NCBI GenBank assembly: GCA_034928745.1
Contig: JAYFOS010000018.1
Location: 2,103-66,102, forward strand
Origin: Rikenellaceae bacterium
GTDB taxonomy: Bacteria > Bacteroidota > Bacteroidia > Bacteroidales > UBA932
Direction: 5' to 3'
Length of the DNA: 64,000 bases
Position 1 is the first letter of the stretch. Each line of letters begins with the position of its first letter. The notes beneath the pieces were generated by a model. It saw only the letters and a list, made by a program, of their open reading frames with translations. It was not told where the DNA came from and searched no databases. The translations under genes and the position numbers were made by a program. Below, one piece after another: positions 1 through 64,000 of this stretch.

Positions 1-1421
1 TAATTTAAGTAGAAGTATACCTTTGGGTCGAGATAAAAAGTCGGAGTTATCAATGCCGGTTCATCTTCCATGCCGGAGTAAGCAGAAAAGGCTTTTGTGT
101 TATGAACTTTAATATCAAGCGTCGGCTCAAGGTCACTTTGCAACTTTTCCGGGAGATATACTGTAAGTCCCTCATCTATCCATCCATTCTTGGTTTCATT
201 GGTGCCAATATAAAATGGAAAATAGGCATGAGCAATCTCATGTGAATTGGCGTACACAGTCATCCCATAATCACTTTCGGCCCCAACATTTGTAATCATC
301 GGGTATTCCATTCCAAAATCTCCATTGTATACAGTAAGGAAAGGAAAAGGATATGGCAATCCTGGTGAATCTTCGGATAGCGACCTGACACTCTCTCGTG
401 CTATATCTGCAACTTTACTGAAATTTGGTGACTTTGGATTGTAGGCAACTCCCACAACGGTTCTCCGTTTACTTCTCTTGTCAACCTCTATGCTGCATAC
501 ATCCCATAGATAGTGGTCGCTTAGGCCGAAAGCAAAATCACTTACATTATCTGCCTTGAATTTCCAGATGTTTTTTCCGGTTGTAATCTCACCTTTTTCC
601 AGATCCTTATCTGTTATTATATTAGTAACTTTCTCAGATTGGATGGCTTTTTTGTATAAATCACAGTATTTAGGTTGTAATACATCTTTCATATTCCGGA
701 GTTCTCCGGTTGCCCATACCATAAACCCGTCAGGGACGGATATCTCAACTGAGAAATCTGAAAAGTCATTGTAAAACTCAGCCATGCCATTGTATGAGTG
801 TGTATTCCATCCATATACATCATCATATACCGCTATCTGAGGATACCATTGTCCTACGAAAAGGCTTGAACTGTCTATAGTTCCCATCCTTATCAAAGTA
901 TGAGCCGGAAAATCAAACTCCCACCCGATTTCTAATTCAGCTTTCCCTTTAGGAGCAATTTGCCTGTTAAGTTTAACTGTCATAATAGTTCCGCTTCTAT
1001 TAATAGAGGGATTGTTGTTAAGATTGACATTTTCTCTACCTATCCTCAAATACTTTATGCGCACACCATCATTAATGTCCAACGGATTGATATTTACTAT
1101 GGAATTTCTATTTGCACCTTTTTTGAATATGTCCTGATATAGCCTTATAACAATTTTTGAAAGAGAGTCCGGGCTGTTGTTCACATAGTTTATTCTCTCA
1201 CGGCCACTTATGATTTTATTCTTTACATCAACTTTAACCTGAATATCATATTCTGCCTTGTTCTGCCAGTACAACTTGCCGGGTTTGCCGTCTGCCTGCC
1301 TTGTAAGGTTGTTATATGACTTTGCAACAGCTTTAGGAATTACAATTTTTTCCTGAGCTATGCAGTAGGGATTTTGTGCCATAATAAGCAGTATGACAGA
1401 CAGCAATTTAATTGTTTTCAT
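1..1421 (-). CDS. M1-family zinc metallopeptidase (aminopeptidase N-like), secreted; C-terminus runs off the left window edge
   Basis: Absent from the ORF track because it has no stop in the window. My translation of the minus strand from ATG at 1419-1421 stays open to base 1 and has a signal-like N-terminus (MKTIKLLSVILLIMAQNPYCIAQEK...). HEIAH (encoded at 228-242) is followed exactly 18 residues later by E (WIDEGL), which is the HExxH-x18-E gluzincin signature of family M1. Confidence 0.7.
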   Translation of the reverse strand, partial: MKTIKLLSVILLIMAQNPYCIAQEKIVIPKAVAKSYNNLTRQADGKPGKLYWQNKAEYDIQVKVDVKNKIISGRERINYVNNSPDSLSKIVIRLYQDIFKKGANRNSIVNINPLDINDGVRIKYLRIGRENVNLNNNPSINRSGTIMTVKLNRQIAPKGKAELEIGWEFDFPAHTLIRMGTIDSSSLFVGQWYPQIAVYDDVYGWNTHSYNGMAEFYNDFSDFSVEISVPDGFMVWATGELRNMKDVLQPKYCDLYKKAIQSEKVTNIITDKDLEKGEITTGKNIWKFKADNVSDFAFGLSDHYLWDVCSIEVDKRSKRRTVVGVAYNPKSPNFSKVADIARESVRSLSEDSPGLPYPFPFLTVYNGDFGMEYPMITNVGAESDYGMTVYANSHEIAHAYFPFYIGTNETKNGWIDEGLTVYLPEKLQSDLEPTLDIKVHNTKAFSAYSGMEDEPALITPTFYLDPKVYFYLN

Positions 1422-1459
1422 ATTTTTTATTGTTATGAATTCTTTCAGTTTCAGGATGT

Positions 1460-2290
1460 TTAAAAAGTTTTGTAGGGATAATCGACCTTTGTGAGGAAAA
1501 GTGGATGTGCCGGGACGGAACTGCCGGCAAAATTACGGTTCTGTAATTTTAATATTTCACATATCCATTCAGGTTCGTGTTTCCATCTGCCGACCTCAAG
1601 CAAGGAGCCAACTATGGCACGGACCATATTTCTGAGAAATCTGTTTGATGACACGTTAAAACAGTAGGTGTCAGATTCATTGAATTTTTGACCGTGGCAG
1701 AAAGGTGTCACTCCCTGGAAAGCCGTTGGTGCAAGTGGTGTAATACCCAAAGGTGCTCCCACTTCCCAAAAAGCTTCTGTAACTGTGCATATATTTGTCT
1801 TTGTTGAGGAGTGAAGCTTTGCCATCGTTGTAAAATCTTGTTCACCAAGAAGATATTCAGCGGCTTTGTTCATCTTGTCCAAGTCCAGTTTATACGGGAA
1901 ATAATATGAATAATCTGAAAGGAAGGGGTCTTTACGGGTGTGTATAAAATAACAATAACTCCGGCTGATTGCGTCAAACCTTGCATGAGCATTCGGTGAA
2001 ACCTGACATATATTATGAATTGTAATGTCATTAGGCAGAATGGCATTTATTTTGTAAATCACTCTGTCGATATCCTCAAAAGGCAAAGGGTTGTCAGAGT
2101 CAAAATGGGCAACATAATTGACAGCATGGACTCCGGCATCTGTCCTTCCGGCACCGGTTACTTCGCATTTCTCTCCGAGCAGGACGGACAGAGCTCTCTC
2201 GACCTCTTCTTGCACAGAAAGTTGATCGGATTGTATCTGCCAACCGCAGTAGTTAGTGCCTCTGAAGGATATTGATATAAAAAAACGCAT
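1460..2290 (-). CDS. truA: tRNA pseudouridine(38-40) synthase TruA
   Basis: 276-aa ORF. N-terminus ISFRGTNYCGWQIQ and catalytic-Asp motif GAGRTDAGVHA are typical of TruA. Confidence 0.9.
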   Translation of the reverse strand: MRFFISISFRGTNYCGWQIQSDQLSVQEEVERALSVLLGEKCEVTGAGRTDAGVHAVNYVAHFDSDNPLPFEDIDRVIYKINAILPNDITIHNICQVSPNAHARFDAISRSYCYFIHTRKDPFLSDYSYYFPYKLDLDKMNKAAEYLLGEQDFTTMAKLHSSTKTNICTVTEAFWEVGAPLGITPLAPTAFQGVTPFCHGQKFNESDTYCFNVSSNRFLRNMVRAIVGSLLEVGRWKHEPEWICEILKLQNRNFAGSSVPAHPLFLTKVDYPYKTF

Positions 2291-2306
2291 TACTTAAAAT
2301 TTGGAC

Positions 2307-2314
2307 TAAATTTG
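2307..2314 (+). promoter_or_regulatory. Candidate Bacteroides-type -7 promoter box (TAAATTTG) for the moxR-bat operon
   Basis: Exact match to TAnnTTTG, 35 nt upstream of the ATG at 2349. Confidence 0.35.
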
Positions 2315-2348
2315 TAATTTATCCTACAAAAATACAAAATCAAACAAT

Positions 2349-3341
2349 ATGGAAACCGTAAACATCAAAGAACTAAACGAAAAGATTCAGAGAGAGAGTG
2401 CTTTTACAGATATGATCACTCTTGAAATGAACAAAGTAATCGTTGGGCAGAAGCAGTTGGTGGAGAGTCTTCTGATAGGCCTTCTTGCAGATGGGCACAT
2501 ACTCCTCGAGGGTGTTCCGGGTCTTGCAAAAACATTGGCCATCAATACCCTTGCTTCAACAATGGATGCTAAATTCAGCCGTATTCAGTTCACACCGGAC
2601 CTGTTACCTGCTGACCTCATCGGAACACAGATCTACAGCCAGAAAAGTGAGCAATTCCAGATTAAAAAGGGTCCTATATTTGCAAATTTTGTATTGGCAG
2701 ATGAAATAAACAGATCCCCTGCAAAGGTTCAGTCAGCTTTGCTTGAGGCGATGCAGGAGAGACAGGTGACAATAGGCGACCAGACATTCCCTTTACCTCA
2801 GCCATTTCTTGTAATGGCAACTCAGAACCCGATAGAGCAGGAGGGTACATACCCGCTTCCAGAGGCACAGGTTGACCGTTTTATGCTAAAGGTTGTTGTC
2901 TCTTACCCGAAGAAGGAGGAGGAAAAACTGATTATCCGTATGAATAATAGTGGCACATTTCCTAAGGCAAACACAATTCTAAAGCCTGAGGATATAATCA
3001 GGGCCCGTCAGATAGTGAGAGAGGTATACATGGATGAGAAGATCGAGAAGTATATTGTGGATATAGTCTATGCAACAAGGACTCCTGAAGAGTACGGCCT
3101 TAAAGAGTTGAAAGATCTTATCTCATTCGGAGGTTCACCTCGTGCAAGTATAAGTATGGCAATGGCTGCAAAAGCCTTCGCATTTATAAAGAGAAGGGGT
3201 TACGTTATTCCTGAGGACGTGAGGGCTGTCAGCTATGAGGTGCTCAGACACAGGATTGGTCTCACATACGAGGCAGAGGCAGAAAATGTAACTACTGAGA
3301 ACATTATTACCGAGATAATGAATAAAGTGGAGGTTCCATAA
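2349..3341 (+). CDS. MoxR-family AAA+ ATPase (first gene of the bat/aerotolerance operon)
   Basis: Walker A LLEGVPGLAKT and Walker B LADEINR. 330 aa. Followed by DUF58 and VWA genes, as in MoxR operons. Confidence 0.9.
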   Translation: METVNIKELNEKIQRESAFTDMITLEMNKVIVGQKQLVESLLIGLLADGHILLEGVPGLAKTLAINTLASTMDAKFSRIQFTPDLLPADLIGTQIYSQKSEQFQIKKGPIFANFVLADEINRSPAKVQSALLEAMQERQVTIGDQTFPLPQPFLVMATQNPIEQEGTYPLPEAQVDRFMLKVVVSYPKKEEEKLIIRMNNSGTFPKANTILKPEDIIRARQIVREVYMDEKIEKYIVDIVYATRTPEEYGLKELKDLISFGGSPRASISMAMAAKAFAFIKRRGYVIPEDVRAVSYEVLRHRIGLTYEAEAENVTTENIITEIMNKVEVP

Positions 3342-3342
3342 T

Positions 3343-4221
3343 ATGACCAATGAGTTATTGAAGAAAGTCAGGAAGATAGAGATCAAGACCAAAGGGTTGT
3401 CGCGTCAGATCTTTGCGGGTGAGTACCACTCTGCCTTTAAAGGAAGGGGAATGGCATTCAGCGAGGTGCGTGAGTACCAATATGGGGATGATGTGAGAAG
3501 CATGGACTGGAATGTCACTGCAAGGCTCAATGCTCCCTATATAAAGGTGTTTGAGGAGGAGAGAGAGCTGACTGTGATGTTGCTTGTCGATGTCAGTGGT
3601 TCAAGACTTTTTGGAACCACAGACAAGCTCAAAAGAGAGCTTATTACCGAGATTGCTGCAGTGCTTTCATTTTCAGCATCTGCGAACAATGACAAAGTGG
3701 GTGCACTTTTTTTCAGTGACCATGTCGAGAAGTTTATACCGCCAAAAAAGGGAAGAAGCCATTTGTTGAGAATTATTCGTGAGTTGCTTGAGTTTGAGCC
3801 GACTAATAAGGGTACAGACATTGGAGAGGCGCTGAGGTTTCTTACAAATGCAATCAAAAGAAGATGTACAGCTTTTTTACTCTCGGATCTTATTGATCTG
3901 GACGTAGATATTAAACCAAGATATGAGGAAGCATTGAAAATCGCAGTCAACAGACATGATATATCTGTTGTGTCGGTTTATGACCCTAGGGAGAGAGAGT
4001 TGCCTGATGTCGGCTTTATTAGGATCAACGATGCCGAGACCGGAAAAGAGGAGTGGGTTGATACATCCAGCAAAAATGTGCGTCAATATTTCATTGATTG
4101 GAACAATAAGGTACAGGCAATTACTCAGCAATGTCTAAGGAAATATAAAGTGGATTCTGTAAGTATAGCAACTAACGGGGATTATGTAAAGGGACTCATT
4201 GCCCTCTTTAACAAGAGATAA
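3343..4221 (+). CDS. DUF58 domain protein (MoxR-associated)
   Basis: REYQYGDDVRSMDWNVTAR motif typical of DUF58. Starts 1 nt after the moxR stop. Confidence 0.85.
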   Translation: MTNELLKKVRKIEIKTKGLSRQIFAGEYHSAFKGRGMAFSEVREYQYGDDVRSMDWNVTARLNAPYIKVFEEERELTVMLLVDVSGSRLFGTTDKLKRELITEIAAVLSFSASANNDKVGALFFSDHVEKFIPPKKGRSHLLRIIRELLEFEPTNKGTDIGEALRFLTNAIKRRCTAFLLSDLIDLDVDIKPRYEEALKIAVNRHDISVVSVYDPRERELPDVGFIRINDAETGKEEWVDTSSKNVRQYFIDWNNKVQAITQQCLRKYKVDSVSIATNGDYVKGLIALFNKR

Positions 4222-4226
4222 ATCAT

Positions 4227-5093
4227 ATGGACCAGAAAGATACACTTCTTATAGGAGATCAGACAGTACTTCATTTCAAGACTACCGTACCAAAAGGTAC
4301 AAAGTTCGTTTTTCCTGCTCCGGAAAATCCTGTGACTCAAGGGGTGGAGATAGTAGGACAGCCCCAGACGGATACCATATCAGACAAAGGTGGTAATCTG
4401 GAACTGGATACAAGGGTAACATTGACTTCATTTGACAGCGGCTCGTATGTCATACCACCCTTTCCAGCATACCTTAACAGAGCTGACGGTTCAATAGATA
4501 CAGTGTGGTATGATGCTGGAAAACTTGAGGTTACAACTATACAAATTGATACAACCACATATAAACCTTTTGATATAAAAGGACAGCAAACCTACAAATA
4601 TACTGTGAAAGAATTTATTCCGTGGTTTGGTATCCTTTTAGCCATAAGTGCGTTGTGTTATGTTTTATATAAGTTCATTAAGAACAGAAGACGGATGCGG
4701 TCTATGTTTACAAGGCAGGAGCCTGATGATCCGCCTCATATTCTGGCGTTAAGAGACCTTGAAAGGATACGTGCGGAAAAATTATGGCAGAATAATCAGG
4801 AAAAAAGATATTATACCGAGATTTTTGACACTATCCGTCTTTATTTGGAAAGAAGATATGGAATACAAACAATGGAGAAAACTTCTACTGAAATACTTGA
4901 CATGATTTCTGAATTCAAGATAGAACCAAAAGAGTACAAGGAGCTTGAAGCCCTGTTTACTCTTTCTGATCTTGTTAAATTTGCCAAGTATAAAGCAACA
5001 CAAATGGAAAATGAGGAGGCTGTCCCGACAGCTGTCAGATTTGTTAATGCGACATTCTTACAAGATATGGAAGATGAAAAAGGGAGGGATTAG
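4227..5093 (+). CDS. Single-pass membrane protein of the bat operon (DUF4381-like position)
   Basis: One central TM helix (WFGILLAISALCYVLYKFI). Occupies the slot between the DUF58 gene and batA seen in Bacteroides bat operons. No catalytic motif recognised. Confidence 0.55.
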   Translation: MDQKDTLLIGDQTVLHFKTTVPKGTKFVFPAPENPVTQGVEIVGQPQTDTISDKGGNLELDTRVTLTSFDSGSYVIPPFPAYLNRADGSIDTVWYDAGKLEVTTIQIDTTTYKPFDIKGQQTYKYTVKEFIPWFGILLAISALCYVLYKFIKNRRRMRSMFTRQEPDDPPHILALRDLERIRAEKLWQNNQEKRYYTEIFDTIRLYLERRYGIQTMEKTSTEILDMISEFKIEPKEYKELEALFTLSDLVKFAKYKATQMENEEAVPTAVRFVNATFLQDMEDEKGRD

Positions 5094-5095
5094 TT

Positions 5096-6082
5096 ATGTT
5101 TTTTGAATATCCTGGATTACTATATCTTGAGTTGATACTCATACCGCTTATAGCTCTATATATATGGAGGGAGATAAGAGGAGCATCGCCTTCATTGAGG
5201 GTGGCATCAACCGCCCCTTGGATGGGTAATGGCGGCAAGATGAAAAAAATTATGAGACATCTCCCGTTTGTGGCAAGATGTATTGCAATATCAATGATTA
5301 TTGTTGCCATTGCCAGACCGAGATCGTCAACGAACTTTGAAAAAGTGGATACAGAAGGAATTGACATTGTGCTTGCTTTGGATATTTCCACTAGTATGTT
5401 GGCCAGGGATTTTAATCCTGATCGTATAAGTGCTGCCAAGGATATCGCAATAGAGTTCATTGCACAGAGGCCAAGTGACAGGATGGGTATTGTGGTGTTT
5501 GCCGGGGAGAGCTTTACTCAGTGTCCGATTACTTCTGACAGGGCTACACTTATAAATATGATGAAAGAGGTTGAGACCGGATTGATAGAAGATGGAACAG
5601 CGCTTGGTAATGGTCTTGCCACAGCTGTTGCAAGATTAAAGGACTCAAAAGCAAAGAGCCGTGTTATAATCCTATTGACAGATGGTGTAAACAACAGAGG
5701 GGAGATCTCTCCACTTATGGCGGTTGAGATAGCGAAAACTTACGGTATAAGGGTTTATACAATAGGCGTTGGTGCTATGGGAATGGCTCCGTATCCTGTA
5801 CTTACCCCTTTCGGAATAGATATACAGCAGGTCAAGGTAGAGATTGATGAGCCTTTACTTAAACAAATCGCAGATGAGACAGGCGGCAAGTATTTCCGTG
5901 CAACTGACAACACAAAACTTCTTGAGATATACGGAGAGATAAATAAGATGGAAAAGAACAAGACAGCGGTTGACTCATTCCCTGTATATCAAGAGAAATT
6001 TATGATATTTGCATGGATAGCCCTGATTGCCGTTGCTTTTGAAATACTCACAAGACTTTTCATAACAAGAAGAATAGCGTAG
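5096..6082 (+). CDS. batA: BatA, von Willebrand factor A domain membrane protein
   Basis: N-terminal TM segments, MIDAS motif LALDISTSM (DxSxS) and a C-terminal TM. Operon context supports the call. Confidence 0.85.
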   Translation: MFFEYPGLLYLELILIPLIALYIWREIRGASPSLRVASTAPWMGNGGKMKKIMRHLPFVARCIAISMIIVAIARPRSSTNFEKVDTEGIDIVLALDISTSMLARDFNPDRISAAKDIAIEFIAQRPSDRMGIVVFAGESFTQCPITSDRATLINMMKEVETGLIEDGTALGNGLATAVARLKDSKAKSRVIILLTDGVNNRGEISPLMAVEIAKTYGIRVYTIGVGAMGMAPYPVLTPFGIDIQQVKVEIDEPLLKQIADETGGKYFRATDNTKLLEIYGEINKMEKNKTAVDSFPVYQEKFMIFAWIALIAVAFEILTRLFITRRIA

Positions 6083-6086
6083 GATT

Positions 6087-7088
6087 ATGTTACAATTTGC
6101 ACAACCGCAGTTTTTACTGCTCATTCTAACAATTCCTCTCCTTTTCATAGCATACGCTATTATGAGAAGAAGCAGGAGAAAGAGAATAGAACTTTTCGGA
6201 AACCCCGGAATCGTGAACACTCTTATTCCAAGAGCATCCAGAAGCAGGGGGTGGATAAAACTTTCAATATACTCTCTTGCAATTTTCTTCTTTTCCCTGG
6301 GTCTTGCAAGGCCTCAATTAGGGGCAAAAATAAAAGAGATTGACACCAAAGGAGTTGAGATTATGATTGCTCTGGATGTTTCAAACTCAATGCTTGCAGA
6401 GGATTATACTCCTAACAGGCTGGAAAGGGCCAAGCTTGCAATATCCCGTTTGGTTGACAAGATGAAGGAAGACAGGATTGGACTTATAGTTTTTGCCGGT
6501 CAGGCATTTGTCCAACTTCCTATAACAACAGATTATGTCTCTGCCAAGATATTCCTTAATAACATAACAACCAATTCTGTACCAGTTCAAGGAACTGCAT
6601 TGGCAGATGCAATAAATACATCTGTCAAGAGTTTCAGCCAGGAGAGTAAAAACAGTCGGGCAATCATCTTGATAACAGATGGAGAAAACCATGAGGATAA
6701 TCCTATCGAGGCAGCGTCAACAGCTAAAGAACTCGGTATACAGGTTTATACATTGGGAATCGGTTCATCAGAAGGTAAACCTATTCCTTTACCAGAGGGG
6801 GATTTTTTAAAGGACAAGGATGGCAATATGGTAGTTACAAAACTTGATGAGAACACACTAGCGGAAGTTGCTAAAGCAGGAGACGGAATGTTTGTTAAGG
6901 CCGGGAACAGTGATTTTGGCCTCGATGCACTTGTTGAGAAGATACACAATATGGATAAACAGAGTTATAAATCTGTCGTGTTTGAGGATTTTGACGAGCA
7001 ATACATGTATTTCTTTGCTATCGCACTTATTTTCCTACTGATAGATTTTATGATTGTAGACAGAAAAGGAAAGAATTTTTTTAAATAG
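6087..7088 (+). CDS. batB: BatB, von Willebrand factor A domain membrane protein
   Basis: MIDAS motif IALDVSNSM, flanking TM helices, paralogous to the preceding gene. Confidence 0.85.
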   Translation: MLQFAQPQFLLLILTIPLLFIAYAIMRRSRRKRIELFGNPGIVNTLIPRASRSRGWIKLSIYSLAIFFFSLGLARPQLGAKIKEIDTKGVEIMIALDVSNSMLAEDYTPNRLERAKLAISRLVDKMKEDRIGLIVFAGQAFVQLPITTDYVSAKIFLNNITTNSVPVQGTALADAINTSVKSFSQESKNSRAIILITDGENHEDNPIEAASTAKELGIQVYTLGIGSSEGKPIPLPEGDFLKDKDGNMVVTKLDENTLAEVAKAGDGMFVKAGNSDFGLDALVEKIHNMDKQSYKSVVFEDFDEQYMYFFAIALIFLLIDFMIVDRKGKNFFK

Positions 7089-7094
7089 AGAGAT

Positions 7095-7802
7095 ATGAGA
7101 GGAATATATCTAACAATACTTTTTCTTTTTTTATTCTCCTCATCATGGGGACAGAGTGAGAGATGGCAGATCAGGAAAGGTAACAGCTCATATGAAAAGG
7201 GCAAGTATCAGGAAGCTGAACTGGATTATAGAAGGGCTCTTGAGAAAAATCCAAAGTCACTCAAAGCTGCCTATAATCTGGGTAATACCATGTATAAACT
7301 TAACAATCCGGCAGAAGCGGAGAAGGTAATGTCACAAGTGGCAGATTCAACAAAGGAAAAAGAATTAAGGTCTGCATCTTTTCATAATTTGGGAAATTTC
7401 AACCTGGCGCAAAAAAAATATAAAGAGGCAATTGAAGCCTACAAGAATTCTTTGAGGGTTAATCCGGAAGATGTAGAGACTAAGTCTAACCTGGCTTATG
7501 CTCAGAAGCTGCTGAAAAATCAGGATAAAAACAAAGACCAGAACAAAGACCAGAACAAAGACCAGAACAAAGACCAGAATAAAGACCAGAATAAGGACCA
7601 GAATAAGGACCAGAACAAGGACCAGAACAAGGACCAGAACAAGGACCAGAACAAAGATCAAAAGCAACAACCTCAGATTTCTCCACAAGCTGCAGATCAA
7701 ATGTTGCAGGCTATCCAGAACAAAGAAAATGAGACTCAGGACAAGGTGAGGAAGGAGAAGGCAAAGGCTCTTGAGGGCAGACAAAAAGAGAAGAATTGGT
7801 AA
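7095..7802 (+). CDS. batC: BatC, secreted TPR-repeat protein with an internal (KDQN)n tract
   Basis: Signal peptide, TPR-like repeats (YEKGKYQEAELDYRRALEKNP, AQKKYKEAIEAYKNSLRVNP). Sits after batB. Confidence 0.8.
   Translation: MRGIYLTILFLFLFSSSWGQSERWQIRKGNSSYEKGKYQEAELDYRRALEKNPKSLKAAYNLGNTMYKLNNPAEAEKVMSQVADSTKEKELRSASFHNLGNFNLAQKKYKEAIEAYKNSLRVNPEDVETKSNLAYAQKLLKNQDKNKDQNKDQNKDQNKDQNKDQNKDQNKDQNKDQNKDQNKDQNKDQKQQPQISPQAADQMLQAIQNKENETQDKVRKEKAKALEGRQKEKNW
7521..7664 (+). repeat. 12-bp in-frame tandem repeat (AARGACCAGAAY) inside batC: 10 full copies (7533..7652) plus degenerate flanking units
   Basis: Counted directly. Copies 1-3 are AAAGACCAGAAC, copies 4-5 AAAGACCAGAAT, copy 6 AAGGACCAGAAT and copies 7-10 AAGGACCAGAAC. 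All differences are synonymous, so the tract encodes a perfect (KDQN)10. Confidence 0.95.
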
Positions 7803-7814
7803 AGAATCATATAT

Positions 7815-9635
7815 ATGAATATCAACTGCATAAAAAAGTTAATACTATTATCGGGAGCCTTGCTGGTTTCAATTGCGATTTCAGCCCAGGCTGCATTTAC
7901 AGTGGATGTTCCGAGAGTTGTCGGATTGGATGAAAATTTTAGGTTAATCTTTACTGCCGAAGGGGAGCCTTCTAGCTTTGACCCTCCTCAGCTAAAAGAT
8001 TTCGATGTGCTTGCAGGTCCATCAACATCTACAATGACAAGTACTCAGATAATAAACGGAAAAAGAACAGACAGCTATCAGGTAAGTTACACCTACATAC
8101 TGCAGGCCAAGAGTATCGGAACTTTCTCAATACCATCTGCCTCAGCTGTCATTAAGGGAAAAACCTATCACACAAACCCTGTATCTGTTGAGGTTGTCAA
8201 GGGAGAGTCCGGTAATTCGGGCAATGTGTCCGGAAACACTTCTCAAAAAAGCAGTGGAACAATCTCTTCTGATGATATTTTCATGAGGATGTCGGTAAGC
8301 AAGGGAAAGGTGGTAAAAGGGGAGAGCCTCCTTGCCACATTGAAGTTATATACAAAAGTCCCGATAGGGGGGTTTGAGAATGTAAAATTCCCTACCTTCA
8401 ACGGATTCTGGAGTCAAGAGATTGACACCCCGTCAAATATAGAGTTTACCAGAGAGACTGTAAATGGTAAAATATACAATGCTGCGGTTCTGAGAAGGTA
8501 TATGCTGATACCTCAACAAACAGGCAACCTGGTAATAGACCCTTCTGAAATGACATGTCTGGTTCAGGTTAGGGCTTCGTCCGGTGGGGCGAGATCAATG
8601 TTTGATGATTTTTTTGATAGTTACCAGACAGTTAAGAAGAGGATTACTGCTCCCTCTTTACGTGTGAATGTTTCGCCACTTCCATCAGGTGCTCCTGCCT
8701 CTTTTGCCGGTGGAGTGGGAGAATTTCAATTGTCAGCAAAACTGACAAAGGATACAATAAACGCAAATGAGGCTGTTTCCCTTAAGGTCTCTATTTCAGG
8801 ATCAGGGAATCTTAATCTTGTAGAGGCCCCAAAAATCACTTTCCCTGCCGATTTTGAAGTATATGACACGAAGATTGCAGACAATACAAGCAAATCCGGA
8901 AAAGGAACATCCGGGACAAAGGAGTTTGAGTATCCACTTATCCCAAGAGGGGCAGGAGTGTTCGAATTAGGACCAGTTGAATTCAGTTATTATGATATTG
9001 GTGCCAAAAAGTACAAGACACTTACCTCCGGGAAACTTACACTAAGAGTCGGACAAGCTCTTGAGGGATCGGAAAACTCCTCGGCATCGCTACCAATGGG
9101 TGTTAACAAACAGTCTGTCAAAAGTATCGGAAACGATGTGCGATACATACGCTCAGGGTTATCCGGTCTTGTAAGGGGAAATAATTTCTTTTTCGGTTCA
9201 GTTACATATTTTGCACTTGTAGTATTGATAATCGCATCATTCTTCTTAATGGACAAATTCCTCTCAAAGAGAATAGAGAGAAACAGGGACATTGCAGGTG
9301 TCAAGAACAGGAGAGCGAATAAGGTTGCCAGGGCAAGACTAAAAAACGCAGAGTCGCTAATGAAACAAAATACGTACAGTGCTTTCTTCGAAGAGTTGCA
9401 CAGGGCAATACTCGGCTATTGCTCGGATAAACTCAATCTCTCTCTGGCAGATCTCTCCAGAGAGAAGATAGCATCCTCACTTGAAGAGAAGAGCGTTTCA
9501 AAAGAGCATTTGGAGGAGCTTCTGGCTTTAATTGAGGTTTGTGAATATGCAAGATATGCACCTGATCAGGACAAACCTGAGATGGGGCAGAATTATCAGC
9601 GAGCTATCAAATTAATTTCAGATCTGGAGGTATAG
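7815..9635 (+). CDS. batD: BatD-family (oxygen tolerance) protein
   Basis: 606 aa with a signal peptide, a large periplasmic portion, a late TM helix (FFFGSVTYFALVVLIIASFFL) and a cytoplasmic tail. Operon position after batC. Confidence 0.8.
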   Translation: MNINCIKKLILLSGALLVSIAISAQAAFTVDVPRVVGLDENFRLIFTAEGEPSSFDPPQLKDFDVLAGPSTSTMTSTQIINGKRTDSYQVSYTYILQAKSIGTFSIPSASAVIKGKTYHTNPVSVEVVKGESGNSGNVSGNTSQKSSGTISSDDIFMRMSVSKGKVVKGESLLATLKLYTKVPIGGFENVKFPTFNGFWSQEIDTPSNIEFTRETVNGKIYNAAVLRRYMLIPQQTGNLVIDPSEMTCLVQVRASSGGARSMFDDFFDSYQTVKKRITAPSLRVNVSPLPSGAPASFAGGVGEFQLSAKLTKDTINANEAVSLKVSISGSGNLNLVEAPKITFPADFEVYDTKIADNTSKSGKGTSGTKEFEYPLIPRGAGVFELGPVEFSYYDIGAKKYKTLTSGKLTLRVGQALEGSENSSASLPMGVNKQSVKSIGNDVRYIRSGLSGLVRGNNFFFGSVTYFALVVLIIASFFLMDKFLSKRIERNRDIAGVKNRRANKVARARLKNAESLMKQNTYSAFFEELHRAILGYCSDKLNLSLADLSREKIASSLEEKSVSKEHLEELLALIEVCEYARYAPDQDKPEMGQNYQRAIKLISDLEV

Positions 9636-9637
9636 TT

Positions 9638-10393
9638 ATGAAGAGGATATTACTGATTATTACAACGGCACTTATTTATCTGTCTGCACATGCACAGTCT
9701 CCAAAAGAGATATGGACAGAGGCAAATAATAATTACTCACAGGCAAATTATCAGGCTGCTCTTGATGGATTCATGAAAATTGAAAAGTCAGGGTATGTCT
9801 CTTCGGCACTGTTTTATAATATTGGCAACACCTATTTCAAGATGAAGGAGGTGGGGAAATCTATCCTCTATTATGAGCGGGCATTGAAGCTCAATCCCTC
9901 TGACAAGGATGTAATTAATAACCTTCAGCTGGCACGAGAATTCTCATTGGACAAGATTGAGGAGATTCCTGACTTTATACTGAAGACATGGTTTAAGGAT
10001 ATTAACTACTCTTTATCATCGGATGCCTGGGCCTATTTGTCAATAGTTTCAATAGCAATATTGGCGTTATTGCTCCTATTATTCCGTTACGGACCTACGC
10101 CTAAAGCGAGGAAAAGCTCTTTCTTCGGTGCAATGGCTTTTGTCTTACTCATTTTCTTTTCTGTATTTTTCTCATGGAGCCAGAAACATGGTTATTATAA
10201 GAAAGATACGGCAATAGTCATGAAGCCTGTAAGTACTGTAAAGAGTTCTCCCGACAATTCAGGCAATACACTTTTTATCCTACACGAAGGAACTAAGGTC
10301 TCTATGATAGAGGAGATAGGTCAGTGGAAAAGGGTTGAACTAACGGATGGAAGACAAGGGTGGGTCAATTCACTTGATATTGAGGTCATATAG
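9638..10393 (+). CDS. batE: BatE, TPR + C-terminal SH3b domain protein
   Basis: Signal peptide, TPR motif (YNIGNTYFKMKEVGKSILYYERALKLNP), TM helices and an SH3b-like tail (GQWKRVELTDGRQGWVNS). Confidence 0.75.
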   Translation: MKRILLIITTALIYLSAHAQSPKEIWTEANNNYSQANYQAALDGFMKIEKSGYVSSALFYNIGNTYFKMKEVGKSILYYERALKLNPSDKDVINNLQLAREFSLDKIEEIPDFILKTWFKDINYSLSSDAWAYLSIVSIAILALLLLLFRYGPTPKARKSSFFGAMAFVLLIFFSVFFSWSQKHGYYKKDTAIVMKPVSTVKSSPDNSGNTLFILHEGTKVSMIEEIGQWKRVELTDGRQGWVNSLDIEVI

Positions 10394-11941
10394 TCCCTCC
10401 CTCGAGAGGAGATGATCAAGATTTGCAAGGTTATACAAAACAATTGCAGTAACTACAGATGTGTGGTTCATATATTCAGGGATACTTATATTGTAAGTAT
10501 CCCTTTCAGTATGCCAAATTTCATAGTAATTGAAGTCATATCCTTTCGGGTCGCTGTTGTCAAAGCTAATTGTAGGTACGCCATTCATGGCAAAGTAGGC
10601 GTGATCCGACCCTCCGGCAATCTTTGGCAAAGGTTGAGGTTTACCGCTGCGTCTTTTAAGTAAGAAAGGAAAATCAGAATTAATGGAATTTAGTGGTTCG
10701 CATATCTTTTCAAAATCATTGTACATTGCGTCTGGTACAGTTATACCACTAGTTACGGTAGGTCCTCCGTCTCTGTTGAAATAGTTGCTTATGTTCTTTA
10801 ATTTATCCTTATTTGTCCTAACCCAGAATTCCGAACCCCATAATCCGAACTCTTCTCCCGCCCATAAGCAGAAAACTATTGATCTCTGAGGTTTTGCTCC
10901 TGAGAGTGTAATGAGGCGGGCTGCTTCAAGAGTAGGTGCAACGCCTGAGCCGCAATCAATGGCTCCTGTAGCAACATCGTAAGAATCAAGATGACCACCG
11001 CACATGACGTATTCATCGGGAAACTTACTTCCTTTTATTATTCCTATGACATTATGAATTACCACCGGCCCAGGTTTGAAATGATTCCTGATGTCAAATT
11101 CGAGTTGGAAATATCTTCTCTCTTTAACCATCTTGAGAATTATGTTGTATTGATCCTCCTCTAACTTAATGTCAGGGCAAGTAGGCAGAGAATCAAAACT
11201 CATGTAAAAGAGATTTTTTCTATCATAAAGAGCCCTTAAAGGCACCTTTGCCGATTGTATCAATCCAAGAATACCGGCCTCTCTCATCTCTTTGTAAAAC
11301 AAAGCCGGAGACTCTTTGATCGGCTTGATATTCTTTGCCTCTTTTCCCTGGTGGTCAAGATTCCATTTTCTTATCGAATCATTATATTTTGAAATAGCCT
11401 CATTCTCTTTTATAATTCTTAACCTTGCCTCATCTGCAAATGGGGAATAATCTATCGGAAAACCGTCACTTTCTCCGGTGATCAACACCCATGCGCCTTT
11501 TAACTTTCCCTTCATCCTTTCAAATTCGCCTCGCGTTTTTGGCTCAAGTACTACATGTCCTCTTTGTACACCTTTAGTTCCGGCCGTATATGAAGGCGTT
11601 ACGAAATGCAACATGAACCCGTTCTCACTTAACATACGCCCAAACCATGGGCCTCTGTTGAAACCTACAGGCAGAGTGTCAACTGCCTGCAAAGAAACTT
11701 CAAGTCCCCATTTTTGAAATAACCCGGCAGCCCAGTTTGTTGCATTCTCATAAGCATCCGAACCGACAAGTCGTCCCCCTATTCTGTTGGAAAGAATATC
11801 CAGATGGTTCATAGTCCTGTTGTTTATTCTTCCTTCCTCTATAATACGCGATACAACAGAGTCAGTTTGTGACAATGCTATATTTGTCTCGAATTGAAGG
11901 CAAAGCAGTAGAAGTGTAAAAAGGGGAATTTTCTTGATCAT
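10370..11941 (-). CDS. M28-family secreted aminopeptidase (with PA-like insert)
   Basis: Signal peptide. Zinc-ligand motifs GGHLDSYDVATGAIDCGSG and WAGEEFGLWGS are typical of M28. Confidence 0.8.
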   Translation of the reverse strand: MIKKIPLFTLLLLCLQFETNIALSQTDSVVSRIIEEGRINNRTMNHLDILSNRIGGRLVGSDAYENATNWAAGLFQKWGLEVSLQAVDTLPVGFNRGPWFGRMLSENGFMLHFVTPSYTAGTKGVQRGHVVLEPKTRGEFERMKGKLKGAWVLITGESDGFPIDYSPFADEARLRIIKENEAISKYNDSIRKWNLDHQGKEAKNIKPIKESPALFYKEMREAGILGLIQSAKVPLRALYDRKNLFYMSFDSLPTCPDIKLEEDQYNIILKMVKERRYFQLEFDIRNHFKPGPVVIHNVIGIIKGSKFPDEYVMCGGHLDSYDVATGAIDCGSGVAPTLEAARLITLSGAKPQRSIVFCLWAGEEFGLWGSEFWVRTNKDKLKNISNYFNRDGGPTVTSGITVPDAMYNDFEKICEPLNSINSDFPFLLKRRSGKPQPLPKIAGGSDHAYFAMNGVPTISFDNSDPKGYDFNYYEIWHTERDTYNISIPEYMNHTSVVTAIVLYNLANLDHLLSREGLYDLNIK

Positions 11942-13293
11942 AGAGGTTTTTTGTCTTTGTATACGCCGTAATTCTTAGCATCTTCATCAACTTTTATCCT
12001 TGTGCCAGACTGTAGTGGTATTGTTGTTGATTTGGCAGCGGGAATCTCCGGCCAGGCACCTGTTGATATATATGTTAAAGCAGATTGTAACCAATCCTCT
12101 TCCAACCCGAAATCATGATAGAGGTCGTCCGGTCTTTGATGATCAGGAACAAGACCATCTTCATAATCACCCTGTCCTAAACTATTAACACTATAGAACG
12201 CTATCGGAAGGAATACAAAATCAGGGTAAATCTCTTCATCTTCAGGATAGAACCAAACATACATGCCGTTTGGTTTGCCATATGTTGTCCTTCCGATTTG
12301 CAGGACATTCATTAGTGGCCGAAATCCATTGATTATTACTTCACTTGCTGAAGCAGTGCCACCTCCTGTTAAAATTATCAACCTGTCCAGATCCAGTGAG
12401 TTGTTTACTCTACTGACAATAGTCATGGTACTTGTCTGAGAGTCGTATGATGAAAGTTTGTCATTGTGTTTACGACGAGCAACAACCTTACCGTTGGCAC
12501 TAGCCGGGGCAATGTAGTTGGAAAGCAATTGTGTGGCAGCTCCGTCTCCGCCGCCATTGTACCTGAGGTCAAGTATCAGCTCTCTTACGTTTGCAGATTT
12601 GAATACTGCCATAGCTGTCTCAATATCTGAAAGCATGCCTGCCTTAAATGCATAGTAGTTGAAATATGCGACAGGGTAAGGTAATCCGGGGAAATCCGCA
12701 GATGTAATGACCATACTCTTCAGCACAGATCTGGTGCTTACCTCCCTGGCATTTGCCGTGAATGTATATGAGATCCCGTCATATTTTCTGAAAGTAAAAG
12801 AATTTGTACTATTGTTAATCAAGGTGTTGAAGGTCCCGTTGCGTATCAGATCAGCAACAGGAGTCCCGTTCAGATGTGTCAACTCATATCCTCTTTTTAC
12901 CCCTTTTTCTGACATAGGAGAATTATCAAATACGTATCTCACCCTGACACTATAATCGTTGTAATGATCGATAGGCTGGGCATAACTTGCTCCATAAGTA
13001 AGATAAACTCCTGTCTCTGAATCAGTGTACTCCTCGCCTGACATCATCCATGACCATCTGTCTTTTGTTACCAATAAAGTATCAAAGTATTCATAGAGGG
13101 AAGATATTGGATCAGGATCGATATTCACTGGGATTTCTTTATACCAGTAATAAACGTCATTCATAAGAGAGTACAGATAACTTTTTTCAACACTCAACTC
13201 ATCGCGATTCACCTTGTCGCAAGATGTTAATATAAATGGGAAAATGATAAGAATTGCCGAAAAAAGCAGAATTTTCTTTATTAAAGTTGCCAT
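11938..13293 (-). CDS. S41-family peptidase lipoprotein
   Basis: Lipobox ILTSC. LILDLRYNGGGD and GGGTASASEVIING motifs (Ser nucleophile region) are typical of S41 tail-specific-protease-like enzymes. Its stop overlaps the M28 start (ATGA at 11938-11941). Confidence 0.75.
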   Translation of the reverse strand: MATLIKKILLFSAILIIFPFILTSCDKVNRDELSVEKSYLYSLMNDVYYWYKEIPVNIDPDPISSLYEYFDTLLVTKDRWSWMMSGEEYTDSETGVYLTYGASYAQPIDHYNDYSVRVRYVFDNSPMSEKGVKRGYELTHLNGTPVADLIRNGTFNTLINNSTNSFTFRKYDGISYTFTANAREVSTRSVLKSMVITSADFPGLPYPVAYFNYYAFKAGMLSDIETAMAVFKSANVRELILDLRYNGGGDGAATQLLSNYIAPASANGKVVARRKHNDKLSSYDSQTSTMTIVSRVNNSLDLDRLIILTGGGTASASEVIINGFRPLMNVLQIGRTTYGKPNGMYVWFYPEDEEIYPDFVFLPIAFYSVNSLGQGDYEDGLVPDHQRPDDLYHDFGLEEDWLQSALTYISTGAWPEIPAAKSTTIPLQSGTRIKVDEDAKNYGVYKDKKPL

Positions 13294-13377
13294 TATTTGA
13301 TACGATTTGGGTAATAAAGGTAAACAAATTAAATTTATTGGTGTTTTATATAAAAAGCAAATACAAAATTAAATATT

Positions 13378-13908
13378 ATGAAAGAATTGGCATCAATTGA
13401 GACAAAAAATATATTTACATCCAAAGGCATCCCCCTTACACTTATTGGCAAACAGATAGAAGTTGGTGATGAAGCTCCTGAAATAGTTGCTACAGATATC
13501 TCAATGAAGGAGGTAAAACTCTCTGATTACAACGGAAAAGTTGTTGTTATCAGCGTCTTTCCGTCAATCGACACAGGTGTTTGTGCTACACAGACCAGAA
13601 CATTCAACAAAAAGGCAACCACACTTTCAGATGATGTTGTAATACTAACAATCTCAAAGGATCTTCCTTTTGCTTTAGGCCGTTTCTGTGCAGCAGAAGG
13701 AATAACAAATATATTCCCGTTGTCAGATTATAAACAATCTAAATTTGGCTTGGAGTATGGGTTTCTGATCAAGGAGAACCAACTTCTTGCAAGAGGAGTT
13801 GTTGTTGTAGACAAGAGTGGAAAAGTCCGTTATAAAGAGATAACAAAGGATATAGTTATTGAGCCTGACTATGATAAAGCGATTGAGGCGGTAAAGAAAC
13901 TGCTGTAA
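13378..13908 (+). CDS. tpx: Thiol peroxidase (atypical 2-Cys peroxiredoxin) Tpx
   Basis: FPSIDTGVCATQ peroxidatic-Cys motif and the downstream resolving Cys (GRFCAAEG). 176 aa. Confidence 0.9.
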   Translation: MKELASIETKNIFTSKGIPLTLIGKQIEVGDEAPEIVATDISMKEVKLSDYNGKVVVISVFPSIDTGVCATQTRTFNKKATTLSDDVVILTISKDLPFALGRFCAAEGITNIFPLSDYKQSKFGLEYGFLIKENQLLARGVVVVDKSGKVRYKEITKDIVIEPDYDKAIEAVKKLL

Positions 13909-14316
13909 TTAATAATTGTCCGGTCGGGTCTTTTTCATTGCAATATGAATCGTAACTCCGACTCCTACACCCGTAAGGATTAATTTGAGCCAGAGAGAAG
14001 AGGCAATAAATATAATTGATAGAATCAGCGTAAACCATAACATTGTTATGGTTTTTGCTTTTTGTCTGAGCGGCATCCCTCTTTTTGAATAGTAGTCCCT
14101 GATGTATGGTCCGAGATAAGGATTCCGGACCAACCAGTAAAATTTTTCAGGGGAAGAGTTCATATAAAAATATCCAGCAAGAAGCAAAAAAGGTGTCGTG
14201 GGTAATACTGGAAGAAAGATTCCTATTGTTCCACAAACTACACAAACTGATGCTATAATTATATAAACCGATTTCTTCACTTGGTGTGAAATTTCTTTAT
14301 ATTTGCAAATATACAC
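13909..14316 (-). CDS. DUF454 / YbaN-family inner membrane protein
   Basis: GIFLPVLPTTPFLLLAGYFY motif typical of YbaN. About 4 TM segments in 135 aa. Confidence 0.75.
   Translation of the reverse strand: MYICKYKEISHQVKKSVYIIIASVCVVCGTIGIFLPVLPTTPFLLLAGYFYMNSSPEKFYWLVRNPYLGPYIRDYYSKRGMPLRQKAKTITMLWFTLILSIIFIASSLWLKLILTGVGVGVTIHIAMKKTRPDNY
14298..14305 (+). promoter_or_regulatory. Candidate -7 promoter box (TATATTTG) for the alanine:cation symporter gene
   Basis: Exact TAnnTTTG, 20 nt upstream of the ATG at 14325. It lies inside the GTG-extended ORF, which argues for the ATG start. Confidence 0.35.
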
Positions 14317-14324
14317 TTAAAACT

Positions 14325-15713
14325 ATGAATTCTTTTGCTTCTGTTGTGGAAGGCATAAGTGCCTTTCTGTGGGGTTGGCCTATGATTGTACTTCTTTTAG
14401 GCACACACATCTACCTTACTATTGTACTTAAATTCCCTCAAAGAAAAATTTTCACGGGAATAAGACTGTCGGTTACAAAAGATAAAGGGGCAAATGGAGA
14501 TGTCAGCCAATTTGGTGCGTTGGCTACTGCACTTGCTGCAACAATAGGAACGGGGAATATTGTGGGAGTTGCTACAGCTGTTGCTTTAGGTGGTCCGGGA
14601 GCAGTGTTATGGTGTTGGCTTACAGGGGTATTTGGGATAGCTACAAAGTATTCTGAAGGCTTGCTGGCCATAAAATACAGGGTCAGGACTTCGGACGGAA
14701 CTATGCTGGGAGGCCCTATGTATGCTCTTGAGAGGGGGCTCAACATGAAGTGGCTCGGTATTTTGTTCTGTATTTTTACTGCTGTTGCTGCATTTGGAAT
14801 AGGAAACACCGTTCAGGCAAATTCAATCTCAATGCTTATTAATGAAACATATTCTGTTTCAAAATATATAACAGGTATAGTAATTGCTCTACTTACTGCT
14901 TTAGTTATACTTTTTGGAGTAAAGGGCATTGCTAAGGTTTGCGGGGCGTTGGTCCCTTTCATGGCCTTCTTTTATATTATAGGTTGTGTTTATATTCTGG
15001 TCATGAATTATAACTTCCTTGGAGAAACAATAAGGATAATTTTTGAGTCAGCCTTTAGTGCGAAAGCTGCCGGGGCAGGTTTTTTGGGTACAACCGTCAT
15101 GATGGCTGCAAGATACGGAATCGCAAGGGGGTTGTTTTCAAATGAATCTGGACTTGGCTCTGCGCCATTAGTTGCCGCTGCCGCTCAGACAAGAAACCCT
15201 GTACGACAGGCACTTGTCTCTTCAACAGGCACTTTCTGGGATACTGTAGTAATTTGTGCCTTGACAGGTTTAGTTGTAGTAAGTTCTGTCCTTGCATTTC
15301 CAGATATAGATCATAATAATGGAGCAGCATTGACAAAGGCTGCATTTTCTAAAATTCCTTTTGGCTCACTCATCCTCTCTGTCGGCATTGTAGCATTTGC
15401 GTTCAGTACAATACTGGGATGGAGTTACTATGGAGAGAAAGCTGTGGAATACCTCGGAGGGAAAAAATTCATTGTATGGTACAGGGTGGCATGGATCATT
15501 GCTGTATTTGTAGGATCTGTAGCCAATCTTTCACTTATCTGGAATATTGCGGACAGTATGAATGCTCTTATGGCCATTCCTAACCTGATAGCGTTATTGC
15601 TTCTCTCTAAGGTTATAGCTAAAGAGACAAACAAATACTTGTGGTCCAAAAAGCTTGATGAGAATTCAAAAGAAGAGATCCCTCTGATAACAAAGGGATC
15701 CTCGGTGATTTAA
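14325..15713 (+). CDS. Alanine/glycine:cation symporter (AGCS family)
   Basis: Polytopic membrane protein with GTGNIVGVATA and SNESGLGSAP motifs typical of sodium:alanine symporters. The track start 14286 is a GTG; I prefer the ATG at 14325 (MNSFASVVEG). Confidence 0.9.
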   Translation: MNSFASVVEGISAFLWGWPMIVLLLGTHIYLTIVLKFPQRKIFTGIRLSVTKDKGANGDVSQFGALATALAATIGTGNIVGVATAVALGGPGAVLWCWLTGVFGIATKYSEGLLAIKYRVRTSDGTMLGGPMYALERGLNMKWLGILFCIFTAVAAFGIGNTVQANSISMLINETYSVSKYITGIVIALLTALVILFGVKGIAKVCGALVPFMAFFYIIGCVYILVMNYNFLGETIRIIFESAFSAKAAGAGFLGTTVMMAARYGIARGLFSNESGLGSAPLVAAAAQTRNPVRQALVSSTGTFWDTVVICALTGLVVVSSVLAFPDIDHNNGAALTKAAFSKIPFGSLILSVGIVAFAFSTILGWSYYGEKAVEYLGGKKFIVWYRVAWIIAVFVGSVANLSLIWNIADSMNALMAIPNLIALLLLSKVIAKETNKYLWSKKLDENSKEEIPLITKGSSVI

Positions 15714-15732
15714 AAACAATATCCGGATCCGG

Positions 15733-17769
15733 TTAGTTTACTACAGGCAGAAAACTATATTTCTTGCCATAGTCTCTCATTTGTTGCAGAAAATCCTTAG
15801 GATACTCTACTTTATAGTCAATAACCTTACCATCTTTCTCGACAGGGATGATGTCAGGGTTGATAAATCCTCCGTACGGCTTGAGATTTAAAGATGCATA
15901 TCTCTCTTTGAGCTCTTTATGCAGCTGAGGATCTATGTTTATTCCATAGGTTGTTACAAGTTTTTTACCGGCTTCATAGTCTCCCTCGGATTTTATTCTC
16001 TGCAGCTCTTTAAGCAGTTCGCCAAAGAGAACCCTTAATTTTGCATAATCGTTTATTACGAAATATGTCTTCCCGTCACGAATTCTTTTTTCAATGACAT
16101 TGTCAGCTTTCCCTTTCTCGAAGCACCACTCTGAGATCATCTTTCTGCCCTGCATATGAGCCTGAGTTACACTCTTTCCAAGGTCTATGCGTACAAATTG
16201 AGTGAATATGCCATTCCTTATATAATTAATATATTCAGCTTTATAGGCTGAGTCATTTGGAGTAATACCAAGTTCAACAAGTTTTGGATCTGCAAGATAA
16301 TACAGTGCAAAAAGATCTGCTCTGGACTCTTCAAGTGTTGAACTGTAATCTTTCAGCGCATTTGGAGATGTTCCTTCACGTAATTGCCCCGAGCCATGGC
16401 CGAGACATTCGTGAAGATCGGTGTGAAGATTCCCGGTCAGGCTTCCGTATTGTTTGATAAGCTGTACCTCAGATTCATCCCATGAAAACTCCCCGCTCAT
16501 TGTTTTTGGAGATTCTTCTGCGGCTTTTTCATATGCATCAGTAATGTTTGCTATTGTTACAGACTTAGAACCATGTTCCTTTCTAATCCAATCAGCATTC
16601 GGAAGATTTATTCCAAGCGGAGATACCGGGTGACAATCCCCTCCTAGTTGTACTGCATTGATTACTTTGGCAGATACGCCTTTAACCTCTTTTTTCCTGT
16701 ATTTAGGGTCAATAGGGGAGTTGTCCTCGAACCATTGTGCATTTTCACTTATTATCTGAGTTCTTTTTGATGCTTCAAGATCTTTTATATTTACCATGCC
16801 TTCCCACGTTGCCTTTAGTCCGATAGGATCATTGTAATTTTCTATGAAACCATTGATGAAGTCAACCTGAGATCCGATTTCCTTAACCCATGCGATATTA
16901 TAGTCATCCCAGATTTTAAGATCTCCGCTCCGGTAGTAATCACAAAGAAGTTTTATATACTCTTTTTGCTTGTCGTTTTCAGCAACAGCGGCAGCTTTTT
17001 CCAGATGATATATTATCTTTTCTATTGCGGGACCGTATAAGCCGCCTGCTTTATAAACCATCTCCTCAACTTTTCCGTTTTGTTTAACTAGTTTTGAGTT
17101 AAGGCCGTAAGAGAGGGGCTTAGGGTCGTTTGGATTTTCCATTTTTGCATAGAAAGACTCTGCCTCTTTGGCTGTAACCCCGTCGTAGAAGTTAACGGCA
17201 CTGCCTGTAATCAGGTCTCCTTTTCCTGTAATGTTCTTTCTGTAGGGAGCAACTGATGGATCGAAGATGATTGGTAATATTTCTTCTTTAAGAGAGTCGA
17301 GCCCGCTTTTTGACATCAGGTCAGCAAAAAACTCTTTTGAACAACCAGGGATAATTTTCTCCTCGGCATAGTGGTGATGAATACCGTTGCTGAAGAAGAC
17401 CCTCTTTGCATATATAGTGAATTCATTGTATTCCTTACTCTCCTTTTCGCCATTATAATTGTCCAGAATTTGTTCCAGCACCTTCCTGACCTTCAACCCA
17501 TACTTTGAGTTCTGATCCCAGAATATGTCACGTCCGCACTTGACTGCCTCACTTAAATGGTAGATATACTCCTTTTGTTGAAGGGTTAGAGAATCCCATC
17601 CGGGAATTTGAAAACGGATGACTTTTATATCGGCAAATTCATCTGCCAGATATTTAAATGGCTCCTGGGTTTTTTCAGGAGTCCCCTGTTTACATGAGCA
17701 CAATGAAAGCCCTGTAATTGTTGCAATAAGCATAATTTTAACGCAATTCATAATTCTAAATTTAGACAA
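15733..17769 (-). CDS. Dipeptidyl-peptidase III (M49 family), lipoprotein/secreted
   Basis: HECLGH (HExxGH) plus EESRAD, the two zinc-binding motifs of family M49. Signal/lipobox LSLCSC. 678 aa. Confidence 0.85.
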   Translation of the reverse strand: MSKFRIMNCVKIMLIATITGLSLCSCKQGTPEKTQEPFKYLADEFADIKVIRFQIPGWDSLTLQQKEYIYHLSEAVKCGRDIFWDQNSKYGLKVRKVLEQILDNYNGEKESKEYNEFTIYAKRVFFSNGIHHHYAEEKIIPGCSKEFFADLMSKSGLDSLKEEILPIIFDPSVAPYRKNITGKGDLITGSAVNFYDGVTAKEAESFYAKMENPNDPKPLSYGLNSKLVKQNGKVEEMVYKAGGLYGPAIEKIIYHLEKAAAVAENDKQKEYIKLLCDYYRSGDLKIWDDYNIAWVKEIGSQVDFINGFIENYNDPIGLKATWEGMVNIKDLEASKRTQIISENAQWFEDNSPIDPKYRKKEVKGVSAKVINAVQLGGDCHPVSPLGINLPNADWIRKEHGSKSVTIANITDAYEKAAEESPKTMSGEFSWDESEVQLIKQYGSLTGNLHTDLHECLGHGSGQLREGTSPNALKDYSSTLEESRADLFALYYLADPKLVELGITPNDSAYKAEYINYIRNGIFTQFVRIDLGKSVTQAHMQGRKMISEWCFEKGKADNVIEKRIRDGKTYFVINDYAKLRVLFGELLKELQRIKSEGDYEAGKKLVTTYGINIDPQLHKELKERYASLNLKPYGGFINPDIIPVEKDGKVIDYKVEYPKDFLQQMRDYGKKYSFLPVVN

Positions 17770-17796
17770 ATATAGCTCTTTGTGGCAGAAAAAGAT

Positions 17797-17804
17797 TAAT
17801 TTTG
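17797..17804 (+). promoter_or_regulatory. Candidate -7 promoter box (TAATTTTG) for the C11 peptidase gene
   Basis: Exact TAnnTTTG, 14 nt upstream of the ATG at 17818. A second in-frame ATG at 17827 is also possible. Confidence 0.3.
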
Positions 17805-17817
17805 ATTCTTAATACTA

Positions 17818-18981
17818 ATGAATATAATGAAGCGGTCGTTATTTGGATTTACCATATTAGCCATACTTTTCCTCCACTCCTGTTCAATAAATGATTCACC
17901 CGATTCCGGTTACAATAGAGTAGTGATTGTTTATCTTGCGGCGAACAACAACCTAAGTTCTTATGCAGAAAACAATATAAAGAGCCTTTCTGAGGGCTAT
18001 CTTCCTGATGAGGAAAGCAAAGACATACTTCTTGTCTATTCTCATACAGAGAAAAGTGTACCGGTATTGCTAAGAATGTATAAGGATAAATCCGGATCTG
18101 TCAAGCAAGATGTTGTATCCAATTACACAGATCAGAACTCTACGACATCTCAGGTGCTTGAGTCTGTACTTGACAAAGTCGGGGTTATATTTCCGGCCAA
18201 GGAGTACGGTCTGATATTATGGTCACACGGTACAGGATGGCTGCCGGAAGATTATTATGAAAATTCAACTCAGTATGGAGTTCAATTTCCGGATCCTTAC
18301 GCGCACATAGTTAAAAGTTTCGGTTATGAGGATGGTGTGGAGATGGATATAAAAGATCTTAGCAGTGCTATACCATACCACCTTTCATTCATTATTTTTG
18401 ATTGTTGTCTTATGGGGGGAATTGAAGTTGCGTACGAATTTAAGGATAAGTGCGACTATATTGTAGCCTCCCCGACAGAGATTCTTGCAACCGGATTTCC
18501 ATATGACAGAGTCATAGAGCCCTTGTTTGAGAGTCAGGCAGACCTAGAAGAGGTTTGTCAGATATATTATGATTTTTATAACTCTCAGAGCGGAGTATAC
18601 AAATCAGGTACTATTGCATTATACAACACAGTAAAGCTTGATGCTCTGGCTGCTGTAAGCCGGACGATTTTCTCGGCTCATAGAGATAAATTAGCAAGCA
18701 TCTCTACAAAAAACATTCAGGGATATTTCAGGTTAAACAAGCATTGGTTTTATGACCTGGCCGATTATGTATCGCAATTTGCATCTCAGGATGAGCTCGT
18801 TCTTTTCAACAACGCACTCACTGACGTTGTAACTGAGAAATATTCCACACCTACATTTCTAGATTTAACTATCTCCCGGTATTCAGGTATAAGCACATAT
18901 GTGCCAAGTAACGGCAGTACTTTTCTTGATGATTACTATAAAGACTATAAGTGGAATATAGCCACTCAGATGATAAAGTGA
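17818..18981 (+). CDS. Clostripain-related C11-family cysteine peptidase, lipoprotein
   Basis: VVIVYLAANNNL start of the domain, catalytic His in LWSHGTGW and catalytic Cys in FDCCLMGG. Lipobox LHSC. Confidence 0.8.
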   Translation: MNIMKRSLFGFTILAILFLHSCSINDSPDSGYNRVVIVYLAANNNLSSYAENNIKSLSEGYLPDEESKDILLVYSHTEKSVPVLLRMYKDKSGSVKQDVVSNYTDQNSTTSQVLESVLDKVGVIFPAKEYGLILWSHGTGWLPEDYYENSTQYGVQFPDPYAHIVKSFGYEDGVEMDIKDLSSAIPYHLSFIIFDCCLMGGIEVAYEFKDKCDYIVASPTEILATGFPYDRVIEPLFESQADLEEVCQIYYDFYNSQSGVYKSGTIALYNTVKLDALAAVSRTIFSAHRDKLASISTKNIQGYFRLNKHWFYDLADYVSQFASQDELVLFNNALTDVVTEKYSTPTFLDLTISRYSGISTYVPSNGSTFLDDYYKDYKWNIATQMIK

Positions 18982-19010
18982 CAAATAGTTGCTGTCAGTT
19001 AGAAATTTTG

Positions 19011-19018
19011 TATATTTG
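19011..19018 (+). promoter_or_regulatory. Candidate -7 promoter box (TATATTTG) for rplY-pth-hslR
   Basis: Exact TAnnTTTG, 83 nt upstream of the rplY ATG. Confidence 0.35.
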
Positions 19019-19055
19019 CGCTCTCTAAAAAAGGAAACTTTTTTGGTGCAATGGG

Positions 19056-19074
19056 ATCCGGACCTTTTCCGGAT
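19056..19074 (+). promoter_or_regulatory. Small hairpin in the rplY 5' leader
   Basis: ATCCGG (19056-19061) pairs with CCGGAT (19069-19074) around a 7-nt loop. Located between the promoter motif and the rplY ATG. Confidence 0.3.
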
Positions 19075-19100
19075 TGAGTAACACATTTTAATTTTTTATT

Positions 19101-19685
19101 ATGAAGACATTTAATTTGAAAGGGACACCAAGAAGCGTGTCAAACAAACAGGCTGTCAAAACATTGAGGAGAAACGGTGAAGTTCCTTGCGTACTTTATG
19201 GTGCCGGTATCGAAAACGTACTTTTTTCAGTTAACGCAAAAGAACTTTTGCTTGTAACAAACACACCGAACTCTTACATCGTTGAACTTGAGATTGCCGA
19301 TAAAAAATATACAGCAGTTTATCACACTGCACAGTTCCACCCTGTAACAGACGAAGCTCTTCACGTTGATTTTCTCGCAGTTTCTGCAGAAAAACCCGTT
19401 TCAATCAATGTTCCTATCATTATCACCGGTAATTCAGAGGGCGTACGTCAGGGAGGAAAACTCAGCGTTTCAGCCAGAAAACTCAGAGTGTCAGCTTTAA
19501 TGGCCAATCTACCCGATACCCTTACTGTAGATATTACAAATTTAAGTCTTGGTAAGACAATTGTTGCAGGTGACCTTCAGTATGATAATATTCAGATACT
19601 TTCTCCTAAGAGTACAATTATCTGTGCTGTCAAGATGACAAGGGCGGCTATAGGTGCAGCAGCTGCCGCTGCAGCAGCAAAATAA
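19101..19685 (+). CDS. rplY: 50S ribosomal protein L25 / general stress protein Ctc
   Basis: RRNGEVPCVLYG N-terminal motif and the two-domain Ctc length (194 aa). Unusual Ala-rich tail AAIGAAAAAAAAK. Confidence 0.9.
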   Translation: MKTFNLKGTPRSVSNKQAVKTLRRNGEVPCVLYGAGIENVLFSVNAKELLLVTNTPNSYIVELEIADKKYTAVYHTAQFHPVTDEALHVDFLAVSAEKPVSINVPIIITGNSEGVRQGGKLSVSARKLRVSALMANLPDTLTVDITNLSLGKTIVAGDLQYDNIQILSPKSTIICAVKMTRAAIGAAAAAAAAK

Positions 19686-19702
19686 CAATATAGTGTTGTG
19701 GT

Positions 19703-20266
19703 ATGAGCTATCTTATAGTCGGATTAGGTAACATCGGAGCTGAGTATGCTGATACCCGCCACAATGCAGGATTTTATATGTTGGATGCCCTAGCAAGGAC
19801 ATCCAACTTATCTTTTATAAGTAGCCGTTATGGCTCTATTGCCGAGTATAGGTTTAAAGGAAAGAGGTTTGTTCTTCTCAAACCATCCACCTATATGAAT
19901 TTAAGCGGAAAAGCCGTGAACTACTGGCTAAAAGCGGAAAACATCGAACAGGAGAATATGCTTGTAGTGGTGGATGATATTGCCATTCCGTTTGGAGAGT
20001 TGAGAATGCGTAAGCAAGGGAGTGACGGCGGTCATAATGGGCTGAAAGATATCATATCAGTTCTTGGCAACAACAACTTTGCACGCATAAGAATAGGAAT
20101 AGGTGGAGATTTCTCAAGAGGACAGCAAATAGACTATGTCCTTGGAACATGGAGCTCAGAGGAGAGACTGGCATTGCCTGCTATTGCAGATAAAGCCATC
20201 GAGACTATCAAGATGTTCGGCACAGTCGGAGTTGACAGAACAATGAACTATTGCAACACAAAATGA
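19703..20266 (+). CDS. pth: Peptidyl-tRNA hydrolase
   Basis: LIVGLGNIGAEYADTRHNAGF and GSDGGHNGLKD motifs. Confidence 0.95.
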   Translation: MSYLIVGLGNIGAEYADTRHNAGFYMLDALARTSNLSFISSRYGSIAEYRFKGKRFVLLKPSTYMNLSGKAVNYWLKAENIEQENMLVVVDDIAIPFGELRMRKQGSDGGHNGLKDIISVLGNNNFARIRIGIGGDFSRGQQIDYVLGTWSSEERLALPAIADKAIETIKMFGTVGVDRTMNYCNTK

Positions 20267-20667
20267 GCAGGGTAGATAAGTTCCTATGGTCTGTTAGGAT
20301 TTACAAAACCCGCACAGATGCCACAGAGGCTTGCCGTTCAGGCAGGATAAAGGTTAACGGATTGGATGCTAAACCCTCACGAGAGGTCAAGGCGGGAGAC
20401 ATACTTACTATCCGTAAAGGGAGTATACATTTCCAATATAAGGTGGTTGCCGATGTGGAACGCAGGCAACCGGCAAGATTAGTAGAGGAGTATATATTAA
20501 ATATTACCCCTAAGGATGAACTTGAAAAGCTCAATATGCCCAGAGAGACCTTCTTCCTTGCCAGAAATCGCGGCACAGGCAGACCGACCAAGAAGGAGAG
20601 ACGCGACATGGACGATCTTCTGGACAGTGTGGACTTTCTATATGATACAGGAGAAGATGAAGATTAA
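20263..20667 (+). CDS. hslR: Heat-shock protein 15-like S4-domain RNA-binding protein
   Basis: S4 motif RVDKFLWSVRIYKTRTDATEACRSGRIKVNG. I prefer the ATG at 20263, which makes an ATGA overlap with the pth stop, over the TTG at 20251. Confidence 0.85.
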   Translation: MSRVDKFLWSVRIYKTRTDATEACRSGRIKVNGLDAKPSREVKAGDILTIRKGSIHFQYKVVADVERRQPARLVEEYILNITPKDELEKLNMPRETFFLARNRGTGRPTKKERRDMDDLLDSVDFLYDTGEDED

Positions 20668-21653
20668 CTTTTACCTGTAATCTCCAACAGCTGACATTTC
20701 GCACTATTTTTTAATATTGTGTATTCTCCCATTGCAGCCGGAATAAGCACGGTCTCACCTTTAGAAACCTTAAGAGAGGACTCTTTTGAATCTATCAGTA
20801 AGTCACCTTCAAGAACCATATATATAACAAAACTTTCAAAAGAGTTGCTGTCAAAACGCATTAACTTATCCGGATTAAGCACTGAAATCTTAAAGTAGTT
20901 GCAATCATTTATAAGCTCACTCTCTAAGACTTTTTTGCTTGAATTATGATATTGTGACAGATCGTATTTTCGATAATCTATTATGTCTATTGCAAGATCG
21001 AGGTGCATTTCACGGGCGGTCTGAGGGTTGTGCTCTCTTCCCCAGTCATATACCCTGTAAGTCACATCGGAGGTTGTCTGTATCTCTGCTACCAGAATTC
21101 CACCTGTGGCCGCATGAATTGTCCCGGGAGTAATCAGTACGTAGTCACCTTTCTTGGGAGTAATTACATTTAGTAGTTCATGAACAGTATCGTTATTGCA
21201 CTTATCGTATAACTCCTGCGGATTTGTGTCTCTGTTAAATCCCAAGTATATTTTTGCATCTGGGGTTGCATCAACTATATACCAAAGTTCAGTCTTGCCG
21301 TATGACTCATGTCTTGAAATTGCAGTCTCGTCATCCGGATGTACCTGGATTGATAGCCCTTGTTGTATATCTAGATATTTAATGAGAATTGGAAATTCAA
21401 CGCCGAATTTTTCATAGATTGCATCTCCTGTTATTTCGCCGAGATATGTCTCTACTAATTCATTAATATCGTTTTCTTTAAGATAACCATTTGCTATGAC
21501 CGATACATCTCCCTGTACACCGCTGAGTTCCCAGCTTTCACCAACAGGTTTGTTTCCTGTCTTAGGTTTCTTCAGAAGTTGAGATAGCTGATCTCCTCCC
21601 CAAACGCGTTCCTTAATTATTGGTTTGAATTTTAGTGGGTAAAGTGTTGCCAT
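20664..21653 (-). CDS. manA: Mannose-6-phosphate isomerase, class I
   Basis: N-terminus LYPLKFKPI..RVWGG and the zinc-site motif LSIQVHPDD. 329 aa. Confidence 0.85.
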   Translation of the reverse strand: MATLYPLKFKPIIKERVWGGDQLSQLLKKPKTGNKPVGESWELSGVQGDVSVIANGYLKENDINELVETYLGEITGDAIYEKFGVEFPILIKYLDIQQGLSIQVHPDDETAISRHESYGKTELWYIVDATPDAKIYLGFNRDTNPQELYDKCNNDTVHELLNVITPKKGDYVLITPGTIHAATGGILVAEIQTTSDVTYRVYDWGREHNPQTAREMHLDLAIDIIDYRKYDLSQYHNSSKKVLESELINDCNYFKISVLNPDKLMRFDSNSFESFVIYMVLEGDLLIDSKESSLKVSKGETVLIPAAMGEYTILKNSAKCQLLEITGKS

Positions 21654-22449
21654 ATTTGTAATTCATTAAAATGGTGGTTATTATCAAAAACAGAAATGAT
21701 AAAGCATAAAAAATATAATACTCATTGCCGGGGATAAGTTCTTTGAATCCTGCATCAGCAGACAAACCCGGATAAAGAAGTACAATAATATACGAGAACC
21801 CGTTATTTATGAAGTGAAGGAAGATTGTTGCCCAAAGAGATCCGGTTTTCCAATATATCCAACCCATGAGTGATCCTGCAAGAAAAGCTGGGATAGCTTG
21901 CCATGGGTTGAGGTGAATCACCCCGAAAATTAACGCAGACCAAAGTATCGCTTTCCAAGGTTTCATATGAAAAAGAAGCCCTCTGAGAATTATGCCTCTG
22001 CAGAATGTCTCTTCAAAAAGCGGAGCAAAGATAACCATCATAAGTAGGCTACTGTATTTATTCTTAGTCACACTTTCCAGCAAATCCTTAATAAAGTCCG
22101 GGACCGGCATCCATGAAGAGAGTGGTTCGGTAATATAGTTAAATGCCACCAGAAGCGGAGGAAGAAGCAAGAAAGTCAATATTCCTCCCAGACGCCCAAA
22201 ATCGGGAGCATTGAGAGGTTGCCTAATCTCTGACGGATACCTTTTTTTTGACCATCTCATCCAAAGGTAGGGTGGAAGGAATATTAAAGGGTATGCAATT
22301 ACAGGATGCCAATCAGATAAGAACGGTGTTGTTAGTTGAAGTATATATGTGACAGTACCGCTGACAATGCTGCCGCCGATTACCATCATTGCTACGAGTA
22401 TCCAGCATTCTCTCAAATCTGGAACATATGACCAGTATCTTCTGAACAT
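21613..22449 (-). CDS. CPBP-family intramembrane glutamic endopeptidase (CAAX protease-like)
   Basis: Polytopic, with FEETFCRG, FGVIHLNP and HFINN, the three conserved CPBP motifs. Confidence 0.8.
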   Translation of the reverse strand: MFRRYWSYVPDLRECWILVAMMVIGGSIVSGTVTYILQLTTPFLSDWHPVIAYPLIFLPPYLWMRWSKKRYPSEIRQPLNAPDFGRLGGILTFLLLPPLLVAFNYITEPLSSWMPVPDFIKDLLESVTKNKYSSLLMMVIFAPLFEETFCRGIILRGLLFHMKPWKAILWSALIFGVIHLNPWQAIPAFLAGSLMGWIYWKTGSLWATIFLHFINNGFSYIIVLLYPGLSADAGFKELIPGNEYYIFYALSFLFLIITTILMNYKYGNTLPTKIQTNN

Positions 22450-23364
22450 TTAGAGTTTCTTAAAAAGTGGGGATGGGTATACTCCTTCGCTACTCAATGA
22501 AGCAAGTCGGGTGACTACATATTCTCGATCTTCCTTGAAGGTCACTCCGAACCATTGATCCTTTGTGTTCAGGACTTTACATGTGGCATTGCCACTTTTG
22601 ACAATCTGGTTTACTACATAAGGAATATAGTACTCTGCAGTTAAATTCTCCTGGTTTGTCAGTAGGAATTCCTTGAACAGCTCTTCATTTCTAGAGAAAA
22701 GATCTGGGGTGAATCCCCAAATATTCATCGATACGAGCGTAGAATGAGATATCGACACTCTTTCTCCGTTTGAATTGACACCATAAATTCCATCACCCTC
22801 ACGGGATATTTTATGATGCTCTTCAACCCCTGTAAGACAGCACTCTTCATTGACCGAACATACACCTCGCGAGACACTGCCGGACTCGGAGAGGGTATTG
22901 TCAACATCAAAACCAACCATTGCATAAACTCCCTTTTTTCCCTCATTCTCCATTAAAAAACGCCCCAGGACTTCAAATGAGTGACGGCCGTAATAATCAT
23001 CAGCGTTAATCACTGCAAAAGGTGTGTCAATCACATCCTTTGCTACCAATACTGCATGTCCGGTTCCCCAAGGTTTGCTTCGTTCACTATTATATGTATA
23101 TCCGGAAGGAATCTTGTACAACTCTTGTTCTACGAAAACAAAATCAAGAGAGTTGCCGTAGCGTTCCCTGACACTCTGTTCGAATACCTCTCTGAAGCTA
23201 CTTCTTATTATGAATACGATTTTACCGAATCCGGCCCTTAATGCGTCAAAAACAGAGTAATCCATTATTGTCTCTCCGCAAGGCCCAACACCGTCAAGTT
23301 GCTTCAGTCCCCCGTATCGACTCCCCATACCTGCGGCAAGTATTAGTAACGTTGGTTTTGTCAT
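22450..23364 (-). CDS. Sugar-phosphate nucleotidyltransferase (NTP_transferase fold)
   Basis: N-terminal LILAAGMGSRYGGLKQ glycine-rich nucleotide-binding loop. Substrate not assignable by eye. Confidence 0.7.
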   Translation of the reverse strand: MTKPTLLILAAGMGSRYGGLKQLDGVGPCGETIMDYSVFDALRAGFGKIVFIIRSSFREVFEQSVRERYGNSLDFVFVEQELYKIPSGYTYNSERSKPWGTGHAVLVAKDVIDTPFAVINADDYYGRHSFEVLGRFLMENEGKKGVYAMVGFDVDNTLSESGSVSRGVCSVNEECCLTGVEEHHKISREGDGIYGVNSNGERVSISHSTLVSMNIWGFTPDLFSRNEELFKEFLLTNQENLTAEYYIPYVVNQIVKSGNATCKVLNTKDQWFGVTFKEDREYVVTRLASLSSEGVYPSPLFKKL

Positions 23365-23401
23365 TATTGATTATCTTGATTAATAGTGACAAAATTATTA
23401 T

Positions 23402-23409
23402 TATTTTTG
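23402..23409 (+). promoter_or_regulatory. Candidate -7 promoter box (TATTTTTG) for the ftsB-like gene
   Basis: Exact TAnnTTTG, 27 nt upstream of the ATG at 23436. Confidence 0.3.
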
Positions 23410-23435
23410 CGAAAACTACAATTTAGAACCAAAAG

Positions 23436-23744
23436 ATGTGGCAGAAGATAAAAGAGACAAGATTGATAAAGATTGTTAAAAACAGATTTTTTTTAGCCAC
23501 ATTTATATTTGCGGTCTGGGTCATATTTTTCGATCAAAACAGCCTTATCGACTGGTTCAGCGTTAGGATGCGAATTCTTAGACAAGAACGTCAGATAGAG
23601 TATTATAACAGAGAGATAAAATCTATCGACGAGAAACTCCAGGAACTGAGTTCAAATAAAGACAGTCTTGAGAAGTTTGCACGGGAGCAATACTATTTTC
23701 ATGAAGATGATGAAGATCTCTATATTATAGAGGAGAAGAAGTGA
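23436..23744 (+). CDS. Septum formation initiator (FtsB/DivIC family)
   Basis: 102 aa with an N-terminal TM helix followed by a coiled coil (RILRQERQIEYYNREIKSIDEKLQEL). Confidence 0.7.
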   Translation: MWQKIKETRLIKIVKNRFFLATFIFAVWVIFFDQNSLIDWFSVRMRILRQERQIEYYNREIKSIDEKLQELSSNKDSLEKFAREQYYFHEDDEDLYIIEEKK

Positions 23745-24432
23745 TTGTTAATAAATCTCTAAGATCATTACTGTTGTAAGTAGGTTCACCATCACAAGGA
23801 ATAGATTTATAATTATAGAAAAACTGATCTATTCCGAATATCATTGCACCTTCAATGTCGTTGGCAAAGTCATCCCCAATCATCAAAGTCTCATTTTTCT
23901 CTCCGCCTATTGCTTCCAAAGCCCTTTTAAACAAAATAGGGGAGGGTTTATGAACGCCTTGTTCCTCTGAAATCATTACTGCATTGAAAAAATCTGCAAT
24001 CCCCGAGTTTTGAAGTTTCCTGTATTGGACCTCTTTAAACCCATTTGAAACTAATGCGAATATCCCGCCTCTCTTCTTCAGTTCAATGAGAACCTCCATA
24101 GCATAGGGCATTAAAGCTGTCTGGTCAGGCATAGTATCTAGGTAGTCCTCTCCAAAAACCTTGGCAAGGTCAACGTTGTCAATCCCGTACCTGAGTAATG
24201 TCTGGTGAAATCTCTCAACACGAAGTGTCTCCTTGGATATTATACCCTTTTCATATTGACTCCAGAGAATGTGATTAATCTCATCGTAATTATCGTAGAA
24301 AACAACTTTATCACCGACCTGTAGAGAATATTTGTCTATTAGCCGTGAAATGTTCGTTCTTGCATTCAGATCAAAGTTCCAAAGCGTTCTGTCAAGATCA
24401 AACAGGAAGTACTTGTATTTTTTTTGTTTCAC
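23725..24432 (-). CDS. HAD-superfamily hydrolase, YjjG-like nucleotidase
   Basis: Motif I FDLDRTLW, motif II VSNG and motif IV GDDFANDIEGA. Confidence 0.8.
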   Translation of the reverse strand: MKQKKYKYFLFDLDRTLWNFDLNARTNISRLIDKYSLQVGDKVVFYDNYDEINHILWSQYEKGIISKETLRVERFHQTLLRYGIDNVDLAKVFGEDYLDTMPDQTALMPYAMEVLIELKKRGGIFALVSNGFKEVQYRKLQNSGIADFFNAVMISEEQGVHKPSPILFKRALEAIGGEKNETLMIGDDFANDIEGAMIFGIDQFFYNYKSIPCDGEPTYNSNDLRDLLTITSSPL

Positions 24433-24434
24433 AG

Positions 24435-25685
24435 CTATTTTGTATAATAATCAATCATTTTGTTGATAGCTCTCACACATACAGGGCAAAAGCCTTTTGC
24501 CGTGTTTGTTTTCATCCTGCAATCCTCAGCGGGTCTGAAGATTCCCTTAGCCATATATCCGCCTCCTTCATATGTTCCGACTCCATCTTTCCCTACCATA
24601 TCTTTCCATTTGGATCCGAAGTCAACCATTGTGGTCAGATTTGGTTCCCACGGCTCTACCTTTAAATTGTAAAACTCTTCGTAAGCCACTTGAGAAGTAT
24701 AGTATTCGTCTCCAAGACCGGCAAATGAATGACCGAACTCATGAACAAAAACCATCGCTTCAGTGGGGTGATCCGACATACTCAGTCCATAATAGTTGTA
24801 AATACCTCCACCTCCGTATTTATTAGTATTAACTATCACATATATTGCATCAAACGGGGAATTTGAAACAGTAGAGCCTACAAGAGAATATTCAGGTGCG
24901 GTCAGGTAACGGTCTATTTTAAATGTGTAAAAGTTGGAAGCTATTACGGTGTTTTTCCATACACCCTGATGAGGAATGTCAGTTCCACTTTCTTTAGACA
25001 AAGATTTTATTGCCCATATGTTGAAATCATCTTTTCTTGACTTATAGGGCTCAATATTGAACAGGTATTCTGTAAATTTTCCTGCATCTTTTATGAATTT
25101 ATCCATGTCAGCGGCAGTGTATCCCTCAGCAACAAACAGTACATCAACCTTGTTTGAACAATTTCCGTTATTGAGTATGGAGATAACTTCAAAATCATTC
25201 TCTTTCTCGCAGCTTATCGAGAGATCCGTCGGGTCAATCTCAAAATTGGATAATTCTGCAAGTTTCCCGTCAGACTTTCTTCTCTCTGAAAAAACAACCT
25301 TTATTCTCTCTTTTGGCCAAGGTATCCAACATGCTCCTGAAAAGGATTTTGACACGGATTTAGCTTCAGATGTTGTCCTCCACTCCTGGAAAAGGTTGTT
25401 GAACCCATTTGTGTATATAGTTTTGCCATCTTTTGCAACAATCTGAATATTGTATTCCCCATAACAGAAAGGAGATATAAGTTTTGTCCGTGTACCGCTC
25501 CATTCGTTTTCCTTATGCACCCCTTTGAGAAATATCTCTTGTTTTTCCGAGTTCCCTGCAAAAGTGAGATCTATTCTCATTCGTTGTGAGGTAAAATAGT
25601 TATCATAATCGACATTGCCGGATTCCTGAGCGAATGATAGCAAAGAAACCAGTAATAATACTGCTGCCAGTAAATATGTTTTCAT
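24435..25685 (-). CDS. M64-family (IgA-peptidase-like) secreted zinc metallopeptidase
   Basis: Signal peptide and HEFGHSFAGLGDEY, the extended HExxH motif typical of M64. Confidence 0.8.
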   Translation of the reverse strand: MKTYLLAAVLLLVSLLSFAQESGNVDYDNYFTSQRMRIDLTFAGNSEKQEIFLKGVHKENEWSGTRTKLISPFCYGEYNIQIVAKDGKTIYTNGFNNLFQEWRTTSEAKSVSKSFSGACWIPWPKERIKVVFSERRKSDGKLAELSNFEIDPTDLSISCEKENDFEVISILNNGNCSNKVDVLFVAEGYTAADMDKFIKDAGKFTEYLFNIEPYKSRKDDFNIWAIKSLSKESGTDIPHQGVWKNTVIASNFYTFKIDRYLTAPEYSLVGSTVSNSPFDAIYVIVNTNKYGGGGIYNYYGLSMSDHPTEAMVFVHEFGHSFAGLGDEYYTSQVAYEEFYNLKVEPWEPNLTTMVDFGSKWKDMVGKDGVGTYEGGGYMAKGIFRPAEDCRMKTNTAKGFCPVCVRAINKMIDYYTK

Positions 25686-25700
25686 CTGTTTTACTTATAA

Positions 25701-27038
25701 TTAAATACCGGTATAGGTTGAGGGGGTTATAGAACGAAGCTCTTTCCTGATATCTTCACTGACATCCAGACGGTCAATAAATTCTGAGATAAGTTCTTGG
25801 TTGACAGGCCTGTTCGTGCGAGTGAGACTTTTGAGAGTCTCGTACGGATTAGGATAATTCTCTCTTCTGAGAATTGTCTGTATAGCCTCTGCAACTACAG
25901 CCCAGTTTGCATTTAGATCCCTTTCAAGGGCACTCTCATTTAGAATGAGTTTAGACAGACCTTTCTGTATAGATTTGAACGATATCAGGCTGTGTGCAAC
26001 CGGAACGCCTATGTTTCTCAAAACGGTTGAGTCGGTGAGGTCTCGTTGAAGCCTTGATACAGGTAATTTTGATGCTAAATGCTCGTATATGGCGTTTGCT
26101 ATACCAAGGTTTCCTTCTGCATTTTCAAAATCGATAGGATTAACTTTGTGAGGCATGGCTGATGATCCAACCTCCCCCTCCTTGATCCTTTGACGAAAAT
26201 ACTCTATTGAAATATAGAGCCACATATCGCGGCTAAGGTCAATTAAAATTGTATTTATTCTTTTCAGATTGTCAAACATGGCCGCAAAATAGTCATAATG
26301 CTCTATCTGAGTAGTAGGATATGAGCGTCTCAAACCCAGCTTGTTACTGATAAAGTCATTTGCAAACTTGTTCCAGTCTATTTCAGGGTATGCTACATGA
26401 TGTGCATTCATATTGCCGGTTGCTCCTCCGAATTTGGCAGCTATCGGTAGAGACTTGAGCAACTGTAGTTGTTCATTCAATCTGACTACGAAAACATTTA
26501 TCTCTTTTCCAAGCCTTGTTGGAGAGGCTGGTTGTCCGTGAGTCCTTGCAAGCATCGGTATATCTTTCCAATCTTCAGCAAGACCTTTGAGTTTTTCGAT
26601 AAGAGACACCAATTGAGGCTTGTATGTTTTTTCCAGCACATCTGACATAGAGAGCGGAACGGCAGTGTTGTTTATATCCTGCGATGTAAGACCAAAATGG
26701 ACAAATTCCCTGTATTGAGTTAGTCCTAGTGTCTCGAAGCGTTTTTTTATGAAATATTCTACAGCCTTAACATCGTGGTTGGTGACAGACTCTATCTGTT
26801 TGATCTCTTCAGCATCTTCAAGAGAGAACTCTTTATAGATATTCTTAAGTGCCCATATACTCTCGATTTTTACGTCTGAAAGTTGAGGCAGGGGAATTTC
26901 ACAAAGAGCTATAAAATATTCGATCTCAACATACACCCGGTATCTGATGAGCGCATATTCAGAGAAAAAATCGGATAGTTCTTCAACCTGTTTGTAATAT
27001 CTGCCGTCAACAGGGGAGATTGCAAGTATGTTCTTCAT
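25701..27038 (-). CDS. purB: Adenylosuccinate lyase
   Basis: SPVDGRY N-terminus and the fumarate-lyase signature GSSAMPHKVNP. Confidence 0.95.
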   Translation of the reverse strand: MKNILAISPVDGRYYKQVEELSDFFSEYALIRYRVYVEIEYFIALCEIPLPQLSDVKIESIWALKNIYKEFSLEDAEEIKQIESVTNHDVKAVEYFIKKRFETLGLTQYREFVHFGLTSQDINNTAVPLSMSDVLEKTYKPQLVSLIEKLKGLAEDWKDIPMLARTHGQPASPTRLGKEINVFVVRLNEQLQLLKSLPIAAKFGGATGNMNAHHVAYPEIDWNKFANDFISNKLGLRRSYPTTQIEHYDYFAAMFDNLKRINTILIDLSRDMWLYISIEYFRQRIKEGEVGSSAMPHKVNPIDFENAEGNLGIANAIYEHLASKLPVSRLQRDLTDSTVLRNIGVPVAHSLISFKSIQKGLSKLILNESALERDLNANWAVVAEAIQTILRRENYPNPYETLKSLTRTNRPVNQELISEFIDRLDVSEDIRKELRSITPSTYTGI

Positions 27039-27050
27039 ATATGGATATAA

Positions 27051-27872
27051 TTAAGCGATAAAGTTAGTAAAGATTTTTACAATCTGTCTGGCCTCTTTAA
27101 CGTCATGAACCCTGAGAATGTCAGCCCCCTTGATAAGCGCTTGAAAATTAAGAGCTGTTGTCGCAGAAAGTGATTCTTCCGGTGTGATACCAAGAAACTT
27201 GTGAATCATGCTTTTTCTTGAAATGCCAACCAGTATGGGCCAGTTTCCTGAGCCGTCACCCTTCGCGATTTTAAGTTCAGGTAGTCTCTTCAGAAGTTGA
27301 TAATTCTGAGAGATATCCTTTGCAAAACCGAATCCGGGATCAAGAGTCACATCTTTAATGCCTTTATCTTTTGCTTTCTTTAGGAAATCAATAAAATAAT
27401 CATGGACATCTTTTACAACGTCATCATACTGGCAGAAACTTTGCATGTTTTCAGGAGTTCCCCGCTTATGCATTGCTATATAAGGTAGTTCCAGCTTAGC
27501 AACCATGTCAAGCATCCCGGGATCATCCTCTCCTGCAGAGATGTCATTTACAATGAAGTCACCGATAAAATCATAAGCCCGTTCAACAACTGAAGCTCTG
27601 AAAGTGTCAATCGATACAGTACACTGCGGGTAGCTTTTCATAAGGACCTTAAGCCCTGGTTTCAGGTATTCCCACTCAAGATCCTCCGGGATGCTTTTAA
27701 GTCCGGGCTTTGTAGAACATGCTCCGAGGTCAATTATGTCTGCATTCTCCCGAACCATCATCTCAACCCTCTCCTCAATTTGTTTCTCTGTTGTACAACG
27801 GCTTTCAGTGTAAAAGGAGTCCGGATTGAGATTGATTATGCCCATCACAGACGGCGATTTTGTATGTGCCAT
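27051..27872 (-). CDS. folP: Dihydropteroate synthase
   Basis: VMGIINLNPDSFY and DIIDLGACSTKPG motifs. Confidence 0.9.
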   Translation of the reverse strand: MAHTKSPSVMGIINLNPDSFYTESRCTTEKQIEERVEMMVRENADIIDLGACSTKPGLKSIPEDLEWEYLKPGLKVLMKSYPQCTVSIDTFRASVVERAYDFIGDFIVNDISAGEDDPGMLDMVAKLELPYIAMHKRGTPENMQSFCQYDDVVKDVHDYFIDFLKKAKDKGIKDVTLDPGFGFAKDISQNYQLLKRLPELKIAKGDGSGNWPILVGISRKSMIHKFLGITPEESLSATTALNFQALIKGADILRVHDVKEARQIVKIFTNFIA

Positions 27873-27921
27873 ATGGTTTTATTAACTAACTTTGCTTAAT
27901 CACACAAATATAGGACTAATT

Positions 27922-28599
27922 ATGCTTATTGTACTTGAAGGATTGGACGGAGCAGGGAAATCGACACAAATATCATTGATGCAGAGTTATTTCCAAAATT
28001 TAGGCAAGGATGTCAAGTTGCTTCATTTTCCAAGATTCAATGCCCCTGTTTATGGCGACATGATAGCAAGATTCCTCAGAGGAGAACTTGGAGCAATAGA
28101 TCAGGTACACCCTCTGGTGATAGCTCTACTTTTTGCAGGAGACAGAAATGATGCCGCTCCTATGCTGAGAAAATGGCTGGATGAGGAGAGCATTGTGATA
28201 TTAGACAGATATGTTTATTCAAATATTGCCTTTCAGTGTGCAAAGGCAAAAAACGAGAAGGAGGAGGAGACTGTCAGAGAGTGGATTTTAAATACAGAAT
28301 TCTCTGTATTCTCGATTCCGAAGCCGGATCTCAACATTTTCCTGGATGTCCCGATTGGTTTTGTAAACAGGAAGCTCAGTGAAAACAGAGAGGGGGAGGA
28401 GAGAGAGTATCTCAAGGGAAAGCGGGATATACATGAGGCAGATATATTATTCCAGCAAAGGGTAAGAGAAATCTACCTCTCTCAATGTGGAATGGATAGT
28501 AGTTTTATTAGGCTTGACTGTTCTGATTCTAATGGGGAAATGTTGGATTCAGGGTCAATATTCAACATGATATTGTTTCAAATACAAAAGATAGGCTGA
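27922..28599 (+). CDS. tmk: dTMP (thymidylate) kinase
   Basis: P-loop LEGLDGAGKSTQ and DRY motif. I prefer the ATG at 27922 over the TTG at 27892. Confidence 0.9.
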   Translation: MLIVLEGLDGAGKSTQISLMQSYFQNLGKDVKLLHFPRFNAPVYGDMIARFLRGELGAIDQVHPLVIALLFAGDRNDAAPMLRKWLDEESIVILDRYVYSNIAFQCAKAKNEKEEETVREWILNTEFSVFSIPKPDLNIFLDVPIGFVNRKLSENREGEEREYLKGKRDIHEADILFQQRVREIYLSQCGMDSSFIRLDCSDSNGEMLDSGSIFNMILFQIQKIG

Positions 28600-28600
28600 A

Positions 28601-29866
28601 ATGAATATTCTTAGAGCATTTTCCAGAGTCCTTCTCGGACTAGTCTTTATCTTTTCCGGATTTACAAAAATCATTGATCCGGTAGGTGTGGGTCTCATAG
28701 TCGCTGAGTATATGAAGATACTCGGTTTGACATCAATACCGCAAATATGCCAGTTTTTAGGTATTGCGCTTTCTGCAACAGAACTCCTTCTTGGTATATG
28801 CCTTTTATCCGGAATTAAAATGAAGGTGAGCAGTACTGTCGCAATGGCTTTTATTTCTATATTTCTCATTGTTACTCTCTTACTGGTAATTTTTAATCCC
28901 ATACACGATTGCGGGTGCTTCGGAGAAGCTATTAAATTAACAAACTGGCAGACTTTCTTTAAAAATGTAGTCCTCTTTATCTGTGCTTATATTGTCTTCA
29001 AGCAGAGAGACAAATTTATCCCCATTGCTCCAAATCATTGGGAATGGGTTTTAGCAGCCGTCTACGGTTTATCGGTTATGACAATATCTTTATATTGCCT
29101 GCGGCACCTTCCATTGATAGATTTTACAGAATACAAGCCGGGTTCAGATCTGAGAGAAAAGATATTTTTGCAATCATCAACAACCGATCAACCTATATTT
29201 GAAACAGTACTGATTTATAAAAAGGGAAAAACGATTAAGGAGTTTACAGTAGAGAATATCCCGGATTCCACATGGACTTTCGTTGATTCAAGAAGCAAGC
29301 AGATTAATAAAAGAGTGGAACCTGAGTCAGGAGCATTTGCTGTTTCAGATAAGAGTGGAGAGTATCTTACAGATTCTCTGGTTTCAATGAAAGGTGCGCT
29401 ATTTGTGACTTCAATCCCGTTACTTGATAATCTCTCTTCAAAAAAAATTAATAAAATAGAAATTAGAGACCAATATCTGAAGTCATCCGGTCTTCGTCAC
29501 ATAATACTCTGTGGATCCTCTTTTGACAATATTGATTCTGTCTTTAGTAATTCAAATGCACTTCAGATTTATTATACAGATTATAAAACCTTAATTACTC
29601 TCAATCGCTCTAACGGTGGAATGATATATATATATGACGGGCAGATTGCCGCAAAATGGTCTTACAGCGATGCAGACAGACAGAATATTGCCGATATTTT
29701 AAAAGATGACCCTGAGCTTATATCTGCAAACAGGGTTATAAAGGAGCATGTGACTATTGAGGTGGCAATAGCAGTTCTTCTACTTCTGATAGTGCTGATG
29801 AGGCTGACTCTAAGGCTCGCTTATAAACATAAAGAGAATCCAGATGAAAATATTCCAGAACTTTGA
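28601..29866 (+). CDS. MauE/DoxX-family membrane protein with a C-terminal extracytoplasmic domain
   Basis: Four N-terminal TM helices carrying the HDCGCFGE motif typical of MauE/DoxX redox-associated proteins, then a soluble domain and a terminal TM. Confidence 0.65.
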   Translation: MNILRAFSRVLLGLVFIFSGFTKIIDPVGVGLIVAEYMKILGLTSIPQICQFLGIALSATELLLGICLLSGIKMKVSSTVAMAFISIFLIVTLLLVIFNPIHDCGCFGEAIKLTNWQTFFKNVVLFICAYIVFKQRDKFIPIAPNHWEWVLAAVYGLSVMTISLYCLRHLPLIDFTEYKPGSDLREKIFLQSSTTDQPIFETVLIYKKGKTIKEFTVENIPDSTWTFVDSRSKQINKRVEPESGAFAVSDKSGEYLTDSLVSMKGALFVTSIPLLDNLSSKKINKIEIRDQYLKSSGLRHIILCGSSFDNIDSVFSNSNALQIYYTDYKTLITLNRSNGGMIYIYDGQIAAKWSYSDADRQNIADILKDDPELISANRVIKEHVTIEVAIAVLLLLIVLMRLTLRLAYKHKENPDENIPEL

Positions 29867-30854
29867 TTTAAAGGAAAGAAACACACTTGGCTTAAAGGCC
29901 ATAGCCAAATATTATGTAGAACCAACATCGATTGAGGAGCTGAAATCTCTTCTCTCCGATAAATCATATGAAGCTGTTCCAAAAATGGTAATAGGGGCAG
30001 GCTCTAATATTCTTTTCAGAGGTGATTATGACGGGCTTATAATACATCCTTCTATAAAAGATATTAAAATACTTAGGGAGGATGTCAATTATATATATGT
30101 GAGAGCGGGAGCCGGCGTCGTATGGGATAAGCTTGTTGAATACGCTGTTGACAGAGGCTGGGGAGGAATGGAGAATCTTTCATCAATTCCCGGCTGTACA
30201 GGGGCAGCCCCTGTTCAAAACATAGGCGCATATGGAGCAGAAGCAAAAGAGATAGTATTCAATGTAGAATATCTGTGTTACGATGGTGCAGTTGAAAAGA
30301 GTCTGTCATGCGAAGAGTGCAGGTTTGGTTATAGGGATAGCATTTTCAAGAGGGAGTTGAAGGGTAAGGGAGTTATAACCTATGTAACATTCAGACTATT
30401 AAAGAGTCCCTCCTTAAATACAGGGTATGAGGATGTAAAACTAGCTTTGAAGGATGTTGCTGATCCAACTATATCTCAAGTCAGGTCAGCAATATCATCA
30501 ATTCGTGCAAAAAAACTTCCAGATCCGACAGTGGTTGGTAATGCCGGGAGTTTTTTCAAAAATCCGGTTGTTAACAAATCATTAGCATTGCAACTAAAAG
30601 AGTTGTATCAGGATTTGAAATTGTTTCCTGCAGGAGAAAACGCGTTCAAGCTGCCTGCTGCCTGGCTGATTGATAAATGCGGATTTAAAGGTACGAGAAC
30701 AGGCAATGTGGGTGTTCACGCAAATCAGGCTTTAGTGCTTTTAGCGTACGAAGGAGCAACAGGCGAAGAATTGATAAATCTCTCAAAAACAATTATTGAA
30801 ACTGTTAAAGAGAGATTTAATGTTGATATAGAGCCGGAAGTCAATATTTGTTGA
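29844..30854 (+). CDS. murB: UDP-N-acetylenolpyruvoylglucosamine reductase
   Basis: FAD-binding GAGSNILF. N-terminus NFDLKERNTLGL and C-terminal GNAGSFFKNP are typical of MurB. Confidence 0.9.
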   Translation: MKIFQNFDLKERNTLGLKAIAKYYVEPTSIEELKSLLSDKSYEAVPKMVIGAGSNILFRGDYDGLIIHPSIKDIKILREDVNYIYVRAGAGVVWDKLVEYAVDRGWGGMENLSSIPGCTGAAPVQNIGAYGAEAKEIVFNVEYLCYDGAVEKSLSCEECRFGYRDSIFKRELKGKGVITYVTFRLLKSPSLNTGYEDVKLALKDVADPTISQVRSAISSIRAKKLPDPTVVGNAGSFFKNPVVNKSLALQLKELYQDLKLFPAGENAFKLPAAWLIDKCGFKGTRTGNVGVHANQALVLLAYEGATGEELINLSKTIIETVKERFNVDIEPEVNIC

Positions 30855-30872
30855 CTCCCGGTTTTATAATTT

Positions 30873-33851
30873 CTAGAGTTTTCTCTTGACTTCCACAATT
30901 GTGTATGCCTCGATGATGTCTCCTATCTTCATGTCGTTGAAGTTTTCCACGTTCAGACCGCAATCATACCCGGCAGACACCTCTTTTACATCATCTTTGA
31001 ATCTTTTAAGAGATCCTAATGATCCTTGATAAACGACTATACCATCTCTGATCACACGAATCTTTGCATTTCTGATCAGTTTGCCCTCTTTAACCATACA
31101 TCCTGCAATGGTTCCGACTTTTGATATCTTGAATACCTCACGGACTTCAGCTGTAGCTGTAATTTCTTCTTTCTCCTCAGGAGCAAGCATCCCTTCTATA
31201 CCGCTCTTAACTTCATTAATCGCATCATAAATAACAGAATAGAGACGAATCTCAATCTCTTCTTTCTCAGCAAGTTTTCTGGCATTAGATGAAGGTCTTA
31301 CCTGGAATCCGATTATAATTGCATTGGATGCAGCTGCGAGAAGTACATCACTTTCAGATATTGCCCCGACAGCTTTATGTATTACATTCACATGAATCTC
31401 CTCTGTCGAGAGCTTGATAAGTGAATCAGAAAGAGCCTCGATAGATCCGTCAACGTCTCCTTTAACTATTATATTAAGTTCTTGGAAATTACCTATTGCA
31501 ATACGGCGTCCTATCTCCTCAAGAGTAATGTGTTTCTGTGTCTTAAGACCTTGTATCCGGATTAATTGTTCTCTCTTATTTGCAAGATCTCTTGCCTCCT
31601 TTTCATCTTCCATGACATTGAATGTCTCACCGGCAGCCGGAGCTCCGTTAAGACCAAGAATCGAGACAGGTGTAGATGGTCCCGCTTCAGTAACTTTCTG
31701 ACCCCTCTCGTTGAACATAGCCTTCACTCTTCCGGTGTGGCTTCCACTAAGCATTACATCGCCGACTTTCAATGTACCCGATTGGATAAGGATGGTCGCT
31801 AAGTATCCGCGTCCTTTATCAAGTGATGACTCAATTATTGATCCATGAGCCCTTTTATTAGGGTTTGCCTTTAGCTCAAGAAGCTCAGCTTCAAGAAGAA
31901 TCTTCTCCAGAAGTTTATCAACATTAACCCCCTTTTTTGCAGATATCTCTTGGCATTGGTATTTGCCACCCCAATCCTCGACAAGAAGATTCATAGTGGA
32001 AAGTTGCTCCTTGATTTTATCGGCATTTGCTCCCGGTTTGTCTATTTTATTAATGGCAAATATCATAGGTACACCAGCTGCCTGTGCATGGTTGATAGCT
32101 TCTTTGGTCTGAGGCATTACAGCATCGTCTGCTGCTATTATGATTATTGCAAGGTCTGTGATTTTTGCTCCACGGGCACGCATAGCCGTAAATGCCTCGT
32201 GACCCGGAGTGTCCAAAAATGTTATCCTTTGCCCGTCAGGTAATTTTACATTGTAGGCACCGATGTGTTGTGTAATACCACCAGCCTCTCCGGCGATTAC
32301 GTTTGCCTTACGGATGTAATCGAGCAGTGAGGTTTTTCCGTGGTCTACGTGTCCCATGACTGTGACAATCGGTGGACGCGGTAATAGATTCTCTTCGTCA
32401 TCTCCCTCTTCTTGTATCGCCTCCTGTATATCTGCAGTAATGAATTCCACTTTGTAACCGAACTCTTCAGCAACAAGAACCATGGCTTCAGCATCAAGAC
32501 GCTGGTTTATAGAAACCATAAGGCCGAGATTCATACACGCCTCTATTACCTTTGTAACAGGAACATCCATCATTACTGAAAGATCATTTACAGTGACAAA
32601 TTCGGTAACTCTCAGAATGTTGCTTGCAAGTTCCTGAAGTTCCTGCTCCTCAAGCATTTTCTGATTTGCAATCTCTCGTTTGTCCTTACGGTATTTTGAT
32701 CCTTTAGTCTTTCCCTTGTTCTCAGTCATCTTGGCGTAGGTCTCCTTGATCTGCTTTTGCACAGCATCCTCATCTACTTCATTCCTTACTGGTTTGAATC
32801 TCTCGTTCCTTAAATGCTTGACGAGTTTTTGAGGTGGATTGGCAGGACTGCTTTTTTGTAAAGGATTACTAACCCCTTTTGACTCTTTTGACAGATCAAT
32901 TTTCTCCTTGTTTGGCTTATGAATTCTCTCTCTCTTGCCTTTATTGGCGTTATTGTGAGGGTTGTTCTGCTTTTGTTCCGGCTTTTTTTTCTCAAACTGA
33001 GAAAGATCCATTGTGCCATTTATCTTTAGCCCTGAAAGTTTTTCAACTTTTGTCTCAATATGTATAGGCTCAGGCTTTTTATAATTTTCTGTTCTTTCGG
33101 TATGGGTCACAATATTCTCTTTTCGTTCTTTATTCTCAGTAATTTTAATCTCTTTAGCCTGAGTCTCTGATTTAATATTTTCTGGCTTTTTAGGCTCTTC
33201 AATTGACTTAACCTTTTCTTCAGGTATTATTTCAGATTCCTCTTTTTTTGGAATTATTTCAACAACAGGCGCAGGCTTTTCCTCTATAATAGGTTTAACC
33301 ACCTCCACGATTGTTTCAGGTGTAGATTCCACTATCGGTTTGACCGGTTCAGAAATAACCACCGGAGCTATTTTTGGTTCAGACAGGTCTTCTTCTTCTT
33401 TGAGATTAACGGCCTGGCTTTTTGTCGGAGCACTCTGTTCAGGTTGTGCTGCAGGAACAGACGGTTGAACACTGGCATGAGTTGCCGGTTTATTCAATTT
33501 GTCCAAATCAATTTTCCCCAGCACTTTTGGAGGAGTAGGAGGTTCTACAAGGCTTGTTTTGATAAATACCTCTTTAACAGAAACATAGTCATCGCCGTCT
33601 TCTGATTTTGACCCTTCTGACTTTTCGGTAATGTCTTTAACCTTTATAGCAACCTTCTTGGATTGCTCTTTAATAATCTGCTCCTTACCGAACTCTTTCT
33701 GTACAAGAGCATAAATCTCAGGAGTCACCTTTGTCGTCGGAAGAGGTTCAATCTCAATTTTCTTACTTCTAAGATAGTCAATAAGGGTCCCCATCCCAAT
33801 ATTGAACTCTTTAAGTATTCGGTTTATTCTTATGTTTTCGTTTGCTGTCAT
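30873..33851 (-). CDS. infB: Translation initiation factor IF-2
   Basis: G-domain [20 protein letters not shown] and NKIDK. Long low-complexity P/E/K-rich N-terminal extension. 992 aa. Confidence 0.97.
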
Positions 33852-33872
33852 TAACTATCCTCCAGATAAATA

Positions 33873-35108
33873 TTATTCTTCAAATTCAGCCCGTAATATA
33901 CGCTGTACTTCTGTAACAGTTTCGTCATCAAGATCTGCTCTTCTTACGATTTCTGACACTGGAAGAGCAAGAACGCTCTTTGCTGTATCGCATCCAATGT
34001 TGTTAAGGGCTGAAATAATCCACTCATCTATTTCATCGCTGAAGTCGCTGAGAAGTACATCCTCCTCATCTTCATCCTCGAGATCACGGAATACATCAAT
34101 TTCCATTCCTATAAGCATACCGGCAAGCTTTATATTACTGCCACCCTTTCCAATAGCAAGAGAGACATCGTTTGGTTTAAGGTACACTCCGACTTTTTTC
34201 TCCTCTTCATTAATCTTGATTGAGGATATCTTGGCAGGGCTAAGCGCTCTTTGGATAAGGAGCTGCATATTTGATGTCCAGTTTATGATGTCTATATTCT
34301 CATTTCGTAACTCTCTCACTATACCATGTATCCGGGAGCCCTTTACACCCACACATGCTCCAACTGGATCTATTCTTTCGTCATAAGATTCCACAGCAAC
34401 TTTTGCTCTTTCACCAGGTATCCGGACAATTTTCTTTATTGTGATCAAACCGTCAAATATTTCTGGAACCTCTTGCTCGAAGAGCCTTTCAAGGAATACA
34501 GGAGATGTTCTGGAGAGAGTGATGATCGGTTTGTTGTTCTCCATTTCAACTTTTGACACTACAGCTCTTATTGAGTCTCCTTTTCTGAAAAAATCAGAAG
34601 GGATTTGTTCTGTTTTTGGCAGAAGAAGTTCATTACCTTCTTCATCCATAACGAGAACCTCTTTTCTCCATGCTTGATATACCTCACCAACTATTATCTC
34701 TCCTATGCGGTCTTTATATTTATTGTAAAGATTAGCCTTTTCAATATCCATAATTCTGCCTGAAAGATTCTGACGAAGGTTTAGGATACCTCTTCTGCCG
34801 AAACTGGCCAACTTCACCTCTTCTGTATACTGTTCCCCAACCTCGTATGAATCATCAATCTTAGACACCTCCTCCAAAGAGATTTGTGTATTAGGATCTT
34901 CAACAATCTCAACTACCTCACGGTTTCGCCAAATCTCAAAATCTCCTTTGTCAATATTTATAATAATGTCAAAATTATCTGCAGTTCCATACATTTTGAT
35001 TAGCTGATTGCGGAAGATATCTTCCAGAACGCTCATCATAGTAGGGCGGTCGATGTTTTTTAACTCTTTAAATTCTGCAAATGTGCTTACTAAATTTAAC
35101 CCTTCCAT
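33873..35108 (-). CDS. nusA: Transcription termination/antitermination factor NusA
   Basis: S1 and tandem KH regions (GACVGVKGSRI, AIGKGGSNIKLA). Sits between rimP and infB. Confidence 0.97.
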   Translation of the reverse strand: MEGLNLVSTFAEFKELKNIDRPTMMSVLEDIFRNQLIKMYGTADNFDIIINIDKGDFEIWRNREVVEIVEDPNTQISLEEVSKIDDSYEVGEQYTEEVKLASFGRRGILNLRQNLSGRIMDIEKANLYNKYKDRIGEIIVGEVYQAWRKEVLVMDEEGNELLLPKTEQIPSDFFRKGDSIRAVVSKVEMENNKPIITLSRTSPVFLERLFEQEVPEIFDGLITIKKIVRIPGERAKVAVESYDERIDPVGACVGVKGSRIHGIVRELRNENIDIINWTSNMQLLIQRALSPAKISSIKINEEEKKVGVYLKPNDVSLAIGKGGSNIKLAGMLIGMEIDVFRDLEDEDEEDVLLSDFSDEIDEWIISALNNIGCDTAKSVLALPVSEIVRRADLDDETVTEVQRILRAEFEE

Positions 35109-35130
35109 ATAGGTTGTCTGATTTAAAGTA

Positions 35131-35601
35131 TTATCTAAAATTTATTAATGGCTTAGTGGATTTGATATCAGAAAGAGAGAATCTCTCACTGGTCTCTCTC
35201 TTTTCTTTTCTTTTCTTCCCTTCGACAGCCACCATCTTTGTGTATGCTATTTTTATATATTCTTCAGAGGCTTCAGTCAGGATACCTGTTATCTTCGTCC
35301 CATCCTTCTTCAAAACGGTTACCTCTTTGCCAAGGTATTTTTTGTATTGTAACAAAACCTTGAAAGGTTGGTCAAGACCGGCAGATGTTACTGTCAGTGA
35401 GTAATCTTCAATATCCCTGTCAACAGCATCAATTATTATCTTGTTTATATCTGTACAGTTGTCGAGATTTACATCTGAATCAAGTGATTCAATAGTGATT
35501 TCGACATCGTTATCAGGGCTGATTGTTATATCAACAAGAAATAACGAGTTGTCTGTCAGGTATTGCCCAATTAGAGATACCAACTTTTCTTTCTGGATCA
35601 T
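35131..35601 (-). CDS. rimP: Ribosome maturation factor RimP
   Basis: 156 aa immediately upstream of nusA, with TVTSAGLDQPF (the SPGxDRPL-like motif). Confidence 0.9.
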   Translation of the reverse strand: MIQKEKLVSLIGQYLTDNSLFLVDITISPDNDVEITIESLDSDVNLDNCTDINKIIIDAVDRDIEDYSLTVTSAGLDQPFKVLLQYKKYLGKEVTVLKKDGTKITGILTEASEEYIKIAYTKMVAVEGKKRKEKRETSERFSLSDIKSTKPLINFR

Positions 35602-35620
35602 AATACTGAATTTACAAAAT

Positions 35621-35640
35621 AAGGGGACTCCCGTCCCCTT
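35621..35640 (-). promoter_or_regulatory. GC-rich hairpin in the rimP-nusA-infB leader (candidate attenuator)
   Basis: AAGGGGAC/GTCCCCTT forms a perfect 8-bp stem with a 4-nt loop. On the transcribed (minus) strand it is followed by ATTTTG and lies 19 nt before the rimP ATG. Confidence 0.4.
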
Positions 35641-35662
35641 ACATCTTTTCCTTAAACCGGTG

Positions 35663-35670
35663 CAAATATA
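35663..35670 (-). promoter_or_regulatory. Candidate -7 promoter box (TATATTTG on the minus strand) for rimP-nusA-infB
   Basis: The reverse complement of CAAATATA is an exact TAnnTTTG. This places the hairpin at 35621-35640 within the transcribed leader. Confidence 0.35.
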
Positions 35671-35722
35671 GAAATTATATTATTAATATCAAAATAATTT
35701 TATATTTTCATAACTTTACATT

Positions 35723-36898
35723 ATGGTAAATAATTATAAAATTATTAATGATCCAGTCCATGGTTTTATAAACATTCCATCAGGACTCATTCAGGAGATA
35801 ATAGAACACCCCTATTTCCAGCGTCTGAGAGATATCAAACAGCTAGGAATGACAAATCTTGTCTATCCTGGGGCAACACACTCACGACTTATCCATGCTA
35901 TTGGTGCAATGCATCTTATGAAAGAGGCTGTAGTAACACTTAGAAGTAAAGGTGTTGAGATTGATGCGTCAGAAGAAGAGGCATCAATGTGTGCAATGTT
36001 GCTGCATGATATCGGACACGGCCCATTCAGTCATACTCTCGAGAATAACATCCTAAGGGGCATATCGCATGAAGAGATATCATTGGCAATGATGAGGCTT
36101 ATAGATAAAGAAAAAGAAGGGCGTTTGACAAAAACCATTCAAATATTTGAAGACAGGTATCATAAGCATTTTTTACATCAGCTTGTTTCAAGCCAACTCG
36201 ATGTTGACAGACTGGACTATCTGCGTCGGGATAGTTTCTTTTCTGGTGTAGCCGAGGGTATGATAGGGCATGAGAGAATCATAAAGATGTTGTATGTGCA
36301 TGAAAACTCTCTGGTGGTTGAAGAGAAGGGTATATATTCTGTTGAAAAGTTTCTCATTTCAAGGAGATTGATGTATTGGCAGGTCTATTTACATAAAACG
36401 GTATTGGCCGCAGAACAGCTTCTGATAAAGATACTTATAAGGGCCAAAGAGTTAGTGAACAGCTCAATTTCACTTCCCGGATCACCTGCAATAATCTATT
36501 TTATGAAAAATACATTTTCTAGAGAGGATCTTAATAACAAAGCAATTTTAGATAAATTTGCCCTGCTAGACGATAACGATTTTATCTCTGCGATAAAACA
36601 GTGGCAGTTTTGCGATGACATGGTATTGTCATCTCTGTGCAGGGATCTTACAATGAGAAGATTACCGAAAATAGTGCTCTCATCTGAGCCAATTGACAGT
36701 GAACTATACAAAGAGGATGTTTATCGAGTAAGTAGTGGTGAGGTTGTCAATAGTGGATATGATATAAAGGGTGAATACATCGGGATTCTCTCTAAAGAAG
36801 GGATTGTGAGGAATATATACGATATATCAGATATGCTCTCAGCCAAGGCTTTTTCTCAAGTCACAAAAAAATACTTTCTTTGCACAGCCAAATCATGA
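35723..36898 (+). CDS. HD-domain phosphohydrolase
   Basis: HSRLIH...[12 protein letters not shown]...[11 protein letters not shown], the canonical H..HD..D metal-binding set. Confidence 0.8.
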
Positions 36899-37899
36899 AA
36901 AAACAGATGAAAATAACAGCGAAAACTATAGCTGAGTTAGTACAAGGTGAAATTGTTGGCGATCCTGAGACAGTTGTTAGCACAATCACAAAGATTGAAC
37001 AGAGCAAAAAGGGCTCTATCAGTTTTTATGCAAACCATAAATACGAGAAACACCTATATAATACTAAATCAAGTATTATTCTTATAAACAAGGATTTTTC
37101 CCCGTCGCAGCGCATACCTGCGCCGTGTATTATTAAAGTCGATAATGCATATCAATGTATGCCAGCCTTACTTGATCTATTCAATACAATTAAGGCAAAG
37201 AATAAAAGGGGGAGAGGCTTCTTTACCAAGATTGCCTGGACTGCAAAGATAGGGAGAAACGCATATGTCGGTTCTCACTCATATGTCGGGAAATGGGCTG
37301 TAATAGGCAATGGCTCGCAGATATACCCTCACTCATACATAGGCGATAATGTGGTTATTGGAGAAAACACTATTGTTTATCCGGGGGTCAAGATTTATGC
37401 AGCATGTCGGATTGGATCAAATTGCATCATACATGCAAATGCTGTAATTGGCGCAGATGGATTCGGATTTTCACCAGACAGTGACGGAGTATACAGAAAA
37501 GTTCCTCAGATAGGGAATGTCGTAATTGAGGATAATTGTGAGATAGGAGCAAATACAACCATTGACAGGGCAACTATGGGGTCAACAATAATCAGGAAGG
37601 GTGTTAAACTTGATAACCTTATCCAGATAGCTCACAATTGTGATATTGGAGAAAATACTGTAATTGCTGCTCAGGCGGGCATAGCCGGCTCTACCACAAT
37701 TGGAAAGAACTGTATGTTAGGCGGTCAGGTAGGAGTAGGGGATCATATAGTGATTGCCGACAACACAATAATTGCATCTCAGGCTGGTATATTGAGCAGT
37801 ATAAAGGTGCCGGGAAGAATGCTGGCCGGTTCCCCTGCTATAGAGTACAAAGATTATATGAAGTCTTATGCAATTTTCAAAAATCTGCACAAAAGATAA
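36895..37899 (+). CDS. lpxD: UDP-3-O-acylglucosamine N-acyltransferase
   Basis: Left-handed beta-helix hexapeptide repeats throughout and lpx cluster context. The ATG at 36895 (ATGA overlap with the HD gene stop) is preferred over the TTG at 36880. Confidence 0.9.
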
Positions 37900-37902
37900 G
37901 GT

Positions 37903-39279
37903 ATGCAATATACAGTATCAGATGTTGTGACATTTTCCGGAAAAGGTTTGCATACCGGAGCTCCAGTTAGGATGGAGATACATCCCGCACATGGAGATAA
38001 TGGCATCATATTCCGCCGGATTGATTTACCGGGAGAGCCCGAGATTCCTGCTCTTGCCGAATATGTCTCCACAACAAAAAGAGGTACGACAATTACAAAG
38101 GATGCGGTCAGTGTATCGACTATTGAGCATATAACGGCTACGTTGTTTGCGCTTGGAATAGATAATGCCATAATAAAGGTAAATGGACCGGAAATACCTA
38201 TAATGGATGGGAGTGCAAGAGAGTTTGCGGAAAAAGTTCTTAAAGTAGGTATCAAAGAGTTGAAAAATCCCCGCAGATCATACACTCCAAGTAGGGTTAT
38301 ACATTATAAAGATGAGCATAGCGGGGCTGAGATTACTGTTACTCCATCCAAGGAGTTTTCAATAGATCTTCAGATTGATTTTAATTCAGATATTATAGGA
38401 AAACAAAAAGCTCGCTTTGATAAAACATCTGATTTTCTGAAAGAGATAGCGCCTTGCAGGACATTTGTGTTTCTTGAAGATGTGATGCCTCTTTTAAAAT
38501 GCAATCTTATAAAAGGAGGCGACATAGATAATGCAATTGTGATTGCTGAAAAGGATATCCCCAAAGATGAGAGAATTTATTTAAAGAGTGCATATCCTAA
38601 AATTTTTACTAACGATATCAAAAAAGGATATATAAACGCTTCTGGTCTGAGATGTGAAGATGAGTGTGTAAGACACAAGCTCCTTGATATAATCGGAGAT
38701 CTCTCTTTGGTCGGGGTGTCTATAAATGCCAGGATTGAGGCTAATAAATCGGGACATAGTATTAACACAATAGTAGCAAGAATTATGAGAAATGATTTAA
38801 TGGAGTCTGGAGACATTCCACAATATGACCCAAACAAGGAACCGGTTGTAGATATTAATGGAATAAAGAAACTTTTACCACACAGACCTCCATTCCTTAT
38901 GGTTGACAGAATTTCAGAAATGTCAGAAAATGCTGTAGTCGGGATAAAGACTATCGGGATAAATGAGGGATATTTTATCGGACACTTTCCGGATGAGCCT
39001 GTAATGCCCGGAGTTTTAATCCTTGAAACCATGGCTCAGGTTGGAGGGATCTTGGTCCTCAACGGTGTGGATGAGCCGGAAAAGTACTCTACCTATTTTG
39101 CTAAGATCGATAAGGTGAAATTTAAAAAGAAAGTTGTTCCAGGGGATGTCCTTGTGATAAAAATGGTATTGACACAGCCACTCAGAAGATCAATAGTATG
39201 TATGAGAGGAGAGGTATATGTTGGCAATACTATGGTTTGTGAGGGTGAGATGATTGCACAGGTTATTAAGAACAAGTGA
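37903..39279 (+). CDS. lpxC/fabZ: Bifunctional UDP-3-O-acyl-GlcNAc deacetylase / (3R)-hydroxyacyl-ACP dehydratase
   Basis: N-terminal LpxC (GKGLHTGAPV, TIEHITATL) fused to C-terminal FabZ (LPHRPPFLMVDRI, GHFPDEPVMPGVL). This fusion is characteristic of Bacteroidota. Confidence 0.95.
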   Translation: MQYTVSDVVTFSGKGLHTGAPVRMEIHPAHGDNGIIFRRIDLPGEPEIPALAEYVSTTKRGTTITKDAVSVSTIEHITATLFALGIDNAIIKVNGPEIPIMDGSAREFAEKVLKVGIKELKNPRRSYTPSRVIHYKDEHSGAEITVTPSKEFSIDLQIDFNSDIIGKQKARFDKTSDFLKEIAPCRTFVFLEDVMPLLKCNLIKGGDIDNAIVIAEKDIPKDERIYLKSAYPKIFTNDIKKGYINASGLRCEDECVRHKLLDIIGDLSLVGVSINARIEANKSGHSINTIVARIMRNDLMESGDIPQYDPNKEPVVDINGIKKLLPHRPPFLMVDRISEMSENAVVGIKTIGINEGYFIGHFPDEPVMPGVLILETMAQVGGILVLNGVDEPEKYSTYFAKIDKVKFKKKVVPGDVLVIKMVLTQPLRRSIVCMRGEVYVGNTMVCEGEMIAQVIKNK

Positions 39280-39294
39280 TAAAAACACTAAGTT

Positions 39295-40086
39295 ATGAGT
39301 GAGGCTTATATTCATCCAAAAGCCAAAATCGGCAAAGATGTCACGATTGGGCCTTTTTGCTATATAGCAGAAAATGTTGAGATCGGAGATGGTACAACCT
39401 TGGGACCGCATGTGACAATATTGGATTATGTCAGAATCGGAAAGAACAACAAGATATCTCCTGGGGCTGTTTTGGGCTCCTTGCCACAGGATGTGGGATT
39501 TGCCAATGAGGTGACTTGGCTGGAGATTGGAGACAACAATCTCATAAGGGAGTATGCCAACATGGCAAGAGGAACGTTTCACGGCAGGGGAAAGACTGTT
39601 ATGGGGAATGATAATATGCTCATGGCGTATTCCCATGTAGCACATGACTGTATCATAGGCAACGGAACAATAATTGTCAGTTATGTGGCGCTTGCCGGCT
39701 TTACTGAGGTTCATGATTATGCTACTATAGGCGGACAATGCGGCCTCCATCAATTTAACAGGATTGGTGCTCACTGTATGGTTGCGGCAGCGTCAATCGT
39801 GATGAAGGATATACCTCCTTATTCTCTTACAGGACGTAATCCGGTGGCATTCTATAAGCTTAATTTAGTCGGACTAAGAAGAAGAGGATTTACTAGAGAA
39901 CAGATTGACAGGATTGAGAGTATTTACAGAGCTTTGTACGACTCTGGGCTGAATGTTTCGGATGCTTGTGTGAAAATAGAAAGTGATTTTGAAGATAGCG
40001 TTGAGAAGAGGACAATACTTGACTTCATTAAAACCTCCAAGAGAGGTATAGTGCCCAAAGTTTCCAAGCTCATGTCCCATGATTGA
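39295..40086 (+). CDS. lpxA: Acyl-ACP--UDP-GlcNAc O-acyltransferase
   Basis: Hexapeptide repeats plus the C-terminal helical domain (NLVGLRRRGF). Follows lpxC/fabZ. Confidence 0.95.
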   Translation: MSEAYIHPKAKIGKDVTIGPFCYIAENVEIGDGTTLGPHVTILDYVRIGKNNKISPGAVLGSLPQDVGFANEVTWLEIGDNNLIREYANMARGTFHGRGKTVMGNDNMLMAYSHVAHDCIIGNGTIIVSYVALAGFTEVHDYATIGGQCGLHQFNRIGAHCMVAAASIVMKDIPPYSLTGRNPVAFYKLNLVGLRRRGFTREQIDRIESIYRALYDSGLNVSDACVKIESDFEDSVEKRTILDFIKTSKRGIVPKVSKLMSHD

Positions 40087-40702
40087 TTCCGGGATTGATT
40101 TTAGCTATCTGTCTACAGCTTACTTGCCTCCTGTCGCTTATCTAAAGGTGATTGCAGGTTCTACTGTAACTTTTATAGAAAAGTTTGAAAACTATCAGAA
40201 GCAATCCTACAGAAACCGTTGTTACATATATAGTGCAAACGGTTCATTACCTTTAATCATACCCGTAGTCAGGGGTGGCGATGACAGAAAGATTGATCTG
40301 GTTAGGATAGACTATTCCAAAGAGTGGCAGAAACAGCACTGGAGAGCGATCTTTTCAGCATATAATACATCTCCCTTTTTCGACTATTATAAAGATGATC
40401 TTTTTCAGTTTTATAGTGATAAGGAGAAATACCAATTCCTTTTTGACTTCAACACAAACCTTCTTATTTCAATTCTTGAGCTTATAGGTCTGGATGTCAA
40501 GCCCGAATTCACCACAGAATACCGAGAGTGTGTTGAAGGAAAGGATTTCAGAGATATTATTCATCCCAAAAGAGTTGAAGAGACCGAAAATAAATATGGG
40601 CAATACCATCAGGTATTTGCCCATAAATACGGATTTCTTAAAAACCTCTCTATCATTGACCTTCTCTTCAATGAGGGGCCAAACGTCATCACATACCTTT
40701 AA
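40079..40702 (+). CDS. WbqC-family protein
   Basis: 207 aa with YLPPVAYL near the N-terminus and a C-terminal SIIDLLFNEGP. My recollection of the WbqC family fold, not verified. Confidence 0.65.
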   Translation: MIDSGIDFSYLSTAYLPPVAYLKVIAGSTVTFIEKFENYQKQSYRNRCYIYSANGSLPLIIPVVRGGDDRKIDLVRIDYSKEWQKQHWRAIFSAYNTSPFFDYYKDDLFQFYSDKEKYQFLFDFNTNLLISILELIGLDVKPEFTTEYRECVEGKDFRDIIHPKRVEETENKYGQYHQVFAHKYGFLKNLSIIDLLFNEGPNVITYL

Positions 40703-42249
40703 AACCTAAAACCAATAGTTGCCAATACTTTCCAGGCAGAATAGGTTGATTTGCCGATAGGTGCCGCAATAACCGACTGTCCTGAAATGTTTATATCGTT
40801 GTAAAGTGTAAATTCTTCTGAATTTGAGATTCTTTTTTGTATACCTAAATCAGCAAAAAAACCATTTTCTGTCCTTATCCCTGCACCACAAGAGAGGAAT
40901 TGTGTATCATAGCCGTAGTTCTTTTCCGGATTTTGGTAGAATGCATATCCTGCTCTTAAAGACAGCGATTTTGTCGGTCTGAATTCTGCACCCATTCTGA
41001 TATTACTTGTGTTCTTGAATTCGTTTTTGATAAGGTCATTCTCATCTTCAAAATCGTTAAAATCTCTATCAGTATCATCCATTCTGATACCAGAATAGTT
41101 AACTCCCTCGTAATCGAAAGAGAGGGCTCCTCTTGAGCCGAATACATATGAGACTCCGACATTGGCTTTGGCAGGAGTAATCACTATATATTCGTATGTA
41201 CCTAAAGGAGAATCTATACTAACATCATAATTGTCGTTATATTCGGCATATATGCTCTCACTCCATTCGTCCCTTAATGTCATGTATGTGGGTGTTGAAA
41301 GGCTGAAACCCAATCTGAACCCATTTCCTGGAGCAAAGATTATCCCGGCCTTTGCATTAATACCTGTACCGGTTGTTGTCTGTCTGTATATATGCTCGAA
41401 CTCCTTGAATTTAGAATCAAATTGAGATGTGTTGACAGCGCTCTCTCCATATGATTGCCAGTCTTTGTATTTCAAGGATTGCAATCCGAAGCTGAATCCA
41501 AAATAGAACTTCTCATTAACATTGCCGCTAATAGTAAATGCATATTCAGATAATCCCCCGGTACTCTCTCTTAAAAATCGTTGGTCAAGAGGTCCGCCTA
41601 TTACTATGCTATTTCCTTCAATATTTTCAGTGGCAGCAATATAATCGGAGTTGGAATCAGGAAGTCTGTCCAGAAGGTTTGCATTCCAAGCAAGTACTGA
41701 TCTCCATGCTGCTCCGCTTTGATAGAAAGGATAAGTGTCACCAAGAGAGGTAATATCCAATTCAGCAGAATTTATCCCATTGGTATTGTATGCTACGGAA
41801 GAGAGCCAACTTGAGTTATCAGTAGTGCCTCTGGCAGAGCTTCTGTTATTGTAGTTGTTGAGCTTGTTCATTGTTATTGAAAAGTTCAGCCCCTTCAGAT
41901 TACTCCTTTTTTTATTGTATTTCAATGCGTTGACGTATCCGATTGAAGATATGCCTAGTCTATTGAACCCTTCATCAGAGTTACTTCCCAAATATGAAGT
42001 TTCTGCCAGTGTATGAGACAGAGTGGTCGTAAACATGAATTCTGAATACCTATAAATTCCGGCTGCTGCAGGGTTAATACTTATAACGCCAAGATCCCCG
42101 CCTATTGAGGTCATAGCATTTCCCATCGCAATACTTTTTGCACTTCCCTCGTAAAAATTCTGGGAATACTTTAAGGCGTCATACCTATTCTGCGCCGTCA
42201 TTAATGTTGTTAATATAATGGCGGTTGCGAGTGTTATAATTTTTTTCAT
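40699..42249 (-). CDS. Outer-membrane beta-barrel protein (FadL/OMPP1-like architecture)
   Basis: Signal peptide (TLMTAQ), alternating amphipathic beta-strand pattern throughout and a terminal aromatic (ATIGFRF). 516 aa. Confidence 0.6.
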   Translation of the reverse strand: MKKIITLATAIILTTLMTAQNRYDALKYSQNFYEGSAKSIAMGNAMTSIGGDLGVISINPAAAGIYRYSEFMFTTTLSHTLAETSYLGSNSDEGFNRLGISSIGYVNALKYNKKRSNLKGLNFSITMNKLNNYNNRSSARGTTDNSSWLSSVAYNTNGINSAELDITSLGDTYPFYQSGAAWRSVLAWNANLLDRLPDSNSDYIAATENIEGNSIVIGGPLDQRFLRESTGGLSEYAFTISGNVNEKFYFGFSFGLQSLKYKDWQSYGESAVNTSQFDSKFKEFEHIYRQTTTGTGINAKAGIIFAPGNGFRLGFSLSTPTYMTLRDEWSESIYAEYNDNYDVSIDSPLGTYEYIVITPAKANVGVSYVFGSRGALSFDYEGVNYSGIRMDDTDRDFNDFEDENDLIKNEFKNTSNIRMGAEFRPTKSLSLRAGYAFYQNPEKNYGYDTQFLSCGAGIRTENGFFADLGIQKRISNSEEFTLYNDINISGQSVIAAPIGKSTYSAWKVLATIGFRF

Positions 42250-42257
42250 AATATACT

Positions 42258-43481
42258 TTATCTACGATATACAGATCCACTGCTAGAAGAACTTCTCGTA
42301 CCTTCAGATGAGCCGGCTGATGATCCGGCGCTCGGGTAAGTGCTTGAATGTCTGGTCTGCTGAGAGTAATTTGTGTTATTTCTCTGGTATTCTGATCTTG
42401 TTGAAGAGGTTGATGTAGAGTTCGTTGTCCTGTTATAGTTTGTGGACATGAGATTGCTGCTTCCTTCATTTGTCTGGCGAGCAGGAGCCCTGTAAGAGGT
42501 AGAACTTCTTTCTCCACCATTGGAAGCCCTGGTATAAGAGGTGCCACTTCCACTTCTTTGAGTGCCTTGTCTTGTTGAAACGACATTCTGGTTGTAGACA
42601 GCTCCGTTTGAAAGACGATTCTGGGTATTATCCCTTCTGTATAGACTTTCGGAGGTTTTTGTCCCTTGATAGGTGTTCTTATTAGATGTATTATAACCCC
42701 TTATCTGATTAATATCGGTAGTGGACCTGCGAGAATAACTTCCGGATGACGGAGTGCCGTTTCCTGTGTCCCTCTCATCTGACCCCCTTCTTCCATAGAA
42801 GTAAGAAGAAGCTATATTACCATAGTGCTGGTCATGATACCTTCCCGATCCTCCCCACCAATAATACCAGTTGTCGTAAATGCCGTAGTAAGGGAAATGT
42901 CCATAATAGCCATTATATCCGTAATAGCAACCATAATAGTCGTAAAATCCGTAATAGCCGGGATAATACCAAGGATCCCAGTAACTGTAATAGCCCGGAT
43001 AACAATAAAAACCGTAGTTGCCATAGCCGTAATTACCATAGAAATAAGGGTTGCCGAAACCTCTTCCCCATGCGTAATTCCAATAATAGTAAGGGTTGTT
43101 CCAATACCATCGATAACTCCAATTCTCATCGTCTTCAGCAACTATAACCTGAATCTGATATTCTGGAGAATTGAATTTAGTAAGTAGCTCCTCAAAAGAA
43201 TCATACTCGTTGATGTCAACAAAAACAGTGTCGGCTTTGGACAGAGGGAGGATTGTCTTGCCGCTGTTCTCGTCCACAACGATAACTTCCCTGGTCTTCT
43301 CTTTAAGAGCTTGAAGTTCCTGGTCGGTTGTTTCATCTGTAACATTACGTACGACTTTAACTTCGGTGCCGGGCCTGTAATAAGCGGGGTCGTCGTAAGA
43401 ACCTGATGAGTAGTAATTTGCAGTACCACAAGAACTCAGTAAAAAGGTCAGGGCTACTAAGTAATTAAATTTGTTTTTCAT
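42258..43481 (-). CDS. Lipoprotein with an extreme Tyr/Trp/Gly-rich core and a Ser/Thr/Arg/Asn-rich disordered tail
   Basis: Lipobox LSSC (Cys18), a roughly 100-aa ordinary domain, then residues 120-211 (42849..43124) with 48 of 92 residues Y/W/F and 17 Gly by my count, then about 190 aa of S/T/R/N/G low complexity. Ends 8 nt before the barrel gene on the same strand. Confidence 0.6.
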   Translation of the reverse strand: MKNKFNYLVALTFLLSSCGTANYYSSGSYDDPAYYRPGTEVKVVRNVTDETTDQELQALKEKTREVIVVDENSGKTILPLSKADTVFVDINEYDSFEELLTKFNSPEYQIQVIVAEDDENWSYRWYWNNPYYYWNYAWGRGFGNPYFYGNYGYGNYGFYCYPGYYSYWDPWYYPGYYGFYDYYGCYYGYNGYYGHFPYYGIYDNWYYWWGGSGRYHDQHYGNIASSYFYGRRGSDERDTGNGTPSSGSYSRRSTTDINQIRGYNTSNKNTYQGTKTSESLYRRDNTQNRLSNGAVYNQNVVSTRQGTQRSGSGTSYTRASNGGERSSTSYRAPARQTNEGSSNLMSTNYNRTTNSTSTSSTRSEYQRNNTNYSQQTRHSSTYPSAGSSAGSSEGTRSSSSSGSVYRR

Positions 43482-43512
43482 AGCACACCTCCTGTGTATT
43501 AAATATTATTTA

Positions 43513-43520
43513 TACTTTTG
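43513..43520 (+). promoter_or_regulatory. Candidate -7 promoter box (TACTTTTG) for proS
   Basis: Exact TAnnTTTG, 57 nt upstream of the proS ATG. Confidence 0.3.
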
Positions 43521-43576
43521 TGCTGTTTATACAAAAATACACAAAAATTGTACCAATAACAAATATTTAAATAATA

Positions 43577-45049
43577 ATGGCAAAAGAAGTTAGCAACAAA
43601 GAGGAGAATTATTCACTATGGTATAATAATTTGGTAATCAAGGCTGATTTGGCTGAGAATTCAGCAGTTAGAGGTTGTATGGTAATTAAGCCCTATGGTT
43701 ACGCAATTTGGGAAAAAATGCAGGCTCAACTCGACAGAATGTTCAAAGAGACAGGACATCAGAATGCTTATTTCCCGTTATTTATACCTAAATCTTTTCT
43801 TAGCAGGGAGGCCGAACATGTTGAAGGTTTTGCCAAAGAGTGTGCAGTAGTCACTCACCACAGATTAATGACAAACCCAAATGGTCCTGGCGTGGTGGTT
43901 GATCCGGATGCAAAACTCGAGGAGGAGCTTGTGGTTAGGCCTACGTCCGAGACAATAATATGGAATACATATAAGAATTGGATCAAATCATACAGAGATC
44001 TACCGATACTTGTCAATCAATGGGCAAATGTCGTACGCTGGGAAATGCGTACAAGGCTGTTCCTCAGGACCACTGAGTTCTTGTGGCAAGAGGGCCATAC
44101 GGCTCATTCGACAAAAGATGAGGCAATTGAGGAGACAATGAAGATGGTCAATGTGTATGCTGAATTTGCAAGAAAATATATGTCAATGCCGGTTATTATA
44201 GGTCACAAAACTGAGAGTGAAAGATTTGCCGGAGCATTGGATACATTGTGTATAGAGGCTATGATGCAGGATGGTAAGGCTCTTCAGGCCGGAACATCCC
44301 ATTTTCTCGGGCAAAATTTTGCAAAGGCATTTGATGTGCAGTTTGCAAATAAAGATGGTGGACTTGACTATGTCTGGGCAACATCGTGGGGTGTATCAAC
44401 AAGGCTTATGGGAGCTCTCGTAATGGCTCATAGTGACAACAACGGTTTGGTCCTGCCTCCGAGACTTGCTCCAATACAGGTTGTCATGGTACCGATATTC
44501 AAGACAGAAGAGGATTACAAGCAGATCCTTGAAAGGATGGCAGAAATGAAATCAAGGTTGCTAGCTGTAGGTATATCAGTAAAGATAGACGACAGGGACA
44601 ATTTACGGTCAGGCTTCAAATTTGCAGAGTGGGAACTGAAAGGAGTACCCGTAAGAATTGCAATGGGTCCGAGGGATCTTCAGAATGGAACCGTGGAGAT
44701 TGCAAGAAGGGATACCCTTACTAAAGAGTCAGTCAATCAGGAGGGATTGGAAAACAGAATAGTAGCACTAATGGATGAAATTCAGGAGAATATTTATAAT
44801 AAAGCCCTGAAATTCAGGGAGGAGAATACAATTAGAGTAGACGACTATAAGACTTTTAAAGAAAAAATTGAAGAAGGGGGTTTTCTGATGTGCCATTGGG
44901 ATGGAACCTCTGAAACAGAGGAGAAGATAAAGGAGGAGACAAAGGCAACAATCCGTTGTATCCCTATCGATGCTGAGGATGAGGATGGATTCTGCGTATA
45001 TAGCGGGAAGCCGTCAAAAAGAAGAGTTATATTCGCCAGAGCATATTAA
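43577..45049 (+). CDS. proS: Proline--tRNA ligase (archaeal/eukaryote-like type)
   Basis: Class II motifs ([11 protein letters not shown]-like [28 protein letters not shown]). 490 aa with no INS editing domain and a C-terminal RVIFARAY. Confidence 0.95.
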
Positions 45050-45103
45050 TATAATTAACATATTTCTTATTTTTACAGAACAAAATTTAAAATCAAATTA
45101 GAA

Positions 45104-45802
45104 ATGGCAGCAGATTTACCGTCCCGACAGCAGGAGATTCTAGATGGTCTAAACAAGAAATCTCACTTGAAACTTAAAGTTTTCAATCAGACTGCTGAGG
45201 TTTTTTCACAATTGAAGGATATTCTGAACGAGATGAGCAACGATCTAAATGATCTCCTTGACAACAACGACAGGCGTGTAAGGCTTGAGTATAGGGACAG
45301 AGGAAAATTTGAGGCTGAGTTCAAGTTTGCAGATGATGTACTTATATTCAGTATGCACTCTGATATTTTTCAGTTTGACAGGAATCATCCTATATGGAAG
45401 AATGAATTTGTAAAAAAGGATATCAACAACGCATATTGTGGAGTAATAAGTATATATAATTTTCTCTCGGATTCCTTAAAGTACAATAGAGGGGATGATC
45501 TTGGATATCTAGTTGCCAGGATTTTCGTAAACAAGGACAAATTTTTTCTTGTTGAAGGCAAAAGGCAAAGAAATAAGGCTGTAAGCGCATTCGGAAAGAT
45601 CTCTCTGGGGCGAGAAGAACTGGTTCAGATTGTAGAGGCGGCTGTTCTCTACTCGCTATCATTTGACCTCCTTGTTCCTCCTTTCGACTTGGTTAAGGTT
45701 GCTAGCGTTGAACAGATGAATGACAAAATTGAGAGTGCAAAGTTACAGACAGGTAAGAGAATGGGATTCAAATACAATTCTGATGATGTACTGGAGGAGT
45801 AG
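45104..45802 (+). CDS. Hypothetical cytoplasmic protein
   Basis: 232-aa ORF with normal composition and no recognisable motif. Confidence 0.5.
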   Translation: MAADLPSRQQEILDGLNKKSHLKLKVFNQTAEVFSQLKDILNEMSNDLNDLLDNNDRRVRLEYRDRGKFEAEFKFADDVLIFSMHSDIFQFDRNHPIWKNEFVKKDINNAYCGVISIYNFLSDSLKYNRGDDLGYLVARIFVNKDKFFLVEGKRQRNKAVSAFGKISLGREELVQIVEAAVLYSLSFDLLVPPFDLVKVASVEQMNDKIESAKLQTGKRMGFKYNSDDVLEE

Positions 45803-46766
45803 TATATTTTTAATCTTTCTGTCTTTTATGACAGTTCATGCGGCATATTCTCAAGATGTTAAACGGACTGAATTGAGTGTCGGACATGAGTTGTGCACAG
45901 TCATTGCGTCTAAATTCAAAGTGCCACAGCTTACACCGCCTCCCCCTAAACCGAGTAACTGGAAACGAGGAGCACTGTTGGATATGGGCCTCACTCAGAC
46001 ATCATTCACAAACTGGGCTGCAGGAGGAAACCCCTCTGTAGCCATGAATGGTTCTGTTAATATGTATGCAAACTACACTCTCAAGACTCTGTTTTGGGAG
46101 AGCCGTCTTCAGGTTGCATACGGCTTCATACAACAATTCGGCGCCCAGAATAAGAAGAGTGACGATAAATTTATTCTTGATTCTAAATTCGGATATAAGG
46201 CCTGGGGAGATAAATTCTATTTTTCCACTCTTTTCAATTTCAAATCACAACTTGCCAATGGGTATAACTACACCTCTGACACGACACGTGTATTGGTTTC
46301 CGGCCCATTTTCACCTGCATACACATCCCTTGGTGTCGGTATTGATTACAGGCCAATTAAAAAGCTTGCCCTGAACTTTTCTCCTCTTACAGGTAGTATG
46401 ACTGTGGTGAATAAAAGAGCTCTCAGGACTAGGTATGGTAATCTAGTCGACCAGAAGATTAAACTAAAGCTTGGGGCTCAATTCAAGGCAGATTATAGTA
46501 CCAAGTTGTTTAAAAGAGTTGATTTGATTACAAGTGCGACCCTCTTTTCAGATTTCCTTGACGATCCTCAAAACCTTACAGTAAACTGGGATATGACCCT
46601 GACATCTAAACTGAATAAGTTTTTTTCGACAAATATAAAGACAAACCTTATTTACGATGACGATATTCTCATTGAAGATTCAAAGGGAGTTGCTGCTCCG
46701 AGAATTCAGTTCAAGGAGATCTTCACATTCGGTTTTTCATACACAATCGGGGATTTTAAAAAATAA
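45783..46766 (+). CDS. Outer-membrane beta-barrel protein (DUF3078-like)
   Basis: Signal peptide IFLIFLSFMTVHAAYSQ, beta-strand periodicity and a C-terminal FGFSYTIGDF. Start moved from 45720 to the ATG at 45783/45786 so that the signal peptide is N-terminal. Confidence 0.6.
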   Translation: MMYWRSSIFLIFLSFMTVHAAYSQDVKRTELSVGHELCTVIASKFKVPQLTPPPPKPSNWKRGALLDMGLTQTSFTNWAAGGNPSVAMNGSVNMYANYTLKTLFWESRLQVAYGFIQQFGAQNKKSDDKFILDSKFGYKAWGDKFYFSTLFNFKSQLANGYNYTSDTTRVLVSGPFSPAYTSLGVGIDYRPIKKLALNFSPLTGSMTVVNKRALRTRYGNLVDQKIKLKLGAQFKADYSTKLFKRVDLITSATLFSDFLDDPQNLTVNWDMTLTSKLNKFFSTNIKTNLIYDDDILIEDSKGVAAPRIQFKEIFTFGFSYTIGDFKK

Positions 46767-48109
46767 TGCTTTCAAAATTTAAAGAGAATCTTGGAACTAC
46801 ACTTGGTAGATGCAAGATACTTGCTGCGGTTAGCGGAGGAGTAGACTCTATGGTCATGGCTTCTCTTCTATACGAATGCTTTAATACTGATTTTGCAATT
46901 GCAACAGTTAATTTCAAGTTGAGAGGTAAGGAGAGTGATGCCGATCATAAGCTTGTATATGACTGGGCTAACAGCAAAGGCATAAAAGTTTTCGGAACAT
47001 CTTTTGATACATCAGACTATGCTGTTTCAAAAGGTATATCTATAGAGATGGCTGCAAGGGAACTGCGTTACGGATGGTTTTACAGGGTTATGGAAGAGGA
47101 GGGCTGTGAGGCACTTGCAATTGCTCATAACTTAAATGATTCTGTTGAAACATTGTTCCTGAATATTCTTAGAGGGACAGGAATCGAGGGACTGGGGGGG
47201 ATAAAAATGAAGACAGGAAGGATAGTAAGGCCTATGTTGTCATTTACAAGAGGGGAAATAATGAATTATGCACAACGGGAGGGAATCCCTTTTAGAGAAG
47301 ACAGTACAAACAGAGAAGATGTCTATGCTCGTAATAGAATAAGAAACAGAGTCTTTCCTGAATTTCAGATGATAAATCCTTCGTTTCTCAGGACAATTGA
47401 ACGTGATATGCTCTATTTCACAGAGGCTTCAGATATCATTAAAAAACAATTGCAACAGGTCAGGTCAGAGATTATAGAGAGGGATAGCTCCAAGGCCACA
47501 TTGAAGATTAGAATTGACAGGCTTCTCTCATTTGAACATTCCAATTACTGGCTATACATGATATTGAGTGATTATGACTTCAATGCTGCACAAGCCAGAC
47601 AGGTCCATGACTCTCTAACTGGTCAATCCGGAAAGGAGTTTCATTCGCGGAATTATATGATTGTTAAGGATAGAGATTATCTGTTGATATATTCAAAGGG
47701 TGAGAGTAATATAGGAGAACTTGGAGAGAGACTAATTGAAAAACCTTCGGGAACTCCCTATTTAATTACAATTCAATCACAGACCATCTCTTTCAGGTTG
47801 TTCAGAAAGGAAAAAGGATTTATGCCTGAACCGTCAAAAGATAAGCTTTATGTTGATACTGAAAAAATTGAATTTCCTTTGACCTGCCGCCTCTGGAGAG
47901 ATGGAGACAGGTTCATCCCTTTAGGAATGAGAGGTTTTAAAAAACTCAGCGACCTCTTTATTGATGAAAAGCTTGACATAAAAAGCAAAGAGCACCGTTT
48001 AGTGCTCTCTGACAATGATAATATTGTTGCAGTACTTGGTCACCGAATTGATGACCGGTATAAAATCACTCCATCAACAAAAGAGATTCTTGAAATAGTC
48101 CTTAGTTAA
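46766..48109 (+). CDS. tilS: tRNA(Ile)-lysidine synthetase
   Basis: PP-loop AAVSGGVDSMV and HNLNDSVETLFLN. 447 aa. Confidence 0.9.
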   Translation: MLSKFKENLGTTLGRCKILAAVSGGVDSMVMASLLYECFNTDFAIATVNFKLRGKESDADHKLVYDWANSKGIKVFGTSFDTSDYAVSKGISIEMAARELRYGWFYRVMEEEGCEALAIAHNLNDSVETLFLNILRGTGIEGLGGIKMKTGRIVRPMLSFTRGEIMNYAQREGIPFREDSTNREDVYARNRIRNRVFPEFQMINPSFLRTIERDMLYFTEASDIIKKQLQQVRSEIIERDSSKATLKIRIDRLLSFEHSNYWLYMILSDYDFNAAQARQVHDSLTGQSGKEFHSRNYMIVKDRDYLLIYSKGESNIGELGERLIEKPSGTPYLITIQSQTISFRLFRKEKGFMPEPSKDKLYVDTEKIEFPLTCRLWRDGDRFIPLGMRGFKKLSDLFIDEKLDIKSKEHRLVLSDNDNIVAVLGHRIDDRYKITPSTKEILEIVLS

Positions 48110-49868
48110 AGTAAATATTGTAGGGTAATCTGGCAAAAGTCCTCACACCCTTCTCTTTCGATAGTTTCATATATGTCCTCTCAAGCGCAGCTGCCGGGTC
48201 TGAAATCACTTTTGCTGCACTTCCGCTGGCTTGCAGTTGCTCCATAATCTTGTCAAATTGAGTCTTCTGTACAGGATATTCAACAACTCTGTAGCTCTCA
48301 AGTGAGCTCATAGCCGCTGCAGACTGAAGGGCTTCATGAATTCCGCCAAGCTCATCAGCCAGTTTTATTCTGATAGCATCATACCCGGACCATATTCTAC
48401 CTTGAGCTATTGAATCTATCTGCCCAACCGAGAGACTCCTGCCTTCTGCCACCAGATTCAGAAATTGGTTGTATATTACCTCTACCTCTTTCTGCATAAA
48501 TGCAATCTCATCGTTGTCCATTGACCTGTATAGGGAGAGAATGTCGCTGTGTTTGTGTGTCTTGACTGTCTCAGGGTTTATAGAGAGGTGTTTCTCTATC
48601 GTTTTCTGGGCATTGAGTGCTAGACTGAAAACTCCAATTGACCCGGTGAGAGTTGTATTGTTGGTAATAATCTTGTCTGCATTTGCGGCAATCCAATAGC
48701 CTCCGGAAGCTGCATAGTCTCCCATGCTTACAACTACCGGCTTTTTCTCCCGGAGGAGTTTTAATTCTCTTTCAATTATGTCGGCACACTGAGCTGAACC
48801 TCCGGGAGAGTTGACCCTGAGAACTACAGCTTTTATAGTACTGTCTTTTCTTATTTTTGAAAGCATTGCAACAAAGTTGTCGGAAGAGATATTATCGTCA
48901 CTTTTACCCATCACAATTTCACCGTTTGCATAAAGGACTGCTATCTTGTTTTTCTCTTTTAGGTTAATTTTTTTGGTGGCTGTTATGTAATCAGCCAATG
49001 TAACAGTTTTCAGATCTTTTTCCTTTTCAACTCCAAAAAGCGACACAAGTGTGTCGGTAAGCTGATCCTTATACATAAGCTCATCAACAAAACCAAGTTC
49101 CTTTACTCTCTGAGAATTAATCATTTCAAGATTGTTGGTTATTTCATTTAACCGCTCTACGGATATGCCTCTTGATTTGGAAATATTTTCAGCCCATGTA
49201 CCCCAAACTGCATCAATGTATGCCTGAAGCTGTTCCCTGTTCTCATCACTCATTTTGTTGCTTATAAACTGTTCTGCAGCAGCTTTAAACTTTCCGTGAC
49301 GTATTAATTGTGCCTGGATTCCCATTTTGTCAAGAAGATCTTTAAAAAACAACGAATTGACGGAAAGTCCGGTAAGTGCAAGTGTGCCGGCAGGATTCAG
49401 AAATATTTTATCAGATACCGTTGCCAGATAATATGCCCCTTGAGAATAATTCTCGGCATAAGAGATAATGGCCTTTCCGCTTTCATGAAATCGGGAAAGA
49501 GCAGCTCTTATCTCTTCAATATGAGAAATTCCGGCATCAATGTCGTTCAGATTCATATAGATGAACTTAATACGCGGATCTGTTGCTGCCGCATCAATTG
49601 CATCAACAACACTGAGAATACCGAGACTTTTTGATGAAAGTTCCAGATTTGTAAGGCTAGCATCAGCAAATGGATCATCTATTGATTGTTCTGTTATACG
49701 ATTAACAAAATTCAGATTTAAAACAGCAGCGGAGGGAACGGTTGGTGTGCTCTTTTCTGCTACTGATGCTATGGAGCTGAATATCCCTATAAGTAGGAAG
49801 ATACCAAGAACCATAGCTATTAAAGAACCGACAAATGTGCCGGCAACAATTTTGAGAAAATTTTTCAT
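48102..49868 (-). CDS. sppA: Signal peptide peptidase SppA, 67K type
   Basis: N-terminal TM followed by two tandem S49 domains. The second carries GDYAASGGYWIA with the Ser nucleophile. Confidence 0.9.
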   Translation of the reverse strand: MKNFLKIVAGTFVGSLIAMVLGIFLLIGIFSSIASVAEKSTPTVPSAAVLNLNFVNRITEQSIDDPFADASLTNLELSSKSLGILSVVDAIDAAATDPRIKFIYMNLNDIDAGISHIEEIRAALSRFHESGKAIISYAENYSQGAYYLATVSDKIFLNPAGTLALTGLSVNSLFFKDLLDKMGIQAQLIRHGKFKAAAEQFISNKMSDENREQLQAYIDAVWGTWAENISKSRGISVERLNEITNNLEMINSQRVKELGFVDELMYKDQLTDTLVSLFGVEKEKDLKTVTLADYITATKKINLKEKNKIAVLYANGEIVMGKSDDNISSDNFVAMLSKIRKDSTIKAVVLRVNSPGGSAQCADIIERELKLLREKKPVVVSMGDYAASGGYWIAANADKIITNNTTLTGSIGVFSLALNAQKTIEKHLSINPETVKTHKHSDILSLYRSMDNDEIAFMQKEVEVIYNQFLNLVAEGRSLSVGQIDSIAQGRIWSGYDAIRIKLADELGGIHEALQSAAAMSSLESYRVVEYPVQKTQFDKIMEQLQASGSAAKVISDPAAALERTYMKLSKEKGVRTFARLPYNIYFN

Positions 49869-49891
49869 AATAATCTTGATAATTAATATGG

Positions 49892-49899
49892 CAAATGTA
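49892..49899 (-). promoter_or_regulatory. Candidate -7 promoter box (TACATTTG on the minus strand) for sppA
   Basis: Exact TAnnTTTG on the minus strand, 24 nt upstream of the sppA ATG. Suggests sppA is not simply read through from the two-component genes. Confidence 0.3.
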
Positions 49900-49908
49900 A
49901 GAAAAACA

Positions 49909-50586
49909 TTACATCTTTCTTAATCTGTAGCCCACACCCCTGATATTCTCTATATTGACAGGTGTCGAAGCTAGCTTTTTCCTGAGATGAGAGGCAAGGG
50001 CCTCAAGAGATTTTTTAGTGTCAATATCTTTATCTTCCCATATAGCGATAACAAGATCGGAGACTTTACAAATCTGATTAAAGTTGTTGCACAAAATCTG
50101 CAGCAACCTGTTTTCATAAAATGAGAGGATTGTAGCTTCGCCATCTTGCATCATCAGACACCTCTCCTCAGGGGAGTAATTTATATTTCCAAGAGTGAAT
50201 ATATCATTGTTTTTGCTTGATATCTGCATGCACTTCTGTACTCTTATCAATAACTCTCTTAATCCAAAAGGTTTTTTTAGATAATCACTGCAGCCAATTT
50301 CAAAGCCATTGGCAACGCTACTGTCATCGCTTATTGAGGTGATAAATATTATAGGGATATTCTTGTCTACGGCTCTTATAAGCCGGGCAACCTCAAATCC
50401 GTCGATTTCAGGCATATTTACATCAAAAAGGCAGAGGTCCGGGTGGAATTGATTGTATTGTTCCAACGCAGAACGACCGTCACTTACAAATGAGAGTTCA
50501 TAACCGCTCATTTTAAGAAACTCGCACATGGCATAGCCAAAGTTCAATTCATCATCGGCTAGAAGTATCCTCTTTCCCATGCTCAC
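49909..50586 (-). CDS. OmpR/PhoB-family response regulator (receiver + winged-helix)
   Basis: Receiver motifs ILLADDE and LCLFDVNMPEIDG (phospho-Asp), KPF. C-terminal winged helix ending RGVGYRL. Confidence 0.85.
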   Translation of the reverse strand: MSMGKRILLADDELNFGYAMCEFLKMSGYELSFVSDGRSALEQYNQFHPDLCLFDVNMPEIDGFEVARLIRAVDKNIPIIFITSISDDSSVANGFEIGCSDYLKKPFGLRELLIRVQKCMQISSKNNDIFTLGNINYSPEERCLMMQDGEATILSFYENRLLQILCNNFNQICKVSDLVIAIWEDKDIDTKKSLEALASHLRKKLASTPVNIENIRGVGYRLRKM

Positions 50587-51922
50587 AATTTATTGATAAA
50601 GTAAAAGTGCTTCCTTTCCCCACTTCGCTGACAAGTGTGATCTTACCTTTATGGGCCTTGACCACCCACATCACATAATTAAGGCCCAATCCGAACCCTT
50701 TGCCTTTCTGTGCATGCTCTTTCTTGCTTCCTCTGTAGAATTTCTCGAACACTTTGGCTTGTTCCTCTTTAGGAATCCCAATGCCGTTGTCTTCTACAGA
50801 TATATAAAAGTATTTGCCCTCTTTGCGGGTAGAAACATTAATCTTGACTGAGTCATCCGAGTACTTTATCGCATTATCTATCAGATTACCTATCGCATTT
50901 GAAATATGTAGCTCATCTCCGAATATTTCCTCTCCTCCTTCAGGTATCTGTGTTGTAATTACTATACTCTTTTTAGGATCTACATTGTGCCTGGCTATAT
51001 GCGGATCTATAGCCTCATGTATATTGAATACTTTTTTCTTTAACGGTGCTTGTCTCTTTTCAAATTTATTAATATCAAGTATATTCTCTATAAGACCATT
51101 AAGAAAATACAACTGCTCTTTTGACTTTCCGAGAAAGTAAGGGGCAGTTTTACTGTCAGCCATCTCTGCAACTTCAAGGTTTGTAATGGAAGATTGTAAT
51201 GGCGATCTGAGCTCATGTGTCAGGAAGTGGGTGATATTCTCTTTCACTTTGGCAAGTGATACTTGCTTGTACAACATGCGTGTCTGAAGCACTATACTTA
51301 CCATAATAAATATAGTCAATACAAGTGACGAGAGCAGCATTATCAGCAGATCTCCCTTGAATACAGAAGTAGGGTAATCTATATGTGCCAGAATTATTAG
51401 ATCTTTTGAAGTAGTAAGTGGTAATTCTATATCGAAACCGGATGTAATGAAAAATGAAGATCCTTTGGATTTGTATTCACAGGTATATATTGCTTTAGAA
51501 TCAGAGTATTTAAGTATATAATTTGTAATGCTTCCATCACTAATCATTTTTTTTGAGAATAGCGCAGATAAGCTATCAATGTTTAGAGGTAGAGTGTTTT
51601 TGTATGCGTCTTGTAATGCTTCTTCAATGGAAACCTTTGTAAATTGTTTGCCACCCTTAAGATCAATATCTTGTATTGCCTCTTCTTGGTTTTGTATGTC
51701 TGAAGGTATATTATTAGATATAACTACAGAAAAACCATCGCTTTTACTGATTTTTTTTAACCTAGAGTTAAGTTCCTTGTTGACAGCCTCCTTAAGTATA
51801 GACTCAGTCTGGTTGCGATAGTCATCCTTCTCACTGTCAATGAGTCTGTATAGCCAGACTCCCTGGATTCCAAGAAGGAAAAAGATTGCAATAATCGATA
51901 TGGAGAGTGCCTTGTTCAGCAT
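50552..51922 (-). CDS. Sensor histidine kinase with a roughly 170-aa extracytoplasmic domain
   Basis: TM1 (ISIIAIFFLLGIQGVWLY), a periplasmic segment and TM2 (LLIMLLSSLVLTIFIMVSIVL). H-box FLTHELRSPL, N-box NLIDNAIKYS, G-boxes DNGIGI and GFGLGL. Confidence 0.85.
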   Translation of the reverse strand: MLNKALSISIIAIFFLLGIQGVWLYRLIDSEKDDYRNQTESILKEAVNKELNSRLKKISKSDGFSVVISNNIPSDIQNQEEAIQDIDLKGGKQFTKVSIEEALQDAYKNTLPLNIDSLSALFSKKMISDGSITNYILKYSDSKAIYTCEYKSKGSSFFITSGFDIELPLTTSKDLIILAHIDYPTSVFKGDLLIMLLSSLVLTIFIMVSIVLQTRMLYKQVSLAKVKENITHFLTHELRSPLQSSITNLEVAEMADSKTAPYFLGKSKEQLYFLNGLIENILDINKFEKRQAPLKKKVFNIHEAIDPHIARHNVDPKKSIVITTQIPEGGEEIFGDELHISNAIGNLIDNAIKYSDDSVKINVSTRKEGKYFYISVEDNGIGIPKEEQAKVFEKFYRGSKKEHAQKGKGFGLGLNYVMWVVKAHKGKITLVSEVGKGSTFTLSINCEHGKEDTSSR

Positions 51923-51953
51923 TTTTCAGCAAATTATCAGTAATTGGTCAGCG
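51915..51953. promoter_or_regulatory. Four helically phased TCAG-core direct repeats (candidate response-regulator operator)
   Basis: TTCAGCA (51915), TTCAGCA (51925), ATCAGTA (51936) and GTCAGCG (51947). TCAG cores start at 51916, 51926, 51937 and 51948, giving spacings of 10, 11 and 11 bp. They lie in the divergent region between the kinase and the peptide ORF, and the first copy overlaps the kinase start codon. Confidence 0.3.
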
Positions 51954-51962
51954 TTCTGTATG

Positions 51963-51970
51963 CAAATGTA
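51963..51970 (-). promoter_or_regulatory. Candidate -7 promoter box (TACATTTG on the minus strand) for the kinase/regulator operon
   Basis: The reverse complement of CAAATGTA is an exact TAnnTTTG, 41 nt upstream of the kinase ATG. The phased repeats sit between this box and the ATG. Confidence 0.3.
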
Positions 51971-52025
51971 ACAATTATTCTTAATTTATTTGTACAACAA
52001 AAAACAAATAAAATACATCAAAGCC

Positions 52026-52154
52026 ATGAGAACAAATTTTGAAAAACTGAATGAACAAGAGATGATTAATGTAGTAGGTGGTGACAAAATTTTAAGATAT
52101 ACAGACGAAGAAGGTAACGTATACTACATAATTATTCGTGACGGAAGACCGTAA
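52026..52154 (+). CDS. Double-glycine-leader precursor peptide (42 aa): MRTNFEKLNEQEMINVVGG / DKILRYTDEEGNVYYIIIRDGRP
   Basis: Below the size cut-off of the ORF track; translated by hand (ATG 52026, TAA 52152-52154). The leader has F-15, L-12, E-8, M-7, V-4, G-2 and G-1, matching the LSxxELxxIxGG-type consensus cleaved by C39 peptidase domains. Co-oriented 95 nt upstream of a C39-ABC exporter. Confidence 0.7.
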   Translation: MRTNFEKLNEQEMINVVGGDKILRYTDEEGNVYYIIIRDGRP

Positions 52155-52199
52155 TTGATTTAAGTCTTTTATCTGAAGTTTGCCCCATTTTGATGACAA

Positions 52200-52218
52200 T
52201 TTGCTGATTTTCAGCAAA
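52200..52218 (+). other. AT-rich hairpin between the precursor ORF and the exporter gene
   Basis: TTTGCTGA (52200-52207) pairs with TCAGCAAA (52211-52218), an 8-bp perfect stem with a 3-nt loop. No downstream T-run, so it is not a canonical intrinsic terminator. Confidence 0.25.
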
Positions 52219-52249
52219 CAAGGATTCCTTTGATTGCTAAATTTAAATA

Positions 52250-54448
52250 ATGTACAGGAGACCATTCAGACATTTCCATCAACTGGACTCCATGGATTGT
52301 GGCCCCACATGCCTGAGAATGGTTGCCATGCATTATGGACACCATTATACTTTAGAGACACTGAGGGAAAAGTGTGAATTTTCCCGGGAGGGTGTCAATC
52401 TGTTCGGTATTGCAAAAGCCGCAGAGAGTTTAGGGTTCAGATCTACAGGAGCAAGACTCTCTTTCGAAGAGTTGTGCAAAGCTCCTTTTCCTTTAATAGT
52501 GCATTGGAATCAACGCCATTTTGTGGTTTTGTACGGAATCAAGGGAAAAGGCAAAAACTTAAAAATGCTTATTGCAGATCCGGCCACATCACTTGTCGAA
52601 CTTAGTGAGTCTGATTTTAAAAAATCGTGGTACAGTACTGTAAAAGACGGAGTCGGATTGGGTATAGCACTTATTCTGGAACCTACACCTAAGTTCTACC
52701 AAGAGGAGGGAGAATCTGTAAACAGACGAGGTTTCAAATTTCTCGGAACATATCTAAAACCATATAAGAAATTTATAACGCAGCTGATCATCGGGCTCTT
52801 TATCGGAAGCCTGTTGCAGCTCATTTTGCCTTTCCTTACCCAGAGTATAGTAGATATAGGTATAGGCACACAGGATATAGGCTTTATCTGGCTTGTACTG
52901 ATAGCCCAACTTATGCTGGCCATAAGTATGGCTTCAGTGGAGTTTATCAGGGGTTGGATATTGTTGCATATGGGAACCAGAATAAATATTTCGCTTATAT
53001 CAGATTTCCTCACTAAACTGATGAAGCTTCCCATTGGCTTTTTTGACACAAGAATGACTGGCGACCTCCTCCAGAGGATTGATGATCATAAAAGAATACA
53101 GAATTTTCTGACGGGATCCTCACTTAATGTTCTATTCTCACTTTTCAATATTGTAATTTTCGGTGCGGTATTATTATACTATAATCCCATTATTTTTCTG
53201 ATCTTTATTCTCTCTTCCGTTGCATATATCTTGTGGGTGTTAGTTTTTATGAAGAGAAGAAGAGAGCTGGATAACAAAGCTTTTACACAAAATGCTGCGA
53301 ATCAAAATTCTGTAATACAGCTCATTACTGGGATGCAGGAGATTAAGCTTAACAGTTGTGAGCGGCAAAAAAGATGGGAGTGGGAGAGAATTCAGGCACG
53401 TCTATACAGGCTTAACATAAAAGGATTGGCCCTCGGGCAATATCAAGAGGCAGGAGCCACACTGATCAATCAATTAAAAAATATTTTGATTACTGTATTT
53501 GCTGCAAGTTCGGTACTTAATGGAGAACTAACTCTCGGTATGATGCTCTCTGTACAGTTTATCAACGGGCAACTGAACGCTCCGCTCATGCAGGTTATAT
53601 CATTTCTGAAGGCATCACAGGACGCAAAGATATCCCTGGAGAGATTGGCAGAGATACATGACAAGGGAGATGAGGAAAAAGATTCTGACAACCTTATTAC
53701 GAAAATTGCAAAGGGAAAGGCTATCATAATAGAGAACCTCTCTTTCAAATATGAAGGTGCAGGGTCTCCGATGGTTTTAAAGAATATAAATCTCTCTATT
53801 CCAAAAGGTAAGGTTACTGCAATAGTTGGTACGAGTGGTAGTGGCAAGACTACTCTGGTTAAACTTCTGTTGGGATTTTATACTCCGCAGGAGGGTAGTA
53901 TAAAGTATGGAGAAAACAATCTGTTTTCGCTCAGTATGGAACGCTGGAGAGAAAAGTGTGGTGTTGTGATGCAAGACGGATTTCTCTTTTCTGATACAAT
54001 AGCCGGTAATATAGCGCCTGGAGTTGAGTCAATTGATGTCAAAAAACTAGAAAAAGCTGTTGAGGTTGCTAATATAAGAGATTTTGTAGAGAGTCTGCCT
54101 CTATCTTACAATACAAAAATTGGGCAGGAGGGACATGGACTGAGCCAGGGGCAAAAACAGCGTCTGCTGATTGCACGTGCAGTATACAAAGATCCGGAAC
54201 TAATATTGTTTGATGAAGCAACAAACTCGCTCGATGCAAATAATGAGATGCAGATTATGAGTAATCTGGATGGATTTTTTGTGGGCAAGACAGTTCTTGT
54301 AGTGGCACACAGGCTTAGTACGGTTAGGAATGCCGATAATATTGTCGTTTTAGACAAAGGTGTGATAACCGAATCGGGAACACACAGTGAGCTCATTGAG
54401 AAAAAGGGAGCTTACTGGCAACTTGTAAAGAATCAATTATATGTCTAA
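52250..54448 (+). CDS. Peptidase-containing ABC transporter (PCAT): C39 cysteine peptidase + 6-TM + ATPase
   Basis: N-terminal HQLDSMDCGPTCL (Gln11, Cys17), HFVVLYG (His90) and IADP (Asp110) form an intact C39 catalytic set. TMD follows. Walker A GTSGSGKTT, signature LSQGQKQR, Walker B LILFDEAT. Confidence 0.92.
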   Translation: MYRRPFRHFHQLDSMDCGPTCLRMVAMHYGHHYTLETLREKCEFSREGVNLFGIAKAAESLGFRSTGARLSFEELCKAPFPLIVHWNQRHFVVLYGIKGKGKNLKMLIADPATSLVELSESDFKKSWYSTVKDGVGLGIALILEPTPKFYQEEGESVNRRGFKFLGTYLKPYKKFITQLIIGLFIGSLLQLILPFLTQSIVDIGIGTQDIGFIWLVLIAQLMLAISMASVEFIRGWILLHMGTRINISLISDFLTKLMKLPIGFFDTRMTGDLLQRIDDHKRIQNFLTGSSLNVLFSLFNIVIFGAVLLYYNPIIFLIFILSSVAYILWVLVFMKRRRELDNKAFTQNAANQNSVIQLITGMQEIKLNSCERQKRWEWERIQARLYRLNIKGLALGQYQEAGATLINQLKNILITVFAASSVLNGELTLGMMLSVQFINGQLNAPLMQVISFLKASQDAKISLERLAEIHDKGDEEKDSDNLITKIAKGKAIIIENLSFKYEGAGSPMVLKNINLSIPKGKVTAIVGTSGSGKTTLVKLLLGFYTPQEGSIKYGENNLFSLSMERWREKCGVVMQDGFLFSDTIAGNIAPGVESIDVKKLEKAVEVANIRDFVESLPLSYNTKIGQEGHGLSQGQKQRLLIARAVYKDPELILFDEATNSLDANNEMQIMSNLDGFFVGKTVLVVAHRLSTVRNADNIVVLDKGVITESGTHSELIEKKGAYWQLVKNQLYV

Positions 54449-55754
54449 AAAAGGGAAGATAGAGATAAAGTCCGATGATGTCAATGAGATCCTTTCGAGA
54501 GCACCGGGGTGGACAGTTCGGTGGGGAAATACATTCATACTGGCTATCGTCACTTTTTTCTTAATCGGCAGCGCTTTGTTCAGATATCCGGACAAACTAT
54601 CAGCTCCAATAACAGTTACTTCTGAAAACCTTCCAGCACAACTCATGGCGAAAACAACAGGAAGGGTTCAGGAGCTGTTTAAGAGCGACGGAGATGAGGT
54701 CTCTAAGGGAGATGTAATTGCTATGATAGAAAATTCTGCCTCTTTCAGCGATTATGTGAAATTGACAAATTCCATGGATTCTTTGTTTGGCAATGGGTTT
54801 CTGGTCGAAAATCTTGTTGTTGAGGATTTGCCGGTCAATCTTCAGCTGGGGGATATGCAGGATGCCTACAACCAGTTCCTGAGCAGAGCCAGAGAATACA
54901 GTAATTTTATAAACCTTGACTATCACAGGAAAAAATCAATTTTGATAAAAAGAGAACTGGAGGCGCAAAGGTCAATGATAAGACAATACAACAAGCAAAT
55001 GTCTATATCGGCAGAACAGATAGAAATAGTTTCCCGCAGATATTCAAGAGACAGCTCCCTGTTGTTACAGAAAGTGATTTCGCAGTCTGATTTTGACAAC
55101 ACTAAGGCTGCAAAACTTTCGACAAAACAAGATTACGAAAATGTAAGGAGAAGTCTGGATGACCTTAAACTTAACGCACTCCAGAGCGAACAATCTCTTC
55201 TGGACCTTGAACTGGATAAAGAAAAGCAGAAGAGCAACCTTCTGTCAGGATTGTCTGGGGACATGGATTTGTTGAAAGCTGCTATAAGAAAGTGGGAGCA
55301 GGATTATCTTCTAATATCTCCTCTTAACGGTAAGCTCTCCTTTACCCGGTTTTGGCAGAGAAACCAGAATGTGACAGAGGGCGATGCCGTATTTACGGTT
55401 GTCCCGAATAAGGAAGCCAATATTAAAGGAAAGATTTTCCTTCCTCTTGAGGGTGCCGGGAAGGTGAAAATAGGCCAAAAGGTGAATATCAAACTTGATA
55501 ATTTCCCTTATATGGAATTTGGCATGGTGGAGGTTAAGGTTCTAAGAGTCTCTTCTGTCCCGGCGCTTGTTGATAATAAGCAAGTATATGTGATAGATGT
55601 GCTTTTGCCACGGAAACTTATTACAAATTACGGAAGAGAGCTCCCATTCTCCGAGGAGATGAGGGGCACTGCAGAGATAATTACAGAAGACCTTAGTATC
55701 CTTCAACGTATAGTATTTCCAGTCAGACATATTTTAAAAAGCAAGATGTTATGA
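54441..55754 (+). CDS. HlyD-family membrane fusion / secretion adaptor protein
   Basis: N-terminal TM (ILAIVTFFLIGSALF), lipoyl-like hairpin (GDEVSKGDVIAMIE), a long coiled coil and a C-terminal beta-barrel region. Overlaps the PCAT stop by 8 nt. Confidence 0.85.
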   Translation: MSKKGKIEIKSDDVNEILSRAPGWTVRWGNTFILAIVTFFLIGSALFRYPDKLSAPITVTSENLPAQLMAKTTGRVQELFKSDGDEVSKGDVIAMIENSASFSDYVKLTNSMDSLFGNGFLVENLVVEDLPVNLQLGDMQDAYNQFLSRAREYSNFINLDYHRKKSILIKRELEAQRSMIRQYNKQMSISAEQIEIVSRRYSRDSSLLLQKVISQSDFDNTKAAKLSTKQDYENVRRSLDDLKLNALQSEQSLLDLELDKEKQKSNLLSGLSGDMDLLKAAIRKWEQDYLLISPLNGKLSFTRFWQRNQNVTEGDAVFTVVPNKEANIKGKIFLPLEGAGKVKIGQKVNIKLDNFPYMEFGMVEVKVLRVSSVPALVDNKQVYVIDVLLPRKLITNYGRELPFSEEMRGTAEIITEDLSILQRIVFPVRHILKSKML

Positions 55755-56116
55755 GTGTGACTGGGGTGATACTGATAACCGGGTTTACTTCTGCCATATG
55801 CTCAAGTGTTATAGCCTCATTACTCTATAAGGTGAAATGGTTTTCTTACAGGAAAAAAAGTCCGTGGCAGGTACTTAATCTTGTATTTACAGCACTCTAT
55901 CAATATAATAATAAGTTTTATAATCATTTTCCTATGTTGAGGGAATTGATGGCGTGCACATTATTAACCTGTCTTTGCTTTAAATATCTTATCAATCCTG
56001 ATTGCTACACTCATCCGGAATGTATTGCAGGCACTTTCATGCTTGTAATACTGGTTACCACGGCAGTTCATGTTTTAGTGTACAGTAAGTTCTATGACGA
56101 AAAACTTGCCCTCTGA
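55751..56116 (+). CDS. Small Cys-rich membrane protein, translationally coupled to the HlyD-family gene (candidate immunity/accessory protein)
   Basis: ATGA start/stop overlap at 55751-55754. About 3 predicted TM helices (VILITGFTSAICSSVIASLLY, LMACTLLTCLCFKYLI, GTFMLVILVTTAVHVLVY). 8 Cys in 121 aa. No family recognised. Confidence 0.5.
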   Translation: MSVTGVILITGFTSAICSSVIASLLYKVKWFSYRKKSPWQVLNLVFTALYQYNNKFYNHFPMLRELMACTLLTCLCFKYLINPDCYTHPECIAGTFMLVILVTTAVHVLVYSKFYDEKLAL

Positions 56117-56127
56117 AGAATTATTTC

Positions 56128-56135
56128 TATTTTTG
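56128..56135 (+). promoter_or_regulatory. Candidate -7 promoter box (TATTTTTG) starting the His/Cys-rich protein - TonB receptor - HMA unit
   Basis: Exact TAnnTTTG ending 5 nt before the ATG at 56141, implying a near-leaderless transcript that separates this cluster from the exporter operon. Confidence 0.3.
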
Positions 56136-56140
56136 CAACC

Positions 56141-56584
56141 ATGAAAAGAGTGCTACAGCCATTTCTAACTATTGTTCTCCTTATATTTTATATAATGGCT
56201 AGCTTTGGTATTGGTGTCCATGAGTGCTCTGCAAGTGGTACTGTAAATGTGCGGATATTTGCATCCTCAAAGAGTTGTGATTCCATTCATTCAATCTGCT
56301 GCTGCAAGCATCATCATCACGATGGTTTACCCAAACATCAGCACCACTCTTCCAAATGTTGCCATACAACAATTCATCAACTGACAAATGATTACGATAT
56401 TTCTCAGTTAAATTTCAAGTTTTCACAAATTCCGATCTTCAATCTTATTCCGGAATTCATTTCTTCATTTTCTAACGACTTATCATCGGATGAGTTACTT
56501 ATAGCTTTTTACAACGGCTATACTCCTCCGCCCCTTATTAAGGAGACTGATCCATGTTCATACCACTCTCAGTGGAGATTGTAG
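56141..56584 (+). CDS. Membrane-anchored His/Cys-rich protein (resembles the HYC_CC_PP family as I recall it)
   Basis: N-terminal anchor ending GVHEC, then CCCKHHHHDGLPKHQHHSSKCCH and a later YTPPPL, giving H-x-C, CC and PP motifs in that order. Confidence 0.6.
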   Translation: MKRVLQPFLTIVLLIFYIMASFGIGVHECSASGTVNVRIFASSKSCDSIHSICCCKHHHHDGLPKHQHHSSKCCHTTIHQLTNDYDISQLNFKFSQIPIFNLIPEFISSFSNDLSSDELLIAFYNGYTPPPLIKETDPCSYHSQWRL

Positions 56585-56629
56585 AGAATCTATCTTTTTC
56601 GGATAGAAACTTTTTACAATTTAAAGAAC

Positions 56630-58825
56630 ATGAAAAAAATAATTTTATCAGTAATATTACTATATATTACCACATTCTCCTTTGCACAGACAATTAATGG
56701 CATTGTAAAGGTACAACGCATTAGCGGAGATGTGGAACCACTTCCTTATGCCTCGGTATATTGGCTTGAAGGAAAACTCTCATTGGAATCAGATGAAGAG
56801 GGAAAATTTACAATTAAAAACAATAATTCTCAGAAAGTATCCCTGATAGCGACATATATCGGATATTCTAAGGATACGGTAGTTCTTGCCCCAGGGGAGG
56901 AGAAAGCGGAATTTCTTCTAAAAGAGGGGAATAATCTAAATGAAGTCAGAGTTGTCGGAAGACAGGAAGGCAATTACATATCTAAAATGACACCAGTAAA
57001 GACAGAGGTAATCTCAGCAGCCGGATTGTGCAAGATGGCTTGTTGTAACCTGGCAGAGAGTTTTGAAAACTCGGCAAGCGTGACTGTCGGTTATTCAGAT
57101 GCTATAACTGGTGCCAGACAGATCAAATTACTAGGATTGTCCGGACAATACACCCAGATGCTTGATGAGAACCGACCGGTAATGAGAGGTATCGCTGCTC
57201 CCTTCGGTCTCTCTTATATTCCGGGTCAATGGCTTGAGAGCATACAGATAGCAAAAGGGCCATCCTCTGTTGTTAATGGTATCGAGGCGATTACCGGGCA
57301 GATAAATATGGAGCACAGGAAGCCGACAGCGGAACAGCCATTGTTCATTAATCTTTTCCTCAGTGACCAGCTTAAGGCAGAAGCCAATGTTGCCTCATCA
57401 CTACAACTGAATCAAAAGTGGAGTACTGTCATACTGGGACATGTCTCTAAAGATTTTATGAATCATGATGGTAACAATGACGGATTTAAGGACGATCCGT
57501 TGACAACACAGTTCAACTTGTCCAATCGCTGGCTTTATGCTCCGTCAAATGGTATTCAGCTTAGATTTGGATTTAAGGCTATGAGTGATGAAAGGATTGC
57601 CGGCATGAATGATTTCAAGGAGGATTCAGAGGTGACTAACACCCTCTGGGGATCAAAAATAAATAATAAAGGTCTGAACGGCTATGTAAAGCTTGGAATT
57701 CCGCTTAATGAGAACAACTCAAAGAATGTGGCCGGTGTCGTAGATTATTCTATGTATGAAATGAACTCATTCTTTGGACAAAAAAGTTATGATGCAACTC
57801 AGAATTCGGTTTTTGTCAACCTGATGCTTCAGAATCAGATAAATGACAAACACAAGTATATACTGGGTCTCAGCGGGCAATACGATAATTTTGACGAATT
57901 CCTTAACAGTGCCTCAATAGGAAGAGTTGAACAATCTGCCGGAGCGTATGGAGAGTATACCTACACAAATGGGGATAAGATTACTTTCGTTACCGGCCTC
58001 AGGCTAGATAATAACAATATCCACGGATGGCTGTTTGCTCCAAGAGTAAATGTAAAGTATGCATTTACTGAGAAGCTTATCCTGAGGGCATCCGGTGGCA
58101 GAGGGTTCAGATCTCCAAATCAGGTTGCCGATAATCTGGGTATTTTGTCAACAGGCAGACGTATCCAACTGGAGGCAAATCCGGATATGGAGGATGCCTG
58201 GACTTATGGGATGAACCTTACCGGTTATATGCCTTTTGGCTTTGATAAAAATGCAACTCTCAGCTTTGAGTACTTCCGGACAGATTTTCAACATCAACTA
58301 ATCGTTGACCAAGAGAGAGATCTTTCGACCATATGGTTATATAATCTTTCAGGACGTTCATATACAAATACATATCAGGCCGACTTCTCTTTTCAGCCGA
58401 TAGAACGCTTTACCGTCTTGCTGACATACAGACTTACTGACGCAAAGGTGACTCTTGAGGGTCAAGGGCTCGTGGAAAGGCCTCTTATGAGTAAGTATAA
58501 GGGAGTGCTTAATTTGCAATATGCAACAAGAATGAACAAATGGACATTCGATTTTACTGCACAGCTCAATGGTCCGGCAAGGTTGCCGAATTTCATGACT
58601 GAGGAGTACTCTCCTGTCTATCCTGTACTGTTTGCCCAAGTAACAAAGAGGTTCAAGAGTCTTGAAGTCTATGTCGGAGGAGAGAATCTGACCAACTATA
58701 GACAGAAAAATCCAATTCTGAATGCTGATCAGCCGTTCAGTGAAGGATTCAACACGACTGTAATATGGGGCCCGCTCATGGGAGTCCGCTTTTATGCAGG
58801 TCTTCGTTTTACTCTTTGGAAATAA
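56630..58825 (+). CDS. TonB-dependent receptor with an N-terminal CarboxypepD_reg-like domain
   Basis: Signal peptide, INGIVKV...EGKFTI carboxypeptidase-regulatory-like fold, plug (NLAESFENSASVTV, IQIAKGPSSVVNG) and a 22-strand-sized barrel ending RFTLWK. Confidence 0.9.
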   Translation: MKKIILSVILLYITTFSFAQTINGIVKVQRISGDVEPLPYASVYWLEGKLSLESDEEGKFTIKNNNSQKVSLIATYIGYSKDTVVLAPGEEKAEFLLKEGNNLNEVRVVGRQEGNYISKMTPVKTEVISAAGLCKMACCNLAESFENSASVTVGYSDAITGARQIKLLGLSGQYTQMLDENRPVMRGIAAPFGLSYIPGQWLESIQIAKGPSSVVNGIEAITGQINMEHRKPTAEQPLFINLFLSDQLKAEANVASSLQLNQKWSTVILGHVSKDFMNHDGNNDGFKDDPLTTQFNLSNRWLYAPSNGIQLRFGFKAMSDERIAGMNDFKEDSEVTNTLWGSKINNKGLNGYVKLGIPLNENNSKNVAGVVDYSMYEMNSFFGQKSYDATQNSVFVNLMLQNQINDKHKYILGLSGQYDNFDEFLNSASIGRVEQSAGAYGEYTYTNGDKITFVTGLRLDNNNIHGWLFAPRVNVKYAFTEKLILRASGGRGFRSPNQVADNLGILSTGRRIQLEANPDMEDAWTYGMNLTGYMPFGFDKNATLSFEYFRTDFQHQLIVDQERDLSTIWLYNLSGRSYTNTYQADFSFQPIERFTVLLTYRLTDAKVTLEGQGLVERPLMSKYKGVLNLQYATRMNKWTFDFTAQLNGPARLPNFMTEEYSPVYPVLFAQVTKRFKSLEVYVGGENLTNYRQKNPILNADQPFSEGFNTTVIWGPLMGVRFYAGLRFTLWK

Positions 58826-58870
58826 TTAATCCTATTCTAAACTTTTTACTAATTTTACAAACAATAAATC

Positions 58871-59188
58871 ATGAAAAATATTATTAAATCAATCTCGCTT
58901 TTACTAGTAGCATCAATCTTTATCTTTGCGAACACAGCAAACGCGCAGGGCAAAAAGAGCAACAAGGATGTTGAAATAACATTCTCTGTTGATATAGACT
59001 GTCCTTCTTGCAAGAAAAAACTTGAGGACAAGCTGCCATTTGAGGCAGGTGTGAAGGATATGAAAATTAATCTTGAAGAGCGCACAATCTGGATGAAGTA
59101 TGATCCAAGCAAGACAGATAAGGTGAAACTTGCAAAAGCTATAGAGAAACTCGGTTATTCTGCCAAAGAGATCGAGGTTAAAAAATAA
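58871..59188 (+). CDS. Secreted heavy-metal-associated (HMA) domain protein
   Basis: Signal peptide (FANTANAQG), a ferredoxin-like fold length of about 75 aa and a CxxC metal motif DCPSCKKK at the canonical loop-1 position. Confidence 0.8.
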   Translation: MKNIIKSISLLLVASIFIFANTANAQGKKSNKDVEITFSVDIDCPSCKKKLEDKLPFEAGVKDMKINLEERTIWMKYDPSKTDKVKLAKAIEKLGYSAKEIEVKK

Positions 59189-59194
59189 CAAGTA

Positions 59195-60004
59195 ATGAAA
59201 GGTTTGACCTCCCTAGCCTTTTTAATGTTAATCACCTTTAATCCACTCTGTTCGCAGGTGAATAAAGGTGATTCTCCTTTTTATGAGAAGATGCGTCTTC
59301 TCTCTTTCCAAGAGAGAGAGAAGCTTATTTCGCAGGAGGTACTTTCAGGAGATATCCCTGAATACATGATAGGTTTTGTTGAGGTCAGGTTCAAAGGCAT
59401 TGATTCACGGGGAGTGCGTCACAAAGTGAAAATTTTTGTCAAGCCTGACTACGTTACTATAGGGAAAGGTCAATCTTCATTTATCGTACCTATGAGCCCA
59501 GCTACTGCTCAGAAAATTGCCGATTCCCTGGATTGCTCATTGCCTACGCCAATGGTTGTAGATATTATATATGCCAATGCAAAGCTCAAGGTCGAACCGT
59601 TCAATTATATACCGCGTGGAGATAGAAATGAGACACCGGATATATTTTTTGACCATTCAAGAGTTATATTTGCACAGATTCGGGCATCAGGATATAATCC
59701 CGGAGTCTTTATTGCCGGAAGTAAAAAAGATATTGTAATAACATCTCTGTTGGAAGACTCTTTACGGAGAACCAATGTTACTATATACGGCTGGCACAGA
59801 TTGGACGGAACTCCCATACAGCCTGTATATAACAAACATCTTGGAAGCTATGTGGATTATAGTCACGGAGTAAGGCTCATATCCAACAAGGTTTTTATAG
59901 ACGGTAAAGAGTACAATTACAGAGACGTTTTGAAAGATAGCGTATATCATGTGCTATTGAGCAATGAGAGAGAACCATTTAAGATAACATCATACCCATA
60001 CTAG
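59195..60004 (+). CDS. Hypothetical secreted protein
   Basis: 269-aa ORF with a signal peptide (FLMLITFNPLCSQ) and no recognisable motif. Starts 6 nt after the HMA gene. Confidence 0.5.
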   Translation: MKGLTSLAFLMLITFNPLCSQVNKGDSPFYEKMRLLSFQEREKLISQEVLSGDIPEYMIGFVEVRFKGIDSRGVRHKVKIFVKPDYVTIGKGQSSFIVPMSPATAQKIADSLDCSLPTPMVVDIIYANAKLKVEPFNYIPRGDRNETPDIFFDHSRVIFAQIRASGYNPGVFIAGSKKDIVITSLLEDSLRRTNVTIYGWHRLDGTPIQPVYNKHLGSYVDYSHGVRLISNKVFIDGKEYNYRDVLKDSVYHVLLSNEREPFKITSYPY

Positions 60005-60008
60005 ATCT

Positions 60009-62507
60009 ATGAAAAAAGTATTATTAACCTCTTTCCTATTATTTTTATCTTTTCTGGCTGTTGATTGCAATGCTCAGTCATGGATAAGGATCAATCAAGC
60101 CGGATATCTGCCTCAGGATATCAAGGTCGCTGTATTTATGTCGCTTGATAGTCTGACGTCTGACCAATTTGAAGTAGTTGATGCCTTGTCACTTAAATCT
60201 GTATTCAAAGGTAACGGTAGAAAGGTTAACGCTAAGGTGTGGGGAATGAAAAATGCTTACAGGATGGATTTTTCATCAATACAATCCAGCGGAGGATATT
60301 ATATCACTTCAAATGGTGTTAAATCACCTGTTTTCAGAATCTCTCCGGATTCATATAACGGACTTTCGGATCTGTTGTTGGTCTATATGAGGCAGCAAAG
60401 ATGTTATGATAATCCGTATACAGGTGAAATTTGCCATGCTGACGACGGTTATATAGTCAATCATCCGACAAGAAACGGTGAGAAGATAGATGTACGCGGC
60501 GGTTGGCATGATGCCACTGATTACCTGCAATATCAGACAACTTCAGGCACGGCTCTCTATCATATGATGTTTGCTTGGCAGCAGCAGAAAGACAAATCGG
60601 TATTTAAGGATTTTTTTGATGCAAGGGGTAGAAAAGGCTCTAATGGAATTCCTGATATCTTGGATGAAATCAGATGGGGAATGGACTGGATGCTCAGGAT
60701 GAATCCTGAGGATAAAGTTATGTTCAACCAGATTGCTGATGATAGGGATCATGCCGGTTTCAGACTCCCTCAAAATGATAAAGTTGATTACGGCTGGGGG
60801 CCGGGTAAGGGACGGCCTGTCTATTTTGTAACAGGAGAACCTACTGGCCTGAAGAAATGGGTGAACCGCACAACCGGGGTTTCGTCTGTTGCAGGAAAAT
60901 TTGCCTCTTGCTTTGCACTGGGCGCTGAAATCTTTAAAGAATCAGATCCGCAATATTCCGGAAAGCTGATGGAAAAGGCAAAGCAAGCATACGCCTTTGC
61001 CGAGGAGAAGCCTGGTAATACTCAGACAGCGTGCGTTGTTTCTCCGTATTTTTATGAGGAGGATACTTATGTAGATGATATAGAGCTTGCAGCTGCCACT
61101 TTTTACAATTTAAGCAATGAAGCTGAATGGGGTGAAAAGGCTGATTACTGGGGTGAACTGGAGCCGGTAACACCTTGGATGGAACTTGGAAGAGGGAGAC
61201 ACTACCAATTTTATCCTTTTATAAATCTGGGTCATTACTACCTTGCTCAATCATCTGACCAGAAGGTTCGAGATAAATATATTGCATATATGAAAGCGGG
61301 TCTTGAAAGCCTGAAAAACAGAGCTACAGATGATCCTTTCATTTATGGCGTGCCATTCCTCTGGTGTTCAAACAATCTGGTTTCTGCAGCCATAACGCAG
61401 GCACATCTCTACAGGAAAGTGACAAACGATAGTACATATCTTGAAATGGAGATGGCATTGAGAGACTGGTTATTCGGTTGCAATCCATGGGGAACCTCCA
61501 TGATCGTTGGTTATCCCGAAGGTGGGGATTATCCTGATTCGCCTCACTCTTCATATACGCAGGTGAATGGAGATCTTACAATAGGCGGATTGGTGGATGG
61601 ACCAATATATTATGACCTGTTTCACGAGAGGGCAGGAGGGGCACTCAGAAAAGCGGACAGCTATGCGCTTTTCAACAATGGAAAGGCTGTTTACCACGAT
61701 GATATAGGGGATTATTCCTCAAATGAGCCGACAATGGATGGTACTGCCGGCCTTACTTATTATTTCTCTGCTATGGAGTCAGAGGGAAAAGATTATGAAC
61801 GGCTGAGAGAGAAAGCTGCAAATGCTGAAAAAGACACATACGGGGCAATAGTGAGGATAAATCCGGACAAGAAAACAATTTATCTGGTATTTTCTGCTGA
61901 CTCGATGTTCCAGGGAGGAGAGACTATTCTCAAAACACTTGATGCCAACAAAATTAAGGGGTCTTTCTTTTTTACAGGCAACTTCCTGAGGTTGGATAGT
62001 ATGAAGGGTATTATCTCGAAAATCGTGAAGAGAGGTCATTTTGTGGGGGGGCACTCTGACGGACATCTGCTTTACGCAGAATGGGGAGCTAAGCGTCAGA
62101 CACTTGTGTCCCCTGACAGTCTTACAGCAGATCTTCGACGAAACTATCAGGAGTTGTCAAAATTCGGAATCAAGCCATCCGATGCATTGTGGTATCTTCC
62201 TCCATACGAGCATTATAATATGGAATCTGTAGAAGTTGTATCAAGGGCAGGACTAAGGACTATTAACTATACCCCCGGGACTGCTACTCCTGCAGATTAT
62301 ACTACACCGGACATGAAAAGCTATAAAAGTAGCAAGGAGCTAATTGATAAACTTTTTACCTTTGAAAAGGAGAAAGGACTGAACGGGGCAATCATCCTGA
62401 TTCATCCCGGTGTCCAAGAATCCAGGAGTGACAAGCTTTATGATCAATTGGGCGTAATTATAAAGAGGCTTAAGAAGCTGGGTTATACATTTGAGAGACT
62501 TAAATAA
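60009..62507 (+). CDS. Fusion protein: Ig-like N-domain + GH9 glycoside hydrolase + C-terminal CE4-type polysaccharide deacetylase
   Basis: WIRINQAGYLP (CelD_N-like start), GGWHDATDY (variant of the GH9 GGWYDAGD motif, both Asp retained), SNEPTMDGTAG (GH9 acid Glu region). After about residue 620: LVFSAD...GHSDGHL (HSxxH) and ILIHPG, typical of NodB/CE4-like deacetylases. Confidence 0.75.
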   Translation: MKKVLLTSFLLFLSFLAVDCNAQSWIRINQAGYLPQDIKVAVFMSLDSLTSDQFEVVDALSLKSVFKGNGRKVNAKVWGMKNAYRMDFSSIQSSGGYYITSNGVKSPVFRISPDSYNGLSDLLLVYMRQQRCYDNPYTGEICHADDGYIVNHPTRNGEKIDVRGGWHDATDYLQYQTTSGTALYHMMFAWQQQKDKSVFKDFFDARGRKGSNGIPDILDEIRWGMDWMLRMNPEDKVMFNQIADDRDHAGFRLPQNDKVDYGWGPGKGRPVYFVTGEPTGLKKWVNRTTGVSSVAGKFASCFALGAEIFKESDPQYSGKLMEKAKQAYAFAEEKPGNTQTACVVSPYFYEEDTYVDDIELAAATFYNLSNEAEWGEKADYWGELEPVTPWMELGRGRHYQFYPFINLGHYYLAQSSDQKVRDKYIAYMKAGLESLKNRATDDPFIYGVPFLWCSNNLVSAAITQAHLYRKVTNDSTYLEMEMALRDWLFGCNPWGTSMIVGYPEGGDYPDSPHSSYTQVNGDLTIGGLVDGPIYYDLFHERAGGALRKADSYALFNNGKAVYHDDIGDYSSNEPTMDGTAGLTYYFSAMESEGKDYERLREKAANAEKDTYGAIVRINPDKKTIYLVFSADSMFQGGETILKTLDANKIKGSFFFTGNFLRLDSMKGIISKIVKRGHFVGGHSDGHLLYAEWGAKRQTLVSPDSLTADLRRNYQELSKFGIKPSDALWYLPPYEHYNMESVEVVSRAGLRTINYTPGTATPADYTTPDMKSYKSSKELIDKLFTFEKEKGLNGAIILIHPGVQESRSDKLYDQLGVIIKRLKKLGYTFERLK

Positions 62508-62517
62508 ATTTATATAT

Positions 62518-64000
<1,483 letters not shown>

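Follow-up and report, generated by a model that had tools for sequence, protein, structure and literature searches.

In the Gram-positive ComCDE/ComAB, BlpCRH/BlpAB and PlnABCD systems, a GG-peptide forming an amphipathic helix is processed and secreted by a PCAT together with an HlyD-like accessory protein. The genes of a polytopic HPK10 kinase and a LytTR regulator adjoin, direct repeats are present in the peptide promoter, and the sensor and the peptide core are where most of the 'pherotype'-like allelic variation resides. NisRK and SpaRK of lantibiotic autoinduction are composed of a kinase with two TM segments and an extracytoplasmic loop and of an OmpR-family regulator, which together activate the operon of the exported peptide that is sensed. 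Class II microcin clusters of diderms comprise four genes, encoding a precursor, a PCAT, an HlyD protein and a small membrane protein, as exemplified by cvaC-cvi-cvaA-cvaB of colicin V; their outer-membrane factor is encoded elsewhere. In the Gram-negative Xanthomonas, the GG-leader peptide RaxX is processed and secreted by the PCAT RaxB and the HlyD-type adaptor RaxA (RaxSTAB). Two-component systems (TCS) are linked to its control, and the tyrosine-sulfated peptide acts on a plant receptor. To our knowledge, there is no case of peptide cell-to-cell signalling in Bacteroidota. Bacteroidetocin loci of this phylum have been described to consist of four genes, for a 5-TM protein, a class IIa-like toxin, a thiol oxidoreductase and a PCAT (PMC6671954; PMC8546649).

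The locus studied here belongs to an uncultured Bacteroidales lineage and is a good candidate for peptide cell-to-cell signalling. It lies in a 64-kb stretch of DNA, the whole of which was analysed and is called the window. A re-check of the ORF list and the Pfam matches reproduced the six genes of the first-pass annotation with their positions, domains, overlaps and catalytic residues. The architecture is that of a HisKA kinase and an OmpR-type regulator on the minus strand, divergent across a 103-bp gap (51923-52025) from an operon of precursor, PCAT, HlyD and small membrane protein:

49909..50586 (-): OmpR/PhoB-type response regulator (RR), 225 aa; Pfam Response_reg 1.1e-25, Trans_reg_C 9.2e-13
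50552..51922 (-): sensor histidine kinase (HK), 456 aa; Pfam HATPase_c 1.5e-26, HisKA 5.5e-5 (23.6 bits, slightly under the Pfam cut-off of 26.9)
51353..51847 (-): periplasmic sensor domain of the HK, aa 26-190 (~165 aa)
51926..51969 (+): operator-like array of 11-bp phased direct repeats, TCAGCAAATTA / TCAGTAATTGG / TCAGCGTTCTG / TATGCAAATGT
51963..51970 (-): TACATTTG, perfect and conserved TAnnTTTG, overlapping repeat 4
51985..51992 (+): putative peptide-operon promoter TTTATTTG, one mismatch to TAnnTTTG
52026..52154 (+): GG-leader precursor, 42 aa, composed of the leader MRTNFEKLNEQEMINVVGG (52026-52082) and the 23-aa core DKILRYTDEEGNVYYIIIRDGRP (52083-52151)
52186..52217 (no strand assigned): second operator-like element, between the peptide and PCAT genes
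52250..54448 (+): PCAT, 732 aa; Pfam Peptidase_C39 6.1e-33, ABC_membrane 4.1e-34, ABC_tran 6.2e-33
54441..55754 (+): HlyD-type membrane fusion/adaptor protein, 437 aa; Pfam HlyD_3 1.4e-8
55751..56116 (+): small polytopic membrane protein (smallTM), 121 aa, ATGA overlap with HlyD

With the Com, Blp and Pln systems the locus shares the GG-peptide, the PCAT with its HlyD-like partner, the adjoining kinase/regulator pair, the repeats in the peptide promoter and the distribution of allelic variation. However, the kinase belongs to the HisKA type, with two TM segments around a periplasmic domain of ~165 aa, and the regulator is an OmpR/PhoB winged-helix protein. The repeats here are hexamers phased at 11 bp, a beta-hairpin is predicted for the peptide, and, the host being a diderm, its outer membrane separates the sensor from the secreted peptide. 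The layout of kinase and OmpR-type regulator is common to NisRK/SpaRK, though peptide sensing is only presumed here. Novelty, as it had been claimed for the circuit, has thus to be narrowed, because peptide autoinduction by HisKA and OmpR-type proteins has a precedent in NisRK/SpaRK, while what is new here is the host, a diderm member of Bacteroidota, and a GG-peptide that is not modified. Unlike in the NisRK/SpaRK systems, Pfam and NCBIfam searches of the block disclosed no lanthionine-forming or other modification enzymes, the core is devoid of Cys, the leader would be removed by a C39 domain, and a LanFEG/LanI immunity set is missing. The colicin V cluster has the diderm host, GG-leader precursor, PCAT, HlyD-family adaptor and small membrane protein in common with our locus, whose outer-membrane factor is presumably likewise encoded elsewhere; neither this factor nor a dedicated importer is encoded within the module. 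Compared to class II microcins, the core is far shorter and anionic, a dedicated divergent TCS with a putative operator is present, and smallTM is dispensable in one lineage. RaxX/RaxSTAB resembles the locus in its GG-leader peptide, PCAT and HlyD-type adaptor, but lacks the divergent dedicated kinase/regulator and the phased repeats, and the sequences are unrelated. Bacteroidetocin loci also contain a GG-leader peptide processed by a PCAT, whereas the published list of their four genes names neither an HlyD adaptor nor a two-component gene, both of which are present here (PMC6671954; PMC8546649). The peptide is unrelated to bacteroidetocins and, in contrast to them, without Cys.

We compared the peptide-family loci of 11 GTDB species representatives and of metagenome contigs. 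RR-HK was found divergent from peptide-PCAT-HlyD on every contig with enough upstream DNA. Hence, the synteny of TCS and exporter, by which the first-pass annotation had suggested to challenge its own reading, exists, and it persists where the DNA on the far side of the TCS is different: sppA may be directly adjacent, may lie beyond an insert of 4-5 kb, or may have given way to an RND efflux operon. The smallTM gene is missing from L033, in which peptide and exporter are intact. The distant PCAT orthologues of Dyadobacter and Filimonas (48-50% identity) occur without this TCS, and the linkage is therefore specific to this lineage. As already noted, no mobile-element genes adjoin the block in the window annotation; the flanks consist of housekeeping genes (tilS, sppA, proS, nusA, infB). 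The comparison supports a dedicated module, and we tentatively regard the block as self-contained for production, export and control of a small unmodified peptide.

Control of the peptide operon by the TCS is highly probable. The RR possesses the phospho-acceptor D55 (FDVNMP), K105 and the recognition helix SLEALASHLRKKL; of all proteins in the block, it is the best conserved (98-99% identity with close relatives, dN/dS 0.01). Its top NCBIfam match was RprY with a score far under the RprY cut-off. OmpR/PhoB-type regulators bind phased direct repeats of 11-bp spacing. Three to four TCAGCA repeats with 11-bp phasing are present in the control region, and we predict that the RR binds this array, which spans about -73 to -30 relative to the peptide promoter. 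The triple TCAGY-N6 pattern occurs once in 64 kb (chance expectation 0.04), its repeat columns are invariant or near-invariant in an alignment of 12 loci, and identity between loci amounts to 83-99% in the 70-bp control region compared to 32-58% at neutral 4-fold sites. In one sublineage (L022, L023 and L033), all control-region repeats exhibit TGAG instead of TCAG. This change affects at least six half-sites, exactly in the lineages in which the RR helix is altered from SLEALASH to xLEAxTSN. Since the repeats are conserved and change in concert with the recognition helix, they support a regulatory link between TCS and operon.

The Bacteroidota -7 promoter element, a consensus derived from Bacteroides promoters, is TAnnTTTG. 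The putative peptide promoter TTTATTTG is invariant in all aligned loci, and TACATTTG is a possible promoter of the HK-RR operon. As repeats lie within or beside the 5' region of the kinase gene itself, activation and repression are both possible. The second element contains the minus-strand direct repeats TCAGCAAATTG / TCATCAAAATG, TCAGCAA on the plus strand and the 8-bp palindrome TTTGCTGAtttTCAGCAAA. It is kept in all lineages, in L023 in its TGAG version. In L033 the minus-strand pair alone remains and the hairpin is absent, which speaks for a DNA site rather than an RNA structure; the RNA fold was no better than that of shuffled sequences (z -0.9). Besides these two repeat sets, no paired sites were detected elsewhere in the 64-kb window.

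The peptide ORF is real, since its leader, GG and stop position recur in every related locus. The precursor scored 15.7 bits on the bacteriocin-type leader model TIGR01847, which is exactly the cut-off. The core (2.8 kDa, pI 4.9, charge -1.2) was modelled by AF2 as a beta-hairpin with strands at 20-26 and 32-37 (pLDDT 83-89), the C-terminal strand and turn of which are strongly conserved. The mature 23-mer is thus a predicted anionic beta-hairpin, unlike a bacteriocin. Q11, C17, H90 and D110 of the PCAT are intact, as are Walker A/B, the signature motif and the H-loop, and the protein aligns over its full length with PCAT1 (4ry2) and ComA (8hf4). It therefore appears to be a true processing exporter, as had been proposed. 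The HlyD gene overlaps the PCAT gene by 8 nt; its product has a single N-terminal TM segment (28-50) and matched NCBIfam type_I_hlyD with 6.5e-26, under the model cut-off. We are confident that the peptide is cleaved and exported.

The HK and RR genes share 35 nt. The HK is composed of TM1 (~4-28), the periplasmic domain, TM2 (186-218) and DHp/CA with H-box H236 and the N, G1 and G2 boxes; a HAMP domain was not matched between TM2 and DHp/CA. The sensor domain, modelled with a pLDDT of 70 as a long N-terminal helix and a four-stranded sheet, gave no significant Foldseek match. It is the fastest-evolving segment (dN 0.32-0.35, dN/dS 0.20-0.25 vs 0.03), the overall dN/dS of 0.2-0.25 remaining below 1. 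Amino acid identity drops to 58-64% where that of the cytoplasmic HK is 94-98%, and nucleotide identity falls into valleys of 42-57% within backgrounds of 90-97%; the hypervariable allelic part is membrane-distal (aa ~63-187). L039 and L014 have near-identical backgrounds (PCAT 96%, HlyD 95%, cytoplasmic HK 98%) and diverge strongly in the sensor (59%) and peptide core (70%) only, two separate islands around the conserved promoter and leader. In the mosaic locus L036, sensor and peptide were transferred jointly to another background. Partial Mantel tests, which are liberal for related sequences, gave r 0.41-0.52 (p ~2e-4) for sensor versus peptide when controlling for cytoplasmic HK, PCAT or HlyD, while HlyD versus peptide gave r 0.01; within the closest clade alone, co-variation was weak (r 0.24, p 0.08). 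An exception is provided by the window and L009/L036, whose cores are near-identical (two substitutions) with sensors only 58-61% identical (L009 58%). A distance of 0.2-0.7 kb separates sensor and peptide, so that linkage or recombination blocks can mimic co-evolution. The co-variation is positive, yet confounded by physical linkage.

In the proposed scheme, the precursor would be expressed from a promoter inside the 103-bp region, cleaved behind Gly-Gly by the C39 domain and exported as a hairpin by PCAT and HlyD, presumably with the outer-membrane factor. The phosphorylated RR would bind the T(C/G)AGCA repeats head-to-tail upstream of the promoter and also the second repeat set, setting operon transcription in a direction that we can only infer. 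The mature peptide would be the likeliest input to the periplasmic domain, giving a positive feedback loop like that of Com/Blp or nisin, but assembled in a diderm from components of the PhoR/EnvZ type. That the peptide is the signal of the kinase is conceivable from these sequence data, at odds slightly short of even. Secreted via a tripartite system, it would have to return across the outer membrane to reach the periplasmic sensor, which counts against this reading.

The chief rival to this signalling reading is a regulated microcin-like bacteriocin, in which a toxin is exported by PCAT/HlyD as in colicin V, smallTM is an immunity or export accessory protein and the TCS answers another periplasmic cue (competitor product, envelope stress or nutrient). 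We consider it somewhat less likely than signalling, but well ahead of the alternatives below. In its favour are the four-gene class II microcin layout, the leader matching TIGR01847, the annotation of homologues as 'bacteriocin' in source records, the toxin-type cluster around the Filimonas orthologue and the window/L009 pair, in which the sensor diverged while the peptide did not. Furthermore, a beta-hairpin may work by strand augmentation on an outer-membrane protein, and the tested Bacteroidota PCAT loci that have been reported yield toxins, the bacteroidetocins, which target BamA (PMC6671954; PMC8546649). On the other hand, an anionic, Cys-free core of 23 aa is unlike known microcins or the bacteroidetocins described (PMC6671954), L033 manages without the putative immunity gene, and core divergence follows the sensor, not HlyD. 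Moreover, the C-terminal strand and turn are conserved, whereas arms-race toxins usually vary along with immunity genes. The two readings partly overlap, because a toxin can induce itself (nisin).

A secreted structural or aggregative peptide, whose very beta-prone hairpin (NVYYIII) self-assembles outside the cell into a matrix or amyloid-like material with the TCS timing production, is quite improbable. The predicted two-stranded hairpin with its run of beta-branched and aromatic residues and its resemblance to the F-G hairpin of PKD/Ig-like repeats ('VTDxxGN') would fit, and a cyanobacterial precedent has been reported, as EbfG GG-motif peptides exported by the PCAT PteB enable biofilm formation in Synechococcus (PMC4997328). 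But there is only one low-copy peptide gene, and sensor hypervariability and co-variation with the peptide are left unexplained. Least probable of all, with hardly any weight, is that the TCS regulates the HYC_CC_PP / TonB-dependent receptor / HMA cassette or distant genes and that its position beside the peptide operon is functionally meaningless. All loci stem from one Bacteroidales lineage in which sppA, tilS, TBDR, p269 and GH9 are syntenic as well, and the genes, beginning with that of the peptide and continuing past p269, share one orientation and are spaced by 4-45 nt, making read-through into the metal cassette possible. However, this metal-related cluster, noted earlier as a neighbour and indeed co-syntenic in most relatives, proved separable: L040 and L046 lost the HYC-TBDR-HMA metal/TonB cassette and kept TCS-peptide-PCAT-HlyD. 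In addition, the divergent pair stays while the upstream flank changes, repeat arrays bracket the peptide gene and no other in the window, and the aligned sensors are without the conserved His, Cys or Met typical of metal sensors.

SmallTM, a usual but non-obligatory block member, did not match any family in Pfam/NCBIfam profile searches. Its description as Cys-rich did not hold for the family, as no Cys position is common to every orthologue; conserved are the motifs RELM and KF(Y/F)DE. By its translational coupling to HlyD, and thus to the exporter, the gene resembles a bacteriocin immunity or accessory gene, which counts against the signalling reading.

The six genes of the block lay at the coordinates proposed by the first-pass annotation, since the ORF map agreed for all of them, and the right-hand boundary at 56116 was also found to be reasonable.

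Genes of the block and the divergent gap (window coordinates)
49909-50586, minus strand, response regulator (RR), Pfam Response_reg and Trans_reg_C
50552-51922, minus strand, histidine kinase (HK), Pfam HATPase_c and a sub-threshold HisKA; 35-nt overlap with the regulator gene
51923-52025, divergent gap of 103 bp between HK and the peptide ORF
52026-52154, plus strand, 42-codon precursor ORF, reading MRTNFEKLNEQEMINVVGG followed by DKILRYTDEEGNVYYIIIRDGRP
52250-54448, plus strand, peptidase-containing ABC transporter (PCAT), 732 aa, Pfam Peptidase_C39, ABC_membrane and ABC_tran
54441-55754, plus strand, HlyD adaptor, 437 aa, Pfam HlyD_3; 8-nt overlap with the PCAT gene
55751-56116, plus strand, small membrane protein, 121 aa; ATGA overlap with the HlyD gene

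NCBIfam agreed with the Pfam domains, and as no equivalog cut-off was reached, none of the proteins is a named orthologue. The window around the block is core chromosome (infB, nusA, lpxC-fabZ, proS, tilS, sppA) and its G+C content is even.

The kinase is of the HisKA type and exhibits an H-box with H236 as well as N, G1 and G2 boxes. The regulator possesses the acceptor D55 and K105, and its output domain (Trans_reg_C) is a winged helix. Two hydrophobic segments of the kinase, at approximately residues 4-28 and 186-218, are separated by about 165 residues which, judged by this arrangement, must be periplasmic and are referred to here as the sensor. A homologue search with this domain yielded five proteins, all of them partial. 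An AF2 model from a six-sequence alignment reached a pLDDT of 70, and since Foldseek against the PDB gave noise only (E > 0.01, TM ~0.23, ribosomal proteins), a PDC-like fold is not claimed. Metal sensing by the kinase was rejected because the sensor does not contain conserved His, Cys or Met residues.

On the export side, the assumption that PCAT is an intact processing exporter was confirmed at the sequence level: Q11 of the oxyanion hole and the catalytic residues C17, H90 and D110 are all kept in its N-terminal C39 domain (PF03412, 6.1e-33 in Pfam). A six-helix exporter transmembrane domain (PF00664) is joined to a nucleotide-binding domain (PF00005) with Walker A and B, the signature motif and the H-loop (GTSGSGKT 527, LSQGQ 631, LILFDE 651, AHR 686), and the protein aligned end to end with PCAT1 (4ry2) from residue 2 and with ComA (8hf4) from residue 7. 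Its predicted substrate is encoded 95 nt upstream of the PCAT gene. The leader MRTNFEKLNEQEMINVVGG scores exactly the cut-off value of TIGR01847 ("bacteriocin-type signal") and is, together with the GG motif, nearly invariant across the related loci from other genomes and metagenome contigs (designated by L numbers). PCAT very probably cuts the peptide after GG and exports it. The adaptor matched HlyD_3 and Biotin_lipoyl_2, and scored 91 bits against type_I_hlyD, below the cut-off of 208.65. A TolC-like outer-membrane factor was found neither in the module nor among the scanned window proteins; in L018-L033 an OEP gene is the first gene of the adjoining RND operon, which is a transcription unit separate from the block. 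The small membrane protein had no family match in Pfam or NCBIfam.

The mature 23-mer (2.8 kDa, pI 4.9, net charge about -1) is devoid of Cys, and no modification enzymes are encoded near it. Core residues of the turn and second strand (TDxxGNVYYIIIxDG) are kept, with variation at positions 2-7 and at the turn residues. AF2 predicted a beta-hairpin with strands at 20-26 and 32-37 (pLDDT 83-89 in the core). In these respects the 23-mer differs from microcins and bacteroidetocins. The peptide family is narrow, with nine clusters in an index of 5.8 billion proteins and about eight short representatives when 1.84 billion proteins were searched exhaustively with a profile. Long proteins retrieved by the profile search were rejected as homologues, because these PKD, Ig and LapA repeats share only the common "VTDxxGN" hairpin, a structural resemblance. 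Scores of the core (52083-52151) against "LRVTDDDGN..DTV.I.V" hairpins of the PKD, LapA and Ig-like database repeat proteins P0015, P0021 and P0026 suggest that the free peptide mimics one isolated F-G hairpin of these domains. One species representative (L010:9280-9654) harbors two tandem peptide paralogues, one of which has a divergent, Cys-containing core (RFVITFIDMNSIKCCEVIENCTDRYQSAEIVIC); the same region also holds a masked run of N.

The divergent region is conserved far beyond neutral DNA. Over 51926-51995 the window was 83-99% identical to eleven other loci, compared with 32-58% at the four-fold degenerate sites of PCAT. A sigma-70 promoter and terminator scan, which is uninformative in Bacteroidota, was discarded.

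Candidate regulatory elements (window coordinates)
51926-51969, plus strand, operator-like array of 11-bp phased direct repeats, TCAGCAAATTA / TCAGTAATTGG / TCAGCGTTCTG / TATGCAAATGT
51985-51992, plus strand, putative -7 element of the peptide operon, TTTATTTG, invariant; one mismatch to the Bacteroidota TAnnTTTG
51963-51970, minus strand, putative -7 element of the kinase gene, TACATTTG, a perfect TAnnTTTG overlapping repeat 4
52186-52217, second repeat element in the peptide-PCAT gap, two minus-strand repeats TCAGCAAATTG / TCATCAAAATG and a plus-strand TCAGCAA

The array begins four bases from the kinase start codon. Its triple TCAGY-N6 pattern occurred once in 64 kb, with 0.04 occurrences expected by chance, and apart from the two repeat elements the window contained no paired site. 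Dimers of the OmpR/PhoB family classically occupy head-to-tail hexamers one helical turn apart. With the -7 match at 51985-51992 as reference, the repeats would span about -73 to -30, the position expected of a PhoB-type activator. Since the minus-strand -7 element overlaps repeat 4, the regulator may also autoregulate the HK-RR operon, by activation or by repression. The 8-bp palindrome at 52186-52217 was rejected as an RNA hairpin or attenuator: its fold was no better than those of shuffled sequences, and in L033, where only the minus-strand repeat pair of the element is kept, the pairing is lost. It is therefore better read as a DNA site. By eye, no minus-strand TAnnTTTG promoter was seen downstream of this second operator.

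The strongest single observation for a regulatory link is a concerted change in the compared sequences. In L022/L023 and L033 all half-sites at both elements read TGAG instead of TCAG, and exactly in these lineages the recognition helix of the regulator changed from SLEALASH(L/V)RKKL to (A/T)LEA(L/T)TSNLRKKL. At least six sites changed together, as expected if one protein reads all of them, and the switch was probably one evolutionary event. Very probably, the regulator binds the repeats and controls the peptide operon.

Attempts were also made to determine the distribution of the block. Of the GTDB species representatives, Bacteroidales bacterium CF (CP006772; PCAT 94% identical) matched best, followed by ten more MAG species (77-94%) labelled Bacteroidales, Rikenellaceae or 'Muribaculaceae'. 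The host lineage comprises relatives of Bacteroidales bacterium CF and is represented almost entirely by metagenome-assembled genomes. The first-pass annotation had regarded the two-component system (TCS; HK and RR) and the exporter as one module, to be refuted by a lack of synteny in other genomes, and it passed this test: when all window proteins were compared by tblastn with every locus retrieved, each locus showed the same RR-HK core divergent from peptide-PCAT-HlyD. The flanks vary. The regulator is adjoined by sppA in the window, L001, L008, L009 and L030, is separated from it by a 4-5 kb insert in L002-L005 and L007, and has an RND efflux operon in this position in L018-L023 and L033. 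Downstream, most loci carry a cassette of a HYC_CC_PP (DUF8199) protein, a TonB receptor and an HMA protein; L040 and L046 lack it, and there the gene of a 269-aa secreted protein (p269) directly follows the small membrane gene. Homologues of p269 in Salegentibacter, Prevotellaceae and other Bacteroidales stand alone in unrelated contexts. Hence, cassette and p269 were rejected as a required part, for instance with the TonB receptor re-importing the peptide. As the flanks vary and the small membrane gene is missing in L033, the invariant unit consists of the TCS pair, peptide, PCAT and HlyD. Outside the lineage, the PCAT orthologues that come nearest, those of Dyadobacter (48%) and Filimonas (50%), are both without this TCS, and the Filimonas locus has a toxin-type, bacteroidetocin-like layout with a Cys-rich GG-peptide and VKOR/thioredoxin-type genes. 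In the genomes compared, the TCS-exporter linkage is lineage-specific.

To what extent kinase and peptide belong together was studied by means of allelic variation. The sensor is the fastest-evolving segment, with 58-64% identity where the cytoplasmic half has 94-98%, a dN of 0.32-0.35 and a dN/dS of 0.20-0.25, compared with a dN/dS of 0.03 for the cytoplasmic part. Because no dN/dS exceeded 1 and dS was saturated at about 1, positive selection cannot be claimed, and the sharp valleys of identity rather point to allele replacement by recombination. In sliding windows of nucleotide identity, L039 and L014 (93-97% overall) dropped to 43-57% over HK residues ~63-187, returned to 90-97% at the kinase N-terminus, promoter and leader, and fell to 70-73% at the peptide core. 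Window and L009 showed the same sensor valley (42-57%), their peptides differing at two residues only. Sensors fell into the allele groups {L001, L013, L037} and {L009, L036}, with the window, L038, L039 and L014 each alone, and each group had its own peptide variant. L036 is a mosaic, L001-like along the locus and L009-like in a patch of ~0.8 kb over sensor and peptide. Across 23 loci, partial Mantel tests of sensor versus core gave r = 0.41, 0.47 and 0.52 when controlled for cytoplasmic HK, PCAT or HlyD divergence (p ~2e-4, p-values being liberal among related sequences); the control, HlyD versus peptide, gave r = 0.01. For the nine closest loci alone, r was 0.24 (p = 0.08). Among the compared loci no near-identical sensors with divergent peptides were found, while the converse, similar peptides with divergent sensors, did occur (window versus L009/L036). 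Unless one or two core residues (Tyr6 vs Ile6) set specificity, the window/L009 pair is a real exception to co-variation. Within the locus, such hypervariability between alleles is restricted to sensor and peptide core. The patterns resemble those of pherotype loci (agr, com), with the caveat that sensor and core are physically adjacent.

A resemblance of the block to the Gram-positive Com/Blp/Pln loci, suggested earlier, was upheld in part. The functional logic agrees, and direct repeats in the peptide/exporter promoter are common to both, those of the block being a sequence pattern of predicted sites. By contrast, the defining parts are missing, as the block has a HisKA-type kinase with two TM segments and a periplasmic domain between them instead of the polytopic HPK10 kinase, and a winged-helix Trans_reg_C regulator instead of LytTR. 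By analogy, it may still work functionally like these three-component systems. By its parts, the block is closest to NisRK-type autoinduction, in which a two-TM HisKA kinase with extracytoplasmic sensor and an OmpR-family regulator likewise adjoin the peptide operon, but without the peptide modification: the lanthionine peptide there depends on LanB/C/M, whereas the block has no such genes and its core no Cys. The export side matches that of class II microcin systems, with an HlyD-family adaptor coupled to the ABC transporter in both. Bacteroidetocins are encoded together with a 5-TM protein, a thiol oxidoreductase and a PCAT, the toxin itself being class IIa-like (PMC6671954). Unlike this disulfide toxin, the peptide studied here is unrelated and Cys-free, and no oxidoreductase accompanies it.

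According to our model, the precursor would be cleaved after GG and exported by PCAT/HlyD, the regulator would bind the repeats bracketing the peptide gene and thereby control the operon, and the mature peptide would be sensed by the periplasmic domain of the kinase, resulting in autoinduction. That the kinase senses the mature peptide is plausible, and we advance this step with some reservation; the co-variation of sensor and peptide, to which the window/L009 pair is a counter-example, speaks for it indirectly. A 2.8-kDa peptide is not able to return by diffusion through general porins. Part of the peptide may be released or sensed in the periplasm, which would be self-reporting and not population sensing, or an importer may be encoded elsewhere. 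Tentatively, the block could even be a true pheromone (quorum-sensing) system of a diderm Bacteroidota, with an exported hairpin 23-mer, a PhoR/EnvZ-type kinase sensing it in the periplasm, and sensor/peptide allele pairs ("pherotypes") recombining between strains; we regard this as possible rather than probable. To our knowledge, PCAT loci of Bacteroidota have so far been tied to toxins (bacteroidetocins) only, and a regulated microcin-like toxin, with the kinase sensing another cue, has to be considered. We judge this main rival less likely than autoinduction, since charge and size of the peptide are atypical for a toxin and the small membrane protein, the putative immunity factor, is absent in L033, where peptide and exporter block are otherwise present. 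A nisin-like dual role as toxin and inducer would be compatible with the autoinduction model. An aggregative or matrix peptide, as EbfG/PteB in Synechococcus (PMC4997328), is improbable, and a merely coincidental adjacency of TCS and peptide is highly improbable.

Pheromone circuits based on peptides are seen as the preserve of Gram-positive bacteria, and no described peptide signalling system in Bacteroidota was found in the literature searched. If the pheromone reading is true, the Com/Agr logic of Gram-positive bacteria would have been reinvented here independently and by a different mechanism. A peptide acting as signal would show how a diderm gets a 2.8-kDa pheromone through the outer membrane, and that pherotype-like diversification occurs also outside Firmicutes. 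Even if the peptide were a regulated toxin, its family would be new, and the TCS would be the first one dedicated to a GG-peptide exporter of Bacteroidota. The candidate is compact and testable, with a defined 23-mer, a sensor of ~165 aa and an operator T(C/G)AGCA at 11-bp phasing, and the natural allele series predict specificity.

Some individual loci deviated from the common arrangement. The L004 insert (3395-7648) encodes two lipoprotein-like proteins (334 and 411 aa), a GntR-type regulator, an SPFH/band-7 protein and a small membrane protein. In L014 (~700-8630; MAG SM1-B10.1) the kinase gene breaks off near codon 345, and a high-G+C element with a tyrosine recombinase (7071-8477) and helicase-/primase-like ORFs replaces the regulator and sppA; peptide, PCAT and HlyD genes are intact. 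Either a mobile element has recently inserted into the kinase gene, or the contig is a chimera. Three further loci are natural variants and possibly in decay. L033 (12505-14238) lacks the small membrane gene. In L043 (6689-7198) the HlyD match is limited to residues 1-61 and 326-433, suggesting an internal deletion, and in L040 (3024-3640) the regulator match is split in two, the parts overlapping, perhaps through a frameshift or an error in sequencing.

In the window, the cassette directly following the module (56141-59188) probably serves metal uptake. It encodes a membrane-anchored His/Cys-rich HYC_CC_PP/DUF8199 protein (CCCKHHHHDG...HQHH..CCH), a family on which no literature was found, a TonB-dependent receptor that carries a CarboxypepD_reg domain at its N-terminus, and an HMA (CxxC) protein that is secreted. 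The adjacent p269 (59195-60004) is without Pfam or NCBIfam family and belongs to a widespread uncharacterised family with 360 homologues across Bacteroidota, including Salegentibacter, always of ~270 aa. Four nucleotides further, an 832-aa secreted fusion protein is encoded (60009-62507), the gene of which is split in two in L033. For its L018 orthologue, precomputed Pfam matches comprise GH9 (CelD_N and Glyco_hydro_9) and a polysaccharide deacetylase.

Follow-up and report, generated by a model that had tools for sequence, protein, structure and literature searches.

Joint replacement of a short double-glycine-leader peptide and the sensor domain of a neighbouring histidine kinase in Bacteroidales points to a possible peptide pheromone system

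Textbook accounts of Gram-positive bacteria describe ribosomal peptide pheromones that carry a double-glycine (GG) leader and work with a dedicated PCAT (C39 peptidase plus ABC exporter) and a cognate two-component system. In the Firmicutes these systems show pherotypes, in which the alleles of the peptide and of its sensor diversify in step and are swapped by recombination. RaxX from Xanthomonas is a GG-leader peptide of a Gram-negative bacterium, exported by a PCAT, a membrane fusion protein (MFP) and an outer-membrane factor (RaxB-RaxA-RaxC), that acts as a signal and not as a toxin; it depends on RaxST, which sulfates it on tyrosine, and acts as a mimic of a plant hormone. Class II microcins, such as MccV/CvaC with its CvaAB-TolC exporter, are likewise unmodified peptides with a GG leader that leave a Gram-negative cell through a PCAT, an MFP and a TolC-type channel (PMC12219008, PMC10233263); they are typically 60–90 aa long, are encoded on plasmids or islands, and have an adjacent immunity gene. 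Within the phylum Bacteroidota, the bacteroidetocins have a short GG leader of 15–16 aa and are encoded next to a PCAT, with a multi-TM protein as accessory. They are cationic peptides (+2 to +6) of 42 aa with four Cys residues and a dedicated thiol oxidoreductase, and their four-gene region includes neither an HlyD-type MFP nor a two-component system (PMC6671954). A literature search found no report in Bacteroidota of a system such as the one described here, or of this peptide family.

The locus studied here lies in a stretch of 64,000 nucleotides from a Rikenellaceae bacterium (the window, i.e., the whole stretch that was analysed), where a GG-leader peptide is encoded next to a PCAT and a two-component system (Table 1). 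It resembles ComC/ComAB/ComDE, BlpC/BlpAB/BlpRH and PlnA/PlnBCD of the Firmicutes in that a short unmodified GG-leader peptide is accompanied by a dedicated PCAT and an adjacent histidine kinase (HK) and response regulator, in the direct repeats of the target promoter, and in the pherotype-like behaviour of its alleles. On the other hand, the Firmicutes systems use a multi-TM HPK10 kinase and a LytTR regulator, whereas the kinase of this locus is a two-TM HisKA protein and its OmpR-type regulator carries a Trans_reg_C domain; since the HPK10 and LytTR classes are absent, the system is regarded as an analogue of ComCDE/BlpCRH and not as a member by descent. Other differences are the diderm Bacteroidales host, whose exporter has an MFP and, in a subset of loci, an OEP as well, the extension of the operon into TonB receptor and HMA genes, and a peptide predicted to form a beta-hairpin where the Firmicutes pheromones form an amphipathic helix. 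The small unmodified GG-leader peptide, the PCAT and MFP and the Gram-negative host are shared with class II microcins, from which the locus differs by encoding an anionic, presumably hairpin-forming peptide of 23 aa at a core chromosomal site with a linked two-component system. The bacteroidetocins are set apart by description, given that the window peptide has a leader of 19 residues and a mature part of 23 aa with a net charge of -1 and no Cys. In contrast with RaxX, the locus is without a sulfotransferase and the likely receiver is the producer's own HK. The rSAM-modified GG peptides of Bacteroidota (TIGR04149) have a similar leader; here the core is unrelated, a maturase is lacking, and the match of the leader to this family is weak (13.8 bits, below the cut-off of 25).

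Table 1. Features of the peptide locus, with positions counted from the first letter of the window.
Feature	Position	Strand	Basis or remark
OmpR-type response regulator	49909..50586	-	Pfam Response_reg + Trans_reg_C
Histidine kinase (HK)	50552..51922	-	Pfam HisKA + HATPase_c
HK periplasmic sensor domain (aa 26–195), hypervariable island	51338..51847	-	swapped along with the peptide core
Three direct repeats, 11-nt period, TCAGCAAATTA TCAGTAATTGG TCAGCGTTCTG	51926..51958	+	candidate site for the OmpR-type regulator
Near-invariant A/T-rich block ending TTTATTTGTA	51960..51995	+	promoter-like; conserved in 30 loci
Peptide ORF	52026-52154	+	42 codons; encodes MRTNFEKLNEQEMINVVGG|DKILRYTDEEGNVYYIIIRDGRP
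Double-glycine leader, 19 residues, MRTNFEKLNEQEMINVVGG	52026..52082	+	near-invariant across the peptide family
Mature 23-residue core DKILRYTDEEGNVYYIIIRDGRP and stop codon	52083..52154	+	predicted beta-hairpin (AlphaFold2)
Inverted repeat/hairpin TTTGCTGA-ttt-TCAGCAAA	52200..52218	+	conserved, between peptide gene and PCAT
PCAT (C39 peptidase + ABC exporter)	52250..54448	+	Pfam/NCBIfam; C39, ABC_membrane, ABC_tran
HlyD-type membrane fusion protein (MFP)	54441..55754	+	Pfam HlyD_3, TIGR01843
121-aa protein, three predicted TM helices	55751..56116	+	sequence; no family match
Cys/His-rich membrane-anchored protein (HYC_CC_PP / DUF8199)	56141..56584	+	NCBIfam NF047658
TonB-dependent receptor	56630..58825	+	Pfam Plug, TonB_dep_Rec_b-barrel, CarbopepD_reg_2
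Secreted HMA-domain protein with intact CPSC metal-binding motif	58871..59188	+	Pfam HMA; sequence

In every locus the genes follow the order regulator, HK, direct repeats, peptide, hairpin, PCAT, MFP and 121-aa membrane protein, and further downstream the Cys/His-rich protein, the TonB-dependent receptor and the HMA protein. The regulator and the HK are divergent from the peptide-PCAT-MFP genes in 28/28 species-level genome loci and also in the metagenome loci, and this layout persists where the upstream S49/TilS flank gives way to other genes. In every genome or metagenome locus of sufficient extent, peptide, HK, regulator and PCAT are encoded together. An earlier sequence-only reading of the window had passed over the divergent HK/regulator pair, the repeats at the promoter and the TonB/HMA genes further downstream. 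A nearby 269-aa protein, for which Pfam and NCBIfam gave no family match, was considered as a part of the system and rejected, given that its homologues, found in Salegentibacter, a Prevotellaceae MAG and elsewhere, have only unrelated genes around them; this protein and the GH9 gene that follows it are treated as neighbours only.

Re-translation of the peptide ORF reproduced exactly the protein given by the sequence-only reading, and direct reading likewise agreed with its leader positions counted back from Gly19 (V at -4, M at -7, E at -8, L at -12 and F at -15), with its description of a core devoid of Cys that has five acidic (D20, D27, E28, E29 and D39) and four basic residues (K21, R24, R38 and R41), and with the gap of 95 nt (52155–52249) that separates the ORF from the ATG of the PCAT gene at 52250. 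The core also lacks His and Met, and the peptide ends in RDGRP. The statement that the ORF was unannotated did not hold: an identical 42-aa protein is already present in NCBI (MEA5006579.1 / MPM85619.1, 'hypothetical protein') and in UniRef, gene callers predict the ORF on contigs of the same species, and homologues carry the name 'bacteriocin' in NCBI and JGI annotation. The assignment to the GG-leader class is based on a match to the TIGR01847 bacteriocin_sig profile with 15.7 bits, which is exactly the curated cut-off, on the consensus residues at the five positions mentioned above, and on a leader that is near-invariant in 30 loci. A strict leader pattern was found in one small ORF of the window and in 0/150 simulated sequences of 64 kb; a looser pattern is not rare, with a mean of 0.55 per simulated sequence, so the leader alone represents moderate evidence. 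At the level of sequence, the reality of the peptide gene is settled by its conservation.

The reading frame and the start codon are kept in 30/30 loci, and pN/pS is 0.13 for the leader and 0.34 for the core, with synonymous sites saturated; the check proposed in the sequence-only reading, i.e., conservation of the frame and purifying selection, thus gave a positive outcome in about 30 species-level loci. Each of 53 loci has a single GG-leader ORF. The core retains a scaffold formed by D27, G30, N31, V32, Y34, I35 and I37, and the mature peptides of the family have 23–31 aa and are anionic, with a net charge of -1 to about -6 by hand count; many of them have acidic C-terminal tails, a feature that is not conserved throughout. 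Bacteroidales bacterium CF (CP006772.1) is a member of this family with a complete genome. The core had zero family matches in Pfam and NCBIfam, and, as had been claimed from the letters alone, the AlphaFold2 model is that of a single beta-hairpin, with predicted strands at residues 21–26 and 32–37 (pLDDT 83–89). The claim that no modification enzyme is nearby likewise agrees with the Pfam and NCBIfam matches of the locus, among which there is no Radical_SAM domain or other maturase; the same searches revealed no oxidoreductase gene between 49.9 and 59.2 kb. A profile search with the peptide against 1.84 billion proteins recovered approximately nine true peptides. The other matches were 'VTDxxGN' hairpins repeated within large repeat proteins, a resemblance of motif that supports the hairpin and does not imply homology.

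The PCAT matches Pfam Peptidase_C39 with 113.9 bits, and its catalytic residues Gln11, Cys17, His90 and Asp110 are intact when aligned to the peptidase domains of ComA and PCAT1; sequence, Pfam and this alignment bear out the view that a genuine GG-leader precursor adjoins a catalytically intact PCAT, by which it would be cleaved after the GG and exported. The start of the MFP gene overlaps the stop of the PCAT gene, and the 121-aa gene in turn overlaps the MFP gene by 4 nt and is translationally coupled to it. The 121-aa protein had zero family matches in Pfam and NCBIfam; a homologue follows the MFP in 17/30 loci (tblastn, coverage >=70%). In the clades of L017 and L026 (L-numbers denote the other loci compared with that of the window) a protein of 185–212 aa takes the place of the MFP, and motifs such as YSKFYDEK are common to the 121-aa protein and its L017 and L026 counterparts. 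The 121-aa protein would be an accessory of the exporter or else an immunity-like protein; no gene that could be an immunity candidate directly adjoins the peptide gene. In loci of the L017 type an OEP/TolC-like gene lies within the cluster, between the 121-aa and the HYC_CC_PP genes, an insertion that marks a module boundary between these two genes in such loci. The HYC_CC_PP assignment has a score of 23 bits in NF047658, under the cut-off of 28, and PF26622 is recorded on the L008 homologue. The TonB-dependent receptor is found downstream in every locus; it may serve to bring the peptide back into the periplasm, or may belong to a metal-uptake module.

In all loci the HK gene and the peptide gene point away from each other, and the regulator adjoins the HK in every locus whose contig reaches that far. 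According to the sequence and to the secondary structure given by AlphaFold2, two TM helices of the HK flank a periplasmic domain of approximately 170 aa. This domain was modelled with a mean pLDDT of 70.8 as a long helix, a disordered segment (63–97) and a sheet of four strands. With this model, a Foldseek search of the PDB returned nothing meaningful (best E = 0.008, TM ~0.22, ribosomal proteins), and a search for distant relatives of the sensor domain gave nine matches, all from the same clade.

The three direct repeats immediately precede the putative promoter of the peptide gene, at a distance of 3 nt from the start codon of the HK. No other triple of this kind occurs in the window, where chance would give 0.01 occurrences, and the repeats are kept as T[C/G]AGCA in all 30 aligned loci. 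OmpR/PhoB-family regulators recognise repeats with a period of 11 nt, and binding of the regulator to these repeats is a reasonable expectation from their spacing. The A/T-rich block that follows is probably the promoter; its TTTATTTGTA end is one mismatch away from TAnnTTTG, the Bacteroidota -7 element (a sigma-70 promoter and terminator scan is uninformative for Bacteroidota). The inverted repeat that precedes the PCAT gene reuses the TCAGCA half-site of the upstream repeats and could be either an attenuator or an operator. A hand-drawn stem of eight pairs has 80% of its cells paired versus 21–50% when the partner is slid, a modest difference, and 4/8 stem pairs show two-sided changes; the RNAalifold consensus is weak, with only three pairs kept and -0.99 kcal/mol. 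Rfam gave zero matches on 51700–52400.

The main observation of this work is that, in natural populations of uncultured Bacteroidales, the peptide core and the sensor domain of the HK are joint hot spots of allelic replacement. In four near-clonal pairs of contigs the differences are almost all in the HK periplasmic sensor and in the mature peptide core. Between the window locus and L056, over 13.8 kb, there are six scattered SNPs, 190 mismatches in the sensor (51365–51800) and nine in the peptide ORF, all of them at 52082–52134; the leader protein is the same and the core has four amino-acid changes, and this is the only pair with two separate patches and an unchanged stretch between them. 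L013 and L068 have flanks that are 99.1–99.4% identical and a single tract of approximately 940 nt, from around residue 200 of the HK to just past the stop codon of the peptide, that is 64–68% identical; L011 versus L063 and L050 versus L052 show a like pattern. When the window locus is compared with L011 and L013, nucleotide identity is 55–63% in the sensor versus 80–95% in the flanks. The dN of the sensor is 0.10–0.42 versus 0.00–0.07 in the HK catalytic domain and the PCAT, and its dS is 2–4 times higher in several pairs, whereas the regulator is 99% identical among close relatives with differing sensor and peptide. Most of this evidence comes from metagenome contigs, in which strain-level chimeras are possible; several alleles recur on 11–25 independent contigs each, from different assemblers.

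Among the 27 loci of the species group of the window, three sensor super-types pair with three peptide classes in every case (27/27). The peptide classes, Y25-EEGN, I25-D/E-D/E-GN and V25-SDGS, are diagnosed by position 25 (Y, I or V), and the cores are DKILRYTDEEGNVYYIIIRDGRP for type A, DKIIRITDDEGNVYYIIVRDGRP for type B and DQVIRVTDSDGSVYYIIIRDGRKN for type C. The type A sensor is 52–60% identical to those of types B and C; two genomic backgrounds carry type A, and at least four carry type B. The matched diversification of peptide and sensor expected for pherotypes is thus found in these loci and in the four near-clonal pairs, with exceptions to strict coupling. The coupling is loose in that L050 and L051 differ in the sensor only, L017 and L051 have four conservative core differences with sensors 95% identical, and a single peptide is common to sensors of 86–92% identity. 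Because peptide and sensor are approximately 300 nt apart, joint replacement partly reflects physical linkage. A partial Mantel test of peptide-core against HK-sensor distances, controlling for the PCAT, gave r = 0.22 (p = 0.003); the correlation with the sensor was as high or higher for control proteins (r = 0.24–0.56), among them the 269-aa protein, which is probably unrelated, so this global co-evolution test was uninformative and was discarded.

From these results it is proposed, with a probability that we place slightly above one half (roughly 55%), that the peptide and the neighbouring HK are a pheromone and its receptor with pherotype-like alleles. The divergent HK/regulator pair and the joint replacement of sensor and core favour the hedged suggestion of the sequence-only reading that the product may be a signalling peptide or a new exported effector. 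The C39 domain of the PCAT would recognise the 19-residue leader and cut after Gly19, and the PCAT, the MFP and an outer-membrane factor, encoded within the cluster in some relatives and presumably elsewhere in this genome, would export the unmodified 23-residue beta-hairpin. The peptide would then get to the periplasmic domain of the HK, directly or by passing back across the outer membrane, and the co-transcribed TonB-dependent receptor is an obvious candidate for that passage. The HK would phosphorylate the OmpR-type regulator, which by binding the three 11-nt-spaced repeats would switch on the peptide/exporter/TonB operon, giving a positive feedback, and strains would carry differing, matched peptide/sensor alleles. 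What is observed is a real and conserved gene under purifying selection, an intact leader and C39 site, and a conserved layout with conserved repeats; binding to the kinase, auto-induction through the HK and the regulator, and the outer-membrane route are suggested by the arrangement of the genes. A size of 23–31 aa and the lack of modification suit GG-type pheromones better than the microcins of 60–90 aa. Other points speak against the pheromone reading: the HK and the regulator fall outside the classes of known GG-pheromone systems, a peptide of 2.7 kDa would need a way back through the outer membrane, and signalling alone does not account for the Cys/His-rich, TonB and HMA genes that are co-transcribed with it.

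The main competitor, which we consider unlikely, is a microcin- or bacteroidetocin-like bacteriocin that kills relatives, with the 121-aa protein assisting in immunity or secretion and the two-component system answering another cue. A GG leader with a PCAT and an HlyD-type MFP, a small membrane protein translationally coupled downstream, and the pipeline names given to the homologues would all fit a toxin, and the characterised Gram-negative PCAT substrates are mostly toxins, i.e., class II microcins (PMC12219008) and bacteroidetocins (PMC6671954); moreover, a hydrophobic beta-hairpin could hit outer-membrane proteins by strand addition, and the bacteroidetocins target BamA (PMC8546649). Nevertheless, this single-copy gene lies in a housekeeping part of the chromosome and looks vertically inherited over a family-level clade, the core is under purifying selection and its changes are conservative, and the mature peptides are anionic, of just 23–31 aa, and without the Cys residues or the thiol oxidoreductase of the bacteroidetocins (PMC6671954). 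The 121-aa gene lies away from the peptide gene, after the MFP gene, and is no hot spot of divergence, and a bacteriocin does not predict that the sensor domain is swapped with the peptide. A dual role as pheromone and toxin, as for plantaricin A or nisin, is a sub-case of the bacteriocin explanation that overlaps with the pheromone one.

An even less probable alternative is that the peptide is an extracellular or periplasmic accessory of the downstream metal module, such as a ligand or carrier taken up by the receptor, with an HK that senses its loaded or unloaded state, or the metal. The peptide/exporter, HYC_CC_PP, TonB receptor and HMA genes are tightly spaced and co-oriented in all loci, the HMA protein retains its CPSC motif, and many members of the family have acidic C-terminal tails; but the TonB receptor, HMA and Cys/His-rich proteins are unchanged when the peptide type changes (the receptor gene has one SNP between the window locus and L056), the periplasmic domain of the HK is poor in His, Cys and Met, and in L017-type loci the OEP gene intervenes between the 121-aa and HYC_CC_PP genes. 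Since Cys, His and Met are missing from the core and the acidic tails are not shared by all members, a metallophore was rejected as the main interpretation. The short length of the ORF, a leader score right at the threshold and the frequency of the loose leader pattern would agree with a frame that is open by chance, or with a relic without function that precedes the PCAT gene; this explanation is effectively refuted by the conservation of frame, start and stop across about 30 species in which synonymous sites are saturated, and the absence of the strict pattern from the simulations, the confident hairpin model and the several alleles on 11–25 contigs each also argue against it.

Should the HK have this peptide as its ligand, peptide signalling with strain-specific 'dialects' would exist in a diderm phylum that is dominant in guts and anaerobic digesters, and a peptide of 2.7 kDa would cross the outer membrane in both directions, with the TonB-dependent receptor as a testable import route. 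The wider proposal, i.e., that this is the first peptide-pheromone quorum sensing in Bacteroidota, with true pherotypes, secretion of the hairpin through both membranes by a PCAT/MFP/TolC machine, TonB re-import, an allele-specific HK and a metal-acquisition module under the control of cell density and kin type, is tentative and, taken whole, doubtful. Were the pheromone reading true, automatic 'bacteriocin' labels based on the leader only could mask signalling systems. The natural allele swaps offer ready cognate and non-cognate pairs of peptide and sensor for experiments, and direct tests are feasible with Bacteroidales bacterium CF, given its complete genome, presumably assembled from a laboratory enrichment culture.

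The 42-codon ORF that a sequence-only reading had proposed as the precursor of a double-glycine peptide is, as judged from its sequence and that of its homologues, a real and conserved gene. Its translation, MRTNFEKLNEQEMINVVGG DKILRYTDEEGNVYYIIIRDGRP, is the one originally written, with V-4, M-7, E-8, L-12 and F-15 in the leader and a Cys-free core of 23 residues (5 acidic, 4 basic); 95 nt separate it from the downstream 732-aa ORF. The latter was correctly recognized as a PCAT: Peptidase_C39, ABC_membrane and ABC_tran domains were found, and alignment to the solved ComA and PCAT1 peptidase domains revealed that Gln11, Cys17, His90 and Asp110 of the C39 site are kept. The proposed beta-hairpin of the core also agrees with an AlphaFold2 model (10-sequence alignment), which predicts strands at residues 21–26 and 32–37 flanking a D-x-x-G-N turn, with a core pLDDT of 83–89. 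The description of the ORF as unannotated did not hold, since NCBI and UniRef already contain an identical hypothetical protein, gene callers predict the ORF on same-species contigs, and homologues carry the label 'bacteriocin'. Against TIGR01847 the leader scored 15.7 bits, exactly the curated cut-off; the core matched no family in Pfam or NCBIfam. The window has one small ORF with the strict leader pattern, and 150 simulated windows had 0 (the loose pattern is common by chance in the same simulations); this ORF is the only one of its kind across the 64 kb.

A word-indexed search detected nine homologues of the peptide (70–93% identity), and screening one genome for each GTDB species gave 28 loci with the gene, in uncultured Bacteroidales labelled Rikenellaceae, Muribaculaceae or Bacteroidetes MAGs and in Bacteroidales bacterium CF, whose genome is complete; another 14 loci came from a scan of metagenomes. 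All 30 non-redundant loci preserve the start codon, the reading frame and the stop; their leader is almost invariant and the core follows the scaffold x-[VIL]-[LIVA]-[RKQ]-x-[TIV]-D-x-x-G-N-V-x-Y-I-[IVL]-I-x-[DE] and ends in variable tails that are often acidic. Purifying selection is evident when all locus pairs are pooled (pN/pS of 0.13 in the leader and 0.34 in the core, whose synonymous sites are saturated, pS = 0.76). The lower pS of the leader codons (52026–52082), 0.50, suggests an extra nucleotide-level constraint near the mRNA start. Exactly one GG-leader ORF per locus was found in 53 loci. Among 1.84 billion representative proteins, a profile search recovered only about nine true relatives; its remaining matches, 'VTDxxGN' hairpins repeated within large repeat proteins, were discarded as motif resemblance and not homology. 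One protein from this search, P0017 (104 aa), retains the leader and continues halfway into the core (…DKILQITDGDGNV) before turning into unrelated sequence, and probably stems from a contig that is frameshifted or chimeric. The window belongs to ordinary core chromosome, with genes for IF-2, NusA, adenylosuccinate lyase, ProRS and TilS.

All loci share one gene order, from the response regulator (RR) and histidine kinase (HK) through the peptide, PCAT and membrane fusion protein (MFP) genes to those for a 121-aa protein, a Cys/His-rich protein, a TonB-dependent receptor and an HMA protein. The two-component system is still attached where the upstream S49 peptidase and TilS genes give way to others.

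Features of the peptide locus and its surroundings in the window
Feature	Coordinates	Strand	Remarks
M28 peptidase	10370-11941		secreted-type, upstream of locus
S41 peptidase	11938-13293		secreted-type, upstream of locus
M49 peptidase	15733-17769		secreted-type, upstream of locus
M64 peptidase	24435-25685		secreted-type, upstream of locus
S49 SppA-like peptidase	48102-49868		adjoins RR gene
RR	49909-50586	-	OmpR-type; strand opposite to peptide gene
HK	50552-51922	-	follows RR in gene order; strand opposite to peptide gene
HK periplasmic domain (sensor)	51338-51847	-	aa 26-195
Intergenic region			~100 nt, between HK and peptide gene
Triple direct repeat	51926-51958		11-nt period; 3 nt from HK start codon
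Peptide ORF	52026-52154	+	leader and core
Inverted repeat	52200-52218		conserved; between peptide gene and PCAT; TCAGCA half-site as in upstream repeats
PCAT	52250-54448	+	732 aa
MFP	54441-55754	+	HlyD-type, 437 aa; 3' of PCAT
121-aa protein			three predicted TM helices; start overlaps MFP stop by 4 nt
Cys/His-rich protein	within 56141-59188		membrane-anchored; HYC_CC_PP/DUF8199; CCCKHHHH and CCH motifs
TonB-dependent receptor	within 56141-59188		after Cys/His-rich gene
HMA protein	within 56141-59188		secreted; CPSC motif intact
832-aa protein	60009-62507		CelD_N, GH9 and polysaccharide deacetylase domain fusion

Public gene calls for homologous loci (L056–L086) mostly start the PCAT at Met15 (52292 in the window; 718 aa). 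The shorter version would lack Gln11, a conserved residue of the C39 oxyanion hole, and the 732-aa start is the likelier one; TTG or GTG is probably the initiation codon in other clades. A homologue of the 121-aa protein is detectable in 17/30 loci. The place of the MFP is taken in some clades by a protein without Pfam match, 185–212 aa long (L017:10406-12891, L026:10304-10942). The clade of loci L017, L019 and L022, with an MFP of just 185 aa, has an OEP/TolC-like gene (Pfam PF02321) inserted between the 121-aa and Cys/His-rich genes; the presence of this gene inside the cluster speaks for secretion through the outer membrane, and its position marks a module boundary. The three genes beyond this boundary, joined to the peptide and exporter genes in every locus, look like a metal-handling module; full-text searches found no literature on HYC_CC_PP or DUF8199.

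Close relatives share 92–100% identity in the HK catalytic domain, RR, PCAT and TonB receptor, 63–100% in the peptide core and 53–94% in the HK periplasmic domain. This domain forms a sharp divergence island in which both dN and dS are raised: nucleotide identity between the window and locus L011 or L013 (Bacteroidales bacterium CF) falls to 55–63% across 51326–51726, versus 80–95% elsewhere, and dN is 0.10–0.42 in the sensor versus 0.00–0.07 in the catalytic domain and PCAT. In several pairs sensor dS is 2–4 times higher, which points to alleles imported or old rather than recently mutated. A fold assignment for the sensor was attempted and none was obtained.

The decisive evidence that peptide core and sensor have been exchanged together in natural populations comes from comparing the sequences of four near-clonal contig pairs, treated as natural experiments. 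In the first, the window and L056 (an independent sequencing run) differ over 13.8 kb by 6 scattered SNPs outside the exchanged block, by 190 mismatches in the sensor (51365–51800) and by 9 in the peptide ORF, all at 52082–52134 (L23I, Y25I, E28D, I37V; the leader protein is the same). The 281 nt separating the sensor patch from the core hold 2 mismatches; both patches are nearest to the L011 type and the intervening stretch is window-type. In the second, L013 and L068 are 99.1% identical in the HK catalytic region and 99.4% in PCAT, and differ in a single ~940-nt tract that begins near HK residue 200 and ends shortly after the peptide stop (64% identity in the sensor, 68% in the core); L068 carries the exact window peptide and a window-type sensor within a CF-type background. 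The pair L011 and L063 shows a like pattern with lower divergence. In another species group, the sensors of L050 and L051 differ from that of L052 at 76–91 positions and the cores at 9, with 1 mismatch in the intergenic region plus leader; the background shows 13–17 mismatches over the 2.6 kb upstream and 4 over the 1.5 kb downstream. Because core and sensor lie just ~300 nt apart, joint transfer is partly due to linkage; two separate patches were seen in the first pair only. The coupling is not absolute: between L050 and L051 only the sensor differs, L017 and L051 have sensors 95% identical and four conservative differences in the core, and one peptide is common to sensors of 86–92% identity. 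A global partial-Mantel test of core versus sensor distances failed its negative controls.

Sensor super-type and peptide class were also cross-tabulated for 27 loci of the window's species group, some of which are the same contig fetched twice, so that independent observations are fewer, and 0 exceptions were found. Super-type A (52–60% identical to B and C) accompanies the class DKILRYTDEEGN... in 9 loci and 2 genomic backgrounds, B accompanies D[KQ]I[LI]RITD[DE][ED]GN... in 15 loci and at least 4 backgrounds, and C accompanies D[QK]VIRVTDSDGS... in 3 loci. The alleles were each seen on 11–25 contigs (NCBI, JGI, ENA and Logan assemblies), which makes a single chimeric assembly an unlikely explanation.

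The triple repeat pattern occurs once in the window versus a chance expectation of 0.01, and its units are conserved as T[C/G]AGCA in all loci, with TGAGCA replacing TCAGCA in some clades. Binding sites of OmpR/PhoB-family regulators typically have an 11-nt period. After the repeat comes a near-invariant A/T-rich block ending TTTATTTGTA, which we take to resemble the Bacteroidota -7 element and to be a candidate promoter element. With moderate confidence, the inverted repeat downstream of the peptide gene may form an RNA hairpin. In L029, L031, L035 and L037 a C to G change is found in the upstream repeats and this hairpin together, and in three other loci in the upstream repeats only. A second palindrome, ACATAA-TTTTT-ATTATGT, lies immediately 5' of PCAT in many non-window clades.

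The most economical reading is that the peptide is the signal of the neighbouring HK, as a ligand-receptor pair, to which we assign slightly better than even odds (about 0.55). PCAT would remove the leader by a cut after Gly19, and the hairpin peptide would be exported by PCAT, the MFP and an outer-membrane factor, to be sensed allele-specifically by the HK periplasmic domain; the operon would be driven by the OmpR-type regulator at the triple repeat. The co-transcribed TonB-dependent receptor, which shows no co-variation with peptide type, is a candidate route for the 2.7-kDa peptide back into the periplasm. By function, including pherotype-like diversity, this three-component pheromone design resembles ComCDE, BlpCRH and PlnABCD; however, the host is a diderm, the kinase is a HisKA protein with a two-TM periplasmic sensor and the regulator is OmpR-type, and the system would therefore be analogous to those named rather than a member of their family.

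The chief competing explanation is a toxin of the microcin or bacteroidetocin kind. For a Gram-negative PCAT substrate this is the reading with the higher prior (PMC12219008, PMC6671954, PMC8546649). Nevertheless, a toxin does not predict the joint swaps of sensor and peptide, and fits poorly with a small, anionic, Cys-free, single-copy and vertically inherited gene; a dual role as pheromone and toxin is conceivable. Full-text searches on GG peptides, PCATs, TonB receptors, pheromones and pherotypes, and HYC_CC_PP/DUF8199 found no description of this peptide family or of peptide-pheromone signalling in Bacteroidota, the nearest match being a speculative remark on rSAM RiPP clusters in Bacteroidales.

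Downstream of the cluster, a 269-aa protein and the following GH9 enzyme were considered as parts of the system and set aside as probably neighbours only, given that 269-aa homologues elsewhere stand alone. The GH9 (832-aa) gene begins 5 nt past the 269-aa gene and trails the cluster in many loci.
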